Virus record (IMG/VR): IMGVR_UViG_3300044476_000120
Location: 1-55,944 of that record
Source of the DNA: a virus
Taxonomy: Duplodnaviria > Caudoviricetes
Strand: one strand, 5' to 3'
Length of the DNA stretch: 55,944 bases
Positions 1 to 55,944 of the stretch are shown here, in pieces. The first letter of the stretch is position 1; each line of letters begins with the position of its first letter. The notes beneath the pieces are model-generated. The model saw only the letters and a program-made list of their open reading frames with translations, was not told the origin of the DNA and did no database searches. Made by a program: the position numbers and the translations under genes.

Positions 1-210
1 GTGCGACGCCAGACCCCGACGTGAGGAAGAACTCGCCATCGGCGAACTCGCCCTCGATGTTGCCGGTCACGCGGCAGCGGGGGAGGATGCAGTGCACGTC
101 GCCGCCTGAGTCCGAGATGACCTGGCCTTCCACCTTGAAGAACGGACGGGCGTCCGTGGTCTTCTTGGTGAAGGTCTTCTTCTGGTTGGGGGTGGTGCCG
201 GTCTCCGCGA
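1..210. repeat. Terminal direct repeat (copy 1), assembly overlap of a circular or circularly permuted genome
   Basis: Identical to 55735-55944 except T128 vs C55862. Confidence 0.95.
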
Positions 211-475
211 TGGTGCCGCCCGCGAGGACCTTCAGGACCTCCAGGGAGAGGCCACCGGCCTCGAGGTCCCACTCCACGGACGGACCCTGACCGCGCGTGG
301 TCACGACCTTGTCGTCACCACGCAACTCGGTGAACTCCTCCGCCTCGGAGAACGAGAACGTCCTCGAGTTGGGGAGGTCCACCGACGTGCCGAGGGTGGT
401 CGCTGCGGCGTCGGTGTACGGCGTCAACTTGACGTCCCGGAGACCGTAGGGCAGCGGAACTGTGGTCAGAGGCAT
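1..475 (-). CDS. Major tail (tube) protein, 5' part; continues across the junction to 55658 (183 aa total)
   Basis: Own translation from ATG 475: MPLTTVPLPYGLRDVKLTPY...SFSEAEEFTELRGDD...VEWDLEAGGLSLE; joins the 55658 ORF in frame; directly upstream of tail assembly chaperones. Confidence 0.85.
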   Translation of the reverse strand, partial: MPLTTVPLPYGLRDVKLTPYTDAAATTLGTSVDLPNSRTFSFSEAEEFTELRGDDKVVTTRGQGPSVEWDLEAGGLSLEVLKVLAGGTIAETGTTPNQKKTFTKKTTDARPFFKVEGQVISDSGGDVHCILPRCRVTGNIEGEFADGEFFLTSGSGVA

Positions 476-478
476 GCT

Positions 479-658
479 TCACTTCCTTCTGATCGGGTCT
501 TTGAACCGGAGGGTCTCCACCAGTTCACCTGTCTGTGCGTTGAAGCGATGGATCACCACAACGCCTCGCTCCGCTCCGCAGAAGCGAGAAGAGCACTTGA
601 TCTCGATGGACGAGTCCGTGACCTCCCCGTGCTTCTTGTTCGGGCATCGCAAGTCCAT
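479..658 (-). CDS. 59-aa putative zinc-ribbon protein (Mu Com-like pattern)
   Basis: Not in ORF track; MDLRCPNKKHGEVTDSSIEIKCSSRFC...FKDPIRRK; fills the gap between flanking genes. Confidence 0.7.
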   Translation of the reverse strand: MDLRCPNKKHGEVTDSSIEIKCSSRFCGAERGVVVIHRFNAQTGELVETLRFKDPIRRK

Positions 659-664
659 CTGGGG

Positions 665-880
665 TCACGCCGTCTTGAACTCGGCAGGGTCCAGGAGGGC
701 GAGCGCTTCCTCGCTGAGATCCGACTCGAGGACCTTGAACCCGTTCGCGTGGTTCCACACGACGTCCGCCTGGCTGGCCACTCCGGCCTGCTTCCAGTCG
801 GCCCGGCTGATCTTCCGGAGGTCGGCGGTCCCGACGTACCGGACGAACCGGGGCTGCTTCTTGGCTTCGCTGGCGGTCAC
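665..880 (-). CDS. Hypothetical protein, tail region
   Basis: GTG start with GAGGAG RBS; phage-like codon usage. Confidence 0.7.
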   Translation of the reverse strand: MTASEAKKQPRFVRYVGTADLRKISRADWKQAGVASQADVVWNHANGFKVLESDLSEEALALLDPAEFKTA

Positions 881-905
881 ATGATGCTCCTCTCGACCGA
901 GACAG

Positions 906-1313
906 TTAGTCTCCGGGGGAAGCGTACCGTGAAACCGCCTGGAAGTCGGCATACCGGGTGACCGTGCCGTATCCATCGTCGAAGAGATCCGGGCCCTCGC
1001 CCAGCCACCGGGCGGTCGTCAGAACCCAGTCGTCGTCCCCCGCCAGGTGCACCTGCGCCGGGATCAGGGTGCGGAGACGGGCCAGCACGGTCTTGATCCG
1101 ACCGTAGTCCCGGCTCCGGTCGTGGGCCCAGACGCTGAAGCGATCCGTGCCGTGCACGCCGAAGGCTGCGTCCGTCGTGTCCCACCGGACGACCAGGAAC
1201 ATGTCCTCGCCGGGCGTGTCGACGGAGTTGGTCGCGTAGACGGCCTGCACCCCGGCAGCGGCCAACTCGGCGTCGCCTTCCAGGAGCGCCTGGACCGCTG
1301 CCCTAGCAGCCAT
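906..1313 (-). CDS. Putative tail terminator / head-tail connector
   Basis: 135 aa; position between neck gene and major tail; GGAGG RBS. Confidence 0.65.
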   Translation of the reverse strand: MAARAAVQALLEGDAELAAAGVQAVYATNSVDTPGEDMFLVVRWDTTDAAFGVHGTDRFSVWAHDRSRDYGRIKTVLARLRTLIPAQVHLAGDDDWVLTTARWLGEGPDLFDDGYGTVTRYADFQAVSRYASPGD

Positions 1314-1427
1314 GGTGGGACCTCCCGTATCGTGCCTCTCCCGGCGCGGAGAGGGCTGAGGGTGCGCTCGTGAAGGGTCGGCCGGCAGAAGGCGTCTCAG
1401 GAGCCTCCAGGACCCTGCACGGGCCCA

Positions 1428-1784
1428 TCATAGCACCTTGCTCCACAGTAGGGAGACCGTCGTCATCAGTTCCTTCGACTCGTGGTCTACGGTCGGGACG
1501 ATCACCCGGTACCTGCCGGACCAGCGGGTCTCCAGCCAGATGCCGTAGGGGACCGAGTGCCCGACCACGATCCGGTACCGGGGACGGTCGCGCTCGGCCT
1601 GCGCGAAGAGCCCGTTCCGAGCGTTGGAAGTCCGGTCGGTCCAGGGAGCGTTCTGCCGGGCGAACGCCACAGCCCTGGTGGCGTGATACCGGATGGACGC
1701 AGTCAGGAACCTGTCGATGCGGGCGTCCAGGGTCTGCAGGGTGTTGACGAGTTGCTTGTCTTCCCAGCGGATCCCGCTAGCCAC
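1428..1784 (-). CDS. HK97 gp10-like neck / tail completion protein
   Basis: NAPWTDRTSNARNGL and VPYGIWLE motifs; synteny. Confidence 0.75.
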   Translation of the reverse strand: MASGIRWEDKQLVNTLQTLDARIDRFLTASIRYHATRAVAFARQNAPWTDRTSNARNGLFAQAERDRPRYRIVVGHSVPYGIWLETRWSGRYRVIVPTVDHESKELMTTVSLLWSKVL

Positions 1785-2190
1785 GGGCCGACACCAGAGC
1801 GCGCTTCTCGTACCCGTTGTCGAAGTAGAGGTCGATGACCTCCCAGTCCTTGCCCTGGTGCGTGAAGACGTCCCACCGGGCGATGGCTGCGTCCCACTCC
1901 GCGACGATCTCGAAGGACACGACCCGCTCGACGCCGTCCAGGGTCGTCCGGGGGAGCGGCTGCCCGTCGAGCCCGGTCTGCTCCACCAAGGTCATCGTCT
2001 GGGGGGCCCGAGGAGTGCCCTCCAGGAGCGTCCACCCGCCTGCGGGTTGCTTCACCTTGGACCGTGGGGTCAGCGTGATCACGGTCGGGAGAGCAGCGAT
2101 GAAGGCCGACGTCAGCCTGCGCTGGACCTCGAGCGCGGTCGTCCCGGTCCCGGTGCCAGACCCGGGTGGGCTCGGGATGATGATGCTCAC
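1777..2190 (-). CDS. Putative head-to-tail stopper
   Basis: Size, synteny, C-terminal D-x-F-x-H-x-G-x-x-W-E-V pattern. Confidence 0.6.
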   Translation of the reverse strand: MSIIIPSPPGSGTGTGTTALEVQRRLTSAFIAALPTVITLTPRSKVKQPAGGWTLLEGTPRAPQTMTLVEQTGLDGQPLPRTTLDGVERVVSFEIVAEWDAAIARWDVFTHQGKDWEVIDLYFDNGYEKRALVSARG

Positions 2191-2194
2191 GACG

Positions 2195-2461
2195 TCACAC
2201 TCCCGTCCACGATCCGCCGACTCGGGCTACGGTGTCCACGTCCCCCATCGTACCGGACGCCTTGCGCTTGATCTTCGTGGTCTTGTTCCAGGATCCTCCG
2301 GCACGGATGCTGGGGTTCCCTGCACCCCCGGGCGCGGCGGTCGTGCCAAACACCCAGTCTCGCCGGACGAGGAGACCCGCTGTCTCCCCCGGGCCCGGGG
2401 CCAGGAAGAGACCAGTCGGCCCGAGGTTGCCCCCACTGAGAGGGAGGACCTTCCCGCTCAC
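2195..2461 (-). CDS. Small virion-associated hypothetical protein
   Basis: Overlaps flanking genes; GGSW repeats typical of fibre accessory proteins. Confidence 0.55.
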   Translation of the reverse strand: MSGKVLPLSGGNLGPTGLFLAPGPGETAGLLVRRDWVFGTTAAPGGAGNPSIRAGGSWNKTTKIKRKASGTMGDVDTVARVGGSWTGV

Positions 2462-2468
2462 GGCTCGC

Positions 2469-3284
2469 CTACCCGCTGCTGACGTTGATCAGCATCTCCG
2501 GAGCCCCGGAGTTGGTAGAGTCTGCCGCGATGATCGGCCAGAGAGCGCTGGTGTCGTAGATCTTCTTGAGGCCGGTCTTGTCGAACCCGTGGACGTCTCC
2601 ACCACCAGCCACGGGGACGCGCATCCCGGCGTAGATCTGACGTGCGAGGATGATGTTGAACGACCCGGTCGCGGCTGCGGTGCCGCCCACGATGACGGAC
2701 GTGATCTGGCTGACGCCCTTGTCCCCTGCCTGCAGCGGGAGTTGGACGAGACGGCCCGTGATGAAGCCCGAGAGCGAGCCGGACGAGACCGTGGTCCGGC
2801 CGGTGGTCCCGTCGCTGTTGGTGTAACCAACCTGGACGGTGACAGCGCTGGCCGCGATGGCGGTGTTGACCTCGAGCCAGATCTCGTTGCCGTCGCCGAT
2901 CCCGTCGGGCATGCGACCCGTCGCGTCCGGGATGGACGTGAGGGTGTAGGTCGTCGGGGCAGCCGGGGTCGTCGGGAAGGACCCCGCGTGGAACAGCCGG
3001 TCGTACAACTTGAAGCGACACGCCACGCTGTTGCTGAAGGCGATGGAGTGCAGGACTCCCTCTCCCCCTCCGAACGAACCGATCGCCGGGAAGCCCGCTG
3101 TCGCGTCGGTGGGGACGACGCCGTTGGTCGTGTTGCCGATCGTGAGGCTGCCCGCGCCCGGGTTGCCGTTGCGGTCGAGGAGGGTGTGCCACTGCGCCGC
3201 AACGGTCGTCGCGGTGTTCGTCTTCACGAACGGCAGCCCGTCCTTGAGCGCCGCGACGAGGGCGTCGACGGTCGTGATCGGCAT
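2469..3284 (-). CDS. Virion structural protein (fibre/decoration module)
   Basis: 271 aa, Thr/Gly/Ala-rich, beta-type composition; GGAG RBS. Confidence 0.65.
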   Translation of the reverse strand: MPITTVDALVAALKDGLPFVKTNTATTVAAQWHTLLDRNGNPGAGSLTIGNTTNGVVPTDATAGFPAIGSFGGGEGVLHSIAFSNSVACRFKLYDRLFHAGSFPTTPAAPTTYTLTSIPDATGRMPDGIGDGNEIWLEVNTAIAASAVTVQVGYTNSDGTTGRTTVSSGSLSGFITGRLVQLPLQAGDKGVSQITSVIVGGTAAATGSFNIILARQIYAGMRVPVAGGGDVHGFDKTGLKKIYDTSALWPIIAADSTNSGAPEMLINVSSG

Positions 3285-3292
3285 GGGGTCTC

Positions 3293-3457
3293 CTAGGGTG
3301 TGTTGTCGATCCAGACGTCCCCATCGGCGGCAGCGCCAGCCGGGTCCGTACCCTTGACCCAGACCTTCGCGCCGTTGATGATGACGTACTCGAGCGTGGT
3401 GGAGATCGGCACCCCGGCTGTGGCCTGGATGCCGGACGGTCCGACGACCTTGGGCAT
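3293..3457 (-). CDS. 54-aa fibre-associated protein
   Basis: Not in ORF track; MPKVVGPSG...DPAGAAADGDVWIDNTP; GDVWID motif of fibre proteins; GGAGG RBS. Confidence 0.6.
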   Translation of the reverse strand: MPKVVGPSGIQATAGVPISTTLEYVIINGAKVWVKGTDPAGAAADGDVWIDNTP

Positions 3458-3468
3458 GGCGCGCCTCC

Positions 3469-4272
3469 CTACCCGTGCACGACCACCCGGTACTGTCCCG
3501 AGGTCGGGGCGACCGCGAACTTGACCGTGATGGTGTTGGCGGACGTGTGCTCGATGTCGGCCAGGACCTCTTCGAAGGTGCCCGACGCCAGGTAGACAGC
3601 GACGGTCACGTCCTGGGTGTTCAGGGAGTGCGTCACGACGATGTTGGTGGTCGAGCCGTCGCCGATCGCGGCTGCGTACTTCCGGACGACCACCGCCGTG
3701 TCGACGTCGACGTCTGTGCGGGTCGAGCCCGCGTTGTCGGTGGCGACCAGACCAGTGCCGAAGTTCAGAGTCGGCCGCTGTGTCAGGCCGGTCCCGCTCT
3801 CCTGGACCGTCTGGTAGTTCGCCGAACCGGCCGAGATCTGGGAGAAGGCGAGCGCTGTCGTCCCGACGACGATGGCTCCGTTGGTGGTGAGGATGAACGC
3901 CTTGTCGGCGTTGGCCGTACCCTCGCTGACCGACACCACCATGCCGGACTCGACCTCAGCGTTGGCGTCGGCGTCCGTCGCCCGGGACCAGGCGCCAGCG
4001 GCCACGACGTAGATGCCGTTGGCCGATGCGGTGGACTGGTCCTTGAGGAGGACACGGTCGCCAGCGACGAGGCTCACGCCGTCGATCGTCTGCGGCCCGG
4101 AGAGGGACGCCACGTTCGCCGTGGAGGCTGCGCGGACCGGCTGCTTCCAGTCCAGACCGCCGAACAGGCTGTCGACGTATCCCTTGGTCGCTGCGTCCTG
4201 AGCGGACGTCGGATCCAGGACGTTGACGATCTTCTTGCTGACCAGATCGAGGCTTGCGCCGAGGACCTTCAT
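3469..4272 (-). CDS. Head decoration / fibre protein
   Basis: DPTSAQDAATKGYVD and WKQPVRAAST...IDGVSLVAGDRVLLKDQ...NGIYV motifs of phage fibre proteins. Confidence 0.75.
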   Translation of the reverse strand: MKVLGASLDLVSKKIVNVLDPTSAQDAATKGYVDSLFGGLDWKQPVRAASTANVASLSGPQTIDGVSLVAGDRVLLKDQSTASANGIYVVAAGAWSRATDADANAEVESGMVVSVSEGTANADKAFILTTNGAIVVGTTALAFSQISAGSANYQTVQESGTGLTQRPTLNFGTGLVATDNAGSTRTDVDVDTAVVVRKYAAAIGDGSTTNIVVTHSLNTQDVTVAVYLASGTFEEVLADIEHTSANTITVKFAVAPTSGQYRVVVHG

Positions 4273-4282
4273 GCTGTTCCCT

Positions 4283-4723
4283 TCACGAGAGGTAGGCGGA
4301 CCCCAGGTACGGGGCGTCCAGTCCGACGATGACAGTGTTCACGTCCGGCCAACTGACGTCGGTCAGGACTTCCTCGCCCCCGATCACGACGGAGACGTTG
4401 GGGTTGAAGCCCAGGTTGTGGATGATGGTCCACGTCTGGTTCGGGATGGTCTGCACGTGCACGTACGACGGGGCGAGCGCGCCGTCCTCCACATCGAACG
4501 GGACGGTGATCCCGAACACCGCGAAGTCGTACGACCCGGGTGCGATGTAGAAACTGAGGTTGCCGACGGAGTCCGTCAGCACTGGGTTGGTCTTGGGGAC
4601 CAGTCCGTCCGGGTCCACGAACAGGGGAGGCTTCGTCGCGGACCCGCGGAGGCGAACCTCGATGGGCTGCCCGGCAGCGATCTGGCCGTTGGCGTAGCGG
4701 AAGTTCTCCCGGACGAGGATCAC
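4283..4723 (-). CDS. Virion structural protein
   Basis: NPVLTDSVGNLSFY and WTIIHNLG motifs typical of fibre-associated proteins. Confidence 0.65.
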   Translation of the reverse strand: MILVRENFRYANGQIAAGQPIEVRLRGSATKPPLFVDPDGLVPKTNPVLTDSVGNLSFYIAPGSYDFAVFGITVPFDVEDGALAPSYVHVQTIPNQTWTIIHNLGFNPNVSVVIGGEEVLTDVSWPDVNTVIVGLDAPYLGSAYLS

Positions 4724-5040
4724 TGTCGCTCGATCTTCCGGGTACGGCTCACGCGACCAGAGGGACTCCCTCCGGCCGCTGCGACCTCAGCCTCGAAACT
4801 GGCGGCCATCTCCAGCGCCTGCTTCTGCAGTTGCGAGAGGGTCCGCTTGGAGTTGCCCTCCTGGACGTCGACCAGGTTGGCGTAGCCTGCGGCCTTCTCC
4901 CTCCAGAGGGATGAGGCGATTGTCCGCGGGTCGGTTCCCTCGTCGAGGATGGTACCGAGGCGAGCGTCCGTGTAGGGCTCGGCGTCCACAGGCTCCGCGA
5001 TGAGGAGGCGGAGTGCGGAGATGTCCTCGGCGCTGGCCAC
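4720..5040 (-). CDS. Head-to-tail adaptor
   Basis: GTG start with GAGGAGG RBS; LRLLI...LWREKAA...VDVQEG pattern; synteny. Confidence 0.7.
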   Translation of the reverse strand: MASAEDISALRLLIAEPVDAEPYTDARLGTILDEGTDPRTIASSLWREKAAGYANLVDVQEGNSKRTLSQLQKQALEMAASFEAEVAAAGGSPSGRVSRTRKIERQ

Positions 5041-5071
5041 GCGGTCCTCCTCTGGGTGATGAATGGGGGTG

Positions 5072-5110
5072 TGTCCCCCAGGGCTCCCCAACCAAGAGCC
5101 CTGGGGGACA
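5072..5110 (-). terminator. Stem-loop after capsid operon
   Basis: 15-bp inverted repeat TGTCCCCCAGGGCTC/GAGCCCTGGGGGACA. Confidence 0.6.
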
Positions 5111-5115
5111 GACTG

Positions 5116-5478
5116 CTAGAGCGCCAGGACTCCCTTGCGCCCTCGACCCTCGGCCTCGAGAGCCAGGACCCGCTCCTTGTCGTCCGGGTTCGCCTTGAGG
5201 TGGGCGGCGATCTCGGCCTCGGTGTGGTCCTGCGGGTTGAAGTCCTGACCAGCACTGCTGCCGATCAGGTCCTCGAGGCTCTCCTCGGGGTTCTCCACGC
5301 CCTCGGCGGTGGAACCCTCACCCTTGACAGCCTCGGAGCCCTCGGGCTCTTCTCGGGCCGTCTCGGACGCCGCGAGCCCGTTGACCTCGACCAGGCGGTC
5401 GATGCGGGACTGCGGGAAGCGAGCCATCAGCCACTCCAGGTCATCCGGAGTGAGCGGGCCGTTGAACTCTCGTGCCAT
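5116..5478 (-). CDS. Hypothetical protein after capsid gene
   Basis: Acidic linker; C-terminal E-x-x-G-x-x-R-K-G-V-L motif common in post-capsid genes. Confidence 0.7.
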   Translation of the reverse strand: MAREFNGPLTPDDLEWLMARFPQSRIDRLVEVNGLAASETAREEPEGSEAVKGEGSTAEGVENPEESLEDLIGSSAGQDFNPQDHTEAEIAAHLKANPDDKERVLALEAEGRGRKGVLAL

Positions 5479-5494
5479 GGTTGGGTCAGCCCTC

Positions 5495-6676
5495 TCAGGC
5501 GTACTGCGTCGGGATGGTGTAGGCACCAGCGGTGATCTTCATCACCATGCCCGCACCACGCTGGCGGATGCCCGTGCCGAAGCCACGAGCGTAGTAGGAG
5601 TCGATCAGCGGGTACGCCGCGTCCCGACCCTTGACCAGGCGGAGCCCACGCAGGCCCGGGTTGGCGTGCTCACGCAGGCCGACCGGGTTCTGGATGTTGG
5701 CGTCGCCACCGGACACCAGAGCCACCACGTACCCGGCGGGGACGTAGTCCTCCTCGATGATGAGGAGCGGTCCGTAGTTGCCGATCACGTTCAGCCCACG
5801 GAAGGTGGACGCGACCTGCGACTGGCCCACGAGGGTCGAGTCGGGCAGGATGAGACCGGGCTGGCCCTGCGCCGGGATGAAGTCGTACCGGGAGCCGGTC
5901 GCGACCCGGAAGGTCCGGATCACGTTGGCCTCGGCCACGTTCACGAGGGCGAAGGTGGTGGACCCGTTCTCGGCCGAGTAGCCGTGCGACTTGAAGTCGT
6001 CGGTGATCTCGTCCAGGTCCCCGGCCGTGATGGTCGCAGCACCGCTGGAGCGGTAGTGCGTGTGGGTGCCGTCGAACGTGTTCGCCTTGTAGGCCGGGGG
6101 CACCGTGGTGTCGCCGTTCCAGAAGGCATACACGTTGTAGTTCTGGCCCTTGATGGACGCCGTCCGGTTGGTGTTCCGGAAGATCGTCTTCATGACCTCC
6201 TTGAACAGCAGCCGGTTGTCGGCGTCGAGCACCTGCTGGTGGACGGCCTCGATGCGCTGCGACGTGGCGTCCGCGAGGAACTGCCACGTGAAGCGGTTCG
6301 CGATGTCGTACCACTTGAAGGTGTAGCCGAGGGACAGCACGCTGGCGTCCGGACGGATGCCGACGGGGACGCCGTACTCCGACGCCTCCTCGAAGTCCTC
6401 GGTGCCGAACTGCGGGACGTCCTCGATGACGTTGGTCACCGGGAAGGTCAGCAGGTCGATCAGCCGCTGGCGCTCGGCGTTCTGGATCGCGACCGTGGCC
6501 TGGAACTCGGTCCAGATCTCGTTCAGGTCGCGGCCGTCGGCCGACATCGTGAGGACGTCGGCGCTGGCGTTGTAGCCCTTGGCCATGATGGCGTCGCCGA
6601 ATCGGGCGCGGCTCTCGGCGAGCAGGCGCTCGACCTGACCGTCGATCATCTCGCGGTCGATCTGAGTCTTGGTCAT
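5495..6676 (-). CDS. Major capsid protein
   Basis: 393 aa; DFEEASEYGVP, YPLIDSYYARGFGTGIRQRG motifs of actinophage capsids; synteny. Confidence 0.9.
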   Translation of the reverse strand: MTKTQIDREMIDGQVERLLAESRARFGDAIMAKGYNASADVLTMSADGRDLNEIWTEFQATVAIQNAERQRLIDLLTFPVTNVIEDVPQFGTEDFEEASEYGVPVGIRPDASVLSLGYTFKWYDIANRFTWQFLADATSQRIEAVHQQVLDADNRLLFKEVMKTIFRNTNRTASIKGQNYNVYAFWNGDTTVPPAYKANTFDGTHTHYRSSGAATITAGDLDEITDDFKSHGYSAENGSTTFALVNVAEANVIRTFRVATGSRYDFIPAQGQPGLILPDSTLVGQSQVASTFRGLNVIGNYGPLLIIEEDYVPAGYVVALVSGGDANIQNPVGLREHANPGLRGLRLVKGRDAAYPLIDSYYARGFGTGIRQRGAGMVMKITAGAYTIPTQYA

Positions 6677-6680
6677 GTCG

Positions 6681-7064
6681 TCAGCCCTGCACCTTCTGGA
6701 CGCGGACGACGAGGCGCGAGGCCTCGGCTGCCCATCCGACTCGGACCTTGTTGACGCCAGCGCCCGGGGCCACGGCCTCGAGAGTGGCGTCTGCCTTGGA
6801 GTAGTACACCGCGCCGGGGGTCAGCGCGACCCCGACGATCTCGCCCGCCGTCATGACGTCGACGACGTCACCGGCGGACTTGGGGGCGTCGATGACGACG
6901 ACGCCCAGAGCGGTGTCGACCGCGGAGACCTTCACGACGCGCCCGTTGCCGTCCAGAGCGACGGCCGTGGGGACGCCCACGGAACCGCTGGTCCAGTCGG
7001 CCGCGAGAGCGGCGCGGAAGCCACCGGAGATCGGGTCATACTTGTCATAGCGAACTGCGGCCAT
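6681..7064 (-). CDS. Capsid decoration / minor capsid protein
   Basis: RYDKYDPISGGFRAALAAD; lies between scaffold and capsid. Confidence 0.7.
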   Translation of the reverse strand: MAAVRYDKYDPISGGFRAALAADWTSGSVGVPTAVALDGNGRVVKVSAVDTALGVVVIDAPKSAGDVVDVMTAGEIVGVALTPGAVYYSKADATLEAVAPGAGVNKVRVGWAAEASRLVVRVQKVQG

Positions 7065-7097
7065 GAGTGTGCCCTTTCGGTGGTTGTTGGATGAGGA

Positions 7098-7895
7098 TCA
7101 GCGCCGGAGCGCCGGGTACTTCTTGAGCAACTTCTCGCGGTTCGGGTTGGTGCCCTTGGACCGCGACCCTGTCGGCTGACCGACGCGCCGGGCGGGTGTC
7201 TTCTCGCCGTCGTCCTTGCCGTCCTCCACGAGGTACGGGTCGGACTTGGCGAGCGCCGCGATCGCATCCTCGAGCCCGTCAAAGGTGCCGTCGTCGTCCA
7301 CGTCGACCTCGTTGAGGTCGAGCAACTTGAAGGCCGTCTTGGGGTTCTTGAACTTGATCTTGGCCTGGGGCCCGGTGGTCAGGGTCGTGAACTCCGTCTG
7401 GAGGGACTGCTGAACCAGTTGCTGCTTGAGCCGCTGGTTCTCCTGCTCCAGAGGGTTCGGAGCGTCGTCGGCAGTCTTGCCGGCGTCGTCCTTGCCGGAG
7501 TCCGTTCCCTTCCCCTTGAGTCGAGCGTTCTCGGCCTCGAGGTCGGCGATGCGCTGGGCCTGCGACCTGATGCGCATCCGCTTCTTCTTGGCCTCCTTGC
7601 TCAACTCCAGGATGCGGGCGTCCTTGGGGTCGTCGACCTTCTTGGATCCCTCATCCGCGTCGTCGGCGTCATCGCTGTCGTCTTCGTCGTCGTCGCCGTC
7701 CTCGGCGTCGTCTTCGTCGTCGTCAGCGTCACTGCCGGCGTTGTCTCCTGCGTCCATCCGGGCGTTGCCGTAGAGGGTCGCGCTGAGGGCCAGAAGGTCC
7801 TCGATGCTTCCCTCCGAGAGGAGCCGGTGCTTCTGCTCGGAGATGGACTCGGTGGACTGGCCGCAACCTGCGGCAACTGCGAGGCTCAGCCTCAT
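7098..7895 (-). CDS. Scaffolding protein
   Basis: Asp-rich tract, coiled coil, C-terminal KKYPAL; synteny. Confidence 0.8.
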   Translation of the reverse strand: MRLSLAVAAGCGQSTESISEQKHRLLSEGSIEDLLALSATLYGNARMDAGDNAGSDADDDEDDAEDGDDDEDDSDDADDADEGSKKVDDPKDARILELSKEAKKKRMRIRSQAQRIADLEAENARLKGKGTDSGKDDAGKTADDAPNPLEQENQRLKQQLVQQSLQTEFTTLTTGPQAKIKFKNPKTAFKLLDLNEVDVDDDGTFDGLEDAIAALAKSDPYLVEDGKDDGEKTPARRVGQPTGSRSKGTNPNREKLLKKYPALRR

Positions 7896-8028
7896 CTTCC
7901 GTGACCTCCTGGTCGTGTCGGACTTTCACGCAGAAGCGTACCCTACACGGACGGGGACGCGCACCTATGCTGTTCCCGGACGGCGAGCCTCGGGCAGTTC
8001 CTTCATCTCCCCGGCCTTGATGATGAAC

Positions 8029-10320
8029 CTATCCGGGGACGATGCTGGCGTAGACGACACGCTTCTCACCCACCTTCGTGATCTTGGTGATCTTGAGCAC
8101 GGTGCCCCGGGGGAGCAGGACCTCTCCCTGGCCCATCCCAGGGATGACGCCATCGATGGAAAGGGCTGGCTGCCCGGCCGGGACCTTGATGCGCATGACG
8201 GTCTCCCCGGGCCACTCGGCAGCGTAGGACGGGCTGTACGAAGTGCTCATGTAGCCCTGGTCGATCAGCCGGGCCCCTACGCGGATGTCGCCAAGCGCAG
8301 CCGAGTCGACACCCCGGTAGACGTATCCCTCCGTCATGAAGCGAGCGGACCGGACTGCCTCGTCCAACACCTCGACCTGCTGCATGACGTACCCGAGGGC
8401 CTCCTCCGCGTCGACCACTCCGGCACCCTGGAAGAACTGACCGAAGTCGTCAACAGACGACCCTCCCAGGTCGACGCCACGGAGGGTGGAGTTGATCTGG
8501 GCGAAGGCGCCATTCGACACGTAGTCGTCCACCGCATCGACGAGATCTGGCGACAGCCTGGACGACTTCTGGGTGAGGTCGTCGATGACGTACTTCGGGG
8601 TCTTCGGAGCCTCCTGGGCGAACCGGGAGAGGGACTCTGCCGCAGTCGGGACCGGGGTTGCGGCGGGAGCCGGGGCGGGAACAGGGACCGGCTTGGACTT
8701 CGCGACCTTGAGTTCCGCCCGGGCAGCCTGGAGGTTGGACCAGGCCTTCTTCTGGGCTGGCGTGTTCGGTGCGGTGGCCTTGTACCGAGCCATGGCCTGG
8801 TTGACCCGCAACTGAGCCGTCTCGACGGGAGAGGACACGACCGGTGCAGGTGGCTTCGCTGCGCGCGCAGCCTTGACGGCGTCGGACTCGACCTCGGCGT
8901 CCACGACCCAGCCGCTCCCCTCCCGGCGCGGCGGGTTGAGGCGCAACTTCGTCCCCCGGGGGAGCAGATACTCATCCTGGGAGAAGACAGCCGGGTCGTT
9001 CGCATCCAGAAAGTCGTCCATGCGGATGACCTTGGACCCCGCTGGCGTCTGGATGTTGAGCCGGACTCCGGTCCCCTCGATGTCGAAGTCGGCCAGGATG
9101 TCGGCGCTCTTCGTGGTCGACATGTAGCCCTCGTCGGCGAAGGTTCCGCTCTTCCGTGCGGAAGCCAGGATCCGGTTGACCAGTTCCCTGTCCTGCCCAG
9201 GGATCTGTCGGTACACCCGGCTGCCGCTCTTCAACGGCTCAATGAGGTCGAACGCCTTGTCGATCCCGGCTGCGACGCGCTGTGCCCCCGGCGCGAGTGC
9301 CTTGCCGGTCCGGAGCGCGTCGTTGATCTCGATGTACATCAGGCCGGTGTCGTTGCTCCCCTTCCCCCAGGCGTACTCGTGCAGAGCCCGGTTGGGTGAG
9401 ATCGCAGGCATCTCGAATGGCCCGAACTCCTCCTCCAGATACGAATCGAAGTCGCCCTTCATGAACCCGTTGATGAAGGCGTCCCGGTCCATCGCGACCG
9501 GAGTGGTGAAGCAGAGACAGTTCGGGTGAGGCTTCTGAGGGACGTCCTGCGGAAGCCACTCCCCCGCTCCTCCGCCGACGAAGAACGTCCCCTCCGCGTA
9601 GTCATCGCACTCGTCCGGCTGCGGGTGGCTGCCTGAGATCTCCCACTTGACCGCTTGGACCCACGGCTCCCGCTGGGCCTGCCGGACCTGCGTGGCGTGG
9701 AAGGAGTTGTTCAACTCCGTCCGGCCGAGGCGTTGGGCTGCGTACCGGACTCCCCCGGGTGTGTTCGGGTTGACGAAGGCTCGGACGTCCTTGGCCAGTT
9801 CTGCCGCGCTGGCTCCCCGGGCTAGAGCGTTGTCCACGATCTTGTCGATCTTGCCGGACGACAGCGCCTCGTTCTTGTAGACGCTCTCGGCCAGCGGGAT
9901 CTTCGAGTACCGGAGCCGCGCCTCCGCCGCTCCGAGCCCTTGGACAGCCGACAGTTCTACCGACCGTGTCAGGTAGGCCAGGTCCCCTGGTGGCAGGATG
10001 GCCTTGAGGATGTCCGGGTTCAGCATCCCAGTGACTGCGGCGGCTGCTGCTTCGGCCTTCCCGGCGGCGATGGTGTCTCCCAGCCGGGTCCACATCACCG
10101 CCATCTCCCGGTGCATCGCGGCCTGAGACAACTTGAGTTGCTCCGTCCGGGTCAGGGCCCCGATCCCGCTCTTCGTCGCCAGACGCTTCAGTTCCGTGTC
10201 GATGTTCGCGGCGCTGGCGCGGAGGATCGCCATCATCTCTCGGTCCGTGTTCCGCTGAACCTGAAGGTGCGCGATCAGGGGTCGCCGGTCGACACCCGGT
10301 CTGGTCGTCGTGTCAGCCAT
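8029..10320 (-). CDS. MuF-like head morphogenesis protein fused to two VIP2/C3-like ADP-ribosyltransferase domains
   Basis: MuF motifs RLGRTE, HPQPDECD, HPNCLC; two ART repeats: VYR..YMSTT..QDEYLLPRG and VYRG..YMSTS..QGEVLLPRG. Confidence 0.85.
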   Translation of the reverse strand: MADTTTRPGVDRRPLIAHLQVQRNTDREMMAILRASAANIDTELKRLATKSGIGALTRTEQLKLSQAAMHREMAVMWTRLGDTIAAGKAEAAAAAVTGMLNPDILKAILPPGDLAYLTRSVELSAVQGLGAAEARLRYSKIPLAESVYKNEALSSGKIDKIVDNALARGASAAELAKDVRAFVNPNTPGGVRYAAQRLGRTELNNSFHATQVRQAQREPWVQAVKWEISGSHPQPDECDDYAEGTFFVGGGAGEWLPQDVPQKPHPNCLCFTTPVAMDRDAFINGFMKGDFDSYLEEEFGPFEMPAISPNRALHEYAWGKGSNDTGLMYIEINDALRTGKALAPGAQRVAAGIDKAFDLIEPLKSGSRVYRQIPGQDRELVNRILASARKSGTFADEGYMSTTKSADILADFDIEGTGVRLNIQTPAGSKVIRMDDFLDANDPAVFSQDEYLLPRGTKLRLNPPRREGSGWVVDAEVESDAVKAARAAKPPAPVVSSPVETAQLRVNQAMARYKATAPNTPAQKKAWSNLQAARAELKVAKSKPVPVPAPAPAATPVPTAAESLSRFAQEAPKTPKYVIDDLTQKSSRLSPDLVDAVDDYVSNGAFAQINSTLRGVDLGGSSVDDFGQFFQGAGVVDAEEALGYVMQQVEVLDEAVRSARFMTEGYVYRGVDSAALGDIRVGARLIDQGYMSTSYSPSYAAEWPGETVMRIKVPAGQPALSIDGVIPGMGQGEVLLPRGTVLKITKITKVGEKRVVYASIVPG

Positions 10321-10534
10321 CGTCGACCCCGATCTGGTCCACGATCGCCCGGGCAGCGTGGACCAGGCCGACCTGGAGAATCCACGACATACCCGGGGTG
10401 TGGGCGATGACGAACCCCTCCATAGGCTTCTCCGGGTTGGCTGTCCGGAGCAGAACGACCGCGTCGAGGATCTGGTCTCCCTCGTCAAGGTCGGCCTGGA
10501 TCCCGAGACGGGACAGGTCGAGTGGGGTGGCCAT
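10313..10534 (-). CDS. Hypothetical protein (73 aa), probably leaderless
   Basis: TACCCT -10-like hexamer 6 nt before ATG; overlaps the MuF start. Confidence 0.65.
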   Translation of the reverse strand: MATPLDLSRLGIQADLDEGDQILDAVVLLRTANPEKPMEGFVIAHTPGMSWILQVGLVHAARAIVDQIGVDDG

Positions 10535-10596
10535 GGGCTCAGGGTAACGGAAGAGGGCCCGGAGACCGCGCTCCAGGCCCTCTCTCGGACGTCTCG

Positions 10597-10731
10597 TCAC
10601 CACTCGAAGACTGCCCAGTCGCCGTCCCGGTAGATGACCGCGTAGGCCACGACGCCGGGGCCGTCCAGCATCTGGGTCCCGAAGGAGACTGCCTCGGCTC
10701 GCGTCATGAAGACGATGGTGCTGCAGATCAC
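10597..10731 (-). CDS. Hypothetical 44-aa protein
   Basis: Own translation MICSTIVFMTRAEAVSFG...DGDWAVFEW; GC3-rich codons; weak RBS. Confidence 0.45.
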   Translation of the reverse strand: MICSTIVFMTRAEAVSFGTQMLDGPGVVAYAVIYRDGDWAVFEW

Positions 10732-10902
10732 TGGCTGGCCGGACGTCCAGCAGCGCCGATCTCCGCGAGCGCTTCGTCCCGTCTACCGAGGCTCTCCGCA
10801 GCGCGACCGCTGTCTTCGCCGAGTACCCAGAGGCCGACCAGGACCTGGACGAGGTCTACGCCGCGATCGCCCTCCCGGGCAAGGTCCGCGGGATGAACAA
10901 GT

Positions 10903-10941
10903 TTCTCGGGCCCCGAGGATTGCCTCTCCGGGGCCCGAGAA
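10903..10941 (-). terminator. Stem-loop terminator
   Basis: TTCTCGGGCCCCG/CGGGGCCCGAGAA right after the stop at 10950. Confidence 0.65.
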
Positions 10942-10949
10942 GGTGGGGG

Positions 10950-11462
10950 TCAGTAGTTGGCCGCGCAGACCGGGCCGATCCCGCGATCGACGCTCTCGGG
11001 GTCGTCCAGGCGCCGTCCGCAGATCAGGCACGTGCCGCTGTGGATCCCCAGCATCCCGACCTCGGAGACCTCGAGCCGGGCCCACTCGCCAGCGTCGCGC
11101 AGGACCTTGCCGGCCAGGCCGAGGTACTCGTACGACACGCCGGGCTCCTCGGCGTCGCCGAAGTGGATGCGCTTGGCGAGCATGCGGCCGGACTGCTGGC
11201 CACGGTAGACCCGGAGGTACTGGTCGCCTGCGTAGACGTAGACGCCTGCCTGCGGCTCGCTGGGGTGGCCGCTGCCGGTTCCCTGCGGAGCATCCGTGAG
11301 GTCCAGGAGGGCGTCGATGACGGACGATGCGCTCGCCTTGGTGGCCCGGGACCAGTCCGGGTTCCAGCCCTCGTAGATCGTCCCACGGAGGTCCTTGGCG
11401 GCGAGGAGGCGCTCGATGAACTGGCGCTGCTTGTCGGTGGCGGGGGTGGCGGTGGTGTTCAT
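10950..11462 (-). CDS. DUF6011-like zinc-finger protein
   Basis: C-terminal CLICGRRLDDPESVDRGIGPVC; N-terminal ATDKQ...ASSVIDALL. Confidence 0.75.
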   Translation of the reverse strand: MNTTATPATDKQRQFIERLLAAKDLRGTIYEGWNPDWSRATKASASSVIDALLDLTDAPQGTGSGHPSEPQAGVYVYAGDQYLRVYRGQQSGRMLAKRIHFGDAEEPGVSYEYLGLAGKVLRDAGEWARLEVSEVGMLGIHSGTCLICGRRLDDPESVDRGIGPVCAANY

Positions 11463-11516
11463 GTCTGTGGCCCTGTCTCGTTGTCGGGTTGACGTGTTGT
11501 CGGGTTGTCGTGTTCG

Positions 11517-11777
11517 TCAGGCGGTCATGAAGTCGCCGCTGACGATGTTCCGGACCAGCCGTGCAGTCGCGCCGTGTCCGTGCTGGGCGCCGTCCGTGTC
11601 CTCGAAGATCCCGGTCTCGTTCTGGACGGGGTTGTCGAAGGTCAGGACGTCCATCGCGTGCTGGGCCAGGTAATCGCAGTCGTCGCAGAGGACGTTCGCG
11701 GGGCAGGACGTCTGGACGAGGACCTTGTAGCAGGTGCCGTCGATCTCGGTGCTGGCGGTGTACATGCGGTTCGTCAT
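11517..11777 (-). CDS. Hypothetical protein, first gene of cassette A
   Basis: ATG directly after the cassette RBS GAAGGAACCG. Confidence 0.75.
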   Translation of the reverse strand: MTNRMYTASTEIDGTCYKVLVQTSCPANVLCDDCDYLAQHAMDVLTFDNPVQNETGIFEDTDGAQHGHGATARLVRNIVSGDFMTA

Positions 11778-11883
11778 CTTCGGTTCCTTCGGTTCCGTGG
11801 GCCCGGTCCGACCCAACAACCTCAGGTTAGCGTACCTCGACCGGGAACGCTAGTCGGATCGCTAACTTTCGCGGACGAGTTTC
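11778..11883 (-). promoter_or_regulatory. Repeated promoter-hairpin-RBS cassette, copy A
   Basis: GAAAGTTAGCGATCCGA-CTAGCG-N18-TAACCT, GC hairpin, ACGGAACCGAAGGAACCG. Confidence 0.85.
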
Positions 11884-11893
11884 TCCGGGCAGC

Positions 11894-11933
11894 GAGAGGC
11901 CCCCGGGGGTCGCGGGTTCCCCGGGGGCCTCTC
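11894..11933 (-). terminator. Stem-loop terminator
   Basis: 15-bp IR GAGAGGCCCCCGGGG/CCCCGGGGGCCTCTC after the stop at 11941. Confidence 0.65.
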
Positions 11934-11940
11934 CGTCTTC

Positions 11941-12693
11941 TCACGATCCGATCGCGCCTGCTCCGCCGTTCACCCGGCCGTGGCCCAGGTCAGCGTTGCG
12001 ACCGGCGCGAGCGCCGCTCTGAGACGCGCTCCAGTCGCTGGTCTGCGCACCGCCCCGGCTGGACCGCAGAGGACCGTAGGTCTTCTCGACCCAGGAGTCG
12101 ATCTTGGGCTGCTTCGCCGCGAGGACGAGCGCCGCGCCCGGCGTGGCCTCGGTGGTCTGCTGGCGCTGGCGCTCGTTCGCGATGCGGCGAGCAACCTCCG
12201 CGCCGAACCCCGAGATGAAGGAGCGGTTCCCGGTGTACTTCTCCATGTCGGTGTAGTAGCGGCGCTGCTCCTTGACCTCGCGCTGCCAGCGCTTGAGCGC
12301 CGACATGACCTGCAGCGCGAGCGAGTCGATGAGGCGGCAGAACTCCGCGACGTCCGACTGGTGCCCGATGATGTAGGTGGTGCGGATCATCCCGTTGTGG
12401 TTCTTGGTCTGAAGGACGGTGATGTCTCCGAACGCTCTGGCGAGCCGGTGCACGAACGGCACCATGACGATGGAGTAGTTGCCGGTCCACCGCCGGGTGA
12501 CCTCGACGATCTTCTCCGGCTCGACCTTGCCGGCCGACTCCAACTCGGCGCGCTCGATGCCGAGCCGGAGCATCAGGCTCTCGGCCTTGGCCAGGTAGGT
12601 GTCGCGCTCGGCGTCGTTGGTCGTGCCCTCGGCCTTGGCCAGCAACTTGGCGATCTTGGACTTGGTGGTCTCGATGGTGCTCTGCTCGGACAT
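11941..12693 (-). CDS. DUF2786-domain protein
   Basis: N-terminal KIAKLLAKAE...ERDTYLAKAESLM; C-terminal G-x-x-A-G-x-x-A-D-L. Confidence 0.8.
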   Translation of the reverse strand: MSEQSTIETTKSKIAKLLAKAEGTTNDAERDTYLAKAESLMLRLGIERAELESAGKVEPEKIVEVTRRWTGNYSIVMVPFVHRLARAFGDITVLQTKNHNGMIRTTYIIGHQSDVAEFCRLIDSLALQVMSALKRWQREVKEQRRYYTDMEKYTGNRSFISGFGAEVARRIANERQRQQTTEATPGAALVLAAKQPKIDSWVEKTYGPLRSSRGGAQTSDWSASQSGARAGRNADLGHGRVNGGAGAIGS

Positions 12694-12745
12694 GTCGGTT
12701 CCTTCTCTCGGGTTGCGGGTTGCGGGTTGTCGTGTTGTCGGGTTG

Positions 12746-12838
12746 TCAGGCGAGGACGATCGTGGTGCCCGGCTTGAAGAAGAGGTCGTTGTGGCCGTTC
12801 CGCTTGGTGCGGGCCTGGACGGTGAGGGAGAGAGTCAT
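12746..12838 (-). CDS. 30-aa peptide, first gene of cassette B
   Basis: Not in ORF track; MTLSLTVQARTKRNGHNDLFFKPGTTIVLA; ATG directly after the cassette RBS. Confidence 0.65.
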   Translation of the reverse strand: MTLSLTVQARTKRNGHNDLFFKPGTTIVLA

Positions 12839-12943
12839 GTCGGTTCCTTCGGTTCCGTGGGGCCCGGTCGCCCCAACAACCTCAGGTTAGCGTACCTTGG
12901 GCAGGAACGCTAGTCCGATCGCTAACTTTCTTGAAAGAGTTTC
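12839..12943 (-). promoter_or_regulatory. Repeated promoter cassette, copy B
   Basis: GAAACTCTTTCAAGAAAGTTAGCGATCGGA-CTAGCG-N18-TAACCT...GAAGGAACCG. Confidence 0.85.
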
Positions 12944-13037
12944 GACTACCGTCCCCGGCGCCGATTCCGACGACACTCGGGGCATCCGTTCGGCCCCATC
13001 TCCACTCCGGGGTGTTTGGGGCAGATCATCGTGAGTG

Positions 13038-13436
13038 TCAGGAGACCAGCGCGTACTTGACGAACCGGGTCCCGAGGTTCACCTTGTACAGCCCGGAGGT
13101 CTTGTAGTACCACCGGCACGGACGGTCCTTCTCGCACCACTCGAACGTGGCCCTGGAGTCCTTGTGGCTGTAGCCCTCCCGGTGCAGCCAGAACCCCGTG
13201 AAGAACGTGTCGTCAGCGGGCTCGCCGTTCCACGCTGCCCGGCGCATCCAGACCTCGACGCGCCCGGGCTCCGCGCTCTTCAGGTCGGCCTCGTCGAAGT
13301 TCAGGTAGGTGTCCGCGAACATGAGCGTGCCAAGGGTCGGAGCGTAGTCTCCAACGTCGAGCCGGTGCTCCTTGCCGTCGCAGATCAGGGCCAGCGCGTC
13401 TGTCTTCTTGACGGGCTTGATGTACTTCACAGGCAT
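13038..13436 (-). CDS. Hypothetical protein following endolysin (possible cell-wall-binding partner)
   Basis: 132 aa, aromatic-rich, own GAAGGA RBS. Confidence 0.65.
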   Translation of the reverse strand: MPVKYIKPVKKTDALALICDGKEHRLDVGDYAPTLGTLMFADTYLNFDEADLKSAEPGRVEVWMRRAAWNGEPADDTFFTGFWLHREGYSHKDSRATFEWCEKDRPCRWYYKTSGLYKVNLGTRFVKYALVS

Positions 13437-13451
13437 GGTCGTGTCCTTCCG

Positions 13452-13925
13452 TCAGAGTGAGGTGGGGGCCCACACCAGGCTGGGGGGATAGATCCGCACC
13501 AGCCCGTTGGTCATGTAGACGTACCGGGACCACCGTGTCTGGTGACCCTTCATGGCGGCGAGATGCAGGTGCGCGCCGGTGGAGTTGCCGCTGTTCCCGC
13601 TCCTGCCGATGACCTGCCCGGCCTTCACGGTCTGGCCCTTCTTCACGGCCACCGACGACAGGTGCTGGTAGTAGACCGTCCGCTTCTGGCCAAGGACGTT
13701 CTTGTAGCCGAGGAGGATCCAGTTCGACGGCTCTCCAGAGTAGTTCCGCTCCGGGCTGTTGGGGTCTTCCCCGTCGTGGCAGTCCAGGATGAAACCGTCC
13801 CGCACCGCCAGGATCGGGGTGCCGTAGGGCGTGAGGTAGTCATACGCCCAGTGCGGCGCTCCGGACGAGTAGAACTTCTTCGTCCCGATCCCGAAGGTCC
13901 CCTTGAACGGCGGTGACTTGGCCAT
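13452..13925 (-). CDS. Endolysin, M23 metallopeptidase domain only
   Basis: HWAYD (HxxxD), YYQHL, GNSGNSTGAHLH (HxH). Confidence 0.85.
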   Translation of the reverse strand: MAKSPPFKGTFGIGTKKFYSSGAPHWAYDYLTPYGTPILAVRDGFILDCHDGEDPNSPERNYSGEPSNWILLGYKNVLGQKRTVYYQHLSSVAVKKGQTVKAGQVIGRSGNSGNSTGAHLHLAAMKGHQTRWSRYVYMTNGLVRIYPPSLVWAPTSL

Positions 13926-13945
13926 GCCTCGCGTCTCCTCTTGCC

Positions 13946-15460
13946 CTATGCCGTGGGCTCGTCGCCCAGTTCGGTCACGGCCCGTCCGGCGAACGGGTCG
14001 ACGTTCCGCGCGTCGGCCATTGCCTGGGCCTCCGCCACGATCGTGTTGCTCATCTCGTCGGGGAAGTCGTAGCCCAACTTCTCCTGAAGGATCGTCCGGG
14101 CGTACTCCGTCGAGATGAGTGGGGGATCGGTGCTGAGCATGGCCACGACCTCGTCAAGGATGGCCTTGCGGTTCACCGGCAGCGGATCCTCCACGATGCT
14201 CGCTGCCCGGGCGGGGGACGAGAGACCCTCGTACGTGGGGAACCACATCGTGACGAGGTCGTAGAGCAGTTGATCCATCACCGACAGGATCTCGCCCTCC
14301 TTCTCCTCGTTGCCCGAGAGGATGGGGCTCATCTTGAAGGCCAGCGCGATGCCGGACTCAGCGGTCTGCACGTCAACGGTCCCGATGGCGATGTCCGGGA
14401 CCCCCGCCGACTCCCGCATCGATTGCTCCAACTTGCCGATGTGGTCGAGCATGGGCGCGATCCCTGTGACTCCAGCGACCCGATCGAAGGTCGAGTCCGG
14501 GTCGATCTCGAGGACCCACCCGGGGCCGAACTTCCAGTTGGTCTCGTTCCCGTCGTCGTCCACCGGGGGACCGCTGTTCGTCCAGTACAGGCCCAGTCCC
14601 TGCAGGGAGAGCGTCAGGTCCTCGTCGCTGATGGTCTGGTTGATGCCGGAGATGAGGCTCTCCAGGCCGTCGAGTTCTGAAGACCCGAAGGGCTGGTTGG
14701 TCGCCGGGTTGTTCTTGATGTGGTACACCGGGATGGCCGTGATCGCCGGGGGCAGGTCGTAGGCGTCGGGCTTGTTGTAGTCCCCGGCCGGGATGTCCTG
14801 CCCGGTGATCTTCTTGAGGCTGACGTCCGGGTCACGGTCGTCCCACCCGCCGGTCTCCCACCAGGACAGTTCGTACGAGATCGTCCCGGACTCTGTCTTC
14901 CGGTAGGTCTGGCGCTTGATGACGACCTTGCCGGCCTCGTTCTCGACCGGGTCCACCAGGTGGACGCCCAGCACCTTGTCGGGGTTCCACGGGTCCAGGA
15001 TCGGGAAGTACGAGGCAGGGTCGACCTCGTAGACAGACAGGCGCCGTCCCTCGGGCTTGTTCTCGTCTGCCGTGATGTGCCAGACCTGGTCGCCACGGAC
15101 GAGGCCCCAGCGCTTCTGGGTGGCGAACTTCGACCAGACGCGCTCTCTGCGGAAGAGTTGCTGGAGGGCGAAGTCGAGCGCAGCGCGGTCCGAGTCGGAC
15201 CCCAAGCCTGGGGCCAGCGCGTAGGTCCAGCGCTTCGCCAGGAACCTGTTCTTCGCCTCGATGATCGTGCGCGCCGACGGGAGGTAGATCGGGTTCTGCT
15301 CGTCGCCCCGCTGCACCAACTTGAACGCCCCGGGCACGTTCCGGTACAGGCTCTCGTACACCGCATATGCGCCCAGCCGCACCGCGTCATCGCCGGAGAG
15401 CCACGAATCCAGAGGACCCATGAGTGGCCTCACGGACGAGTACGGCGTCAGGTCAACCAT
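13946..15460 (-). CDS. Portal protein
   Basis: 504 aa after terminase; FGSSELDGLE, AESGIAL motifs; GAGAGGA RBS. Confidence 0.9.
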   Translation of the reverse strand: MVDLTPYSSVRPLMGPLDSWLSGDDAVRLGAYAVYESLYRNVPGAFKLVQRGDEQNPIYLPSARTIIEAKNRFLAKRWTYALAPGLGSDSDRAALDFALQQLFRRERVWSKFATQKRWGLVRGDQVWHITADENKPEGRRLSVYEVDPASYFPILDPWNPDKVLGVHLVDPVENEAGKVVIKRQTYRKTESGTISYELSWWETGGWDDRDPDVSLKKITGQDIPAGDYNKPDAYDLPPAITAIPVYHIKNNPATNQPFGSSELDGLESLISGINQTISDEDLTLSLQGLGLYWTNSGPPVDDDGNETNWKFGPGWVLEIDPDSTFDRVAGVTGIAPMLDHIGKLEQSMRESAGVPDIAIGTVDVQTAESGIALAFKMSPILSGNEEKEGEILSVMDQLLYDLVTMWFPTYEGLSSPARAASIVEDPLPVNRKAILDEVVAMLSTDPPLISTEYARTILQEKLGYDFPDEMSNTIVAEAQAMADARNVDPFAGRAVTELGDEPTA

Positions 15461-15504
15461 TGGTGGTCCTCTCGTCGTTTGGACGCTACGGTACCGTGCT
15501 TCCG

Positions 15505-17013
15505 TCAAGCAACAAGGCTACTCCTGCTCGCACGAGCCTTCCGCCCACTCCCGGTCTGGCCCCAGCGAGAGGCGAACATGCGCCCGAGAGCCTCTGGCGC
15601 GTGGTCGTCTTTCTTCACCGGGTTCTCTGGCGAGTTGGTCTCGACGACCTGCGACTTCTTCTCCGGGTAGCGGTAGTTCAGCATGTCGTTGATCGTCGAC
15701 GTGCAGCGCCGGTGGATCTGGAGGCGCGGCACCCGGGTTGGGTCGCCCTCTGGCAGGTGGGGGTTCCGGACCTTCAGGGCCCGGCGGATCGCGTCGATGC
15801 GGTGCTTGATCTCGCCACCTGTCCCACCCCGGTGCCGGATCTTCAGACGGCTCTCGAGCACCTTCGTGTCGGCCGGGCTGGCGGGGTCCGGGTAGAAGAC
15901 CTTCAGGCTGCTCGGGCAGAGTCCTCGTTCCTCGATGCGGTCGGCGAACTCGTCCGGTGTCAGGCCTGTCTCGTAGACCTCGTCCAGCACCCGGATGCGC
16001 TCCTCGTGGGGGTCGATCTGGATCAGGAGCCACACGTTCGGGTTCGTGAAGCCGTAGTCCACGGCAGCGACTGTCTCCCAGCCGGGCTCGAAGTCGAAGT
16101 CACCGACGTGGATCTCCTCATCGAAGTCCTTGAACACCCGTCCCACGAACTCCGTGAACAGGGCCCCGATCTCCTGGTTGAACGCCTCCTCCGTCAGGTC
16201 AGCGGCCAGTTCCCCGATCTCGGGATCCACTCCCAGCCGGTGGAAGAGGGCCTCGTCGATCACCTGGTCTTTGGACGCGATCGCTCGCCGGAGCCGGATG
16301 ATGCCATCGTCCGTCGCCCCCAGCGGGTACACGTAGGGGTTCGTCCAGGACGGCGCCCGGAAGGATCCCCAGTCCGGGCGGTTCGGGTCCTGGCCCCGGC
16401 GCCACATGTCGTAGAACCAGTTCTTGCCCTCCGGGGTGGACGTCATCAGGCACCACCCCAGGAAGTCCGCCAGCGTGGGGCGGATCAACTTGTTGTAGGT
16501 GCGCGCCTTCAACTTGGCGGCCTCGGCCAGCACCACCCCAGAGAGGCCTTCGCCCACCAGCGAGTCCGGGTGCTTCTCCGACTTGGCGTGGACCTGGAAC
16601 CGGCCTCCCCACATGCTCAGATGCATGTCCCCCTGCTCGGGGTTGTTGTACGACCCGGGCTTGTCGAAGTGGTCCCGGAACCCGGCCTTCGACAACTCGT
16701 TCCACAGGATGCGGAACTCCTTCTCGGAGTCCGTGTACGACGGGCCGACGATCCAGAACTCCCGGCGCTTCCCCAGGTCCTCGAGCATGCTCTTGACCAG
16801 CCGGGTGTTGAGCGCCTCCTGCACCAACTTGTGCCCGCCGATCTCGGACTTGCCGAACCGGCGCCCGGCGCTGACGACCTTCTGCCTTGCCGGGTGCTCA
16901 ATGACGTCCTGCTGGATGCGGTGTGGGTACCAACCCATCCTCTCGTACAGAGGTATCTCAGCGATCGGGCGCGGCGGGTTCAGGTTGATCCGGGTGTCCG
17001 GGACGACGGTCAT
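15505..17013 (-). CDS. terL: Terminase large subunit
   Basis: Walker A AGRRFGKS, TSTPEGKNWFY, nuclease VDYGFTNP and DDHAPEAL. Confidence 0.95.
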   Translation of the reverse strand: MTVVPDTRINLNPPRPIAEIPLYERMGWYPHRIQQDVIEHPARQKVVSAGRRFGKSEIGGHKLVQEALNTRLVKSMLEDLGKRREFWIVGPSYTDSEKEFRILWNELSKAGFRDHFDKPGSYNNPEQGDMHLSMWGGRFQVHAKSEKHPDSLVGEGLSGVVLAEAAKLKARTYNKLIRPTLADFLGWCLMTSTPEGKNWFYDMWRRGQDPNRPDWGSFRAPSWTNPYVYPLGATDDGIIRLRRAIASKDQVIDEALFHRLGVDPEIGELAADLTEEAFNQEIGALFTEFVGRVFKDFDEEIHVGDFDFEPGWETVAAVDYGFTNPNVWLLIQIDPHEERIRVLDEVYETGLTPDEFADRIEERGLCPSSLKVFYPDPASPADTKVLESRLKIRHRGGTGGEIKHRIDAIRRALKVRNPHLPEGDPTRVPRLQIHRRCTSTINDMLNYRYPEKKSQVVETNSPENPVKKDDHAPEALGRMFASRWGQTGSGRKARASRSSLVA

Positions 17014-17130
17014 GTCCCCTCCCCTCCGCCATGAGAGACCATCGACCCATCGATTGGTGGATGGTCTCTCATGGTACGCGCTGCGAGGACGCTGGCCACG
17101 CCGTCGAGTTGGTGCGGCTCGTAGTCGTGG

Positions 17131-17514
17131 TCACTCATCGTGCGCGGACCAGAGGTCTGCCAGATCGTCTCCCTCGGAGGGATCCGGAGCGCGCTCGCCC
17201 CGGGGCAGTACGTCGGGGTCGTCCACGTCGATGGCCTCGTACTCGGCAACAGGCTCCGCCTGCGTCCCTGCGTACACCGCGATCCTCTCCCCAGACGCCC
17301 TCGCTGCCAGAGACTCGAGAGTCTCCCCTCCCAGCAGTTCGGGGTACGCCTCGAACAGGGCGACCCGGGCGTGGAGGACGCGCTGCTCCGCGTCTCGTAC
17401 GGCGACCTCTGCAATGGCCAGGGCCTCGGCGCACGCGGCTCTCTGGCCCTTCTCGGACGCCAGGTCCATCAGCCGGTCGTCGATCTCCTCCGCAAGTTCG
17501 CGGACTGTCTTCAC
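17131..17514 (-). CDS. Hypothetical protein
   Basis: GGAGG RBS; overlapping stop/start. Confidence 0.65.
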   Translation of the reverse strand: MKTVRELAEEIDDRLMDLASEKGQRAACAEALAIAEVAVRDAEQRVLHARVALFEAYPELLGGETLESLAARASGERIAVYAGTQAEPVAEYEAIDVDDPDVLPRGERAPDPSEGDDLADLWSAHDE

Positions 17515-17630
17515 GGCGAGTCCTCCAGGGCCATCTGGATGTCGTCCAGCACGCCGAAGACCTTGAGTGTGACGTGTAGAGCAGCGATGACCGGCAGGGC
17601 CACGGCGGTCCGGAGCAGACTGCGCTGCAT
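17511..17630 (-). CDS. Small hydrophobic protein (39 aa)
   Basis: MQRSLLRTAVALPVIAALHV...; coupled to neighbours. Confidence 0.5.
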   Translation of the reverse strand: MQRSLLRTAVALPVIAALHVTLKVFGVLDDIQMALEDSP

Positions 17631-17845
17631 CACGTCTCCTTGTCCGGGTCGTCGGACACCATCTCCGGCAGCGGGTGGGCCTCGCATGCCCACAGCCTCA
17701 TGGTGCGGGCTCCCCCGGCGCTGAAGACGAGGACGCGCTGGATCACGAACGGCTCCAGACTGCTGGACTTGGAGCACCAGCGCATGTCGGCTGCGTCGTC
17801 GGCGATCTTGTCGCTGGCAACGACCATGGCATCTGTGATCCTCAC
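17630..17845 (-). CDS. Hypothetical protein
   Basis: GTGA overlap with upstream gene. Confidence 0.5.
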   Translation of the reverse strand: MRITDAMVVASDKIADDAADMRWCSKSSSLEPFVIQRVLVFSAGGARTMRLWACEAHPLPEMVSDDPDKET

Positions 17846-18207
17846 GACGGCACCCCGCCGTACCAGAAGCCGAAGCAGCGGTCGCACCGCCACCCTCGGG
17901 CCTCTGGGTGGACTCGACCCTCGGCGCAGAACTCACACTTGCGCCACACGAGCAGCGGGTGCCCATCGGGGAGCGGGCTGTCGTACGGGGGAGGCTCCAG
18001 GATCGTCTGCTCGAGCCCGGCCATCTCCGCCGCTGCCTCTGCGGCCCTGGCCTCGACCATCTTGGCGATGAGACGCTGCGACTCTTCCTTGGTCCTCATC
18101 ACTTCGACCCGGCGCGCGGCCAGCGCCTGCGCGGCCCAGATTCGGCGTCGCATCTGCTCGTCGCTCTCGGTCTCGTCCTGCTTGCGGGTGATGCTCTCTC
18201 TGGTCAT
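17842..18207 (-). CDS. Hypothetical protein with C-terminal CxxC..CxxC
   Basis: GGAGG RBS; CEFC...CDRC. Confidence 0.65.
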   Translation of the reverse strand: MTRESITRKQDETESDEQMRRRIWAAQALAARRVEVMRTKEESQRLIAKMVEARAAEAAAEMAGLEQTILEPPPYDSPLPDGHPLLVWRKCEFCAEGRVHPEARGWRCDRCFGFWYGGVPS

Positions 18208-18290
18208 GGCGGTTCCTCCTTGTTCCTGTTCGGACGGAGCCCAGCCTACCTCCCCGTCCGGGGCCGACGCAAGACACTCTCTGGATCTCC

Positions 18291-18415
18291 CGCCCATCGT
18301 CGCCCATCGACCCATCGATGGGTTCGTGGGTCGTCGTGGTTCTCGCCGTTCCCGGGCGCTTGCCCATCGTCGCCCATCGTCGCCCATCGATGGGTTCGTG
18401 GGTCGTCGTGGGTTC
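18291..18415. repeat. Duplicated CGCCCATCG units with CCCATCGATGGG palindrome
   Basis: Two ~55-bp copies ending GGGTTCGTGGGTCGTCGTGG. Confidence 0.85.
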
Positions 18416-18425
18416 CATAACGAGA

Positions 18426-18469
18426 GACAGCCCTCTCCTCGGCGCTGCGCGAGCCTGGAGAGGGCTGTC
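18426..18469 (-). terminator. Stem-loop
   Basis: 13-bp IR GACAGCCCTCTCC/GGAGAGGGCTGTC after the stop at 18481. Confidence 0.55.
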
Positions 18470-18480
18470 CGGGTAGAACC

Positions 18481-18654
18481 CTACCTGCTGTCGTCGACGT
18501 CCTCCCACGGCTCGCCGATCACGCCGCCATCGACAGTGACGAAGCCGTCGGGAGCGGCGGGGTCCGTCGTCTCGTCGGCCAGCGCCACCGTCGAGAAGAC
18601 GGCGAAGATCACGATGGCCAGGCCGATGACGGCGATGGCCCAGGTCCTCTGCAT
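18481..18654 (-). CDS. Small membrane or secreted protein
   Basis: N-terminal hydrophobic helix ending ALA, acidic tail. Confidence 0.6.
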   Translation of the reverse strand: MQRTWAIAVIGLAIVIFAVFSTVALADETTDPAAPDGFVTVDGGVIGEPWEDVDDSR

Positions 18655-18745
18655 GTCAGTGTCCCTTCGTCCGTCGGTTCTCCTTGAGTCGCCTGTCCTT
18701 CTTGGTGCCCTTGCTCGGCTTCCCGCCCACCCGGTCCACCTCCTC

Positions 18746-19213
18746 TCAGGAGAGCATCTCTCGCTCTTCGGCGCTGAACTCCTGGGGCGCAGGCGCGAGC
18801 CCGCGAGGGTCGTTGAGGATCCCCCGGAAGAGGGCCTCGATCGGATCCTCCGCCACGACCTCGACCTTGTCCGGGACCTTGCCCATCGTCCGCTCCATGA
18901 TGGTCTGCGCGGCCCGGAGCCTGACGCCGGCATCGATGTTGGGGTCGTCGGCCAGCGCGACCAGCGTCCCGATCCCCTTCTCGAGCAGGGCCTCACGCAA
19001 CTTGGCGTTCGCCCGGTTCAGCCACTCCCGGCGCATCGCCTGAACGAGTTCGACTGGCACCACCTTCGGCGGACGCCCACGGAACGAGCCGTCGAGCGAC
19101 CGCAACTGGCCCCGGCTCAACTCCTCGTCGTCAAGGTCGTCCACCGTGATCTTGCCTGCCAGGAACATGGCATACCGGCCCTGGAGCCGGATGTACGTGT
19201 CGTGGTCAGCCAT
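18746..19213 (-). CDS. Putative terminase small subunit
   Basis: VDDLDDEEL.RGQLR..DG.FRGRPP, RLRAAQTIMERTMGK; upstream of terL. Confidence 0.7.
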   Translation of the reverse strand: MADHDTYIRLQGRYAMFLAGKITVDDLDDEELSRGQLRSLDGSFRGRPPKVVPVELVQAMRREWLNRANAKLREALLEKGIGTLVALADDPNIDAGVRLRAAQTIMERTMGKVPDKVEVVAEDPIEALFRGILNDPRGLAPAPQEFSAEEREMLS

Positions 19214-19231
19214 CTCTTCAGCCTCCCCCTC

Positions 19232-19405
19232 TCAGGTGCTTAGCCCACCCGGGTCATGTAGGACGTCGGGCGTGCTGGTCTCGTCCGTGGGATCCGTGGC
19301 GTACAGCAGGCGGAGTTGCTCGTACGGCTCCACCACCAGGTTGGGCGGAGGCTGGATGCCGTTGGTGGAGTCGGTGTCCGCCCCACCATACTCTGAAGGC
19401 TTCAT
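19232..19405 (-). CDS. Hypothetical 57-aa protein
   Basis: Not in ORF track; MKPSEYGGADTDSTNGIQPPPNL...; GAGAGGA RBS. Confidence 0.5.
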   Translation of the reverse strand: MKPSEYGGADTDSTNGIQPPPNLVVEPYEQLRLLYATDPTDETSTPDVLHDPGGLST

Positions 19406-19612
19406 CTCGCGTCCTCTCAGGGCCGAGGAGCGCCGCTCGACGCCCCGGGGTGGTACCCACCCACTGCGGGCATCATACCCCGGAGAGGCACGTCTCGGGG
19501 CGTCCGCCTCCCGGGGCGAGCCCAGCGTCCCGGGCCGTCACATTCTCAATGCGATCCGAAGAGTGCCCACGGGCCACCGCTACTTTCGACGAAACGGGTG
19601 CGACGCCGGTGG

Positions 19613-19955
19613 CGTTATTTGAAACCAAGAAGCGCTCATCTATCTGGAACCATGTTCTGAGGTACGAAACTGTATCGTGGCTGGTCGGGTGAGGTTTCCG
19701 GTGCTCGAGTTAGAGGTACGGTGAGGTACGCGGTGAGGTACGGTGAGGTACGGCAGCCGTTATTTGCAGGCGTAAGTTGACCGTTATTTGCCGTTATTTG
19801 AGCGTTAGTTGCGACCAAATAACGCCAATCTGAGGTACGGCACTGCGTCGAAACTTCGATTCCCCTCAGGGACGTACCTCAACGTACCTCAGAACGTGGT
19901 TTCATTCAGTAGTAGTAGTTCTTAGAACAAATAACGGTCAGGTAGTCAAATAACG
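19613..19955. repeat. Iteron-like array; candidate replication origin
   Basis: 8 x GAGGTACG and 7 x CGTTATTTG in both orientations, in a relatively AT-rich non-coding strand-switch region. Confidence 0.8.
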
Positions 19956-20062
19956 CTCGACGCCTTCTCACATGTACGTTCACACACCCCCTGACCCCCT
20001 CTTCCGGAAACTCCGCTCGGCACCCAGCCGAACGCCGAAACGACGCACCCGGCCACCCCAGG

Positions 20063-20092
20063 TTGCGCGCCACCCACCCCATGGGGTACGCT
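20063..20092 (+). promoter_or_regulatory. SigA-like promoter for the replication arm
   Basis: TTGCGC-N18-TACGCT, 8 nt before GTG at 20101. Confidence 0.5.
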
Positions 20093-20275
20093 CTGCCCCC
20101 GTGACCCACACCACCGCCACGTCGAGGCCAGGACTGCGATCGGCCGCTGCCCGGACCTCGACGTGGCAGTGTGGGGACGAGATCCGGATCGCCGGTCTCC
20201 GATCCCACGACGGCCTGTTGCCGATCTGAGCGGCCCGACCCGGCCAGCGCCGACGAGACGCTAGCCTTGGGCCCC

Positions 20276-20491
20276 ATGAACAACCACAGCCCTGATCCCT
20301 CTCCGGAGAGGCAGCCTCGCCGCAACGCCTGCGATGCGACGAGAACCACCATCAGCGGCCGGGTCTTTGTCTGCTGTCTCCGAGAGCACAGCAACGACCC
20401 GTCGGCCCACTACTTCCGCGACCAGGTCGCCACGGTGCGACCGCTCAGGCACAAGCAGCACCTGACGCTGCTCGCTGGTGGCCTGTCGTGA
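20276..20491 (+). CDS. Hypothetical Cys/His-containing protein
   Basis: GTGA overlap with the VRR-Nuc gene. Confidence 0.5.
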   Translation: MNNHSPDPSPERQPRRNACDATRTTISGRVFVCCLREHSNDPSAHYFRDQVATVRPLRHKQHLTLLAGGLS

Positions 20492-20835
20492 TCCCGGCCC
20501 GCAGCGGAAACGCGCACCTGGAGTCGAACCTGGAGGCGTTCCTCGCGCTCAGGGTGCGGCGTCTTGGAGGGGTCACGATCAAGATGGCGCCGATCGTCGC
20601 CGGGATGCCGGACCGGATGGTCCTGCTGCCCGGGGGAGGAGCGTACTTCGTCGAGTTGAAGCAACTCAACGGCAGGACATCTGCAATCCAGCGGGTGTGG
20701 CACGATCGCTTCGCGGAGTTGGGGTCTCCGGTGTACGTGATCCACAACAAACTCGGCGTGCTGGAGTTCCTCCGAGAGCGGGTGGATGCTCTCGGTCCAC
20801 ATAGCGGGGACACCGACCGCCAGCAGAAGGCGTAG
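20488..20835 (+). CDS. VRR-Nuc domain nuclease
   Basis: GMPDR...FVELK..Q..W PD-(D/E)XK signature. Confidence 0.9.
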   Translation: MIPARSGNAHLESNLEAFLALRVRRLGGVTIKMAPIVAGMPDRMVLLPGGGAYFVELKQLNGRTSAIQRVWHDRFAELGSPVYVIHNKLGVLEFLRERVDALGPHSGDTDRQQKA

Positions 20836-20894
20836 AGTAGGCGACCCAGCGCCGACCGTAACCACGGCACGACCCCACGCATGGAGGAACCGCC

Positions 20895-20984
20895 ATGATC
20901 CCATCCGCCACATCTGAACCGCCATGGCAGGCTGCCACCGTCCCCTACCCGGGCGCTCGGAGTCCATACCTGGGGCAGCAATGA
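20895..20984 (+). CDS. 29-aa peptide coupled to the helicase
   Basis: GGAGG RBS; ATGA overlap with the helicase start. Confidence 0.45.
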   Translation: MIPSATSEPPWQAATVPYPGARSPYLGQQ

Positions 20985-22333
20985 GCACCCCGACGCTCCA
21001 CGACTACCAGCACGTGGCCGTGGAGTTCCTCCGGGGCCAGGACCGGGCAGCGCTGATGCTGGACATGGGTCTGGGCAAGACGGCCTGCGTGCTGACAGCC
21101 CTGACTCCGGACCACCTTCCGTGTCTGGTCGTGGCGCCCAAGCGCGTGGCCGAGGACGTGTGGGACGTGGAGCGAGACATCTGGCGACCCGACCTCTCAA
21201 TCACCGTCGCCGCTGGCACCCCCGAGAAGCGCCGAGAGGCCCTGCTCTCGGGCTCGGACATCGTGGTGTTGGGTAGGGACAACCTTCGCGACCTCAACAC
21301 CGTAGACGTCCCGTTTCGCACGCTGGTGGTCGACGAACTCAGCGGCTTCAAGACAAGGTCGTCCGTCCGCTGGAAGACCGCCCGGAAGTTCATCTCCCGG
21401 GGCGTGAAGCACGTGTGGGGCCTCACCGGGACCCCAGCGCCCAACGGGTACCTCGACCTCTGGGGGCAGATCGCCCTGCTGGACGGAGGCGAGCGCCTTG
21501 GCAAGAACATCACGACGTACCGATCCCGCTACTTCTTCCCCGGTCGCCAACTGCCCTCCGGCGTCATCATCGAGTGGATCATGCGGCCCGGCGCCGACGT
21601 GAAGATCCGGGAGCGGATCCAGGACATCTGCCTCGCCATGGCGACGGACGGCCGGGTCACGCTGCCCGAGATCACCTTCAACGACGTCTACGTCGATCTC
21701 CCAGCGCCCGTCCGGAAGGCGTACCGTGAACTGGAGACCAACCTGGTGGTCGACCTGCGGTCCGTGTTCGACGACGCGCACCTGCACACCGCTGGCAACG
21801 CGGCCATCCTGACGTCCCGACTCTCCCAGATGACGGCCGGATTCCTCTACGTCGACGACGCCGACCTGCACGAGTACGCCCACACCCTCCTGCACACGCA
21901 GAAGATCGACGCGCTGCGGGAGATCATGGAGTCGGAGCGCGTGGGCGGCGTGCTGGTCTTCTACCGCTACACCGCCGAGCGCGACATGATCATGCGTGCC
22001 TTCCCGGACGTCGCGCACCTGATCGACGAGCCCGACGTGGTCAAGCGCTGGAACGCCGGTGAGATCCCCATGCTGCTCGCGCACCCGGCCAGCGCCGGGC
22101 ACGGCCTCAACCTGCAGCACGGCGGGCACACCATCGTGTGGACGTCCCCGACGTGGGACCTGGAGCACTGGGACCAGGCCAACAAGCGGCTCGCCCGGCA
22201 GGGCCAGAAGCACCCCGTCATCATCCATCTGATCCTCGCCCGGAACACGGTCGACTCCATGATCCGCGGACGGTTGCGTGACAAGTCGACCGTGCAGCAG
22301 GACCTGCTGGCCTTCCTCGAGAGCCCGGTGTGA
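20981..22333 (+). CDS. SNF2-type (SF2) DNA helicase
   Basis: DMGLGKT, VVDELS, LTGTP, GHGLNLQ, RLARQGQ. Confidence 0.92.
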   Translation: MSTPTLHDYQHVAVEFLRGQDRAALMLDMGLGKTACVLTALTPDHLPCLVVAPKRVAEDVWDVERDIWRPDLSITVAAGTPEKRREALLSGSDIVVLGRDNLRDLNTVDVPFRTLVVDELSGFKTRSSVRWKTARKFISRGVKHVWGLTGTPAPNGYLDLWGQIALLDGGERLGKNITTYRSRYFFPGRQLPSGVIIEWIMRPGADVKIRERIQDICLAMATDGRVTLPEITFNDVYVDLPAPVRKAYRELETNLVVDLRSVFDDAHLHTAGNAAILTSRLSQMTAGFLYVDDADLHEYAHTLLHTQKIDALREIMESERVGGVLVFYRYTAERDMIMRAFPDVAHLIDEPDVVKRWNAGEIPMLLAHPASAGHGLNLQHGGHTIVWTSPTWDLEHWDQANKRLARQGQKHPVIIHLILARNTVDSMIRGRLRDKSTVQQDLLAFLESPV

Positions 22334-22557
22334 TGGCGAGCGACGGTCAGTACATCATCCAGTACCTCGGCCCCCACGGATGGTGGGTCGGGCACGGGGG
22401 CATCGACCTGAGAGATCCGGTCGCCTACGCCAGGGGAGTGAACAAGGCGCGAGCAGCGCGAATCATCGATAAGGAGACAGGCGAGATCCTGGGACTGCCC
22501 GGGTGCTCGATCTGTGGGGAGGCCCATACCGGGCCGGACGGAGGGTGCTTGCTGTGA
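22330..22557 (+). CDS. Small protein with C-terminal CxxC-H-DGxCLL motif
   Basis: Coupled ORF; ends CSICGEAHTGPDGGCLL. Confidence 0.65.
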   Translation: MMASDGQYIIQYLGPHGWWVGHGGIDLRDPVAYARGVNKARAARIIDKETGEILGLPGCSICGEAHTGPDGGCLL

Positions 22558-22847
22558 CGATGACGAGACTCGAGTATCTCGGGAACCATGGATGGTCGAC
22601 GGGGATCACCGTCGACCTCCTCCACCCGGAGCGCTTCCCGGAGCGCCTCCGGGCCAAGGGCAAGTTCGGGCGCGCCATCACCGCCGACGGGCGCATCTTC
22701 GTCTCCCCCGACGTCCCGGCCGACCCACGCATCCTCCGCCAGACCACAGAGGGCTTCTGGCCTTGGAAGTTGCCGACTCCCGGCGCTGCCTGCCCTGTGT
22801 GCGACGTCGAGCACGAGCGCCCGTTCGACGGGAGTTGCCTGCTCTGA
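22554..22847 (+). CDS. Small protein with C-terminal CxxC-H-DGxCLL motif
   Basis: Coupled ORF; ends CPVCDVEHERPFDGSCLL. Confidence 0.65.
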   Translation: MTMTRLEYLGNHGWSTGITVDLLHPERFPERLRAKGKFGRAITADGRIFVSPDVPADPRILRQTTEGFWPWKLPTPGAACPVCDVEHERPFDGSCLL

Positions 22848-25234
22848 TGAACGACGCCGTCTACCCGGTCGCCTACGCCGACCGCCCCAACGAGTACCAC
22901 TGGAAGCAGGACTCCATCACCTGGGAAGCGCTCACCGCGATGGTGACCGGGACCCCGGCCCGACGCAAGGAGTGCGGCAACTACATCCTGGCCACGCTGG
23001 ACCGTACAGAGAAGGTGCACGCCGGGGCCGACGGGCCCTGCACCGACATCCACCGGGACAACCGATCGGTCTCACGCCGGTCTGCCGTTCTCGCGCTGGA
23101 CATCGACAACCCGGACGACGGGTTCGACGTCACCGTGGAGATGGTGCTCGCCGGGCACGCCTACCTGCTGCACACGACCTTCTCGTCCACGCCAGCGGAG
23201 CCCCGGTACCGGCTGCTCGTCCAGGTGGACCGAGACATGGCCCCGGATGAGTACGTCGCCGCTGCGCAGGCCATGGCAGTCCGGCTGGGGGAGGAGCAGT
23301 TCGACTCGGGCTCGTTCCAGGCCGCTCGCTACATGTTCAAGCCGGGAGCGAAGAAGCGCGAGTGGTACGAGTCCTGGGTCGGTGAGGGCGAGCCCGTGGC
23401 CGTGGACACGCTGCTGGCAGAGTGGGACCGGGACCTCTCCGAGATGCCGATGCCAACCCCGTCCCGCACCAAGCGGGATCCCTTCAACATCGGGGGCCCC
23501 ATCGGAGCCTTCAACCGTGTGTACGTCGACCTGGACGACCTGATCGAGGCCTACGCGCTCCCCTACGAGCGTGTGTCTGACGACCGGTACAGTTTGACCG
23601 GCAGCAAGGCAGAGGCTGGGATGGGGCCTGTCTCGGGCGCTCCAGGCCTGTTCTACTCGCACCACGCCAACGACCCGGCCTACGGTGTCACGTGCTCAGC
23701 CTTCGACCTCGTACGCCTGCACTGGTTCTCTGAACTGGATGAGTCCGCAAAGCCCGGTACGCCGGTGAACCGTCTGCCCTCCCATGAGCAGATGATGGAG
23801 ACCGCCACCAAGGACAAGCGCGTCATCGAGGAGATCTTCTCCAGCCAGACCGACGACATCAAGAACGACTTCGACGCCATCACCCCGGACGATGCAGATG
23901 ACGGCGACGACACCGGCCCGTCCTGGAGGTCCAGGCTGACCCTGACGGCCCGGGGCAAGTTCATCGACAACATCCACAACACCGACCTCATCCGCCGCAA
24001 CGACCCGGTGTTCGCCACGCTGCGGCACAACCTCATGACGGAGGCCGTGGAGGTCGCGGGGGACTGGCTCCCGTGGCGCGCCGTCACCGGCGCGACGCGG
24101 CTCTTCACGGACTCCGACCACATCGCCCTGCGTTGGTACCTCGAGCGGACCTACGCCTACGAGCCCAAGGTCGACAAGACCCGCGACATGGTGCTGGCCC
24201 ACGCCAGCGAGAACCCCATCGTCCCGGTGCTCGCGTACCTGGAGAGCCTGGTGTGGGACGGCAAGCCGAGGATCGCCACGTGCCTCCCCGGGGCCGAGCA
24301 CAACGACTACAACGCCATGGTCGCGCGCAAGATCCTGACGTCTGCCGTCGCCCGCATGTACCGCCCGGGGATGAAGTGGGACCACACGATGGTCCTGCAC
24401 GGCGGAGAGGGCCTGGGCAAGTCCCTGTGGATCGACCGCATGGCCACCGTGGGCCCGCCCGGGGAGGACCGCCAGACGTACTCCGCGTCGCTGGGTCCCA
24501 TCAATAGCAAGGACACCCTGCTCACGGCGCACCGCTCGTGGATCATGACGGCCGACGAGGGCCACTCCCTCCGCAAGGCCGACAACGACGCGCTCAAGGA
24601 GTTCCTGACGCGGACGCATGACGTGTTCCGCATGCCGTACACCCGGGACACCAAGGCGTACCCGCGCCGGTTCGTCGTCTGGTCCACGACCAACGACGAC
24701 ACCTTCCTGCAGCGGCAGGAGGGCAACCGTCGGTTCCTGGTGGTCCGGTGCCTGGAGAAGTTCGACATCGACGCCATGACGCCGGACTACGTGGACCAGG
24801 TCTGGGCCGAGGCCGTCGTCCTGTTCAAGGCCGGAGAGCGGATGTACCTTCACGAGGAGGAAGCCATGGTCGCCAAGGAAGAGCGGGAGCCGTTCCTGGA
24901 GGAGGACGCCCACGCGGGCACCATCTCCGAGTTTCTGGAGACGCTCGTCCCGGAGGACTGGTACGAGCGCTCGGCAGACAGCCGGATGCAGTGGCTCGAG
25001 GACCGGTCGCAAGGCTTCGAGCCGGAGGGGACCATGGCCATCGACCGGACCTGCACGCAGCAGATCTGGTACGAGGTTCTCCGTCAGGGTCGTACCCGGG
25101 CCAAGGCGCCGCGCACCGAACTGCTCGAGATCGGGAAGAGCCTCCGGGCGCTGGGGTGGGTCCCCAGCGGGACGCAGCGATTCCCAGGCCATGGACCTCA
25201 GGTCATCTTCGTCAACGGGCAGGACCTGCTGTGA
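22847..25234 (+). CDS. DNA primase/helicase (AEP-like N-terminus + VirE/VapE P-loop)
   Basis: LDID, HTTFS..PRYR, YSHHANDP; GGEGLGKS, EGNRRF. Confidence 0.88.
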   Translation: MNDAVYPVAYADRPNEYHWKQDSITWEALTAMVTGTPARRKECGNYILATLDRTEKVHAGADGPCTDIHRDNRSVSRRSAVLALDIDNPDDGFDVTVEMVLAGHAYLLHTTFSSTPAEPRYRLLVQVDRDMAPDEYVAAAQAMAVRLGEEQFDSGSFQAARYMFKPGAKKREWYESWVGEGEPVAVDTLLAEWDRDLSEMPMPTPSRTKRDPFNIGGPIGAFNRVYVDLDDLIEAYALPYERVSDDRYSLTGSKAEAGMGPVSGAPGLFYSHHANDPAYGVTCSAFDLVRLHWFSELDESAKPGTPVNRLPSHEQMMETATKDKRVIEEIFSSQTDDIKNDFDAITPDDADDGDDTGPSWRSRLTLTARGKFIDNIHNTDLIRRNDPVFATLRHNLMTEAVEVAGDWLPWRAVTGATRLFTDSDHIALRWYLERTYAYEPKVDKTRDMVLAHASENPIVPVLAYLESLVWDGKPRIATCLPGAEHNDYNAMVARKILTSAVARMYRPGMKWDHTMVLHGGEGLGKSLWIDRMATVGPPGEDRQTYSASLGPINSKDTLLTAHRSWIMTADEGHSLRKADNDALKEFLTRTHDVFRMPYTRDTKAYPRRFVVWSTTNDDTFLQRQEGNRRFLVVRCLEKFDIDAMTPDYVDQVWAEAVVLFKAGERMYLHEEEAMVAKEEREPFLEEDAHAGTISEFLETLVPEDWYERSADSRMQWLEDRSQGFEPEGTMAIDRTCTQQIWYEVLRQGRTRAKAPRTELLEIGKSLRALGWVPSGTQRFPGHGPQVIFVNGQDLL

Positions 25235-25968
25235 CCACTATCATGCGGATCGTCGAGCGCTTCACGATGACCGTCGACGCGCCTCCCCCGGGCCGCGACG
25301 CCTGGTTCCTGGACTACGTCCTGCGGTCGCCGCAGTCTGCCGGTCGCCATCTCACCGCCGGGTGGCTGGCGCTCAACCGGGTGCAGGAGTTGTACCCCGA
25401 CGTCGCCAGCGCGGAGGAGTGGTTCGGTGGCATGGGTGCGCAGGGTCTGATGGTCCAGGACCTGTTCCCGATCCGTCCCGGGGCCCACTACGTCGGTGAG
25501 TTCGACAGGGACGCAGTCCGGCACCTGCACCGCGTGATGCCGGACGGGGTGAACGTCGGCTTCCGCGATGCCTATGTTCCAGCGCCAGCACCCCGGGTCG
25601 ACCTGCACGTCCTGGACTTCGGAGACCTGACAGCGTGGAAGACCCGAGAGGGCGAGCGCCACCACGACCTGCTGGATCGTGTGTTCGCTGCTCATCCCCG
25701 GGCGGTGGTACTGACGGACATCGCGTGCCGGTATCTGCACCTTCACCGAGAGCGCTACGAGACGCTCCTCGGCCCGGGGACCTGCGGGTCGTATGAGGAC
25801 TACCTCTACGCTCTGGCGGACCGGATCGAGGGCCTCTGGGACTACTCGCTCGCGGACGGATGGATGGACCGCTGGTCAACCGTGATGGTCCTGGTGCCGA
25901 AGAGCGAGAACGTGCTCGGCATCTTCCAGCCGACGCCGGACTCGCCGGTGGGCCTAGAGGTCTTCTAA
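25231..25968 (+). CDS. Class I SAM-dependent methyltransferase-like protein
   Basis: EEWFGGMG (motif I), GEFD, DAY, DLHVLDF; lacks DPPY and PC motifs. Confidence 0.55.
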   Translation: MTTIMRIVERFTMTVDAPPPGRDAWFLDYVLRSPQSAGRHLTAGWLALNRVQELYPDVASAEEWFGGMGAQGLMVQDLFPIRPGAHYVGEFDRDAVRHLHRVMPDGVNVGFRDAYVPAPAPRVDLHVLDFGDLTAWKTREGERHHDLLDRVFAAHPRAVVLTDIACRYLHLHRERYETLLGPGTCGSYEDYLYALADRIEGLWDYSLADGWMDRWSTVMVLVPKSENVLGIFQPTPDSPVGLEVF

Positions 25969-26063
25969 GAAAGTTAGCGATCCGACTAGCGTCCTAGGTC
26001 GAGGTACGGTATCGTTGTACTCGTTGGGCCGACCGGGGCCCACGGAACCGAAGGAGCCGAGAC
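25967..26063 (+). promoter_or_regulatory. Repeated promoter cassette, copy C
   Basis: AAGAAAGTTAGCGATCCGA-CTAGCG-N18-TATCGT...ACGGAACCGAAGGAG. Confidence 0.85.
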
Positions 26064-26369
26064 GTGAACGCCGACCTCTCCAAGTACGTCGTCCAGGAGG
26101 GCCCGTTCGCTGGGGCCCGGGTCGTGCCGCCGACCCAGAAGCACTTCCCAGCGATGTGGGAGTGCATGCTCGGGACCGTCTACGCCTCCAACGGGGTCGA
26201 GACCCGCTACTTCGACTATCGCTGGGAGGAGGCACGTGCCTTCTGCGGCGCCGACCTCCCGGGTGCCGACCTCCGGATCGCCAAGTGCAGGTTCGGCTCC
26301 GAGACTCGTCGGGTCGGCCAGCGCACGCTCTACGTCCACACGTCCATCCGCGCCACCAAGGAGTCCTGA
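26064..26369 (+). CDS. Hypothetical protein, first gene of cassette C
   Basis: GTG after the cassette RBS. Confidence 0.75.
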   Translation: MNADLSKYVVQEGPFAGARVVPPTQKHFPAMWECMLGTVYASNGVETRYFDYRWEEARAFCGADLPGADLRIAKCRFGSETRRVGQRTLYVHTSIRATKES

Positions 26370-26371
26370 TC

Positions 26372-26593
26372 ATGGCCCACGTCCACGACTACGTCCCGTC
26401 CGCCCAGCCTGCCCAGCCGTGCACGCCGTGCAGCACCCTCGTCCGGGAGCAGCGCCTGCCCCGGGCCGAGGCCAAGGCAGCCTATGCGAAGATCAAGGAG
26501 GAGGCCGCTGGCGTTCCCGTCCTCTTCTGCCAGGCCTGCACCGTCCGCAAGGCCACGTGCCCCCACGGCCACGACCACTTCTGGACGTGGTGA
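26372..26593 (+). CDS. Small Cys/His-rich protein
   Basis: AAGGAG RBS; CxxC, CxxC, CxxxH. Confidence 0.65.
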   Translation: MAHVHDYVPSAQPAQPCTPCSTLVREQRLPRAEAKAAYAKIKEEAAGVPVLFCQACTVRKATCPHGHDHFWTW

Positions 26594-26727
26594 CGGTGCC
26601 GCTCGACGTTCGTTTCCCCTGCTGCCCCTGCTGCACGTGGGAGGCGAACGTCGAGCGGCACGAGGAAGGACACAAGTACCCGTGTGCGCTGCACCAGCCG
26701 AAGGGCCCGCACCCGCGATCGAGGTAG
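26590..26727 (+). CDS. Small Cys/His-rich protein
   Basis: GTGA overlap; CCPCC...H...C..H. Confidence 0.45.
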   Translation: MTVPLDVRFPCCPCCTWEANVERHEEGHKYPCALHQPKGPHPRSR

Positions 26728-26850
26728 CACCAGACCCATGGGTCGACTTCGCCGCTAGGCTGGCTCTGCCACCGACAGAAAGTCGAGAGGAACCGCCTCT
26801 GTAGAACCCCGGCACGACCCATCACCACCCAACCCACGAAAGGTACGACC

Positions 26851-27219
26851 ATGCAGATCATCGTCAACACCCCGCTGTCCTCCGAGGACCGCGACATCCT
26901 GGCCTTCCTGATCGGCGCGCTGGACGCCCCGGCGCCTGTCGCCGAGGAGGACAAGCCGGCACCGGCGAAGAAGGCCGCTGCCCCGAAGCCAGCACCCGAG
27001 AAGAAGGCCGAGCCGGAGCCGGAGCCGGAGGCCGAGGACGAGGCCGAGGCCGAGGACGAGGTCACCATGGAGGACGCCACCAAGGCCGCGACCAAGTTGG
27101 TCTCGTCCGGGGACGCCGCCAAGGTCAAGGCCGCGCTCACCAAGGTCGGCGCCAAGCGCGTCTCCGAGATCGACGGACCGGCCAACCTGGCCAAGTTCGT
27201 CGCCCTGCTCCAGGCCTGA
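26851..27219 (+). CDS. Hypothetical protein with acidic Pro/Ala linker
   Basis: GAAAGG RBS; typical gene preceding the Cas4-like/SSB/PolA module. Confidence 0.75.
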   Translation: MQIIVNTPLSSEDRDILAFLIGALDAPAPVAEEDKPAPAKKAAAPKPAPEKKAEPEPEPEAEDEAEAEDEVTMEDATKAATKLVSSGDAAKVKAALTKVGAKRVSEIDGPANLAKFVALLQA

Positions 27220-27222
27220 GCC

Positions 27223-27384
27223 ATGGCGCGCATCAAGGTCACGGGGTACCTCGACACGTCCGGGATGGAGCCGTCCATGGTCGACCTCGGCCATGAGACC
27301 GGGCTCAGCCCCTCGGGGTACGAGAAGGTGACGTTCGACCTGGACCTCGACGACGTCGAGTTCGTCCTCGAGAACGACGACTGA
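27223..27384 (+). CDS. Acidic 53-aa protein
   Basis: Not in ORF track; MARIKVTGYLDT...DVEFVLENDD. Confidence 0.6.
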   Translation: MARIKVTGYLDTSGMEPSMVDLGHETGLSPSGYEKVTFDLDLDDVEFVLENDD

Positions 27385-27416
27385 GCACGACCCTCAAGGA
27401 ACCGGAGGAGATCGAC

Positions 27417-28586
27417 ATGCCCAACGAACACGCGACGTTGTCGCCGTCCGCCGCCGAGCGCTGGCTGGAGTGCCCTGCATCCATCCGGATGGAGAGCCTC
27501 GTCCCACCAGAGGTCGAGTCGGAGTACGCCCGGGAGGGGACCATCGCCCACGCGCTGGCCGAACTGAAGGCCTCCCGGGAGTTCGGCTTCATCACGGATG
27601 CGCAGTTCGTCGACCGCCGCAGGCGTTGGTACGTCGAGCACCGCGACGTCATCGACCAGGACGAGGTCGAGGTCGAGATGGAGCGGCACACCGACGCCTA
27701 TGTCGATCTCCTCCGGGACCGCATGAGCCTGTACCCCAACTCGGCCCTCCTGCTCGAGCAGCGGATGGACACGGGAGTCCCCCATTGTTGGGGTACCGGC
27801 GATGCGGTGATCTGCTCCCCGGAGCACGTCGAGATCGTCGACTTCAAGTACGGGGCCGGGGTCGCGGTGGAGGCGAAGGGCAACCCTCAACTCCGCCTCT
27901 ACGCGCTGGGAGCGATGGACACCTTCGGTGACGTGCTCGGGGAGACCAAGGTCATCCGCATCACGGTGCATCAGCCGAGGATGAACCACGTCCTGACCGA
28001 CGAGATGGACCCGGACGACCTGCGCGGCTGGCGTGAGGACATCATCCCGATCGCCGAGTCCGCGCTGGGCGACGACGCGCCGTTCGGCCCATCCGACACG
28101 GCCTGCCGGTGGTGCCCCGCATCGGGCCGGTGCAAGGCCCAACTCGAGGAGGTCTTCTCCGTCCCGTTCGACCAGGACCTTGACACGTTGAGCCCAGACG
28201 AGTTCTCGGCCTTCCTCGGCAAGCGGAAGATGGTCCAGGACTGGCTCAACGCCTTCGAGGCGGCAGCGCTGGACCTGGCGTACTCCCAGAGCACCCCGAT
28301 CCCGGGGTACAAGGTCGTCCTCTCTGGGGGGATTCGCTCTGTGAAGGACCAGGAGCGGGCCCTGGAGGTCCTGCTCGAGGAGGGCTTCGACCGGGACGAG
28401 GTCTCAGTGCGCAAGGTCAAGGGGATCGGAGACCTGGAGAAGTTGCTGGGCAAGGAGCGGTTCGCCGAGTTGCTAGAGGATCCGGGCATCGTCCAGAAGT
28501 CGGAGGGTCGCCCGTCCCTCGCCCCGGAGGACGACAAGCGTCCGTCCATCTCACCCAACACCGAGGCCGCCAAGGACTTCGCATGA
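27417..28586 (+). CDS. Cas4-like / DUF2800 exonuclease
   Basis: HATLSPS..RWLECP, GTGD, IVDFKYG, NPQLRLYALGA, CRWC..C. Confidence 0.9.
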   Translation: MPNEHATLSPSAAERWLECPASIRMESLVPPEVESEYAREGTIAHALAELKASREFGFITDAQFVDRRRRWYVEHRDVIDQDEVEVEMERHTDAYVDLLRDRMSLYPNSALLLEQRMDTGVPHCWGTGDAVICSPEHVEIVDFKYGAGVAVEAKGNPQLRLYALGAMDTFGDVLGETKVIRITVHQPRMNHVLTDEMDPDDLRGWREDIIPIAESALGDDAPFGPSDTACRWCPASGRCKAQLEEVFSVPFDQDLDTLSPDEFSAFLGKRKMVQDWLNAFEAAALDLAYSQSTPIPGYKVVLSGGIRSVKDQERALEVLLEEGFDRDEVSVRKVKGIGDLEKLLGKERFAELLEDPGIVQKSEGRPSLAPEDDKRPSISPNTEAAKDFA

Positions 28587-29119
28587 CCGACAGGCCGTGG
28601 GACCCCGATGCGGTGTGCTTCTACACCGCTGTGTGGTACGCAGCCCGCAAGGCCGAGCAAGCCTTTCTCGACCACCAGAGGGCCGTGGAAGCAGGTACCC
28701 CGCCGCACCAGTGGAAGTACCTGGCTGGTGCCCTAGACGATATGGAGGCAGAGGCAGAGCGTATCCCCTACCGGGTGATGCGGGAAGACCTTGCAAGTTT
28801 CGCGAACACGTTCGGGCTCTCCCGGACGACCCAACCCAAGAAGGAAGGCACCACCATGAAGGTCAACATCTACGAGACGGTCGAAGTCTCGGACGAAGAG
28901 CGGTTCCTGATCGGCGCGTTCTTCGACGGCCCCGACGCCAAGCGGCGCCCGGCCACCAGGGACGAGATGAAGGAGTTCATCTGGACCTACGGCAAGAACT
29001 GGGTCAACGGGCTCCACGGCTTCCCGGAGGACCAGCCGATCGAGGAAGACCTCGTCGGTGAGAACACGCTCGAGGGCGAGGCCGTCGCCGACGCTGACGA
29101 CCTGTCCGACCTGATCTGA
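28583..29119 (+). CDS. Hypothetical protein; probable second in-frame start at 28856
   Basis: ATGA overlap upstream; internal AAGGAAGG RBS before ATG 28856. Confidence 0.6.
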   Translation: MTDRPWDPDAVCFYTAVWYAARKAEQAFLDHQRAVEAGTPPHQWKYLAGALDDMEAEAERIPYRVMREDLASFANTFGLSRTTQPKKEGTTMKVNIYETVEVSDEERFLIGAFFDGPDAKRRPATRDEMKEFIWTYGKNWVNGLHGFPEDQPIEEDLVGENTLEGEAVADADDLSDLI

Positions 29120-29161
29120 CCACCCACGCTCACACCCAACCATCGAGAGGAACCGGACCCC

Positions 29162-29755
29162 ATGTACCACGAGCGGCACAACCCGCTGGACGACCCGCTG
29201 CCGAAGGCCGCGACTGCCACAGCCTCCGTCAATGAGCAGGGGTCCAACCTCTGCTGGTGCGGCGGTGTCGTCCAGCACCTGGACACGCCGGTCTGCACGG
29301 AGAGCGTGCTCCACGACCCCTACGCCACCGGGCGCCCGGAGAAGATCACGAAGTTGTACATCGCCGGCCCGATGACCGGGTACCCGAAGTGCAACTATCC
29401 GGCGTTCGACGAGGCCGAGGTCGCTCTCGTGGCGATGGGGTACGAGGTCGTCAACCCGGCATCGTTCGGGTCTGGGGGAGGCCACTACATCGACCTCCTC
29501 CGCGACGACCTCCGCGCCATGCTCGACTGTCACGCGGTGGCGACGCTCGAGGGTTGGTGGGAGTCCGGTGGTGCCCGCAACGAGGTCCACGTCGCTGGCC
29601 TCCTCAAGATGCCGGTCCGTACCGCCCAGGAGTGGATCATCCGATCCGACGTCTACCGCAACGCCAAGATGGACGCGCTGCGGGCCGCCGCCGGAGTGAC
29701 CTGCAGCCCGCACAAACCCAACCCCAGAAGGAGGGCCCCCCGTGGCGACCAGTAG
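29162..29755 (+). CDS. DUF4406 / nucleoside 2-deoxyribosyltransferase-like protein
   Basis: LYIAGPMTG..NYPAF, VVNPA, L.GW..S.GA..E. Confidence 0.85.
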   Translation: MYHERHNPLDDPLPKAATATASVNEQGSNLCWCGGVVQHLDTPVCTESVLHDPYATGRPEKITKLYIAGPMTGYPKCNYPAFDEAEVALVAMGYEVVNPASFGSGGGHYIDLLRDDLRAMLDCHAVATLEGWWESGGARNEVHVAGLLKMPVRTAQEWIIRSDVYRNAKMDALRAAAGVTCSPHKPNPRRRAPRGDQ

Positions 29756-30152
29756 CAAGGTGAAGTTCAACTTGGAGACCCTGACGGAGAAGGCGATCGA
29801 GGCGATCGAGGCGAAGGTCGCGCTCGCCAAGATCGACTTCGACGCGTTCGAGGATCCGTCCGTTGCCGACGACCGGCTCGCTGCCTGGCGCGCAGCGCAG
29901 AAGGAGCGGGTCGAGGACCTGCTGAAGCAGATCAACGACGGGACCGTCTCGGACCGCGACCTCATGGTGTGGAAGGTGCAGCCCGCCCCGGGCGGCGACA
30001 CGACCAGCGAGCGCACCAGGGCCCTGAACACCCTCCGGGCGCTCCAGTCGCAGCGCGACCAGATCAAGGCGAAGGCCGAGTCCCTCGTCGCAGACGAAGA
30101 CGGCTCGATCGCGCTGACGAAGACCCAACTCGAGGAGTTCTTCGGCCTCTGA
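29742..30152 (+). CDS. Hypothetical helical protein
   Basis: AGGAGG RBS; GC3-rich codons. Confidence 0.7.
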   Translation: MATSSKVKFNLETLTEKAIEAIEAKVALAKIDFDAFEDPSVADDRLAAWRAAQKERVEDLLKQINDGTVSDRDLMVWKVQPAPGGDTTSERTRALNTLRALQSQRDQIKAKAESLVADEDGSIALTKTQLEEFFGL

Positions 30153-30246
30153 GCAGCAGCCATGGCCCGGCTGCCCCGGTGGGGTAGGCTGAGCCTCGCA
30201 CGACCCGCAAGACGACACTCCGACAACACGAAAGAAGGCACACAGC

Positions 30247-30816
30247 ATGGCCAGCACCGCATCGGCGACCAAGGTCGTCACCGGCACCGTCCGCCTCTCC
30301 TACGTCCACCTGTTCGAGCCCTACGCTCAGGGCGACGACGACGTGGAGAAGTATTCCTGCGTCATCCTCATCCCCAAGTCCGACAAGCGGACCCTGAAGA
30401 AGATCGACGACGCGATCGCGGCGGCGACCGAGGCCGGGCGCAACACCAAGTTCGAGGGCAAGGTCCCCAAGATCGTCGTCACCAACCTGCACGACGGTGA
30501 CGAGGAGGCCGACCTCGAGAAGAACCCCGAGTACGAGGGCCACATGTACATGTCGGTCTCGTCGAAGACCAAGCCCGGGATCGTCGACGCCGACGTCAAC
30601 CCGATCCTGGACTCGACGGAGATCTACTCCGGGGTGTACGCCCGGGTGTCCATCAACGCCTTCGCGTACAACTACAAGGGGAAGAAGGGCATCTCGTTCG
30701 GCCTGAACCACGTACAGAAGGTCAAGGACGGAGACTTCCTCGGTGGGCGCAGCCGCGCTGAGGACGACTTCGAGCCGATCGAGGACGAGGGCGACGACGA
30801 CAGCGGTCTCATCTGA
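30247..30816 (+). CDS. ssDNA-binding protein (DUF2815 / T7 gp2.5-like)
   Basis: RLSYVHLFEP, KYS, YSGVYAR, GLNHVQK, acidic tail. Confidence 0.9.
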   Translation: MASTASATKVVTGTVRLSYVHLFEPYAQGDDDVEKYSCVILIPKSDKRTLKKIDDAIAAATEAGRNTKFEGKVPKIVVTNLHDGDEEADLEKNPEYEGHMYMSVSSKTKPGIVDADVNPILDSTEIYSGVYARVSINAFAYNYKGKKGISFGLNHVQKVKDGDFLGGRSRAEDDFEPIEDEGDDDSGLI

Positions 30817-30863
30817 CCTCTGGTCGCCTAGGGCGCACCCGATTAGGGTACGCTTCCACCAGC

Positions 30864-30934
30864 CACCCCCGCTGGGGACGGACGGACGCAGTCGGACCGG
30901 TTCCCCGACACACCCGTCCACCCCAGCGGGGGTG
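30864..30934 (+). other. Long stem-loop in SSB-endonuclease spacer
   Basis: 14-bp IR CACCCCCGCTGGGG/CCCCAGCGGGGGTG with nested inner stems, after TACGCT. Confidence 0.6.
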
Positions 30935-30954
30935 ACCTCTTGTAGGAGCCGAAG

Positions 30955-31500
30955 TTGTTCAAGACCAAACACTGCCGGGATTGCGCAGAGCCGTTCACTC
31001 CAAACTCCGGCGCTCAGTTGTACTGCATGGCGTGCCGCACCAAGACGTGTGACGGGTGCGAACGGTCCTTCACGGTTGGGAACCGTGGGGTGGATCGGTT
31101 CTGCAGTGCGGAGTGCCGGTGGGCGTACCGAGTCCCTCTCACATGCGCCAACTGCGGGGAGGAGTACCTGGGTAGTCCGTTCGGGCACAGGAACCGAGAA
31201 GGTCGTAGGTTCTGCTCAGACAGGTGCAACGTGGTCTTCTCCACCTTCCGCGTCCACGGGATCAGCCCCAGCGTCTACGGAGAGATCCTGGAGGAGCAGG
31301 GAGGGGCGTGCAAACTGTGCTCGCGAACCGTTCCCCGACTGGCGATTGATCATGACCACGGTTGCTGCCCGGGACCGTACTCTTGCGGGAAGTGCATCCG
31401 GGGGCTCCTCTGCCAGCGGTGCAACATGGCACTCCAACCGGCCGAGACGGACTCAACGTGGCTCGACCGGGCAGCGCTCTACCTGGCGGGGATCCTGTGA
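30955..31500 (+). CDS. Endonuclease VII-like (His-Me) nuclease with N-terminal zinc fingers
   Basis: QGGACKLC, LAIDHDH, IRGLLCQRCN; repeated FCS..C. Confidence 0.85.
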   Translation: MFKTKHCRDCAEPFTPNSGAQLYCMACRTKTCDGCERSFTVGNRGVDRFCSAECRWAYRVPLTCANCGEEYLGSPFGHRNREGRRFCSDRCNVVFSTFRVHGISPSVYGEILEEQGGACKLCSRTVPRLAIDHDHGCCPGPYSCGKCIRGLLCQRCNMALQPAETDSTWLDRAALYLAGIL

Positions 31501-33359
31501 AGACCAAGACGCTGTGGGTCGACATCGAGACGCGGTGCTGCGTCGACCTCAAGAAGTATGGAGCATACCGCTACGCAGCGGATCCATCCTTCAAGATCAT
31601 CATGGCCTCGTGGTCCCTTGAGCCGGACGAGGCAGCCATCCAGACAGCACTGACACAGGACGAGATCTGGGACATCCCCGGGCTGTGGGACCCCAAGGTC
31701 CGCAAGGTCGCCCACAACGCCGCGTTCGAGCGCATCTGCTACTCGTCCCGGCTCGGCCCGACAGAGTTCCTCCCTCCGGAGCACTGGCACGACACCCAGG
31801 CGGTGGCTGCTGAACTGGGCTATCCGGCGAGCCTTGACAACCTGGCCAAGTCGCTGGGGGCGACCCCCAAGGACAGCGCTGGGACCAGGCTCATCAACCT
31901 CTTCTGCAAGCCCAACCGGAAGGGCGAGTGGAACACCTACGAGACACACCCCATGGAGTGGATGTCATTCATCGCCTACTGCGAGCAGGACGTGGGCACC
32001 CTGATCGAGGTCGACCTCCTTCTGGAGGAGCAGGGCAACTGGCCAACCGAGACGGAGCGCCAGATCTTCCTGGTGGACCAGCGCATCAACGATCGCGGCA
32101 TCGCCATCGACGTCGACATGGCCCGGGAGGCCGTCCGCGCTGGCGCCACCAACACCCATCTGCAGAAGCAGCAAGTGACCAAGATCACCGGGGTCGCCAA
32201 CCCGGGGTCGGTCACGCAACTCGGGGCGTGGTTCGAGGGCCGAGGATTGCCTCTCCCGAACCTTCGCAAGGAGACGGTGGAATCGGCCCTCTTGCGCTCC
32301 GACCTGCCGGAGGACGTCCGAGAGGTCCTTGAACTGCGTCAGGAGTTGGCTCTGGCCGCGCCAGCCAAGTTCAGTGCCGCGCTGGAGTCCCAGGTGGAGG
32401 GCCGTCTGCGCGGGACGCTCAAGTTCTTCGGGGCCCACACCGGGCGCTGGGCTGGTCGGGGGACGCAGGTCCAGAACCTCCCCCGGGCAGCCTTCGACTC
32501 GGACCTGGAGGTCGACCAGGCCATCCTGGATCTCGCGCTGGGGTTCGACGTGCCATCCGAGGATCTCAAGAAGTTGGTCCGGCCGCTCTTCGTTGGCCCG
32601 TTCACTGTGGTCGACTACGCAGCGATCGAGGCCCGGGTCATCGCCTGGCTCGCCGGGGAGGAGTGGGCGCTCGAGGCCTTCCGCGCCGGGCGGGACATCT
32701 ACGTCGAGACCGCCCAGCGGATGGGCGGTCTGACCCGGTCCGAGGGCAAGGTCGCGGTCCTGGCGCTCGGGTACAACGGGGGCCCCAACTCCCTGCGGGC
32801 CCTGGGCAACGACGGCGCCATCGCTGCCTGTTCGGATGACGAGTTGTACGAGCGGTTCGTCTATCCGTGGCGTGACGCCAACCCCTCGATCGTCCGGCTC
32901 TGGAGCCTGCTGGAGAAGCGCTTCCGGAGCGGCGGTCCCGTGGGCGAGCACCTGGCCTTCGAGAAGGCCAACGGCAACCGTGACCGCCTGCTTCGGCTCC
33001 CCTCGGGGCGTGCGATCGCCTACCGGAAGTGCGGGGTCGAACGCGTCAAGGACGAGCGAGGCCGCGAACGTGAGCGTCTCACGTTCTGGTCCCCCGCCGG
33101 GTACCGGACCGACACCTACGGTGGGCGCCTGGCCGAGAACGTCACCCAGGCCGTCGCCCGCGACATCATGGCGGAGGCGCTGCTCCGGCTCGACCGTCTT
33201 GGGTACCACCCCGTCGCCCACGTCCATGACGAGATCCTGGTGGAGGGCGAGCACGACGTCGAGACCATCTCGCGCATCATGACCGAGGTCCCGTCATGGG
33301 CCGACGGCATGCCGATCAACGGCGAGGGATTCAATGCGAAGAGGTACAAGAAGGCATGA
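31497..33359 (+). CDS. DNA polymerase, family A
   Basis: Exo DIET and AHNAAFE; TGRWAG; motif A DYAAIEAR; motif B K..LALGY; motif C HVHDE. Confidence 0.93.
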   Translation: MKTKTLWVDIETRCCVDLKKYGAYRYAADPSFKIIMASWSLEPDEAAIQTALTQDEIWDIPGLWDPKVRKVAHNAAFERICYSSRLGPTEFLPPEHWHDTQAVAAELGYPASLDNLAKSLGATPKDSAGTRLINLFCKPNRKGEWNTYETHPMEWMSFIAYCEQDVGTLIEVDLLLEEQGNWPTETERQIFLVDQRINDRGIAIDVDMAREAVRAGATNTHLQKQQVTKITGVANPGSVTQLGAWFEGRGLPLPNLRKETVESALLRSDLPEDVREVLELRQELALAAPAKFSAALESQVEGRLRGTLKFFGAHTGRWAGRGTQVQNLPRAAFDSDLEVDQAILDLALGFDVPSEDLKKLVRPLFVGPFTVVDYAAIEARVIAWLAGEEWALEAFRAGRDIYVETAQRMGGLTRSEGKVAVLALGYNGGPNSLRALGNDGAIAACSDDELYERFVYPWRDANPSIVRLWSLLEKRFRSGGPVGEHLAFEKANGNRDRLLRLPSGRAIAYRKCGVERVKDERGRERERLTFWSPAGYRTDTYGGRLAENVTQAVARDIMAEALLRLDRLGYHPVAHVHDEILVEGEHDVETISRIMTEVPSWADGMPINGEGFNAKRYKKA

Positions 33360-33724
33360 GTTCACACGACGATCAGACGCACCGTAGGCTCCGACAAATC
33401 AAAGGACGGGCAGCGGACTACGACTGCGTCGAATGCTCGAAACCCGCGTACGAGTGGGCGTATCAGCATTCCGGACAACCGGACGACCTAGACAGTTACG
33501 CTCCGATGTGCAGAAGTTGCCACCGGAAACTAGACCACAAGAAGAGCCCAGTACTCCAAGAGGCTTGGAAGAAAGCGAGAGCAGAACTGACTGTGGAGAT
33601 ACAGAGAGCCGGAGGGAGAAACGCTCCCCATCCCGGCAAGAAGTTCACCCACGAAGAGGCCGTCGAGATGGGCCGCAAAGGTGGGCTAGCCAAAGCCGAG
33701 AACCGCAAGAACAAGAAGGGATGA
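33356..33724 (+). CDS. HNH-like endonuclease with GRKGG tail
   Basis: CVEC..AYEWAY..PMCRSCH; more AT-rich codons than neighbours. Confidence 0.65.
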   Translation: MSSHDDQTHRRLRQIKGRAADYDCVECSKPAYEWAYQHSGQPDDLDSYAPMCRSCHRKLDHKKSPVLQEAWKKARAELTVEIQRAGGRNAPHPGKKFTHEEAVEMGRKGGLAKAENRKNKKG

Positions 33725-33731
33725 ACCGAAC

Positions 33732-33986
33732 ATGCAGATCACAGTCACGACCTCCAGCGGGGAGACGCACGAGTGGGACGGCGCGCTCGACGCGCTCGAC
33801 GACTGCGGATCGCTCGTCGTCATCTACCCGCTGGGGGAGGGAGAGTCCGGCGACGGGCTCAAGACTCTGACACTGCGGAGCCAGGTTGACCAGGGGCCCG
33901 ACCGGGCTCCCCTCGACGTGTCGTCGCTGGCCCGTGTGGCAGCCGTCTACGCTCCGGGCATGTGGGTCTGGACGGAGTACGCATGA
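33732..33986 (+). CDS. Hypothetical protein
   Basis: Coupled to the next gene by ATGA. Confidence 0.7.
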   Translation: MQITVTTSSGETHEWDGALDALDDCGSLVVIYPLGEGESGDGLKTLTLRSQVDQGPDRAPLDVSSLARVAAVYAPGMWVWTEYA

Positions 33987-34882
33987 ACCGCTGGCCGCTG
34001 TCCAACCTCGACCCGGACGCCGCGATGGACTTCCTCGGATACGTCGAGGAACGCCACCGGGTGTGGACGGCGCGCCAGGTCGGGGCACCCCAGCCGTGGA
34101 CGGATGACCCGATCATCGCCAGCCGGAAGTTCACCAACGTGTTCCGCCTGCTCGACCCGGGGTCGCAGTTCGTGATCACGGACCTGTTCGACGAGTACCT
34201 CGAAGCCCAGGACTACCTCATGCGGTGCTTCCTGTACCGGCACACCAACCTCCCCCGGGCATGGCGCGCCTTCCGTGCTGAGGCCGGGCGATACCCGCTC
34301 ATCGAGGACCTCCCCCGGGTGCGCGCCTTCTGGCATGACTACCGGGCCCGGGGCGAGCGCGTCTTCTCCGGTGCCTACATGATATATCCGCAGTCGTCCA
34401 CCCCGGGTACCGACAAGGTCGACGCCATCCTCGACCTCACGACTCGACTGTTCGTCGACGGCGTGGTCGCCCATGAGTTCGTCAGCGCCGGTTCGTGGGA
34501 GGGAGCCTTCCAATCTCTCCGGCGCAACAAGGGCGTCGCGGACTTCATGTCGATGCAGATACTGACGGACTTCGGCTACGGGACTGACTTCCACGAGAAC
34601 GACTTCGTCGTCCCCGGACCGGGGGCCCGCAAGGGTGCATCGTACCTTGGAGTGAGCGCGGAAACGGCGATCGAGTGGGGGTTCTCGGTCCTCGCGGAGG
34701 TCCCGAACCCCCCAGTGATCTTCGGGAAGCACCGCCCGTCTCGCATGGACGTCCAGAACTGCCTCTGCGAGTTCTCCAAGTACGCCCGGTATCAGAGCAA
34801 GCCATCGAAGCAGGCGCCGTACACCCCGGCGAACCTCGGGGTACAGTTGGCTCCGAAACAACCCCCGTTCTGGAACATCTAG
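33983..34882 (+). CDS. 5-hydroxymethyluridine DNA kinase (5-HMUDK; aGPT-Pplase1 family)
   Basis: ERH...PWTDDPI...KFTNVFR..D; FSGAY; GPGA..G; D.QNCLCEFSKY. Confidence 0.85.
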   Translation: MNRWPLSNLDPDAAMDFLGYVEERHRVWTARQVGAPQPWTDDPIIASRKFTNVFRLLDPGSQFVITDLFDEYLEAQDYLMRCFLYRHTNLPRAWRAFRAEAGRYPLIEDLPRVRAFWHDYRARGERVFSGAYMIYPQSSTPGTDKVDAILDLTTRLFVDGVVAHEFVSAGSWEGAFQSLRRNKGVADFMSMQILTDFGYGTDFHENDFVVPGPGARKGASYLGVSAETAIEWGFSVLAEVPNPPVIFGKHRPSRMDVQNCLCEFSKYARYQSKPSKQAPYTPANLGVQLAPKQPPFWNI

Positions 34883-34907
34883 GAACCGAACAACGAAGGG
34901 AACCGCT

Positions 34908-36443
34908 GTGTACCACAACTACATCTTCGACAGCGTCAACGACGCCCTGCCCGCCCTCCTCATGGACCTCCGGAAGAAGGGCGAGCACATCTCGTCCCGC
35001 GCTGGCGGCACCCATGAGTTGATGCACGTCGGCACCACGCTGACCACCCCGCTCTTCCGGGAGATCCTCGTCCCCGGGCGCAAGGCCTCGGTCGCCGCGC
35101 AGATCGCGGAGACGGCCTGGATCCTCGCCGGGCGGTCGGACATCGACTGGCTGGTCAACTACTTGCCCCGAGCCAGGGAGTTCTCGGACGACGGCCAGGG
35201 CTGGCGCGCCGGGTACGGGCAGCGGCTCCGGGCGTGGCCCCGGCGCGACGGAAGCGGCGACACGATCGACCAGTACCGTTGGGTCGTCGACCACCTGAAG
35301 CAGAAGCCCTCGTCCCGGCAGGCCGTCATGTCCATCTGGGACCCGGCGGTGGACACGACCCCGGGCAAGGACATCCCGTGCAACGACTGGCTGTCGTTCT
35401 CGTCCCGGCTCGGACGGCTCGACCTCCACGTCGCGGTCCGCTCCAACGACATCATCTGGGGCTGGTCGGGAATCAACCAGTTCGAGTGGTCGACGCTCCT
35501 GGAGGTCACCGCTGGCCTCTTGGGCGTCGGGGTCGGCTCTCTGCACTTCTCGACGACCTCGCTGCACCTGTACGACCACCACCTGAACCGGGCCCAGGAG
35601 ATCGCTGACTCGATGTCCTACGACTTCCGCTTCGGCAAGACGTCGCCCCGGTTCGATCCGGAGGCTCTGGAGTCTCGGGACGTCGATGGTCTCGATGCTC
35701 TGCTCGACGCCTGGTTCGCGCTGGAGGCCGGGATCCGGCTCGGTGCTGACTGCGACCGGGCGGTGGACCAGTTCCCCGAGCCCATGCTGCGCTCCTGGCT
35801 CCGTGTACTGCAGTGGTGGTGGACCGGCGACCGGGACTACCTCCAGCCCATCGAGGGCACCAACCTGGCGCTGGCCACCGAGGTCGGGGTCCAGCCCCCA
35901 GCGCGGGAGAACCCGCTCCCGATCGAGACGTCGGCGCCCACCGCCATCACGGAGGTCATGAGCGACTTCCTGGCCCACGCGATCAACATCCACGACGCCA
36001 AGTCGCTGGCCTACGGCAACTCCTGGAAGCGCCGTGGCGAGACCATCGGGATCATGGCGAACATCGCCCGGAAGGTGGACCGGCTCGGCGGTGCGGAGAC
36101 GGCGGACGAGACGTCCGCGGACACCGCGCTGGACCTGATGGTCTACCTGGCCAAGTACCTCTGCTGGATCTACGAGCAGCGCGGGTCCCTCCCCTCTGGG
36201 GCATCCGACAGCACGGACTTCGCCAACAACATCCTCAAGGCCGTCGAGAGCCACGACCTGGACCAGGAGCGCTACCGGGGCAACTACGAACTGGAGACCT
36301 ACCTGCGCAACTCGTTCGACGATCTGTCCGAGGTCGTCCAGTCGGACTTCGTCGACAGCCCGCTCAACCGCCGGGAGCCTCTGGTCCGGTCCATGCTCCG
36401 AGCCTCCTACGTGCTGGCTCGCAGGCTCTACGAGGCGTCATGA
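34908..36443 (+). CDS. Thymidylate-synthase-family dUMP hydroxymethylase with C-terminal Nmad1/DUF1599-like domain
   Basis: SRQAV, DIPCN, RSND..WG..N (Asn = dUMP type), SLHLY; C-terminal K..AYGNSWKRRG...RKVDRL. Confidence 0.85.
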   Translation: MYHNYIFDSVNDALPALLMDLRKKGEHISSRAGGTHELMHVGTTLTTPLFREILVPGRKASVAAQIAETAWILAGRSDIDWLVNYLPRAREFSDDGQGWRAGYGQRLRAWPRRDGSGDTIDQYRWVVDHLKQKPSSRQAVMSIWDPAVDTTPGKDIPCNDWLSFSSRLGRLDLHVAVRSNDIIWGWSGINQFEWSTLLEVTAGLLGVGVGSLHFSTTSLHLYDHHLNRAQEIADSMSYDFRFGKTSPRFDPEALESRDVDGLDALLDAWFALEAGIRLGADCDRAVDQFPEPMLRSWLRVLQWWWTGDRDYLQPIEGTNLALATEVGVQPPARENPLPIETSAPTAITEVMSDFLAHAINIHDAKSLAYGNSWKRRGETIGIMANIARKVDRLGGAETADETSADTALDLMVYLAKYLCWIYEQRGSLPSGASDSTDFANNILKAVESHDLDQERYRGNYELETYLRNSFDDLSEVVQSDFVDSPLNRREPLVRSMLRASYVLARRLYEAS

Positions 36444-37504
36444 CACAACTGGACTGGCGCCTGCCGGAGAACCGGAGAGAGGGCTTCCAGCGCTTCTACA
36501 CCCACAGCCTGTCCCACCTGTCCTTCCCGGGGATGGTGTACTCGATGTTGCCGGCGATCGCGGACGCCTTCCGTCTGGACGAGGATGGCCGCGCCTGGCT
36601 CGCCTGGCTGAACGGCAACACCCAGAACGTGGTCACGTCGACCCTCCTGCTGGAGGCCGCGCCGCGACCCCAGGACTGGAAGGATGCCGTCAACTTCTGG
36701 AACGAGCACTTCAAGGCGCTGGAGTGGGACACCGACCGGCGCCACCAGAAGTCGAAGTTCGGCGTGGCGACCGAGCAGTGGTTCCTGGACTACGGATACC
36801 GGCCAGCGGCGGACTGGGAGAAGGTCGGCGCCCGGGGCTGGGAGCACACCTGGAAGCACGCCAAAGACCAGCCCTACATGGGCCGTCTCTCGGCCTGGTC
36901 AATGCTCGAGTTCGCACGGATCCTGCTCGGCGCGGACGTCGTGCCGGACATGGGGACGTGGCTGCTAGACGACGTCTCCGGCTCCCGGTCTCACCGCAAC
37001 GGACTGGCCGTCATCGCCGGGCACGACGCCTGGTCTTGGCCAGCCGAGGCCCCGTCCATGCTCGGCATCGTCCCGGACCTTGAAGCGCTGGCGGACGACC
37101 TGCTGGCAGAGGCCAGGGACCGCAACCCCGACGACCCCATCGTGTCTCATCTGACTATCGAGTCGGCGCTGTGCACGTACAAGTCGCACTACAAGGAGAA
37201 CCGTCGCTACCCCAACGTCTACGCCGACATGATGTACAACCGGATCCGCAAGGCGGAGGTCCGGTTCGGGCGTCGGCTCGAGTTGATGTGGGACATCCGC
37301 CAGCGCACCCTCCCGGACTACCTCCGGCTGGAGGACAACCCGCGCGACCCCGGGCTCGCCCCGGTGAAGCAGAACCACTTCCGGGAGACCGGGGAGTTCA
37401 TCTTCCTCCACCGCGAGTGGCTGGACACGGAGCCGAGCACGTTCGATCTCGATCTCGAGGCCGGGCGCTTCCCAGTACGGAAGGACCCGTCGTGGGCACT
37501 GTGA
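36440..37504 (+). CDS. Amino acid:DNA transferase (AADT; aGPT-Pplase2 family)
   Basis: DWRLPENRRE.F, WDTDRR..K, GRLSAW..LE, GSRSHRNGL, ESALCTYK, RRYPNVY.DM. Confidence 0.85.
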   Translation: MTQLDWRLPENRREGFQRFYTHSLSHLSFPGMVYSMLPAIADAFRLDEDGRAWLAWLNGNTQNVVTSTLLLEAAPRPQDWKDAVNFWNEHFKALEWDTDRRHQKSKFGVATEQWFLDYGYRPAADWEKVGARGWEHTWKHAKDQPYMGRLSAWSMLEFARILLGADVVPDMGTWLLDDVSGSRSHRNGLAVIAGHDAWSWPAEAPSMLGIVPDLEALADDLLAEARDRNPDDPIVSHLTIESALCTYKSHYKENRRYPNVYADMMYNRIRKAEVRFGRRLELMWDIRQRTLPDYLRLEDNPRDPGLAPVKQNHFRETGEFIFLHREWLDTEPSTFDLDLEAGRFPVRKDPSWAL

Positions 37505-38379
37505 TCTCTGACCCCTACGCGCTCACCCCGTGGGAGGAGCGCAACGGAATCTGGTACAAGCGAGAGGACTACCATCGCAACGCCTACGGCGTGAACGGGG
37601 CCAAGTACCGAGCCTGTGGCCACCTGATCGGGAAGGCCGTCGTAGAGCAGGGAGTCGACTGGGTCGTGTCGGCGCAGTCAGTCCACTCGCCGCAGGCCGC
37701 CATCGCCGCGACGCTGGCCGAGCAGATGGGCCTCGGGTGCACGATCGTCATCGGGGCGAGCAAACCCGAGACCGCCGTGAAGCACCGCTCGATCGACATC
37801 GCGGTCCGGGCCGGTGCCATGCTCGACACGTCCTGCCGAGTGGCCTACAACGGCGTGATCCAGCCGCACGCTCAGAGGCTTGCGGAGGCCCTGGGCGCGT
37901 ATCAGGTGCCCTACGCCATCAGCCTGCCCGCCGACGCCTCCTCTCGGGATGCTCGGGACTTCCTCGACGTGGGCGGGAGCCAGGCCCGGGGCGTACCGGA
38001 GTCGGTAGAGACCCTGGTGCTGACATTCGGCTCTGGCAACACAACAGCCGGGGTGCTCTACGGCCTGTCCAGGTACGCGGAGCATCTCCCGTCTCGGGTC
38101 GTCCTCGTGGGGGTCGGGCCGGACCGCACGCAGTACCTCTGGGACCAGTTGGAGAAGGCTGGCGCAGCGGAGATCCGGCACCAGGTTGAGATCGTGCACA
38201 TGCCGCTCCAGGGATGGTTCGTCGAGTACGCCGACCTGATGCCCGAGACGCTGGACGACATCGTCATGCACCCCCGGTACGAGGGCAAGGTCGTCCGCTT
38301 CCTCAACACCGCGCAGCCCGACTGGTGGACCGTCCGGGACGGGTCCGTCGGCTTCTGGATCGTGGGTGGCCCGCTGTGA
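37501..38379 (+). CDS. PLP-dependent enzyme (fold type II), putative DNA-base decarboxylase
   Basis: LTP, KRED, NGAK.R, SPQ, GSGN, HPRYEGK, FWIVG. Confidence 0.82.
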   Translation: MISDPYALTPWEERNGIWYKREDYHRNAYGVNGAKYRACGHLIGKAVVEQGVDWVVSAQSVHSPQAAIAATLAEQMGLGCTIVIGASKPETAVKHRSIDIAVRAGAMLDTSCRVAYNGVIQPHAQRLAEALGAYQVPYAISLPADASSRDARDFLDVGGSQARGVPESVETLVLTFGSGNTTAGVLYGLSRYAEHLPSRVVLVGVGPDRTQYLWDQLEKAGAAEIRHQVEIVHMPLQGWFVEYADLMPETLDDIVMHPRYEGKVVRFLNTAQPDWWTVRDGSVGFWIVGGPL

Positions 38380-39050
38380 CCGCATCCGTCTACGTCATCG
38401 GTGGCGCCGGTACCGGCAAGTCCACCTTCATGGCAGCGCTCCTGGGCCCCCGGGCAGCCGCTCTCGGGCCGCTCGAGGACCTCCACGCCAAGCCCAACAC
38501 AAAGTCACTGGTGACCCTGCGAGGGCACCGTCTCGGCACGGATGGGATGTACCTGGGGTGCATGCGGGACGAGTACCCGGGCACCGACGGCCTGGACCGG
38601 GCGTCGTCCCCCGTGGGCAAGGAGTGGCTAGAGCAGGGAGGGCTCCGGGGCATCGCCTGGTTGGTCGGAGAGGGAGCCACGCTGGCCACCCGACCTTTCA
38701 TGCACGCGCTGGCGGAACACAGCAGCCTACTGCTCATCCATCTGTTCGCCGACGACTTCGTCAAGGACCTCCGGTTCGTCGAGCGCGGATCGTCTCAGGC
38801 GGACTCCTTCGTGACGGCAACCGCGACCCGATCACGCAACCTGGCGCTCGAGATGGCCACGGTCCGGGCCCGGGTCTGGGACGTCGACAGCGCTGACCCG
38901 GAGGAGTGGACGCAGGCTCTCGACGTTGCGACGGACCACCTTGGGAAACTCTTTCAAGAAAGCTGGTCCGGGCGCGGCAACGACAGCAAGCGGTCCGAGC
39001 AGGACGCCGTCCGTGGGTGGGCGCAGGACCAGGCCCAGCGCCTCTTCTGA
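38376..39050 (+). CDS. P-loop nucleotide kinase (putative 5-hmdUMP kinase)
   Basis: GGAGTGKST, GTDGL, GEG; cluster context. Confidence 0.78.
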   Translation: MTASVYVIGGAGTGKSTFMAALLGPRAAALGPLEDLHAKPNTKSLVTLRGHRLGTDGMYLGCMRDEYPGTDGLDRASSPVGKEWLEQGGLRGIAWLVGEGATLATRPFMHALAEHSSLLLIHLFADDFVKDLRFVERGSSQADSFVTATATRSRNLALEMATVRARVWDVDSADPEEWTQALDVATDHLGKLFQESWSGRGNDSKRSEQDAVRGWAQDQAQRLF

Positions 39051-39129
39051 TCCATCCATGCAGCACCCCCGGGCCGGTACCCCGGGGGTGCTACCCTTGT
39101 ACCTGACGGAACCGACAGAAGGGAACCCC

Positions 39130-39504
39130 ATGCTCGCCCGAGAGAAGTGGCAGATCAAGACCATCGACGTCCTGGAGAGGGTCTTCGAGGAGCGCAAGCG
39201 CCAGATGGCTATGTACGGCACCAACGAGGATCTCGAGGACGGGACAGGACCGTCTCGCGCCTGGCTCCTGCCGTTCACCGACGCGCCAGCGGACGAGGTG
39301 GAGAAGGGCTTCCGTCGGAACTACGAGGCGCACGAGGAGATCACCGGGAAGCCGACGTGGATGCACCTGGTCCGCGAGGAGTTGGCGGAGGCCTTCGAGA
39401 TGGACGGAGACGACCCCGAGTTCGTCACCGAGATCCTGCAGGTCGCTGCGCTCTGCGTCTCTTGGGCGGAGAAGAAGTTGCAGGACCCGGTACGAGGACG
39501 GTAA
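39130..39504 (+). CDS. MazG-like (all-alpha) NTP pyrophosphohydrolase
   Basis: ER.RQ...G, REELAEAF, EILQVAA. Confidence 0.72.
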   Translation: MLAREKWQIKTIDVLERVFEERKRQMAMYGTNEDLEDGTGPSRAWLLPFTDAPADEVEKGFRRNYEAHEEITGKPTWMHLVREELAEAFEMDGDDPEFVTEILQVAALCVSWAEKKLQDPVRGR

Positions 39505-39592
39505 TCGTCCGAACGCGGACGGTTACGGGACCGTTGCATAGGGTAACCTTCAGTCCGGGTCCCTCACGTTCTCAAAGATGGGTTGCGTTCAG

Positions 39593-40009
39593 ATGAGATT
39601 TGACGATGTCGAGCACGCTGCGGTCATCCTGGGAATCTTCCTCACTCTGCTGGGAATCGCCAAGGCGATCACCGCCTGGCGAGAGCAGCGGGACGAGGCC
39701 ATCTGCGCGCGGGCCCTGCAGCAAGAGGCTCTGGGTCGGGTTCTGAAGCAGTTCGAGAACAACGGCGGGAGCAGCCTCCTCGACAAGGTAGAGGAAGGGA
39801 ACCGGAAGACCGAGTCCATCGCGGCGATGCTGGACGACCACGTCAGCACAGCCGAGGACTACTGGGCCACGAACAACCGGGCCCTCGAGGCTCTGAACCG
39901 CCGAGTCGATGGGATGTTCGAGCAACTGCTGGCTCGGTCGAACGCCAACTCCCCAAGGAAGACAGCAGACCGCCACGCGTCCCGGACCGCCACTCCAGAC
40001 GAGGTCTGA
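39593..40009 (+). CDS. Membrane protein (DUF2746-like, possibly lysis-associated)
   Basis: N-terminal TM helix; NNGGSSL.D motif. Confidence 0.65.
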   Translation: MRFDDVEHAAVILGIFLTLLGIAKAITAWREQRDEAICARALQQEALGRVLKQFENNGGSSLLDKVEEGNRKTESIAAMLDDHVSTAEDYWATNNRALEALNRRVDGMFEQLLARSNANSPRKTADRHASRTATPDEV

Positions 40010-40120
40010 GAAACTCGTACAAGAAAGTTAGCGATCGGGGTAGCGTTCCAGGTCTGGGTACGCTATCGTTCTTCTCGTGGGGCCCAACCGGGGGCCCCCG
40101 GAACCGGAAGGAACCACCCC
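40010..40120 (+). promoter_or_regulatory. Repeated promoter cassette, copy D
   Basis: GAAACTCGTACAAGAAAGTTAGCGATCGGG-GTAGCG-N18-TATCGT, GGGCCC hairpin, GAAGGAACC. Confidence 0.85.
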
Positions 40121-41113
40121 ATGTCCGACGCAATCGACACCACCGACGGCCAGTCCTCGTTCGTCTCGGCGCACACCGCCGCGTGGCACCTGCTGGGCCA
40201 GACGCTCGACCACTCCTTCACCGCTGAAGAGGCGATGACCGAAGGCCTGCTGGGCAACTGGAACGTCCGCAAGGCTCCGCTGTTCGCCGAGGTCGCCGGC
40301 AAGCGGCTCGTCGTCCCCGGGATGAACGCCATCGTCCGCGACAACCCGGTCCGCGCCGGGCAGGTCGACCTCCTCTCCACCTACGGGGTGTCGGACGCAT
40401 ACCAGATCGTGCAGAACGAGGAGCACGCAGCCTTCCTGAACGCGCTGGTCGATGAGTCCGGCGCGCACTTCGACACCGCTGGCTCGATCCACGGTGGCCG
40501 CCAGGTCTTCATCACGATGAAGTTGCCGGGCCATATCAACATCGGCGGAGTCGACCCGATCGAGAACTACATCGCCGCTGTCAACTCGCACGACGGCTCG
40601 ATGGCCTTCACCCTCATGGTGACGCCGGTCCGGATCGTCTGCGCGAACACCCTCAACTGCGCGTTCCAGGACAACAGCCACATCATCCGGACGCGCCACA
40701 CGAGCGGCATCCGGGAGAACCTCGTCGTCAAGGCGCGCAAGGCGCTGGACGTCTCGTTCAAGTACCTGGATGCGTTCCAGGAGGAGGCCGAGCGGCTCAT
40801 CAACACGGTGATGACCCAGCAGCAGTTCGAGGCCATCATCGAGAAGGAGTTCGGTCCTGCGGACGACGCGCCAGCGGCGACCTACACCCGGGCCATGAAC
40901 AAGGTCGCGGAGATCCAGGAGTTGTTCGCCGACGCTCAGACGCAGGACGGGATCCGCGACACGGCATGGGCCGGGTTCAACGCCCTGACCGAGTGGGCCG
41001 ACCACATGTCCCCCAGCCGGGGCGACGACCGCGACGCCAGCCGGGCGATCCGCGCCATCATGGACCCGGGCTTCAAGACCCGGGCGCTCAACCTGATGCT
41101 CGCCAACGCCTGA
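40121..41113 (+). CDS. DUF932 family protein
   Basis: AWH.LG, YQIVQN, TAGS..GG, NSHDGS, TPVRIVCANT, TAWAGFNALTE. Confidence 0.88.
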   Translation: MSDAIDTTDGQSSFVSAHTAAWHLLGQTLDHSFTAEEAMTEGLLGNWNVRKAPLFAEVAGKRLVVPGMNAIVRDNPVRAGQVDLLSTYGVSDAYQIVQNEEHAAFLNALVDESGAHFDTAGSIHGGRQVFITMKLPGHINIGGVDPIENYIAAVNSHDGSMAFTLMVTPVRIVCANTLNCAFQDNSHIIRTRHTSGIRENLVVKARKALDVSFKYLDAFQEEAERLINTVMTQQQFEAIIEKEFGPADDAPAATYTRAMNKVAEIQELFADAQTQDGIRDTAWAGFNALTEWADHMSPSRGDDRDASRAIRAIMDPGFKTRALNLMLANA

Positions 41114-41123
41114 CCTGGCACCC

Positions 41124-41164
41124 TTCGGGGCCCCCGTGGGAGACGATTCCACGGGGGCCCCGAA
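41124..41164 (+). terminator. Stem-loop terminator abutting cassette E
   Basis: 16-bp IR TTCGGGGCCCCCGTGG/CCACGGGGGCCCCGAA. Confidence 0.65.
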
Positions 41165-41271
41165 ACTCGTTCAAGAAAGTTAGCGATCGGACTAGCGCCA
41201 GCGTCCTCCGGTACGCTAAGATGAAGGTGCTGGGCCCAACCGGGGGCCCCACGGAACCGAAGGAACCGATC
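41162..41271 (+). promoter_or_regulatory. Repeated promoter cassette, copy E
   Basis: GAAACTCGTTCAAGAAAGTTAGCGATCGGA-CTAGCG-N19-TAAGAT...GAAGGAACCG. Confidence 0.85.
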
Positions 41272-41898
41272 ATGTCGCAAGCACGCCTCTACCACACCAA
41301 GAAGTCCCGCAAGGTCTGGACCTGCTCGTCCTGCCACGAGGAGATCCCCGTGGGCTCGCCGGTCATCTCGTTCGCAGTCGGCTTCCGCGGGTGGGAGCAG
41401 AAGCGCTGCAGCAAGCCCGGGTGCTACCCGACCCCGTCGCAGCGCGAGTCCTCCCTGGTCGCTGGCGTCTACAGTGCCCAGGAGAGCGCGGAGCCGAACA
41501 TCGAGAGCGCCGGGTGCCTGGACGACCTGTACTCCATCCGTGACGAGGTCGCGGACGCCTGCGACGAGGTCGCGGACGAGTACGAGGGCAACGAGATGTA
41601 CGACATCAACTACGACCTCCAGGAGCGCGCCGAGGCCGTCCGCTCCGCTGGCGACGAACTGCGCAACTGGGAGCCGGACGAGGACGAGCCTCAGGAGGAC
41701 GAGGACCAGTTCCAGGACGAGAAGTGCGAGGAGTGCGACGGCACCGGGACGACCGAGAACGACGAGGCCTCCTGCACGCACTGCGACGGCACCGGGTACA
41801 TCGGCGAGCGCGAGGACTACGACGACGAGCACGACACCTGGCTCGAGGCCGCGAAAGAGTCGCTGCGCGAGGCGATCAGCAGCATGGAACTTCCGTAG
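41272..41898 (+). CDS. Very acidic protein with DnaJ-type CxxCxGxG zinc finger
   Basis: CEECDGTG, CTHCDGTG; N-terminal CSSC...C...C. Confidence 0.8.
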   Translation: MSQARLYHTKKSRKVWTCSSCHEEIPVGSPVISFAVGFRGWEQKRCSKPGCYPTPSQRESSLVAGVYSAQESAEPNIESAGCLDDLYSIRDEVADACDEVADEYEGNEMYDINYDLQERAEAVRSAGDELRNWEPDEDEPQEDEDQFQDEKCEECDGTGTTENDEASCTHCDGTGYIGEREDYDDEHDTWLEAAKESLREAISSMELP

Positions 41899-41910
41899 CC
41901 CGAACGGCCC

Positions 41911-41949
41911 AGAAGAGACCCCCGGCATGGCGCGCCGGGGGTCTCTTCT
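41911..41949 (+). terminator. Intrinsic terminator
   Basis: 16-bp IR AGAAGAGACCCCCGGC/GCCGGGGGTCTCTTCT, pyrimidine tail. Confidence 0.7.
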
Positions 41950-41976
41950 CCATCTCTCTAGGTACCATTGCACCCC

Positions 41977-42417
41977 ATGTCTCACGCTCCGCGGACCTGC
42001 TCCGGATGCGGGGAGGCGCTGGCCCAGCGGCCCGCTGAAGACGTCAAGTCGTTCCAGCGTCGACGGACCTGCGGATCCAGAGAGTGCATCTCAGCCGCCA
42101 AGCGGAAGGGCTCGTTCGGAGTCCGAGACGCACCCCCACGAGAGCGGTCCCGGGAGAAGGCCTGGCTCGACCGGCTGGCGATGGTCGAAGAAGCGCGCGG
42201 GACGATGGAGTTCGAGAAGTCTGAACTCGTGCGCGCTGCGCGCCGGGCAGCGCCGACGGTACCTGCAAGGGTCCTCGCAGACGTTCTCCGGGAGGTCGAG
42301 CCGCTCATCGCAGCGAACGTGAGGTCAGCCGTTCTCGCGGCCTTCGCAGACGCTGCTCGACCGTTCCTCCCGAGTTGGGTCCCTCCGGAGGAACGGATGG
42401 GCGAGAAAGTTTCCTAA
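41977..42417 (+). CDS. Hypothetical zinc-finger protein
   Basis: CSGC...CGSREC; the stop TAA forms the 5' edge of cassette F. Confidence 0.6.
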   Translation: MSHAPRTCSGCGEALAQRPAEDVKSFQRRRTCGSRECISAAKRKGSFGVRDAPPRERSREKAWLDRLAMVEEARGTMEFEKSELVRAARRAAPTVPARVLADVLREVEPLIAANVRSAVLAAFADAARPFLPSWVPPEERMGEKVS

Positions 42418-42510
42418 GAAAGTTAGCGATCGGACTAGCGTCCTGCCCCGGAGTACGCTAACCTGAGGTTGTTGGGCCGGACCGGGCCCACGGAACCGAA
42501 GGAACCGAAG
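42405..42510 (+). promoter_or_regulatory. Repeated promoter cassette, copy F
   Basis: AAGAAAGTTAGCGATCGGA-CTAGCG-N18-TAACCT...ACGGAACCGAAGGAACCGAAG; nearly identical to copy A. Confidence 0.85.
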
Positions 42511-42753
42511 ATGACCGAGAACACCGCAGCCCTCCGCAGGGTCCGGAAGTCGTTCGAGATGGCGACCGGGCTCCGCACCTACTCGATCTCCTGGATCAAC
42601 CGGGGCGAGAAGGATCTCTTCGAGGCCGACGCGCCGTGGGCCGAGAGCCACCACGACGCTGTCCTCGAGTGGATGACCGCAGCCGAGGCCGCGTCCGGCA
42701 AGAGCCTCGACGTCGACATCCGCAACACCCGGATGACCATCCGGTTCGCCTGA
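42511..42753 (+). CDS. Hypothetical protein, first gene of cassette F
   Basis: ATG directly after the cassette RBS. Confidence 0.75.
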   Translation: MTENTAALRRVRKSFEMATGLRTYSISWINRGEKDLFEADAPWAESHHDAVLEWMTAAEAASGKSLDVDIRNTRMTIRFA

Positions 42754-42848
42754 CACTCCCCATCCGACGGGGGACGACGGAACCGCATCCCCCGTCGGGT
42801 ACGCTCAATCCTGAAACCCAAGCAAGCCCCAACCGAGAGGAACCGATC

Positions 42849-43484
42849 ATGAGCACCACCAGCACCCCCGCCCAGATCCTCGACCACCTGATGTCCGGAG
42901 CGACAGGAACGTCCCGCGAGATCGCCGACGCGCTTGGCCGGGACCCCAAGAAGGTGTCCAGCGCGCTGTCCCGGATGGCCAAGGCAGGCATCGTGGCCAA
43001 GGACGGCAACAACTTCTTCTACGACGGCCCCGAGACGGCCGAGGAGACCGTCTCCGAGCCCGAGCAGGCCGAGCCGGTCGCCGCTGAGGCCCCGGCCGAC
43101 GAGGCCACGGAGGAGACCGTCTCGGAGCCCGAGCCTGTCTTCACCGGCGTCATCGACTTCCCCGGCAACTACTCGATCGCCTTCGCCCCGGGAGCCGTCC
43201 GGATCGCCGAGGCCGCTGGCGTCCGCACCAAGGTCGTGAACGTCCCTGGTCGCCTGAACCGGAAGGTCTACTTCGAGGACGGCGAGATGGCCGATGCGGT
43301 CGTCGCCTTCATCAACCAGAACGTCCCTGCCGTCCTCGCCGGGCTCAAGGCGTGGCAGAAGGAGAACATCGAGTCGCGCCGTGGCCTGACCGACATGCAG
43401 AAGTACCTGCAGCACCGCGAGTACATCACCATCGAGATGAACCGGCTCGCCGGGTTCATCACCGAGAGCGGGGTCGGGGCATGA
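42849..43484 (+). CDS. Winged-HTH protein with C-terminal domain paralogous to the DUF2786 protein
   Basis: TSREIADALGRDPKKVSSALSRM..AG; acidic linker; GNYSI and LK.WQ.E..RR..TDM.KY shared with 11941-12693. Confidence 0.8.
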   Translation: MSTTSTPAQILDHLMSGATGTSREIADALGRDPKKVSSALSRMAKAGIVAKDGNNFFYDGPETAEETVSEPEQAEPVAAEAPADEATEETVSEPEPVFTGVIDFPGNYSIAFAPGAVRIAEAAGVRTKVVNVPGRLNRKVYFEDGEMADAVVAFINQNVPAVLAGLKAWQKENIESRRGLTDMQKYLQHREYITIEMNRLAGFITESGVGA

Positions 43485-43654
43485 TCGCCCAGAGCATCCT
43501 GACCGTCCTCTCCGGAGTCATCTGCTTCGGCCTCGGGTACCTGACCAGGCTGGACGAGGACTCCGTCGACACGAGCGCCGAGGAGTGGCAGCAGCACGTC
43601 GTCTCGGCTCTCTGGGTGTCCCGGCGCCCGACCCCAGGGCAGGTGGAGCGGTGA
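43481..43654 (+). CDS. Small membrane protein
   Basis: N-terminal TM helix; ATGA overlap. Confidence 0.55.
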   Translation: MIAQSILTVLSGVICFGLGYLTRLDEDSVDTSAEEWQQHVVSALWVSRRPTPGQVER

Positions 43655-43884
43655 GCATGGGAGGAAGCGCTGGCCGCTCAGCCAGGAACAAGACCTCGGG
43701 GGCCCGGCGCGCGACGCAGCGGGAGCGCGACCTGATCGATCCCCCCGGGCGGTCCGACTGGGAGCGGGCGGAGGAGGCTCGGGAGGTTCACGCCAGCATG
43801 GTCGTCGTGACCTACGTCGTCCTCCTCTTCCTGCTCCTGGCTCTGGTCTTCGGCATCGCGGCGGTGTACTCCGCGGTCACCTGA
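43651..43884 (+). CDS. Small membrane protein
   Basis: C-terminal TM helix; GTGA overlap. Confidence 0.55.
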   Translation: MSMGGSAGRSARNKTSGARRATQRERDLIDPPGRSDWERAEEAREVHASMVVVTYVVLLFLLLALVFGIAAVYSAVT

Positions 43885-43899
43885 CGACCCCAACCACGA

Positions 43900-43934
43900 G
43901 AGAGGCCCACCGGCAGTGCTCCGGTGGGCCTCTC
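43900..43934. terminator. Terminator at convergence of the two arms
   Basis: 14-bp IR GAGAGGCCCACCGG/CCGGTGGGCCTCTC. Confidence 0.65.
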
Positions 43935-44008
43935 GGCGTTCTACGCGCGATCCGGGGTAAGTACACACCCTCGGCTTCTCAGGCCGGGAGAGGCACGCCT
44001 CGGGAGTT

Positions 44009-44380
44009 TCAAGCAGCCAGCGCGTCGTTCAGGCTGACGGGAGCCGGGTCGTCCGGGGTGGCGTTCTTGACCCCGAGGATCTGCGTCCAGAGACCGAGCA
44101 CCGCGCCGACCACGGCAAGCCAGACCGGGACCTTCTCGTCGGCGAGGATGCCGTACCCGGAGAGGAGCCCGGCAGCGGCGACGGCGAGCCCGTAGAGAGC
44201 GGCCCGGCCAGCGTCGGTTGCCTTGACGATCTGGGTGACGTTCGCTGCGACCCAGAGGACCGACGTGACGAGCGACATCCAGAGCGGGACCTTGTCCTCG
44301 CTGACGATGCCGTAGGCCGCGAGGAGCGCGATGGCTGCCCCGGCCAGGACGTAGAGAGCCTGACGTTGTTTCTGGTTCAT
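44009..44380 (-). CDS. Holin (internally duplicated, about 4 TM)
   Basis: Two R..LY....A..LL..YGI...KVP.W repeats; AAGGAG RBS. Confidence 0.8.
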   Translation of the reverse strand: MNQKQRQALYVLAGAAIALLAAYGIVSEDKVPLWMSLVTSVLWVAANVTQIVKATDAGRAALYGLAVAAAGLLSGYGILADEKVPVWLAVVGAVLGLWTQILGVKNATPDDPAPVSLNDALAA

Positions 44381-44593
44381 TCGTGTCTCCTTCTTGTGGC
44401 GGACGAGGCTAGCATACCGTCCGGGGGAGAACACGCGACCGCGCCGACCGTCGCGGGCAGTCATCGGAAGTACCTTAGACCTTGTTCCCGTTCCTTGACG
44501 ATCGGCGCGGCGAGCGGTCAGCGCCTCCGCTAAGACCCCAGAACACGCTCCATCCTCATCAGCCGTGCGGCGGCGTCAGAGGAGCACGTGACC

Positions 44594-44623
44594 AGTATAG
44601 CGCGGGTCAGGCTGGGAGGTCAG
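44594..44623 (-). promoter_or_regulatory. SigA-like promoter upstream of a ~200-nt non-coding spacer and holin
   Basis: CTGACC-N18-TATACT on the minus strand. Confidence 0.5.
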
Positions 44624-45290
44624 TGTAAGACGCGTTGATCTGGTACCACGCCTTCAGGTTGCGGAACCTGGTCGCTGTCCCAGCGGTGTCGTTGTAATAC
44701 AGAAGGGTGGGTCTCATGGACGTGGAGAACGTCTGGTTGATCGTCGCGGTCAAGTAGGACACACCATCGATCCACAACTGCCAGGTGTCCGTCGCGTCGT
44801 TCCAGAGGACTCGGATCTTGGTCCACGTCCCCGACGCCCCGTGCGTGTACCCGGAGGTTGCGCTCCACCCGACTCCATCCTGGAGGAACACCACGACGTT
44901 GTCTCCACGGAGGTTCGCGACCCACTTCCCGGTTGTGTCGCTCACCAGCCACCCGATGCAGATGTGGTCGTTGTTCGTCGAGAAGTTGGTTGGTATCTCG
45001 ACCTCACACTCCATGAGGTACGCGCAAGGCGATGTGGGAGTCGTCGTTGCATGCAGGGCTCGCATCTGAGCGCTGGCCCCGGCGAGGGATGCCTTCACGT
45101 AGGTGTCTACCGACCAATCCCCGGCGGATCCAGGGGACAGGTTGGTCAGGCTAGTCAGCGGGTCGTCGACGTACTGGACCCAACCGTTTCCGGGCCCTCC
45201 TCGGGTAGGGATGTCGATCTTCTTGTCAGCGTTCGTCACCCACTGGCTGACCTGCGACCCGGGCATGAACCGGGCCCCTGGGAAAGACAT
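44607..45290 (-). CDS. Minor tail protein, lectin/beta-sandwich-like
   Basis: W..IRV...LWIDG, FRNLK; last gene of the tail block. Confidence 0.65.
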   Translation of the reverse strand: MSFPGARFMPGSQVSQWVTNADKKIDIPTRGGPGNGWVQYVDDPLTSLTNLSPGSAGDWSVDTYVKASLAGASAQMRALHATTTPTSPCAYLMECEVEIPTNFSTNNDHICIGWLVSDTTGKWVANLRGDNVVVFLQDGVGWSATSGYTHGASGTWTKIRVLWNDATDTWQLWIDGVSYLTATINQTFSTSMRPTLLYYNDTAGTATRFRNLKAWYQINASYTDLPA

Positions 45291-45652
45291 CAGGCAGCCC
45301 GGTTGACGTACCCGGACAGGACGATCACGTTCGTCGTGGCAGCGAACGCTCTGATCTCCAGGCCAGCGCTGCCAGACCCCCGGTACGTTAGCCCTGGGAT
45401 CACCAAGGTGAGCCCAGACTTCGACGGGATCGACTGCTTGATGTGGTCGTCCGGGGACGTGGCCCCGCCCATCTCCATCGTCAACTCCACGGTCCCGGTG
45501 TGGCTGTTGTAGGCGTAGATCCATACCTCGTCTTCCACAGCCGCTGAGACCCCGGTCGTGTGGATCAGCGTCCCTGCGGTGGCAGTGGCGACCACCTTGA
45601 TCCCCCGGCCCTGCGTGCTAGCCGACAGCAGTTCTCTCGTGTACGTCGCCAT
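45290..45652 (-). CDS. Minor tail protein
   Basis: GTLIHT..DEVWIYA...GYVNR; GGAG RBS. Confidence 0.7.
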   Translation of the reverse strand: MATYTRELLSASTQGRGIKVVATATAGTLIHTTGVSAAVEDEVWIYAYNSHTGTVELTMEMGGATSPDDHIKQSIPSKSGLTLVIPGLTYRGSGSAGLEIRAFAATTNVIVLSGYVNRAA

Positions 45653-45659
45653 CAGTCTC

Positions 45660-48600
45660 CTATCCGAACATCCGTGCGGCGATCACTTCGCTGCTTGAGT
45701 CTGGCCCAGTTGATTCGGGAAGAGCATAGCGGACGACGACGACGCCAGACCCGCCAGCGCCACCGGTGCACGGAATCACCCCGCCACCGCCACCGCCACC
45801 ACCGCCAGTGTTCGCAGCGCCAGCGGTTCCAGCGTTCACCCCTACCGGGGCTCCCGCTCCTCCACCGCCCAGGCCTCCGGTTCCTCCGGATCCTCCACCA
45901 GCATCGACGCCACCGCCCCCGCCACCACCGTAATTGGCTCCCCAGACTGCGATCCCGGACCCACCATTGCCAGCGTTCGTCGCTGCGTTGGCACCGGCAG
46001 CCCCAGCGCCACCGCCACCACCGCTAGTGGAAGTCGATGCGGTTCCGCCACTGTACCCGGGAGACGAGCCGGAGCCAGCAGCCCCACCATTTCGAGCACC
46101 ACCGCCACCGCTTCCGCCGGACGAGCCGGATCCGCCATCCTTCGCGGCTCCGGCTCCGCCGCCGAGCCCACCGCGACCCCCTCCTCCAGAGGTAGTCCCA
46201 GCGAAGGACGAGTCGCCGCCAGCCGTGGCGGCGACTCCACCAGTGTACGATCCCCCAACGCCTCCAGCACCGACGACAATGCTGTAGGAGGTCGGGGTCA
46301 GCGTCGGGGTGATCGTCTTGACAGCACCGCCACCGCCTCCGCCACCGTTGCCGCCACCGCCACCGCCACCGCCGACGATCAACCCGTCTGCGAGGCCTCC
46401 TGCGGTGACTGTGAGGGTCCCGCTGGACGTGAAGACATGGTACCTGTACCCGGCGAGGTCGTATGTGGAGTTCCCTCCGGTAGCCTCGACCCCGCTGGAG
46501 ACCGTCCCTCCAGAAACAGTGGCCCACTCTACGTCCTGGTCCGAGTCGGACGCCTTCGCCAACACCTGCCCGGTGGTCCCGCCTGCCGGGAGCGCAACAG
46601 GAGGGTCGATGAACGTGACGTCACCATCCGTTGCGGACGCCTTTGCCAGCACCTGCCCGGTCGACCCGCCAGCAGGGACCCCGGATCCGTCCGCGCCAGC
46701 GGGTCCAACGATGGATGTTCCGGACCCCCAGGCGCCAGCAGTCTTGGGGCCATAGATCGTTTTCGGGTCGTTGGTGTCGATGTAGAAGTCGCCGTCGGCT
46801 CCGGTACCGGCGGAGGGGGTCCCAGCGCCGTTCAGGAGGGTACGTCCGTCAATGCCGTCGATCCCTGGGGTTCCGATCCCGCCGGACTGGAGCAGAGACC
46901 CTGCGTCCCACACCTTCAGGTTCCGGAACTCAGAAACGGAGTTGTACCCTCCGAGGGTGAACCACTGGTTCTCGTACCCGTTGGCGGTGGAGTTCAGGTT
47001 CGTGAAGTTCCCGGCGAGCACACCGTTGACGTACACCGTGGCAGCGTCTCCGACGAACACAACCCGGCAGGTCTTCCAGACGCCGTACCCGGCAGCCATC
47101 CCAGCGATCGTCGTGCTGCCCCGGGCCGTGACGTCCTTCTGGTCCGCTCCCACCTGCCACGTCGCGCCGGAGTCGTTTGTCTGGAGCAGGTGCACGACGG
47201 GGAACGACGTTCCACCAGCGGAGATCTCCGCCACGCCAACAGACGCCCTCTGGTAGGACCCGGACCCGGACACCACGCGGACGTCGACCTCGACGATGCA
47301 GACCGCTGTGGCGAGACGTGTGTTGAACCGGAGCACCCTCTGAGCGCTGGCGCCAGCGGTGGACAACTGGAGGACACCCCCAGCGATCGCCCACGTCCCG
47401 GACTCTACGGTCCATCCTGTCAGCGTAGATAGGGGGAGGTCCACGACCGGGGTCAGGACTCCCCCTCCACCGCCTCCGCCAGCGCCAGGCTTCCAGAGGG
47501 ACGACGCCTCGTCCCACACCGGCACATCTCCGTCCGCCAGACCGGTGAGATCCACGTCGGCTAGGTCGTCCAGGATCAGGGCGTCGTCGACCCAGTTCGT
47601 CCCGTCGAACCGGAGCACGTCCCCGGCGCCAGCGGTCACTGTGTTGACATCCGCCAGGTCCCGGAGCCGGGTCGCGGCGATCAGAGCAGCAGGTGTGATC
47701 GGGACGGCGGAAGCGGAGCCAGAGACGGACTGTGCGCCCATCTTGTTCAGCATGCGCTGCAGTGCCACCGCCATGGCGTCGAACCGGGACCCGACCGCCA
47801 ACTCGAGGTCGACGTTGTTATTCGCGTCTACCTTGATCGTCGCGGCCTTGACCTGAACCTGGGACGCGTCCCCGTCCCCCTCTTCCGCCTCAATCGTGAT
47901 CCAGTCGGCGACGTCGTAGTCTACGAAGATCCGTCGGCCAGCGCGGTCCGGGACGACCTTGACCTCGCGCTGGACCTTCTGCTCGGCCAGGAGGGCCAGA
48001 GATGCCATCGCGACCTGGTCCCGGGCGGTCGTGTCTCCCGCCTGCCCGGCCTCCAGCCACTTGGAGCGCTTCCTCCACTTGGATATCGACGTGGCGTCTG
48101 CAGCGGTGGAGACGCCCTGGTCAGGACCGTAGACGTACAGGTTGTTGGAGATCTCACGACGAGACTTCTTCTTGCCATGATCGACCTGCTCGCCCCCCAG
48201 CGCGAACACCATCGTGTCCTCGCGGTGGTTACCCTGCGTCTGCTCGATCCACAACTGGAACCCGGGGAGCATCTTCCACGCCGCGCCGGTCTGCTCGCAC
48301 CAGGCGTTGAGGACGTCCAGGAGCGTCGCCCCAGCGGACGCGATCAGCGTCTGGTCCGTGGCCCAGGGCTCTCCCCGACTGTCTACGGTCGCGGTGAAGG
48401 AGGTGGTGACCCAATCAAGTTCGCCCCGGGCCTGGGCCTCGGTGAGCAGGGTCAGGAACCCGCCCATCGCTGCCCCACCGAAGGCTCGCTCCGTGGACGT
48501 GAACGACGGGTAGCCCTCCGGCAGTACGACCGACCACTCCAGGCACGATCCGATCCCTCGTCCGCTGATCACGCAAGTCCGGACGCCGTCCTTGACGACG

Positions 48601-48929
48601 TCTTCCTGGACATCCTCCGCGAAGAAGGCGAACCGGGGGATCCCGTCATCTAGGACCTGCCAGACAGCCTGCTGGTCTCTGATGGGGACCGTCTGCCCCA
48701 GCGGGAGCGCGGCACTCCACAGTGGGTCGCCCATGTCAAGACTGATGGACCCACCCCCAACCCCGGACTGTTCCTTCTGGAACGTCAACTCGGCGAACCG
48801 GGATACCTCAGCGATGACCGTCGCGTAGTCCGTCTCGGACAACACCTTGCAGTACCAGCCGATGTTCTCCAACGGCAGCGGATCGAGGACTTCGATGAAC
48901 TTCGTGTTCGAGTACAGCAGCGTGCTCAC
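45660..48929 (-). CDS. Large minor tail / fibre protein
   Basis: Hub-like N-terminus, L.DLADV repeats, lectin-like region, GGTTGQVLAKAS repeats, Gly-rich C-terminus. Confidence 0.8.
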   Translation of the reverse strand: MSTLLYSNTKFIEVLDPLPLENIGWYCKVLSETDYATVIAEVSRFAELTFQKEQSGVGGGSISLDMGDPLWSAALPLGQTVPIRDQQAVWQVLDDGIPRFAFFAEDVQEDVVKDGVRTCVISGRGIGSCLEWSVVLPEGYPSFTSTERAFGGAAMGGFLTLLTEAQARGELDWVTTSFTATVDSRGEPWATDQTLIASAGATLLDVLNAWCEQTGAAWKMLPGFQLWIEQTQGNHREDTMVFALGGEQVDHGKKKSRREISNNLYVYGPDQGVSTAADATSISKWRKRSKWLEAGQAGDTTARDQVAMASLALLAEQKVQREVKVVPDRAGRRIFVDYDVADWITIEAEEGDGDASQVQVKAATIKVDANNNVDLELAVGSRFDAMAVALQRMLNKMGAQSVSGSASAVPITPAALIAATRLRDLADVNTVTAGAGDVLRFDGTNWVDDALILDDLADVDLTGLADGDVPVWDEASSLWKPGAGGGGGGGVLTPVVDLPLSTLTGWTVESGTWAIAGGVLQLSTAGASAQRVLRFNTRLATAVCIVEVDVRVVSGSGSYQRASVGVAEISAGGTSFPVVHLLQTNDSGATWQVGADQKDVTARGSTTIAGMAAGYGVWKTCRVVFVGDAATVYVNGVLAGNFTNLNSTANGYENQWFTLGGYNSVSEFRNLKVWDAGSLLQSGGIGTPGIDGIDGRTLLNGAGTPSAGTGADGDFYIDTNDPKTIYGPKTAGAWGSGTSIVGPAGADGSGVPAGGSTGQVLAKASATDGDVTFIDPPVALPAGGTTGQVLAKASDSDQDVEWATVSGGTVSSGVEATGGNSTYDLAGYRYHVFTSSGTLTVTAGGLADGLIVGGGGGGGGNGGGGGGGAVKTITPTLTPTSYSIVVGAGGVGGSYTGGVAATAGGDSSFAGTTSGGGGRGGLGGGAGAAKDGGSGSSGGSGGGGARNGGAAGSGSSPGYSGGTASTSTSGGGGGAGAAGANAATNAGNGGSGIAVWGANYGGGGGGGVDAGGGSGGTGGLGGGGAGAPVGVNAGTAGAANTGGGGGGGGGVIPCTGGAGGSGVVVVRYALPESTGPDSSSEVIAARMFG

Positions 48930-49861
48930 GGCTTCACCGTCCGGACGCGAACCTTGTGCCCCGGCGGGAAGGCCCCATTCGGGATGACCACGTCAATCTC
49001 GACGTGCTCCGGATCGATGTTCGCCACGTATGGCTCGATCACCTGACCGGCGGTACCGTACTCGGCGGACGGCGCTATCAGCGCCCACCGCAGCACTGAC
49101 AGCGCTACCCATGCGCCGTCGATCTCGATCTCCACCTGCCCGGTGTACGTGACCTGCGTGGCACCCATTCCACCGCCGAACAGTGTGAATCCATCTCCGG
49201 GCCTGCCACTGGTCTGGTAAATCGCCCACAGGTACGGCTCAGGCTGCGTCGTGTCCACGTTCCCCACGTACACAGACTCGGTCGCGTTCTCCCGGACCAC
49301 GAGCGGAGCACCGACGTTCGCGTACACCGACTCGACGCCATCTTGCGGCAGGAACAGCGGGCCCACGTTCACGTACACCGACTCGGTCGCGTTCCCCGCG
49401 TTCGTGTACGTCCGGAACGCCACGGTCCCAGTCCACATGCCGTACGACCCGGATCGGCCACCGCGCGCACGGATGTACACGTCGGTCTTGTCGGCGAACG
49501 GCCCCAGCGAGAACGTCGCCACCGACGCGACAGACACATTCGTCAACGTCTGCGTGGTCACGTTCGTGGTGAACGTCGAGTCGGTAGCAGTCTGCACCTG
49601 CACGTCCACCACGTTGCCGTCGTCACTGTTCGGATCGACACTTGCCTGCGGAGTCAGGATCGGCGTCACCATCCCCGGCGTCGGCGAAACGATGATCACA
49701 CTGTACACACGTAGGTGGCTTCGCCGCCAGATCAGGCGCTTCGTCGCGTCGTCCACCCGGATCGGTCGGGCAGTGCGTGGTTGCACCATCTGCACGTGCG
49801 GCGAGGCAGCGACAGGGAGACGGACTCCTTGCCGCCGCGCCCGCAGCCCGTAGCCAGCCAT
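48926..49861 (-). CDS. Minor tail protein
   Basis: Fn3/Ig-like segments; 3 x ESVY.NVG repeats. Confidence 0.65.
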   Translation of the reverse strand: MAGYGLRARRQGVRLPVAASPHVQMVQPRTARPIRVDDATKRLIWRRSHLRVYSVIIVSPTPGMVTPILTPQASVDPNSDDGNVVDVQVQTATDSTFTTNVTTQTLTNVSVASVATFSLGPFADKTDVYIRARGGRSGSYGMWTGTVAFRTYTNAGNATESVYVNVGPLFLPQDGVESVYANVGAPLVVRENATESVYVGNVDTTQPEPYLWAIYQTSGRPGDGFTLFGGGMGATQVTYTGQVEIEIDGAWVALSVLRWALIAPSAEYGTAGQVIEPYVANIDPEHVEIDVVIPNGAFPPGHKVRVRTVKP

Positions 49862-50307
49862 CAGGCGAGGTACACCAACTGCGCGTTCGCGTTCACCCCG
49901 ACTGCCGCGGTGCAGCGCACCCCGAGCCAGCCAGACGCGCCCACGACCGGCTGCTCATCACCGATGAACGGCACCACGAACAGGCCGCCAGCGGGCGTCA
50001 CCCGCCACGCCCTAAGCACCGTCGGCCCAGACGGCTCCGCGGAGTGGTTCTTCAGCGCCGTCGGCAACGACGCTGGGGCAGCCGGGTCCAGCGGCAGCGG
50101 AGTCACCGCCGTGCCAGTGCCAGCCGAGGTCTGCCGGACCAACTCCACAAGCACCGGAGCATCCGAGGCGGTCACCCCGTCGAAGCCGACGACCACCTCA
50201 CACACTCTGGCGCGGATCGTGGACGGAGTGGCGATCTGGAGCACCGTCTTCGGTGTCGCCGCGGTCAGCGCCACCCCATCGGCCACAGCCACGTACTTGT
50301 CAGACAT
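49861..50307 (-). CDS. Minor tail / virion protein
   Basis: GAGG RBS; tail block. Confidence 0.65.
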   Translation of the reverse strand: MSDKYVAVADGVALTAATPKTVLQIATPSTIRARVCEVVVGFDGVTASDAPVLVELVRQTSAGTGTAVTPLPLDPAAPASLPTALKNHSAEPSGPTVLRAWRVTPAGGLFVVPFIGDEQPVVGASGWLGVRCTAAVGVNANAQLVYLA

Positions 50308-50325
50308 CTTGTCTTCCTCTCTCTG

Positions 50326-51201
50326 CTACGACCAACTACCTACGGTGGCCTTCAACCGGCAACGCTGCGCTCCGAGCACAGCGTTCGTGGGAGTCGTCCT
50401 GCGGTACGTGTACACCGCACTGATCGACCCGGGCGACAGCGACGTGATCGTCTTTGTGGACGAGAAGTTCAGCCCGTCCGTGGACAGCATGTACTGCGGC
50501 GGGAACGACGGTGAGAAATCCGTCAGCGCATCAGTCGCAATCACAATTCCGTTCGCCGTCAATGTCGAGGACAGGTTCTTCACCCGGAACGTGCGATCTG
50601 CTGTGGACCCCCGTGGCGTGTTGCCCCAGTCGAAGTGCGCGCCGTCGACCCGCTGGTCCAACGTCGGGTGCCAGATCGCCACAGCCTCCGGCGTCGCCCC
50701 CACTGACGGACGCCCGTACAGGACAAGGTTCCGCAGTTCGGACCAGTTGTTGCCCAGATACCCGTCGGTCATCCACTTGATGCCCTTGCAGTTCATCAGC
50801 GTCACGCCAGTGACCGCGTCACGGTAGGCGAGCAACGACCCCACCGCGTACGAGTTCCCCTCACCGATGGCCGGAGTGACGATCTGGGTCCACGTCCCAT
50901 CCATGCCACTCGTCGTATTCGTGGACCACCACAGCGTGTTGTTCCCGTCATTGCCCTTCAGCCCGAAGGACACCCCGAAGATGTCCCGCGGCGTCGGGAA
51001 GAGCAGCGCCATGCAGTACCCGGCGCCGTACCCGCCCGCACTCAGACTAGAGGTTCCCTCACTCTCGTCGTTGCAGGCGTTCAGGTCCGCTTCCGTCAGC
51101 GACACCCGGGTCATGTTGTCGGTGCGCCACCCCACCGCGACGGTGCCATCCCTGCCGTACTCGATCCGGTTGGACGGCGGATCCGCGTAACTACCTGCCA
51201 T
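50326..51201 (-). CDS. Minor tail protein
   Basis: GGAGGAG RBS; tail block. Confidence 0.7.
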   Translation of the reverse strand: MAGSYADPPSNRIEYGRDGTVAVGWRTDNMTRVSLTEADLNACNDESEGTSSLSAGGYGAGYCMALLFPTPRDIFGVSFGLKGNDGNNTLWWSTNTTSGMDGTWTQIVTPAIGEGNSYAVGSLLAYRDAVTGVTLMNCKGIKWMTDGYLGNNWSELRNLVLYGRPSVGATPEAVAIWHPTLDQRVDGAHFDWGNTPRGSTADRTFRVKNLSSTLTANGIVIATDALTDFSPSFPPQYMLSTDGLNFSSTKTITSLSPGSISAVYTYRRTTPTNAVLGAQRCRLKATVGSWS

Positions 51202-51210
51202 GCTCTCCTC

Positions 51211-52047
51211 CTACCAGAACGCCGGTCGGTACTTCACCGCACACGTCCCCGACCCAGCATCAGCGGTCAGGGTCAGACTGTTCGCCCCCTTCGCCAGCGG
51301 CATCCAGTGGCGTGCTCCGGAGTGCGTCATCGCGCCGATCAAGTTCGCGTTGTCGCTCTGCCGGACGGCTGTGTACCAGTCGCAGTCCAAGGTTACCTTA
51401 TCGCCTCCGGAGACAGACGTTCCGGCCTTGACCCAGACGTCCGGATTCGGCGTCGTGTTCGTCACCATCGGGTTCGTCAGAGCGCCATTGAACTCGAGGA
51501 CGACCCGGTGCGTCATGGCGTCCCCGCCGGGGGTGACGACCTGGGTCACGTTCTTCGCCAGCGTGGCTGTCTGCTCGGAGCCGTAGAAGAAGGGGTCGGC
51601 CAGCAGGAGGTCAACCACCAGATTGCTCATGTTCGGACCGTTCATGTCCGGCTCCATGCCGCCAGCGATCTCGACCATCGCGGTGGCGGAGCGAACGACA
51701 TCGCCGGTGTCGAGCCAACGCTTGGTCAGCGCCACCTGGCGGGCCTCGTCCCTCCAGAAGAGGGCCCGGAGCGCGCGCAGGTTCTCCGTGTACTGGGCCC
51801 TCTCAGACCGTGAGACCGGAGGGTTCCCGTTGTCGTCGGATCCCTGAACCCACATGACGAGCGGGAGGGTGCGCTGCCCGGGAACCTTCGGGCGCCACTC
51901 GGTTCCTCGCCGGAACGCGGTCTGGCGGTTCTCTCCCCGGAAGGTCGGCACCCCGTTGCGGCCCCCACCAAGGGTGCGGATGTTCCAGGCCAGCGTCTGC
52001 AGGGAGACACCGTCGACGTCCCAGTACGTCGTGGTCGTGTTCGACAT
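51211..52047 (-). CDS. Distal tail (Dit)-like protein
   Basis: Directly after tape measure; ADPFFYG, L..GANSL, YRPAFW. Confidence 0.8.
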   Translation of the reverse strand: MSNTTTTYWDVDGVSLQTLAWNIRTLGGGRNGVPTFRGENRQTAFRRGTEWRPKVPGQRTLPLVMWVQGSDDNGNPPVSRSERAQYTENLRALRALFWRDEARQVALTKRWLDTGDVVRSATAMVEIAGGMEPDMNGPNMSNLVVDLLLADPFFYGSEQTATLAKNVTQVVTPGGDAMTHRVVLEFNGALTNPMVTNTTPNPDVWVKAGTSVSGGDKVTLDCDWYTAVRQSDNANLIGAMTHSGARHWMPLAKGANSLTLTADAGSGTCAVKYRPAFW

Positions 52048-52057
52048 GATGCCTCCG

Positions 52058-54769
52058 TCAGATTCCGATGTATGCGATCTTCTGCACAGACTGCGTGAGC
52101 GACTCCGAGGCGGGCTCCGGCGTGGGGTTGTAGACGTTCAACTCTACGTTCACGTCCCTCTCGCTGCGGGGAGCCGGAACGGCTGCCTGGGGAACCGGAG
52201 CCGGGCTGGGTAGTGCCAGATTCTTGGTGAAGTCGTTCCCGCCGCGAGGGGCGTTGGCGAGAGACGGGACCGAGACGACAGCCTCGACCGCCTGCTGCAT
52301 CGGAGCCTGCATCTGAAGCACTCCGTCAACCACCATCTCCACGATCTTCTTGCCGGCGTAGCCCTGGTTGAGGACCATCAGCGGGCCCTCCTTCACGGGC
52401 GACCCGGGGAGGAACCTCGCGACCGCTCCTGTCACGGACTTGATGGCGCCCGTGACCTTCCCGATCATCGCGGTGATCCCGTTGATCAGGCCCTGGATGA
52501 TCTGCTTGCCGGCGTTGAAGAGCCAGGTCCCCGCTCCGGAGAAGAACGACACGACCCGGTCCTTGAGTCCGCGGACGATGGCCACCGCCGCGTCCACGGC
52601 GGTCTTCACCGCAGCCTTGATGGCGTTCCAGGCGGCAGACGTGACAGCCTTGAGGGCGTTCCAGGCCCCAGAAACGGCCGAGGAGATTGCGCTCAGCGCA
52701 CCCCTCACGATACCACTGATCGCGCTCCAGACGGCCTGGATGACGGCCCTGACGGCGTTCCAGACGGCGCTGGTCACCGCCTTGATGACGTTGAAGTACG
52801 CAGTGACGACCGCAGAGATGGCCGACAGCGTTGTGGAGATGATGGACTTGATGAAGTTCCAGACGGCGGAGACCACCGTCGTCAGCCCGTTCCAGAAGGC
52901 TCCCCACACGGCCTGGAGCGCGCCGATGTAGAGCAGGAAGACTCCCTTGATGACCGTCCAGGCCAGCGTGATGACGGACTTGACAAGTTCCCACGCAGCC
53001 GTGACGATGCCACCGAACAGGCTCCAGAACCCATCCCAGACGGCCTTGATCGCGCCCACCACGGCGGTGAAGATCGCCCGGTAGACGTTGAAGTACGCCT
53101 GGATGATCGACCCCACGAACGACAGCGCGGCGCTCACCGCGGACTTGATCGCCTCCCAGGCTGCAGAGAATGCCCCGCTGATGGCCGCCCAGGCGGACGA
53201 GAAGATCTCCTTGATGGCACTCCAGGCCGAGGAGAACCACTCCCCGAGAGACGCCATCCCGCTCTTGATCCCATCCCAGACCCCGGAGAAGAACGCGGGC
53301 AGACCCTTGAACCAGTCCACGACTGCCATGACCGCAGCCTTGACGGCCTCCCACGCACCCTTGACGATGTCCCGGAAGGTCTCGCTCTTCTTCCATAGGA
53401 GGACGATGATCGCGATGACGACTGCGATGGCCGCGATGATCAGGGCCACCGGGCCCAGCGCTGCGATCCAGGTCGAGATGAAGGCCAGTCGGGTCCCAGC
53501 GAGCGCCAGTTGGACGGCCTTCTGGATCTGGATGAACTTGATGATCATCGCCAGGACGAGGAGTCCGGCGGACGCGATCACCGCGAATGCCACGGCCAAC
53601 TTCTGGATCGGTCCGGGCAGGTTCAGGAAGGTGTTCAGGGCCCCGGTGAAGGCGTCCACGATCTTCCGGATGAACGGGACCAGAACCGTACCGAGCACGA
53701 TGCCGAGCGTCTCGGCCGAGCCCTTCAACTGCTCGATGGACCCGGCCAGGTTGTCCATCTTCTTGGCAGCAACCTCCTCGGCGCTGACCTCCCCAATGGC
53801 CGCACCCAGATCCTTGAAGCCCTTCTCCCCGACCCCAGCCAGCGCGATGGCGCCGGTCATGGCCCGGGCCCCGAAGATGGTGGCGAGCGCTGACGACTTC
53901 TGCTCGTCCGACAGCCCGTTCAGTGACTCCGCCAGGACGCCAGAGATCTCGGCCAGCGACCGGGTGTTCCCCTGGGCGTCGAAGAAACGGTTGCTGCCGT
54001 CCTCCGTGATGATGCCGAGCCGCTCCATCTCGTTGGCTGCGGCGTTCGATGCCGGGTTCAGGTTCTGGAGCATCCCCCGGAGTGTCGTGCCGGCCATCGA
54101 GCCGGTGATGCCCGCGTTGGCCAGCGCGGTGATGCCAGTGGTCGTGTCCTCGATGCTCACGCCCGTCGCGGCTGCCATCGGAGCCACGTACTTGAACGCC
54201 TCTCCGATGCCCTGGACGTCCGTCGCGGACAGGTTCGCCGCCCCGGCCAGCAGGTCCGAGACGTGGGCCATGTCCTTGGCCTGGATCGAGAAGTTGTTCA
54301 TGGCGGACGCCGCGATGGCAGCCGCGTTCGGCATGTCGATCGAGCCTGCCGCTGCCAGCGCGACCGTGGCGTCCGCCGCACCGTTGAGGACGTCTCCAGT
54401 GGTGAGACCGGCCTTGACCAACTCCTCCATCGCCTGGGCGGACTCCCCCGCGCTGAACGCGGTGTCCTTGCCAAGTTGGAGAGCCTTCTGGCTCAGCAGG
54501 TCGAGTTCCTTGCCAGACGCCCCGGAAGCGGCAGCCACGTTCGACATGCTCTGCTCGAAGTCGGTGGCGGTCTTGACAGCGAACCCGAGCCCGGCCGCGA
54601 TGACGCCGCCAGCGATGGCGGAATACTTCCCGGCCTTCTTGAGGTTCTCAGTGGACCTGTCGGCGGAGTCTCCGGTGGCCTTGAGATCATCCCGGGCCTG
54701 CTTGGCCCCGTCACCCTTGTACTCGAGTTCGATGATGCCCTTGGCCGTACCCAGATTGTAGTCAGCCAT
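52058..54769 (-). CDS. Tape measure protein
   Basis: 903 aa; TP901-type core (FEQSMS, GSMAGTTLR) and Trp-spaced helical repeats. Confidence 0.95.
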   Translation of the reverse strand: MADYNLGTAKGIIELEYKGDGAKQARDDLKATGDSADRSTENLKKAGKYSAIAGGVIAAGLGFAVKTATDFEQSMSNVAAASGASGKELDLLSQKALQLGKDTAFSAGESAQAMEELVKAGLTTGDVLNGAADATVALAAAGSIDMPNAAAIAASAMNNFSIQAKDMAHVSDLLAGAANLSATDVQGIGEAFKYVAPMAAATGVSIEDTTTGITALANAGITGSMAGTTLRGMLQNLNPASNAAANEMERLGIITEDGSNRFFDAQGNTRSLAEISGVLAESLNGLSDEQKSSALATIFGARAMTGAIALAGVGEKGFKDLGAAIGEVSAEEVAAKKMDNLAGSIEQLKGSAETLGIVLGTVLVPFIRKIVDAFTGALNTFLNLPGPIQKLAVAFAVIASAGLLVLAMIIKFIQIQKAVQLALAGTRLAFISTWIAALGPVALIIAAIAVVIAIIVLLWKKSETFRDIVKGAWEAVKAAVMAVVDWFKGLPAFFSGVWDGIKSGMASLGEWFSSAWSAIKEIFSSAWAAISGAFSAAWEAIKSAVSAALSFVGSIIQAYFNVYRAIFTAVVGAIKAVWDGFWSLFGGIVTAAWELVKSVITLAWTVIKGVFLLYIGALQAVWGAFWNGLTTVVSAVWNFIKSIISTTLSAISAVVTAYFNVIKAVTSAVWNAVRAVIQAVWSAISGIVRGALSAISSAVSGAWNALKAVTSAAWNAIKAAVKTAVDAAVAIVRGLKDRVVSFFSGAGTWLFNAGKQIIQGLINGITAMIGKVTGAIKSVTGAVARFLPGSPVKEGPLMVLNQGYAGKKIVEMVVDGVLQMQAPMQQAVEAVVSVPSLANAPRGGNDFTKNLALPSPAPVPQAAVPAPRSERDVNVELNVYNPTPEPASESLTQSVQKIAYIGI

Positions 54770-54799
54770 GGCGCTGGATCACCGTCTCCTTCGTGGGTG

Positions 54800-55114
54800 T
54801 TAGAGGCTTACCGGGCCGGACGATCCGGAAGAAGTCTCGGCTGATGCGAGAGGGTCCTTGAACCGGCGCGGCTGGTCCGGGTCGGACAGCCAGCGGTCGA
54901 GAACCATCTGCTGCTTCTGCTGGGCCTTGGCCTTGGTCTTGGCCCCGTCGGCTGCCTCCCGCAGTTCATACTCGAGGTGGCTCCCGAACAGGAAGACGGC
55001 CCGGTCGAAGCACCACGCCTCGACGTCGTCCCGCAGCCCGTAGATCTCACTCGGCCTCGTCCGGTACGCCTTTGAGAGTTTCCACGCCTCCCAGAGATTC
55101 GTCGAGTCCTGCAC
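54800..55114 (-). CDS. Tail assembly chaperone, second ORF
   Basis: LWEAW.LS....RPSEIYG...AWCFDRAV..FG; GTG at 55114 or reached by +1 frameshift. Confidence 0.7.
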   Translation of the reverse strand: MQDSTNLWEAWKLSKAYRTRPSEIYGLRDDVEAWCFDRAVFLFGSHLEYELREAADGAKTKAKAQQKQQMVLDRWLSDPDQPRRFKDPLASAETSSGSSGPVSL

Positions 55115-55616
55115 GAAACGTCTCCAGGTCGCGGGTCCCACCCACGACGTAGTTGAAGATGAACATCTTGTCCTCGATGCCCACCATGTCGGCGTAGACC
55201 TGCCCGGGCTGGCGTCGGGTCTCGTCGTCTGGGGTCAGGTGGATCTCCGGCTTGACGACGCAGAACACCAAGACCTTGTCGACGGCGCGCATGATGTCCG
55301 CCAGGGCCTCCTCGTCCCCGAGCAGCGTCTGCACGTTGATCTTGGGGGACTTGCCCTTGGCGGTCTTCTTGAGGTGCTTCTGGTCCACGATCGCGCTGAG
55401 CGTGTCGAGGTTCTTGAGCACCCCGGCCTTGAGGAGTCCCTCGAGGCCGGGACGGCGGACCAGGCAGATCTGACCGGACGGGACTGTCAGGTCCTCGAGG
55501 CCACCCGAGCCGGACGAGAGCCAGGTGTTCGGGGCGTACTTCGAGTCCGGGGGTTCCGGCGCGCTGACCTGCTGGGCGGTGGGCATCTTCGTGGTCTTGC
55601 GGGGTGTGGACGGCAT
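55047..55616 (-). CDS. Tail assembly chaperone
   Basis: VPSGQ.CLVRR, EDKMFIF; between major tail and tape measure. Confidence 0.8.
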   Translation of the reverse strand: MPSTPRKTTKMPTAQQVSAPEPPDSKYAPNTWLSSGSGGLEDLTVPSGQICLVRRPGLEGLLKAGVLKNLDTLSAIVDQKHLKKTAKGKSPKINVQTLLGDEEALADIMRAVDKVLVFCVVKPEIHLTPDDETRRQPGQVYADMVGIEDKMFIFNYVVGGTRDLETFRAGLDESLGGVETLKGVPDEAE

Positions 55617-55657
55617 CCTGGTGCTCCTAGTGTCCGTGTACCGATGGGTTGGGTGGA

Positions 55658-55944
55658 TCAGACGATCGCGGTGGCGGTCTCGTTCTGGACGAACATGTAG
55701 AGGGTGTCCTCTTCGCCCGTCTTGTTGGATCCGAGTGCGACGCCAGACCCCGACGTGAGGAAGAACTCGCCATCGGCGAACTCGCCCTCGATGTTGCCGG
55801 TCACGCGGCAGCGGGGGAGGATGCAGTGCACGTCGCCGCCTGAGTCCGAGATGACCTGGCCCTCCACCTTGAAGAACGGACGGGCGTCCGTGGTCTTCTT
55901 GGTGAAGGTCTTCTTCTGGTTGGGGGTGGTGCCGGTCTCCGCGA
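55658..55944 (-). CDS. Major tail protein, 3' part (continuation of 1-475)
   Basis: In frame across the terminal overlap. Confidence 0.85.
   Translation of the reverse strand, partial: AETGTTPNQKKTFTKKTTDARPFFKVEGQVISDSGGDVHCILPRCRVTGNIEGEFADGEFFLTSGSGVALGSNKTGEEDTLYMFVQNETATAIV
55735..55944. repeat. Terminal direct repeat (copy 2)
   Basis: 210 bp matching 1-210. Confidence 0.95.

Follow-up and report, generated by a model that had tools for sequence, protein, structure and literature searches.

A high-GC, uncultivated phage, known from a metagenomic contig alone, carries a compact gene cluster that raises two questions: does the cluster modify the thymine of the phage DNA, and, if so, which base is made? 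We analysed the locus within all 55,944 nucleotides of IMG/VR record IMGVR_UViG_3300044476_000120 (the window).

Organization and conservation of the cassette

GC3 frame analysis and inspection of start codons identified six co-oriented genes on the + strand between positions 33983 and 39504, confirming the gene positions of an original prediction made from the sequence. These are g1 (33983..34882), encoding a 299-aa helical protein of family PF18723 (HMUDK_hel, formerly aGPT-Pplase1); g2 (34908..36443), a 511-aa enzyme of the thymidylate synthase (TS) fold, putatively a dUMP 5-hydroxymethylase, with a fused helical domain; g3 (36440..37504), a 354-aa amino-acid:DNA transferase (AADT, or aGPT-Pplase2); g4 (37501..38379), a 292-aa PLP enzyme of the PALP family, a relative of ACC deaminase; g5 (38376..39050), a 224-aa P-loop kinase of the Ploopntkinase3 family; and g6 (39130..39504, alternative start 39058), a 124-aa conserved four-helix protein. 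A further GC3-supported ORF of 84 aa, g0 (33732..33986, + strand), precedes g1. Four junctions (g0/g1, g2/g3, g3/g4 and g4/g5) are 4-base overlaps, and the remaining gaps are 25 bases between g1 and g2 and 79 bases between g5 and g6. The latter spacer includes a G+C-rich inverted repeat (39067..39088, no strand assigned) that was read from the sequence and was not called by the terminator scan; within the cassette, a site scan detected nothing resembling a promoter or terminator beyond chance level.

The arrangement is conserved. A search with g3 recovered 17 IMG/VR loci, 13 of which keep the cassette in synteny, at 41-75% identity; eight contain all six genes, and five more are cut by a contig end and contain every gene that fits. 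A homolog of g0, which matched no Pfam or PHROG family, lies upstream of g1 in three of the loci (L010, L015 and L016; 32-42% identity by tblastn), and the operon may begin with g0. Twelve of the 13 syntenic loci have g6 downstream of the rest of the cassette, and L013, the one without it, ends just past g5. The six-gene operon is a thymidine-hypermodification cassette. We infer every chemical step in this phage from what the sequences establish, namely family membership, catalytic residues, synteny and co-occurrence.

A putative dUMP hydroxymethylase

The TS-fold enzyme occupies residues 1 to ~330 of g2, and residues 18-232 match PF00303 (thymidylate synthase; 85.7 bits, 3.8e-24). Its best solved relative is the CMP hydroxymethylase MilA (6.7e-24, versus 1.3e-15 for the best TS). 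MilA scored 87.5 bits over the whole protein, compared with 60.2 bits for the best TS, and 39.6 bits over the N-terminal half, compared with at most 21.6 bits, whereas residues 100-240 slightly favored Lactobacillus casei TS (51 bits) over MilA (45 bits). The predicted fold superimposes on that of MilA with a TM score of 0.85 on the target over 339 columns, including the C-terminal helices of MilA. Cys158 and Asn190 align with the nucleophile and Asn229 of L. casei TS; the latter site is Asp in MilA, and Asn190 points to uracil rather than cytosine as the likely substrate. Two tryptophans of the TS motif IWDEW have a role in hydride transfer, and those of the Escherichia coli enzyme align with Ala89 and Phe92 of g2. 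Thus g2 looks closer to a hydroxymethylase than to a TS, and the dUMP-type hydroxymethylase originally predicted is favored by the overall likeness to MilA, but not by residues 100-240. The fused helical domain (residues ~350-511) matches SP10 gp189 in profile comparisons (5.3e-17) and is possibly DUF1599/Nmad1-like.

Putative accessory proteins and probable DNA kinase

The g1 protein matches PF18723 at 160.5 bits (7.4e-47) and M6 gp55 at 25% identity (blastp, E 2e-14), and no Walker A motif or P-loop was found in it. The same domain is fused to an HMUD1 kinase in SP10 gp186, where the kinase domain is reported to be active on its own, and in M6 the PF18723 protein gp55 was dispensable in vitro for formation of Nα-GlyT, whereas the P-loop protein gp54 was required (PMC8989533). 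Judged by family and motif, g1 is a helical accessory protein of the M6 gp55 / ViI gp160 type that lacks a kinase domain, and not the 5-hmdU DNA kinase (5-HMUDK) that it was first taken for.

That role probably falls to g5, which had initially been listed as a further P-loop kinase. It matches PF18751 (Ploopntkinase3) at 40 bits (cut-off 27), carries the Walker A motif GGAGTGKS, and, across all six reading frames of the window, is the only match to PF18748, PF18747 or PF18751, the three P-loop families linked to hypermodification, making it the sole candidate there for a 5-hmdU DNA kinase. It showed no significant blastp match to M6 gp54 or ViI gp243, and a literature search found no assay of any Ploopntkinase3 member. 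Kinases of this function are reported to add one phosphate and release ADP, which updates the earlier description of the base as pyrophosphorylated, and amino-acid transfer to require no more than the kinase and the AADT (PMC8989533). One of the kinases assayed there came from the Bacillus-infecting phage SP10; the characterized examples of the enzyme set named initially infect Proteobacteria.

The g6 family comprises 272 homologs, all unnamed and all outside Pfam families. Its AlphaFold2 model has a pLDDT of 93.7. Weak matches to the PDB profile 1vmg (E 0.023) and to a BFVD entry annotated as MazG-like (E 0.044) agree with the initial MazG-like label, but Pfam MazG gave no match; g6 may be a nucleotide pyrophosphatase of the all-alpha (MazG-like) kind.

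Amino-acid:DNA transferase and PLP enzyme

The identification of g3 as an AADT was borne out by its match to PF18724 (41.9 bits, cut-off 26.2) and by the catalytic motif E-[ST]-x-x-C: E241-S242 and Cys245 align with E243-T244 and Cys247 of M6 in all 16 aligned sequences. The closest characterized AADT is the serine transferase ViI gp247 (26% identity, blastp E 2e-20), with which g3 shares a C-terminal extension of ~90 residues that is missing from M6 gp51; the latter gave no blastp match at E < 0.01. By homology, g3 is an AADT of a clade without a characterized member. Three of six aligned pocket positions differ between g3 and ViI gp247 (G31/R, T246/W and R268/E), the alignment of distant positions being uncertain. 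In g3, the aligned positions of the YuA glycine-binding residues K159, K248 and D262 are occupied by E157, T246 and R268. A tyrosine is kept where YuA has Y257 and ViI gp247 also has Tyr; this site is Asp (D238) in the diamine enzyme 15599 (PMC13458397).

The PLP assignment of g4 also held, through homology to the on-DNA decarboxylases of ViI and M6. Its PALP score (28.8 bits) lies under the cut-off of 35, as does that of the validated ViI gp226 (30.7 bits). The latter is the closest characterized PLP enzyme (25% identity, blastp E 1.5e-31); M6 gp52 matched at E 1e-6, and the best PDB match was 1j0a (1.9e-9). Lys35 aligns with K36 of M6 and K92 of ViI in all 15 sequences. The phage PLP decarboxylase is reported to require a free primary amine, and amino acids tethered to DNA are the substrates of both characterized phage members of the family (PMC8989533). 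We consider g4 a probable decarboxylase of a DNA-tethered amino acid.

Comparison with characterized pathways

The 5-NeOmdU pathway of Salmonella phage ViI (Vi01) comprises a dUMP hydroxymethylase, kinases gp67 and gp243, AADT gp247, PLP decarboxylase gp226 and the PF18723 protein gp160. It resembles the present cassette in its enzyme classes, in its separate PF18723 protein and in having no radical-SAM isomerase, an enzyme for which ViI is reported to have no need because its serine is O-linked (PMC8989533). The two differ in kinase family (HMUD2 in ViI gp243, Ploopntkinase3 here), in layout (genes scattered across a 157-kb genome versus a single operon), in the length of the PLP enzyme (424 versus 292 aa) and in host, a proteobacterium for ViI and probably an actinobacterium here. 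The Pseudomonas phages M6/YuA (5-NedU) and PaMx11 (5-AcNmdU) likewise have a hydroxymethylase, a PF18723 protein, a P-loop DNA kinase and an AADT with the E-[ST]-x-x-C motif, and M6 has a PLP decarboxylase whose K36 corresponds to Lys35 of g4. These phages, however, use glycine as donor and attach it by the alpha-amine, and so require either the radical-SAM isomerase of M6 or the flavin lyase and acetyltransferase of PaMx11.

As originally noted, none of these genes was detected: no match at E <= 1 came from HMMs for Radical_SAM, Acetyltransf_1 and DAO run against all six frames of the window, or from tblastn of the window with M6 gp53, PaMx11 gp47 and PaMx11 gp48. Only one of 17 characterized proteins, the TS-like gp51 of PaMx11, matched the window significantly by tblastn, and it did so on g2. 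Since the ViI pair is the closest characterized AADT and PLP enzyme, and no radical-SAM gene is present, the ViI-like route is the best template. Searches with Pfam MazG and with M6, PaMx11 and ViI proteins (tblastn) revealed no recognizable dTTPase, dUTPase, dCMP deaminase or HD-domain nucleotidase, so full replacement of T is not assured.

Related systems in actinophages

The nearest cultured relatives support the suggestion that this is an actinophage, and the host is probably an actinobacterium. The closest cultured carrier, Glutamicibacter phage Montesquieu (OV696619; genes 39-42, 51 and 52), has every enzyme class, including PF18723 and a long TS/hydroxymethylase that shares the C-terminal domain of g2; its AADT (gp42), PLP enzyme and Ploopntkinase3 are 57%, 39% and 49% identical to those of the cassette. 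It differs in having two Ploopntkinase3 paralogs rather than one, and in a break of ~3.5 kb within the cassette, filled by other genes, among them one for a ribonucleotide reductase beta subunit; no g6 homolog was found in the examined part of its genome. Its GenBank record annotates two aGPT-Pplase genes, a hydroxymethylase and a PLP enzyme (under an ACC-deaminase name), and gives the labels 'ABC transporter' and 'Probable thymidylate kinase' to the two P-loop kinases. PMC9331655, on Montesquieu, uses none of the terms thymidylate, thymine, hypermodif, pyrophosphorylase and modified in its main text.

A second group, the TET/JBP-type actinophages (Zemanar/Prince-type Mycobacterium phages, Tonitrus and the IMG/VR locus L019), has an AADT of the same clade (45% identity) adjoining a Ploopntkinase3 gene, with ParB and terminase as neighbors at the end of the genome. 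The order is ParB, TET/JBP hydroxylase, AADT and Ploopntkinase3 in Prince, and ParB, Tet_JBP, AADT, PLP enzyme and Ploopntkinase3 in L019. Here a TET/JBP dioxygenase replaces the hydroxymethylase of the cassette, so hmU would presumably arise on DNA and a nucleotide kinase would be unneeded. Prince, the one such record searched, had no match to PF18723. The annotation of its first 9 kb, which holds its other hypermodification genes, lists no PLP enzyme, and the aligned pocket residues of its gp3 are identical to those of g3. The g3-like AADT occurs in 27 Mycobacterium phage records, none of which is among the three Mycobacterium phage records matching g4; the pocket positions may therefore not define the donor. 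With all parts present in Montesquieu, this AADT distribution, the thymidine hypermodification system described in Rhodococcus phage Tonitrus (PMC11955845) and the assayed kinase of SP10, the novelty initially claimed for the locus was overstated.

Proposed pathway and alternatives

We consider it likely that the cassette encodes a pathway of two stages that gives the phage a non-canonical thymine. Before replication, the N-terminal domain of g2 would turn dUMP into 5-hydroxymethyl-dUMP, host kinases would lift this to the triphosphate, and the family-A polymerase of the phage, encoded just upstream, would incorporate it in place of T; the C-terminal domain of g2, g1 and g6 would probably assist, for example in nucleotide-pool control or the handling of hmU DNA. 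On DNA, by homology to the reconstituted M6 and ViI steps, g5 would phosphorylate the 5-hydroxymethyl group to give 5-PmdU, and g3 would swap the phosphate for a small donor bearing an amine or hydroxyl, most likely an amino acid linked through its side chain so that the alpha-amine is left free. The PLP enzyme g4 could then form a Schiff base with this amine and remove the carboxylate. The product would be a ViI-like aminoalkyl(oxy)methyl-uracil, namely 5-NeOmdU if the donor is serine and a related new base otherwise.

Were g2 instead an ordinary TS, the DNA would contain normal T and the other genes would be remnants or serve another substrate. The retained TS nucleophile and Asn, and the marginally better match of the C-terminal half of g2 to TS than to MilA, fit such a reading, but we find it extremely improbable: the six genes are intact, tightly packed and syntenic among relatives at this divergence, the catalytic residues of the AADT and PLP enzyme are invariant, the N-terminal half of g2 is much closer to MilA, and the tryptophan positions are changed. 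The division of labor between g1 and g5 could also be reversed, with g1 as the 5-hmdU DNA kinase and g5 as a separate nucleotide kinase raising hmdUMP towards the triphosphate. Pfam titles PF18723 '5-hmdU DNA kinase, helical domain' and terms PF18751 a 'nucleotide kinase', and one of the two Montesquieu paralogs could serve nucleotides. This assignment is nevertheless very unlikely, in view of the missing Walker A motif, the requirement of M6 for gp54 and not gp55 and the sufficiency of the SP10 gp186 kinase domain (PMC8989533), the lack of PF18723 in Prince, and the position of Ploopntkinase3 as the sole kinase family adjoining the AADT in Prince and L019, whose pathways should need no nucleotide step.

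The donor itself might be a diamine, if g4 decarboxylated a free metabolite (ornithine, lysine or diaminobutyrate) and the AADT transferred the product to give a putrescinyl-, cadaverinyl- or dapT-like base. Diamine AADTs exist (PhiW-14, putrescine; SH-Ab 15599, 1,3-diaminopropane; PMC13458397), Prince illustrates g3 relatives with no adjoining PLP enzyme, and the aligned pocket of g3 includes the acidic residues D99 and E157; yet the DNA-tethered substrates of both characterized phage PLP enzymes, and the tyrosine shared with YuA and ViI gp247 in place of the Asp of 15599, make this route unlikely. For the preferred two-stage pathway, homology, catalytic residues and synteny favor the core of the original prediction, conversion of T via 5-hmdU into an amino-acid-derived base, whereas the low identity to ViI gp247 and the pocket differences from it leave 5-NeOmdU, one of the bases it named, as no more than a possible final base.

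The type of pathway is therefore already known, and the enzyme versions found here are without characterized precedent. Across these phages, the trio of AADT, PLP enzyme and Ploopntkinase3 pairs either with a hydroxymethylase or with a TET/JBP hydroxylase.

Organization of the cassette

The virus record, held in IMG/VR, has 55,944 bases, a CheckV completeness estimate of 100% and a G+C content of 64-68%, and it is laid out as a plus-strand replication block flanked by a minus-strand structural and lysis block. Genes of the replication block encode a VRR-NUC nuclease, an SNF2 helicase, a VapE-like primase-helicase, a DUF2800 nuclease, a DUF4406 protein, an Enc34-type ssDNA-binding protein, endonuclease VII and a family-A DNA polymerase, and the cassette lies directly 3' of the polymerase gene. 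The DUF4406 protein of this replication module (29162-29755), which resembles nucleoside 2-deoxyribosyltransferases and is kept in two related loci (L017 and L018), could have a role in nucleotide-pool manipulation.

GC3 periodicity and start-codon context define six plus-strand genes (g1 to g6) that span exactly the limits originally predicted for a thymidine hypermodification operon, 33983-39504. The cassette junctions comprise four 4-base overlaps and two gaps, of 25 and 79 bases, and a site scan detected no promoter- or terminator-like sites above chance inside the cassette, which is consistent with a single operon. The g5-g6 spacer holds a G+C-rich inverted repeat (CCCCGGG ... CCCGGGG, 39067-39088) with no T-tract after it. 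Pfam and PHROG scans placed five of the six genes in families; the exception was g6.

The original prediction also reported no radical-SAM, flavin lyase or acetyltransferase gene, and our searches agree. Six-frame searches of the window with the Radical_SAM, Acetyltransf_1 and DAO HMMs gave no match, the same searches having given matches in all 14 control genomes, and tblastn with M6 gp53, PaMx11 gp47 and PaMx11 gp48 likewise found nothing in the window. Among 17 characterised proteins compared with the window by tblastn, the sole significant match was that of the TS-like PaMx11 gp51, on g2.

Relatives of the cassette

By megablast, none of 50,697 phage records matched the cassette; it took short-word blastn to find matches, and these were distant. 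A search of IMG/VR with g3 identified 17 loci. All six genes are present in eight of these (L007-L010 and L015-L018), including two with identical statistics (L008 and L009) that are probably the same virus. Five others (L006 and L011-L014) are cut by contig ends and hold every gene that fits, and the last four (L019-L022) have the AADT alone, or the AADT and the PLP enzyme, in common with the window. The conserved order runs from the polymerase through a small upstream ORF (g0; 33732-33986 in the window) and g1 to g5, followed after an interval by g6 and after another by DUF932; L008 and L009 show a rearranged order.

The assignment of the virus as an apparent actinophage is supported, since its closest relatives in culture all have Actinomycetota as hosts: for the terminase, Micrococcus phage Kurnik and Gordonia phages (56-58%); for the polymerase, the single-stranded DNA-binding protein and DUF932, Brevibacterium phage LuckyBarnes (49-54%); and for the cassette, Glutamicibacter phage Montesquieu. 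No prophage relatives of g3 were found in 185,579 species-representative genomes.

A putative hydroxymethylase with a fused helical domain

The second gene (g2; 34908-36443) encodes a thymidylate synthase (TS) domain, PF00303, in the first 240 of its 511 residues. By sequence, its closest solved relative is MilA, a CMP 5-hydroxymethylase (E 6.7e-24, versus 1.3e-15 for the best thymidylate synthase), and its AlphaFold2 model (mean pLDDT 87.6) superimposes on MilA with a TM score of 0.85 on MilA over 339 columns, the C-terminal helices of MilA included. The N-terminal half of g2 scores 39.6 bits against MilA and at most 21.6 bits against any TS. The two tryptophans of the E. coli TS stretch IWDEW, which we take to have a role in hydride transfer, align with Ala89 and Phe92 of g2. 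Cys158 aligns with the nucleophile of L. casei TS and Asn190 with L. casei Asn229, and neither of the two varies in any of 24 homologues. Because MilA has Asp at the latter position, Asn190 fits a predicted substrate of uracil, not cytosine. A TS fold, a nucleophilic Cys and Asn at the L. casei 229 position, all of which would be expected of a dUMP 5-hydroxymethylase, are found in g2. Given that the C-terminal half of the TS domain scores slightly higher against TS than against MilA, it is mainly the genomic context and the MilA-like architecture that make g2 look like a putative hydroxymethylase.

Residues ~350-511 of g2 form a helical domain, preceded by a linker (335-348) modelled by AlphaFold2 at low confidence. 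LuckyBarnes gp41, Montesquieu gp51 and relatives of 470-593 aa all keep the fusion, and the core of the domain is also found alone, in proteins of 157-203 aa. Searched as a profile, the domain matched gp189 of Bacillus phage SP10 (E 5.3e-17, 53.9 bits), which is encoded by a small gene (5162-5611 of the SP10 locus) immediately 3' of the TS-like gp188 and whose annotation as a 'replication protein' is probably wrong. This homology, together with the position of gp189 after the TS-like gene, indicates that the linkage between domain and hydroxymethylase is conserved from the actinophage lineage to a Bacillus phage. The domain has no Pfam family and gave no meaningful match in a PDB profile search; in fold searches with full-length g2, the TS domain dominates the matches. 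DUF1599 (Nmad1) had no match in six frames of the window, its sole signal being a sub-threshold one (E 0.059) in one standalone homologue of the domain. We also considered whether this domain and g6 are paralogues, and rejected the idea at an hhalign probability of 0.3%.

An acidic tail, ...[DE]-Y-[RKL]-G-A-D-x-[DE], ends seven of eight distinct g2 homologues (eight of the nine loci read: L007, L010, L013-L018 and L009). The exception is L009, and g2 of the window (end region 36400-36443) is also without the tail.

The AADT and its predicted donor

The label of AADT proposed for g3 (36440-37504) holds: PF18724 matches at 41.9 bits against a cut-off of 26.2, over profile positions 55-228 of 232. 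Residues E241, S242 and C245 align with E243, T244 and C247 of M6 in all 16 aligned sequences; in AADTs this E-[ST]-x-x-C motif provides the metal ligands together with the catalytic cysteine (PMC13458397, section 37). The protein is 57% identical to Montesquieu gp42, 45% to the product of gene 3 in 27 Mycobacterium phage records and 26% to the ViI serine transferase gp247; blastp against the M6 glycine enzyme gave no match at E < 0.01, and phmmer against PDB sequences no relative at E <= 1.

To map the pocket of g3 we aligned it with M6 gp51, a protein sharing 97% identity with the YuA enzyme that has been crystallised (PMC13458397, section 36), and took the YuA numbering as the same. The YuA pocket consists of D24, E96, K159, K248, Y257 and D262; the same source gives the cluster patterns as K159, K248, Y257 and D262 for glycine, in YuA, and G227 and D238 for diamine, in 15599 (PMC13458397). 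At the positions aligned to the YuA pocket, g3 has G31, D99, E157, T246, Y257 and R268; the corresponding residues in ViI are R, D, E, W, Y and E. The g3 pocket therefore fits neither the glycine nor the diamine pattern and matches ViI only in part, with D, E and Y in common. Because g3 has Tyr where the diamine enzyme has Asp, the comparison favours an amino acid as the predicted donor, and because the window encodes no isomerase, that donor should be attached through its side chain.

The g3-type clade is large, with 1170 protein clusters at E <= 1e-10; the best 120 of these all come from metagenomes, are unnamed and are at least 60% identical to g3. In L020 (3472-6813, 73% G+C), an AADT 38% identical to g3 is followed by Amidoligase_2 and glutamine-amidotransferase proteins, a combination mentioned as uncharacterised in PMC8989533.

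A probable decarboxylase of a DNA-tethered amino acid

The adjoining gene (g4; 37501-38379) encodes a PLP enzyme, as had been proposed; its PALP-type match lies just below the Pfam cut-off, as does that of the validated ViI gp226. Of the two validated on-DNA decarboxylases, ViI gp226 is the closer to g4 by blastp (E 1.5e-31, against 1e-6 for M6 gp52). Lys35 of g4 aligns with their proposed Schiff-base lysines, K92 in ViI gp226 and K36 in M6 gp52, in 15 of 15 sequences, and the top PDB match of g4 is 1j0a, the modelling template used for ViI gp226 (PMC8989533). Homology to the phage decarboxylases of DNA-tethered amino acids and their Schiff-base lysine are thus both found in g4, for which the same activity is predicted as probable. 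According to PMC8989533, these PLP decarboxylases require a free primary amine; M6, whose glycine is N-linked, depends for this reason on a radical-SAM isomerase, and ViI, with O-linked serine, can do without one. The same paper gives 5-NeOmdU, the ViI product, a nominal mass of 301 u.

In Mycobacterium phages AlanGrant and Vincenzo (KR080200, KR080194, NC_028934; ~1406-2266), gene 2 is 41% identical to g4; neither phage is among the tblastn matches for g3-type AADT.

A candidate hmU-DNA kinase

The AADT reaction requires phosphorylated hmU in DNA (PMC8989533; PMC13458397, section 42), and two genes of the cassette had been proposed to encode kinases: g1, named as the 5-hmdU DNA kinase (5-HMUDK), and g5, named as a P-loop kinase. 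Only the proposal for g5 stands. This gene (38376-39050) matches PF18751 (Ploopntkinase3) and has an intact Walker A motif, GGAGTGKS. The validated 5-hmdU DNA kinases belong to PF18748 (HMUD1; M6 gp54 and SP10 gp186) and PF18747 (HMUD2; ViI gp243), neither of which matched in six frames of the window at E <= 10. The only related kinase in the window is therefore g5, from a sister family outside the two validated ones.

Genomic context bears on the substrate of this family. In Mycobacterium phage Prince the order is a ParB-like gene, a 'thymidine hydroxylase', an AADT of the same clade, Ploopntkinase3 (E 6e-74) and terminase; in L019 (6401-12849) it is ParB_N, Tet_JBP, AADT, PLP enzyme, Ploopntkinase3 and terminase, so that a DNA dioxygenase, not a dUMP hydroxymethylase, here precedes the trio of AADT, PLP enzyme and kinase seen in the window. 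Since a dioxygenase would be expected to form hmU on DNA, a nucleotide kinase would have no role in Prince and L019, and a DNA kinase would be required. By this context g5 is likely to be 5-HMUDK-like, and we regard it as the candidate hmU-DNA kinase.

The g5 product is about 28 residues longer than homologues of ~195 aa. Its tail (residues ~195-224; 38955-39050) matches a separate stretch in L012, L015 and L017, located between a few hundred bases and about 2 kb 3' of g5, which suggests a small fused or shifted ORF.

The PF18723 protein

For g1 (33983-34882), the assignment as 5-HMUDK fails: the protein has no Walker A motif, and the P-loop kinase domain that would define a 5-hmdU DNA kinase is absent, the helical PF18723 domain (HMUDK_hel) being its sole domain. 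Judged by homology, g1 is the predicted counterpart of M6 gp55 and ViI gp160, formerly 'aGPT-Pplase clade 1', and is not a kinase. PMC8989533 points the same way for its relatives: lysates containing the M6 P-loop kinase gp54 and the AADT gp51 sufficed in reconstitution, in which gp55 was dispensable, and the kinase domain of SP10 gp186 is active by itself. In SP10 gp186, HMUD1 (residues 35-193) is fused to PF18723 (residues 313-598), and the kinase name of PF18723 in Pfam probably reflects fusions such as this one. The fusion also prompted the idea that g1 and g5 form a split kinase; a complex prediction for the pair returned 'no answer' (score 0.01) and counts neither way.

The distribution of PF18723 bears on the role of the aGPT-Pplase1/PF18723 protein. 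The domain matches in ViI, M6, Montesquieu and LuckyBarnes, and has no match in the TET/JBP-type phage Prince. LuckyBarnes (NC_047851, locus 5848-9863) still encodes the long hydroxymethylase, gp41, and a PF18723 protein, gp38, with two glycosyltransferases between them in place of the AADT, the PLP enzyme and the kinase; no Ploopntkinase3 was found in this phage. This gene set suggests glycosylated hmU, and it suggests a kinase-independent role for the PF18723 protein. Microbacterium phage Pajaza (MG944216) has a PF18723 gene near a short TS-family gene and no AADT-type annotation within the 7.6 kb examined. PF18723 proteins 33-37% identical to g1 occur in 42 records of Microbacterium phages with small genomes (~40 kb), and phages of the Pajaza type may contain hmU or another derivative. 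In the small sample of genomes compared, then, PF18723 is found with the nucleotide-level, hydroxymethylase route to hmU and not with the kinase and AADT; SP10, which fuses it to a kinase, is a counter-case.

In ViI (1433-3589 of its locus), the PF18723 gene gp160 adjoins a gene annotated as a MazG-like pyrophosphatase, an adjacency that parallels the position of g1 near helical, possibly nucleotide-handling, domains in the window.

The four-helix protein

The last gene (g6; 39130-39504) encodes a 124-aa protein with 272 homologues, none of them named, and an invariant E83-E84-x-x-E87; its model is a four-helix bundle (pLDDT 93.7). Of the 13 syntenic loci, 12 have it 3' of the cassette; L013, which stops just past g5, is the exception. 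The original description of g6 as a MazG-like pyrophosphatase finds faint echoes. A g6 profile matched 1vmg best among PDB sequences, weakly (E 0.023), and we take this entry to be MazG-like. In BFVD a MazG-like-annotated protein ranks third (E 0.044, TM 0.42), behind two uncharacterised phage proteins, and in an Atlas neighbour cluster at rank 22 (score 0.91) 29% of members carry MazG. Pfam MazG had no match in six frames of the window, a single-sequence PDB search with g6 gave none, and the best Foldseek match in the PDB had an E of 3.7. These data hint weakly at a MazG-like pyrophosphatase.

Implications for thymine hypermodification in actinophages

Taken together, these comparisons present the cassette as a genuine predicted thymidine-hypermodification pathway, with a logic closest to that of ViI. 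It differs from the characterised systems in drawing its kinase from PF18751, in the fusion of its hydroxymethylase to an extra domain and in the distinct pocket of its AADT. Systems of this kind are already known, and similar gene sets have been annotated in actinophages. Our literature searches returned only genome announcements and annotations, and no report in which thymine hypermodification of an actinophage had been characterised chemically; the actinophage reports found were PMC11955845 and the GenBank annotation of Montesquieu (OV696619).

Many restriction enzymes fail on DNA with hypermodified thymines, which also complicate sequencing. With each new AADT donor, another natural DNA base has so far come to light; the donors are glycine, serine, putrescine and 1,3-diaminopropane, the last in 2026. 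Together with its relatives, the window marks out a large AADT clade, known from metagenomes alone, whose pocket is unlike that of any characterised enzyme, and which is paired with Ploopntkinase3, a family for which we found no assay in the literature searched. Montesquieu provides a cultured relative, which opens this chemistry to direct testing.

Tentatively, and with a little less than even confidence, we propose that the AADT, PLP enzyme and Ploopntkinase3 are a portable module that can stand behind either a hydroxymethylase or a TET/JBP hydroxylase. In a widespread uncultivated actinophage lineage, this module would install an undescribed thymine bearing a non-serine, side-chain-linked amino acid (threonine, homoserine, ornithine, lysine and diaminobutyrate being examples) that is decarboxylated on DNA, and PF18723, the helical domain of g2 and g6 would be an undescribed support module for a pre-replicative hmdUTP route. 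If this is true, these phages would make aminoalkoxy- or polyamine-like thymines by a new route.
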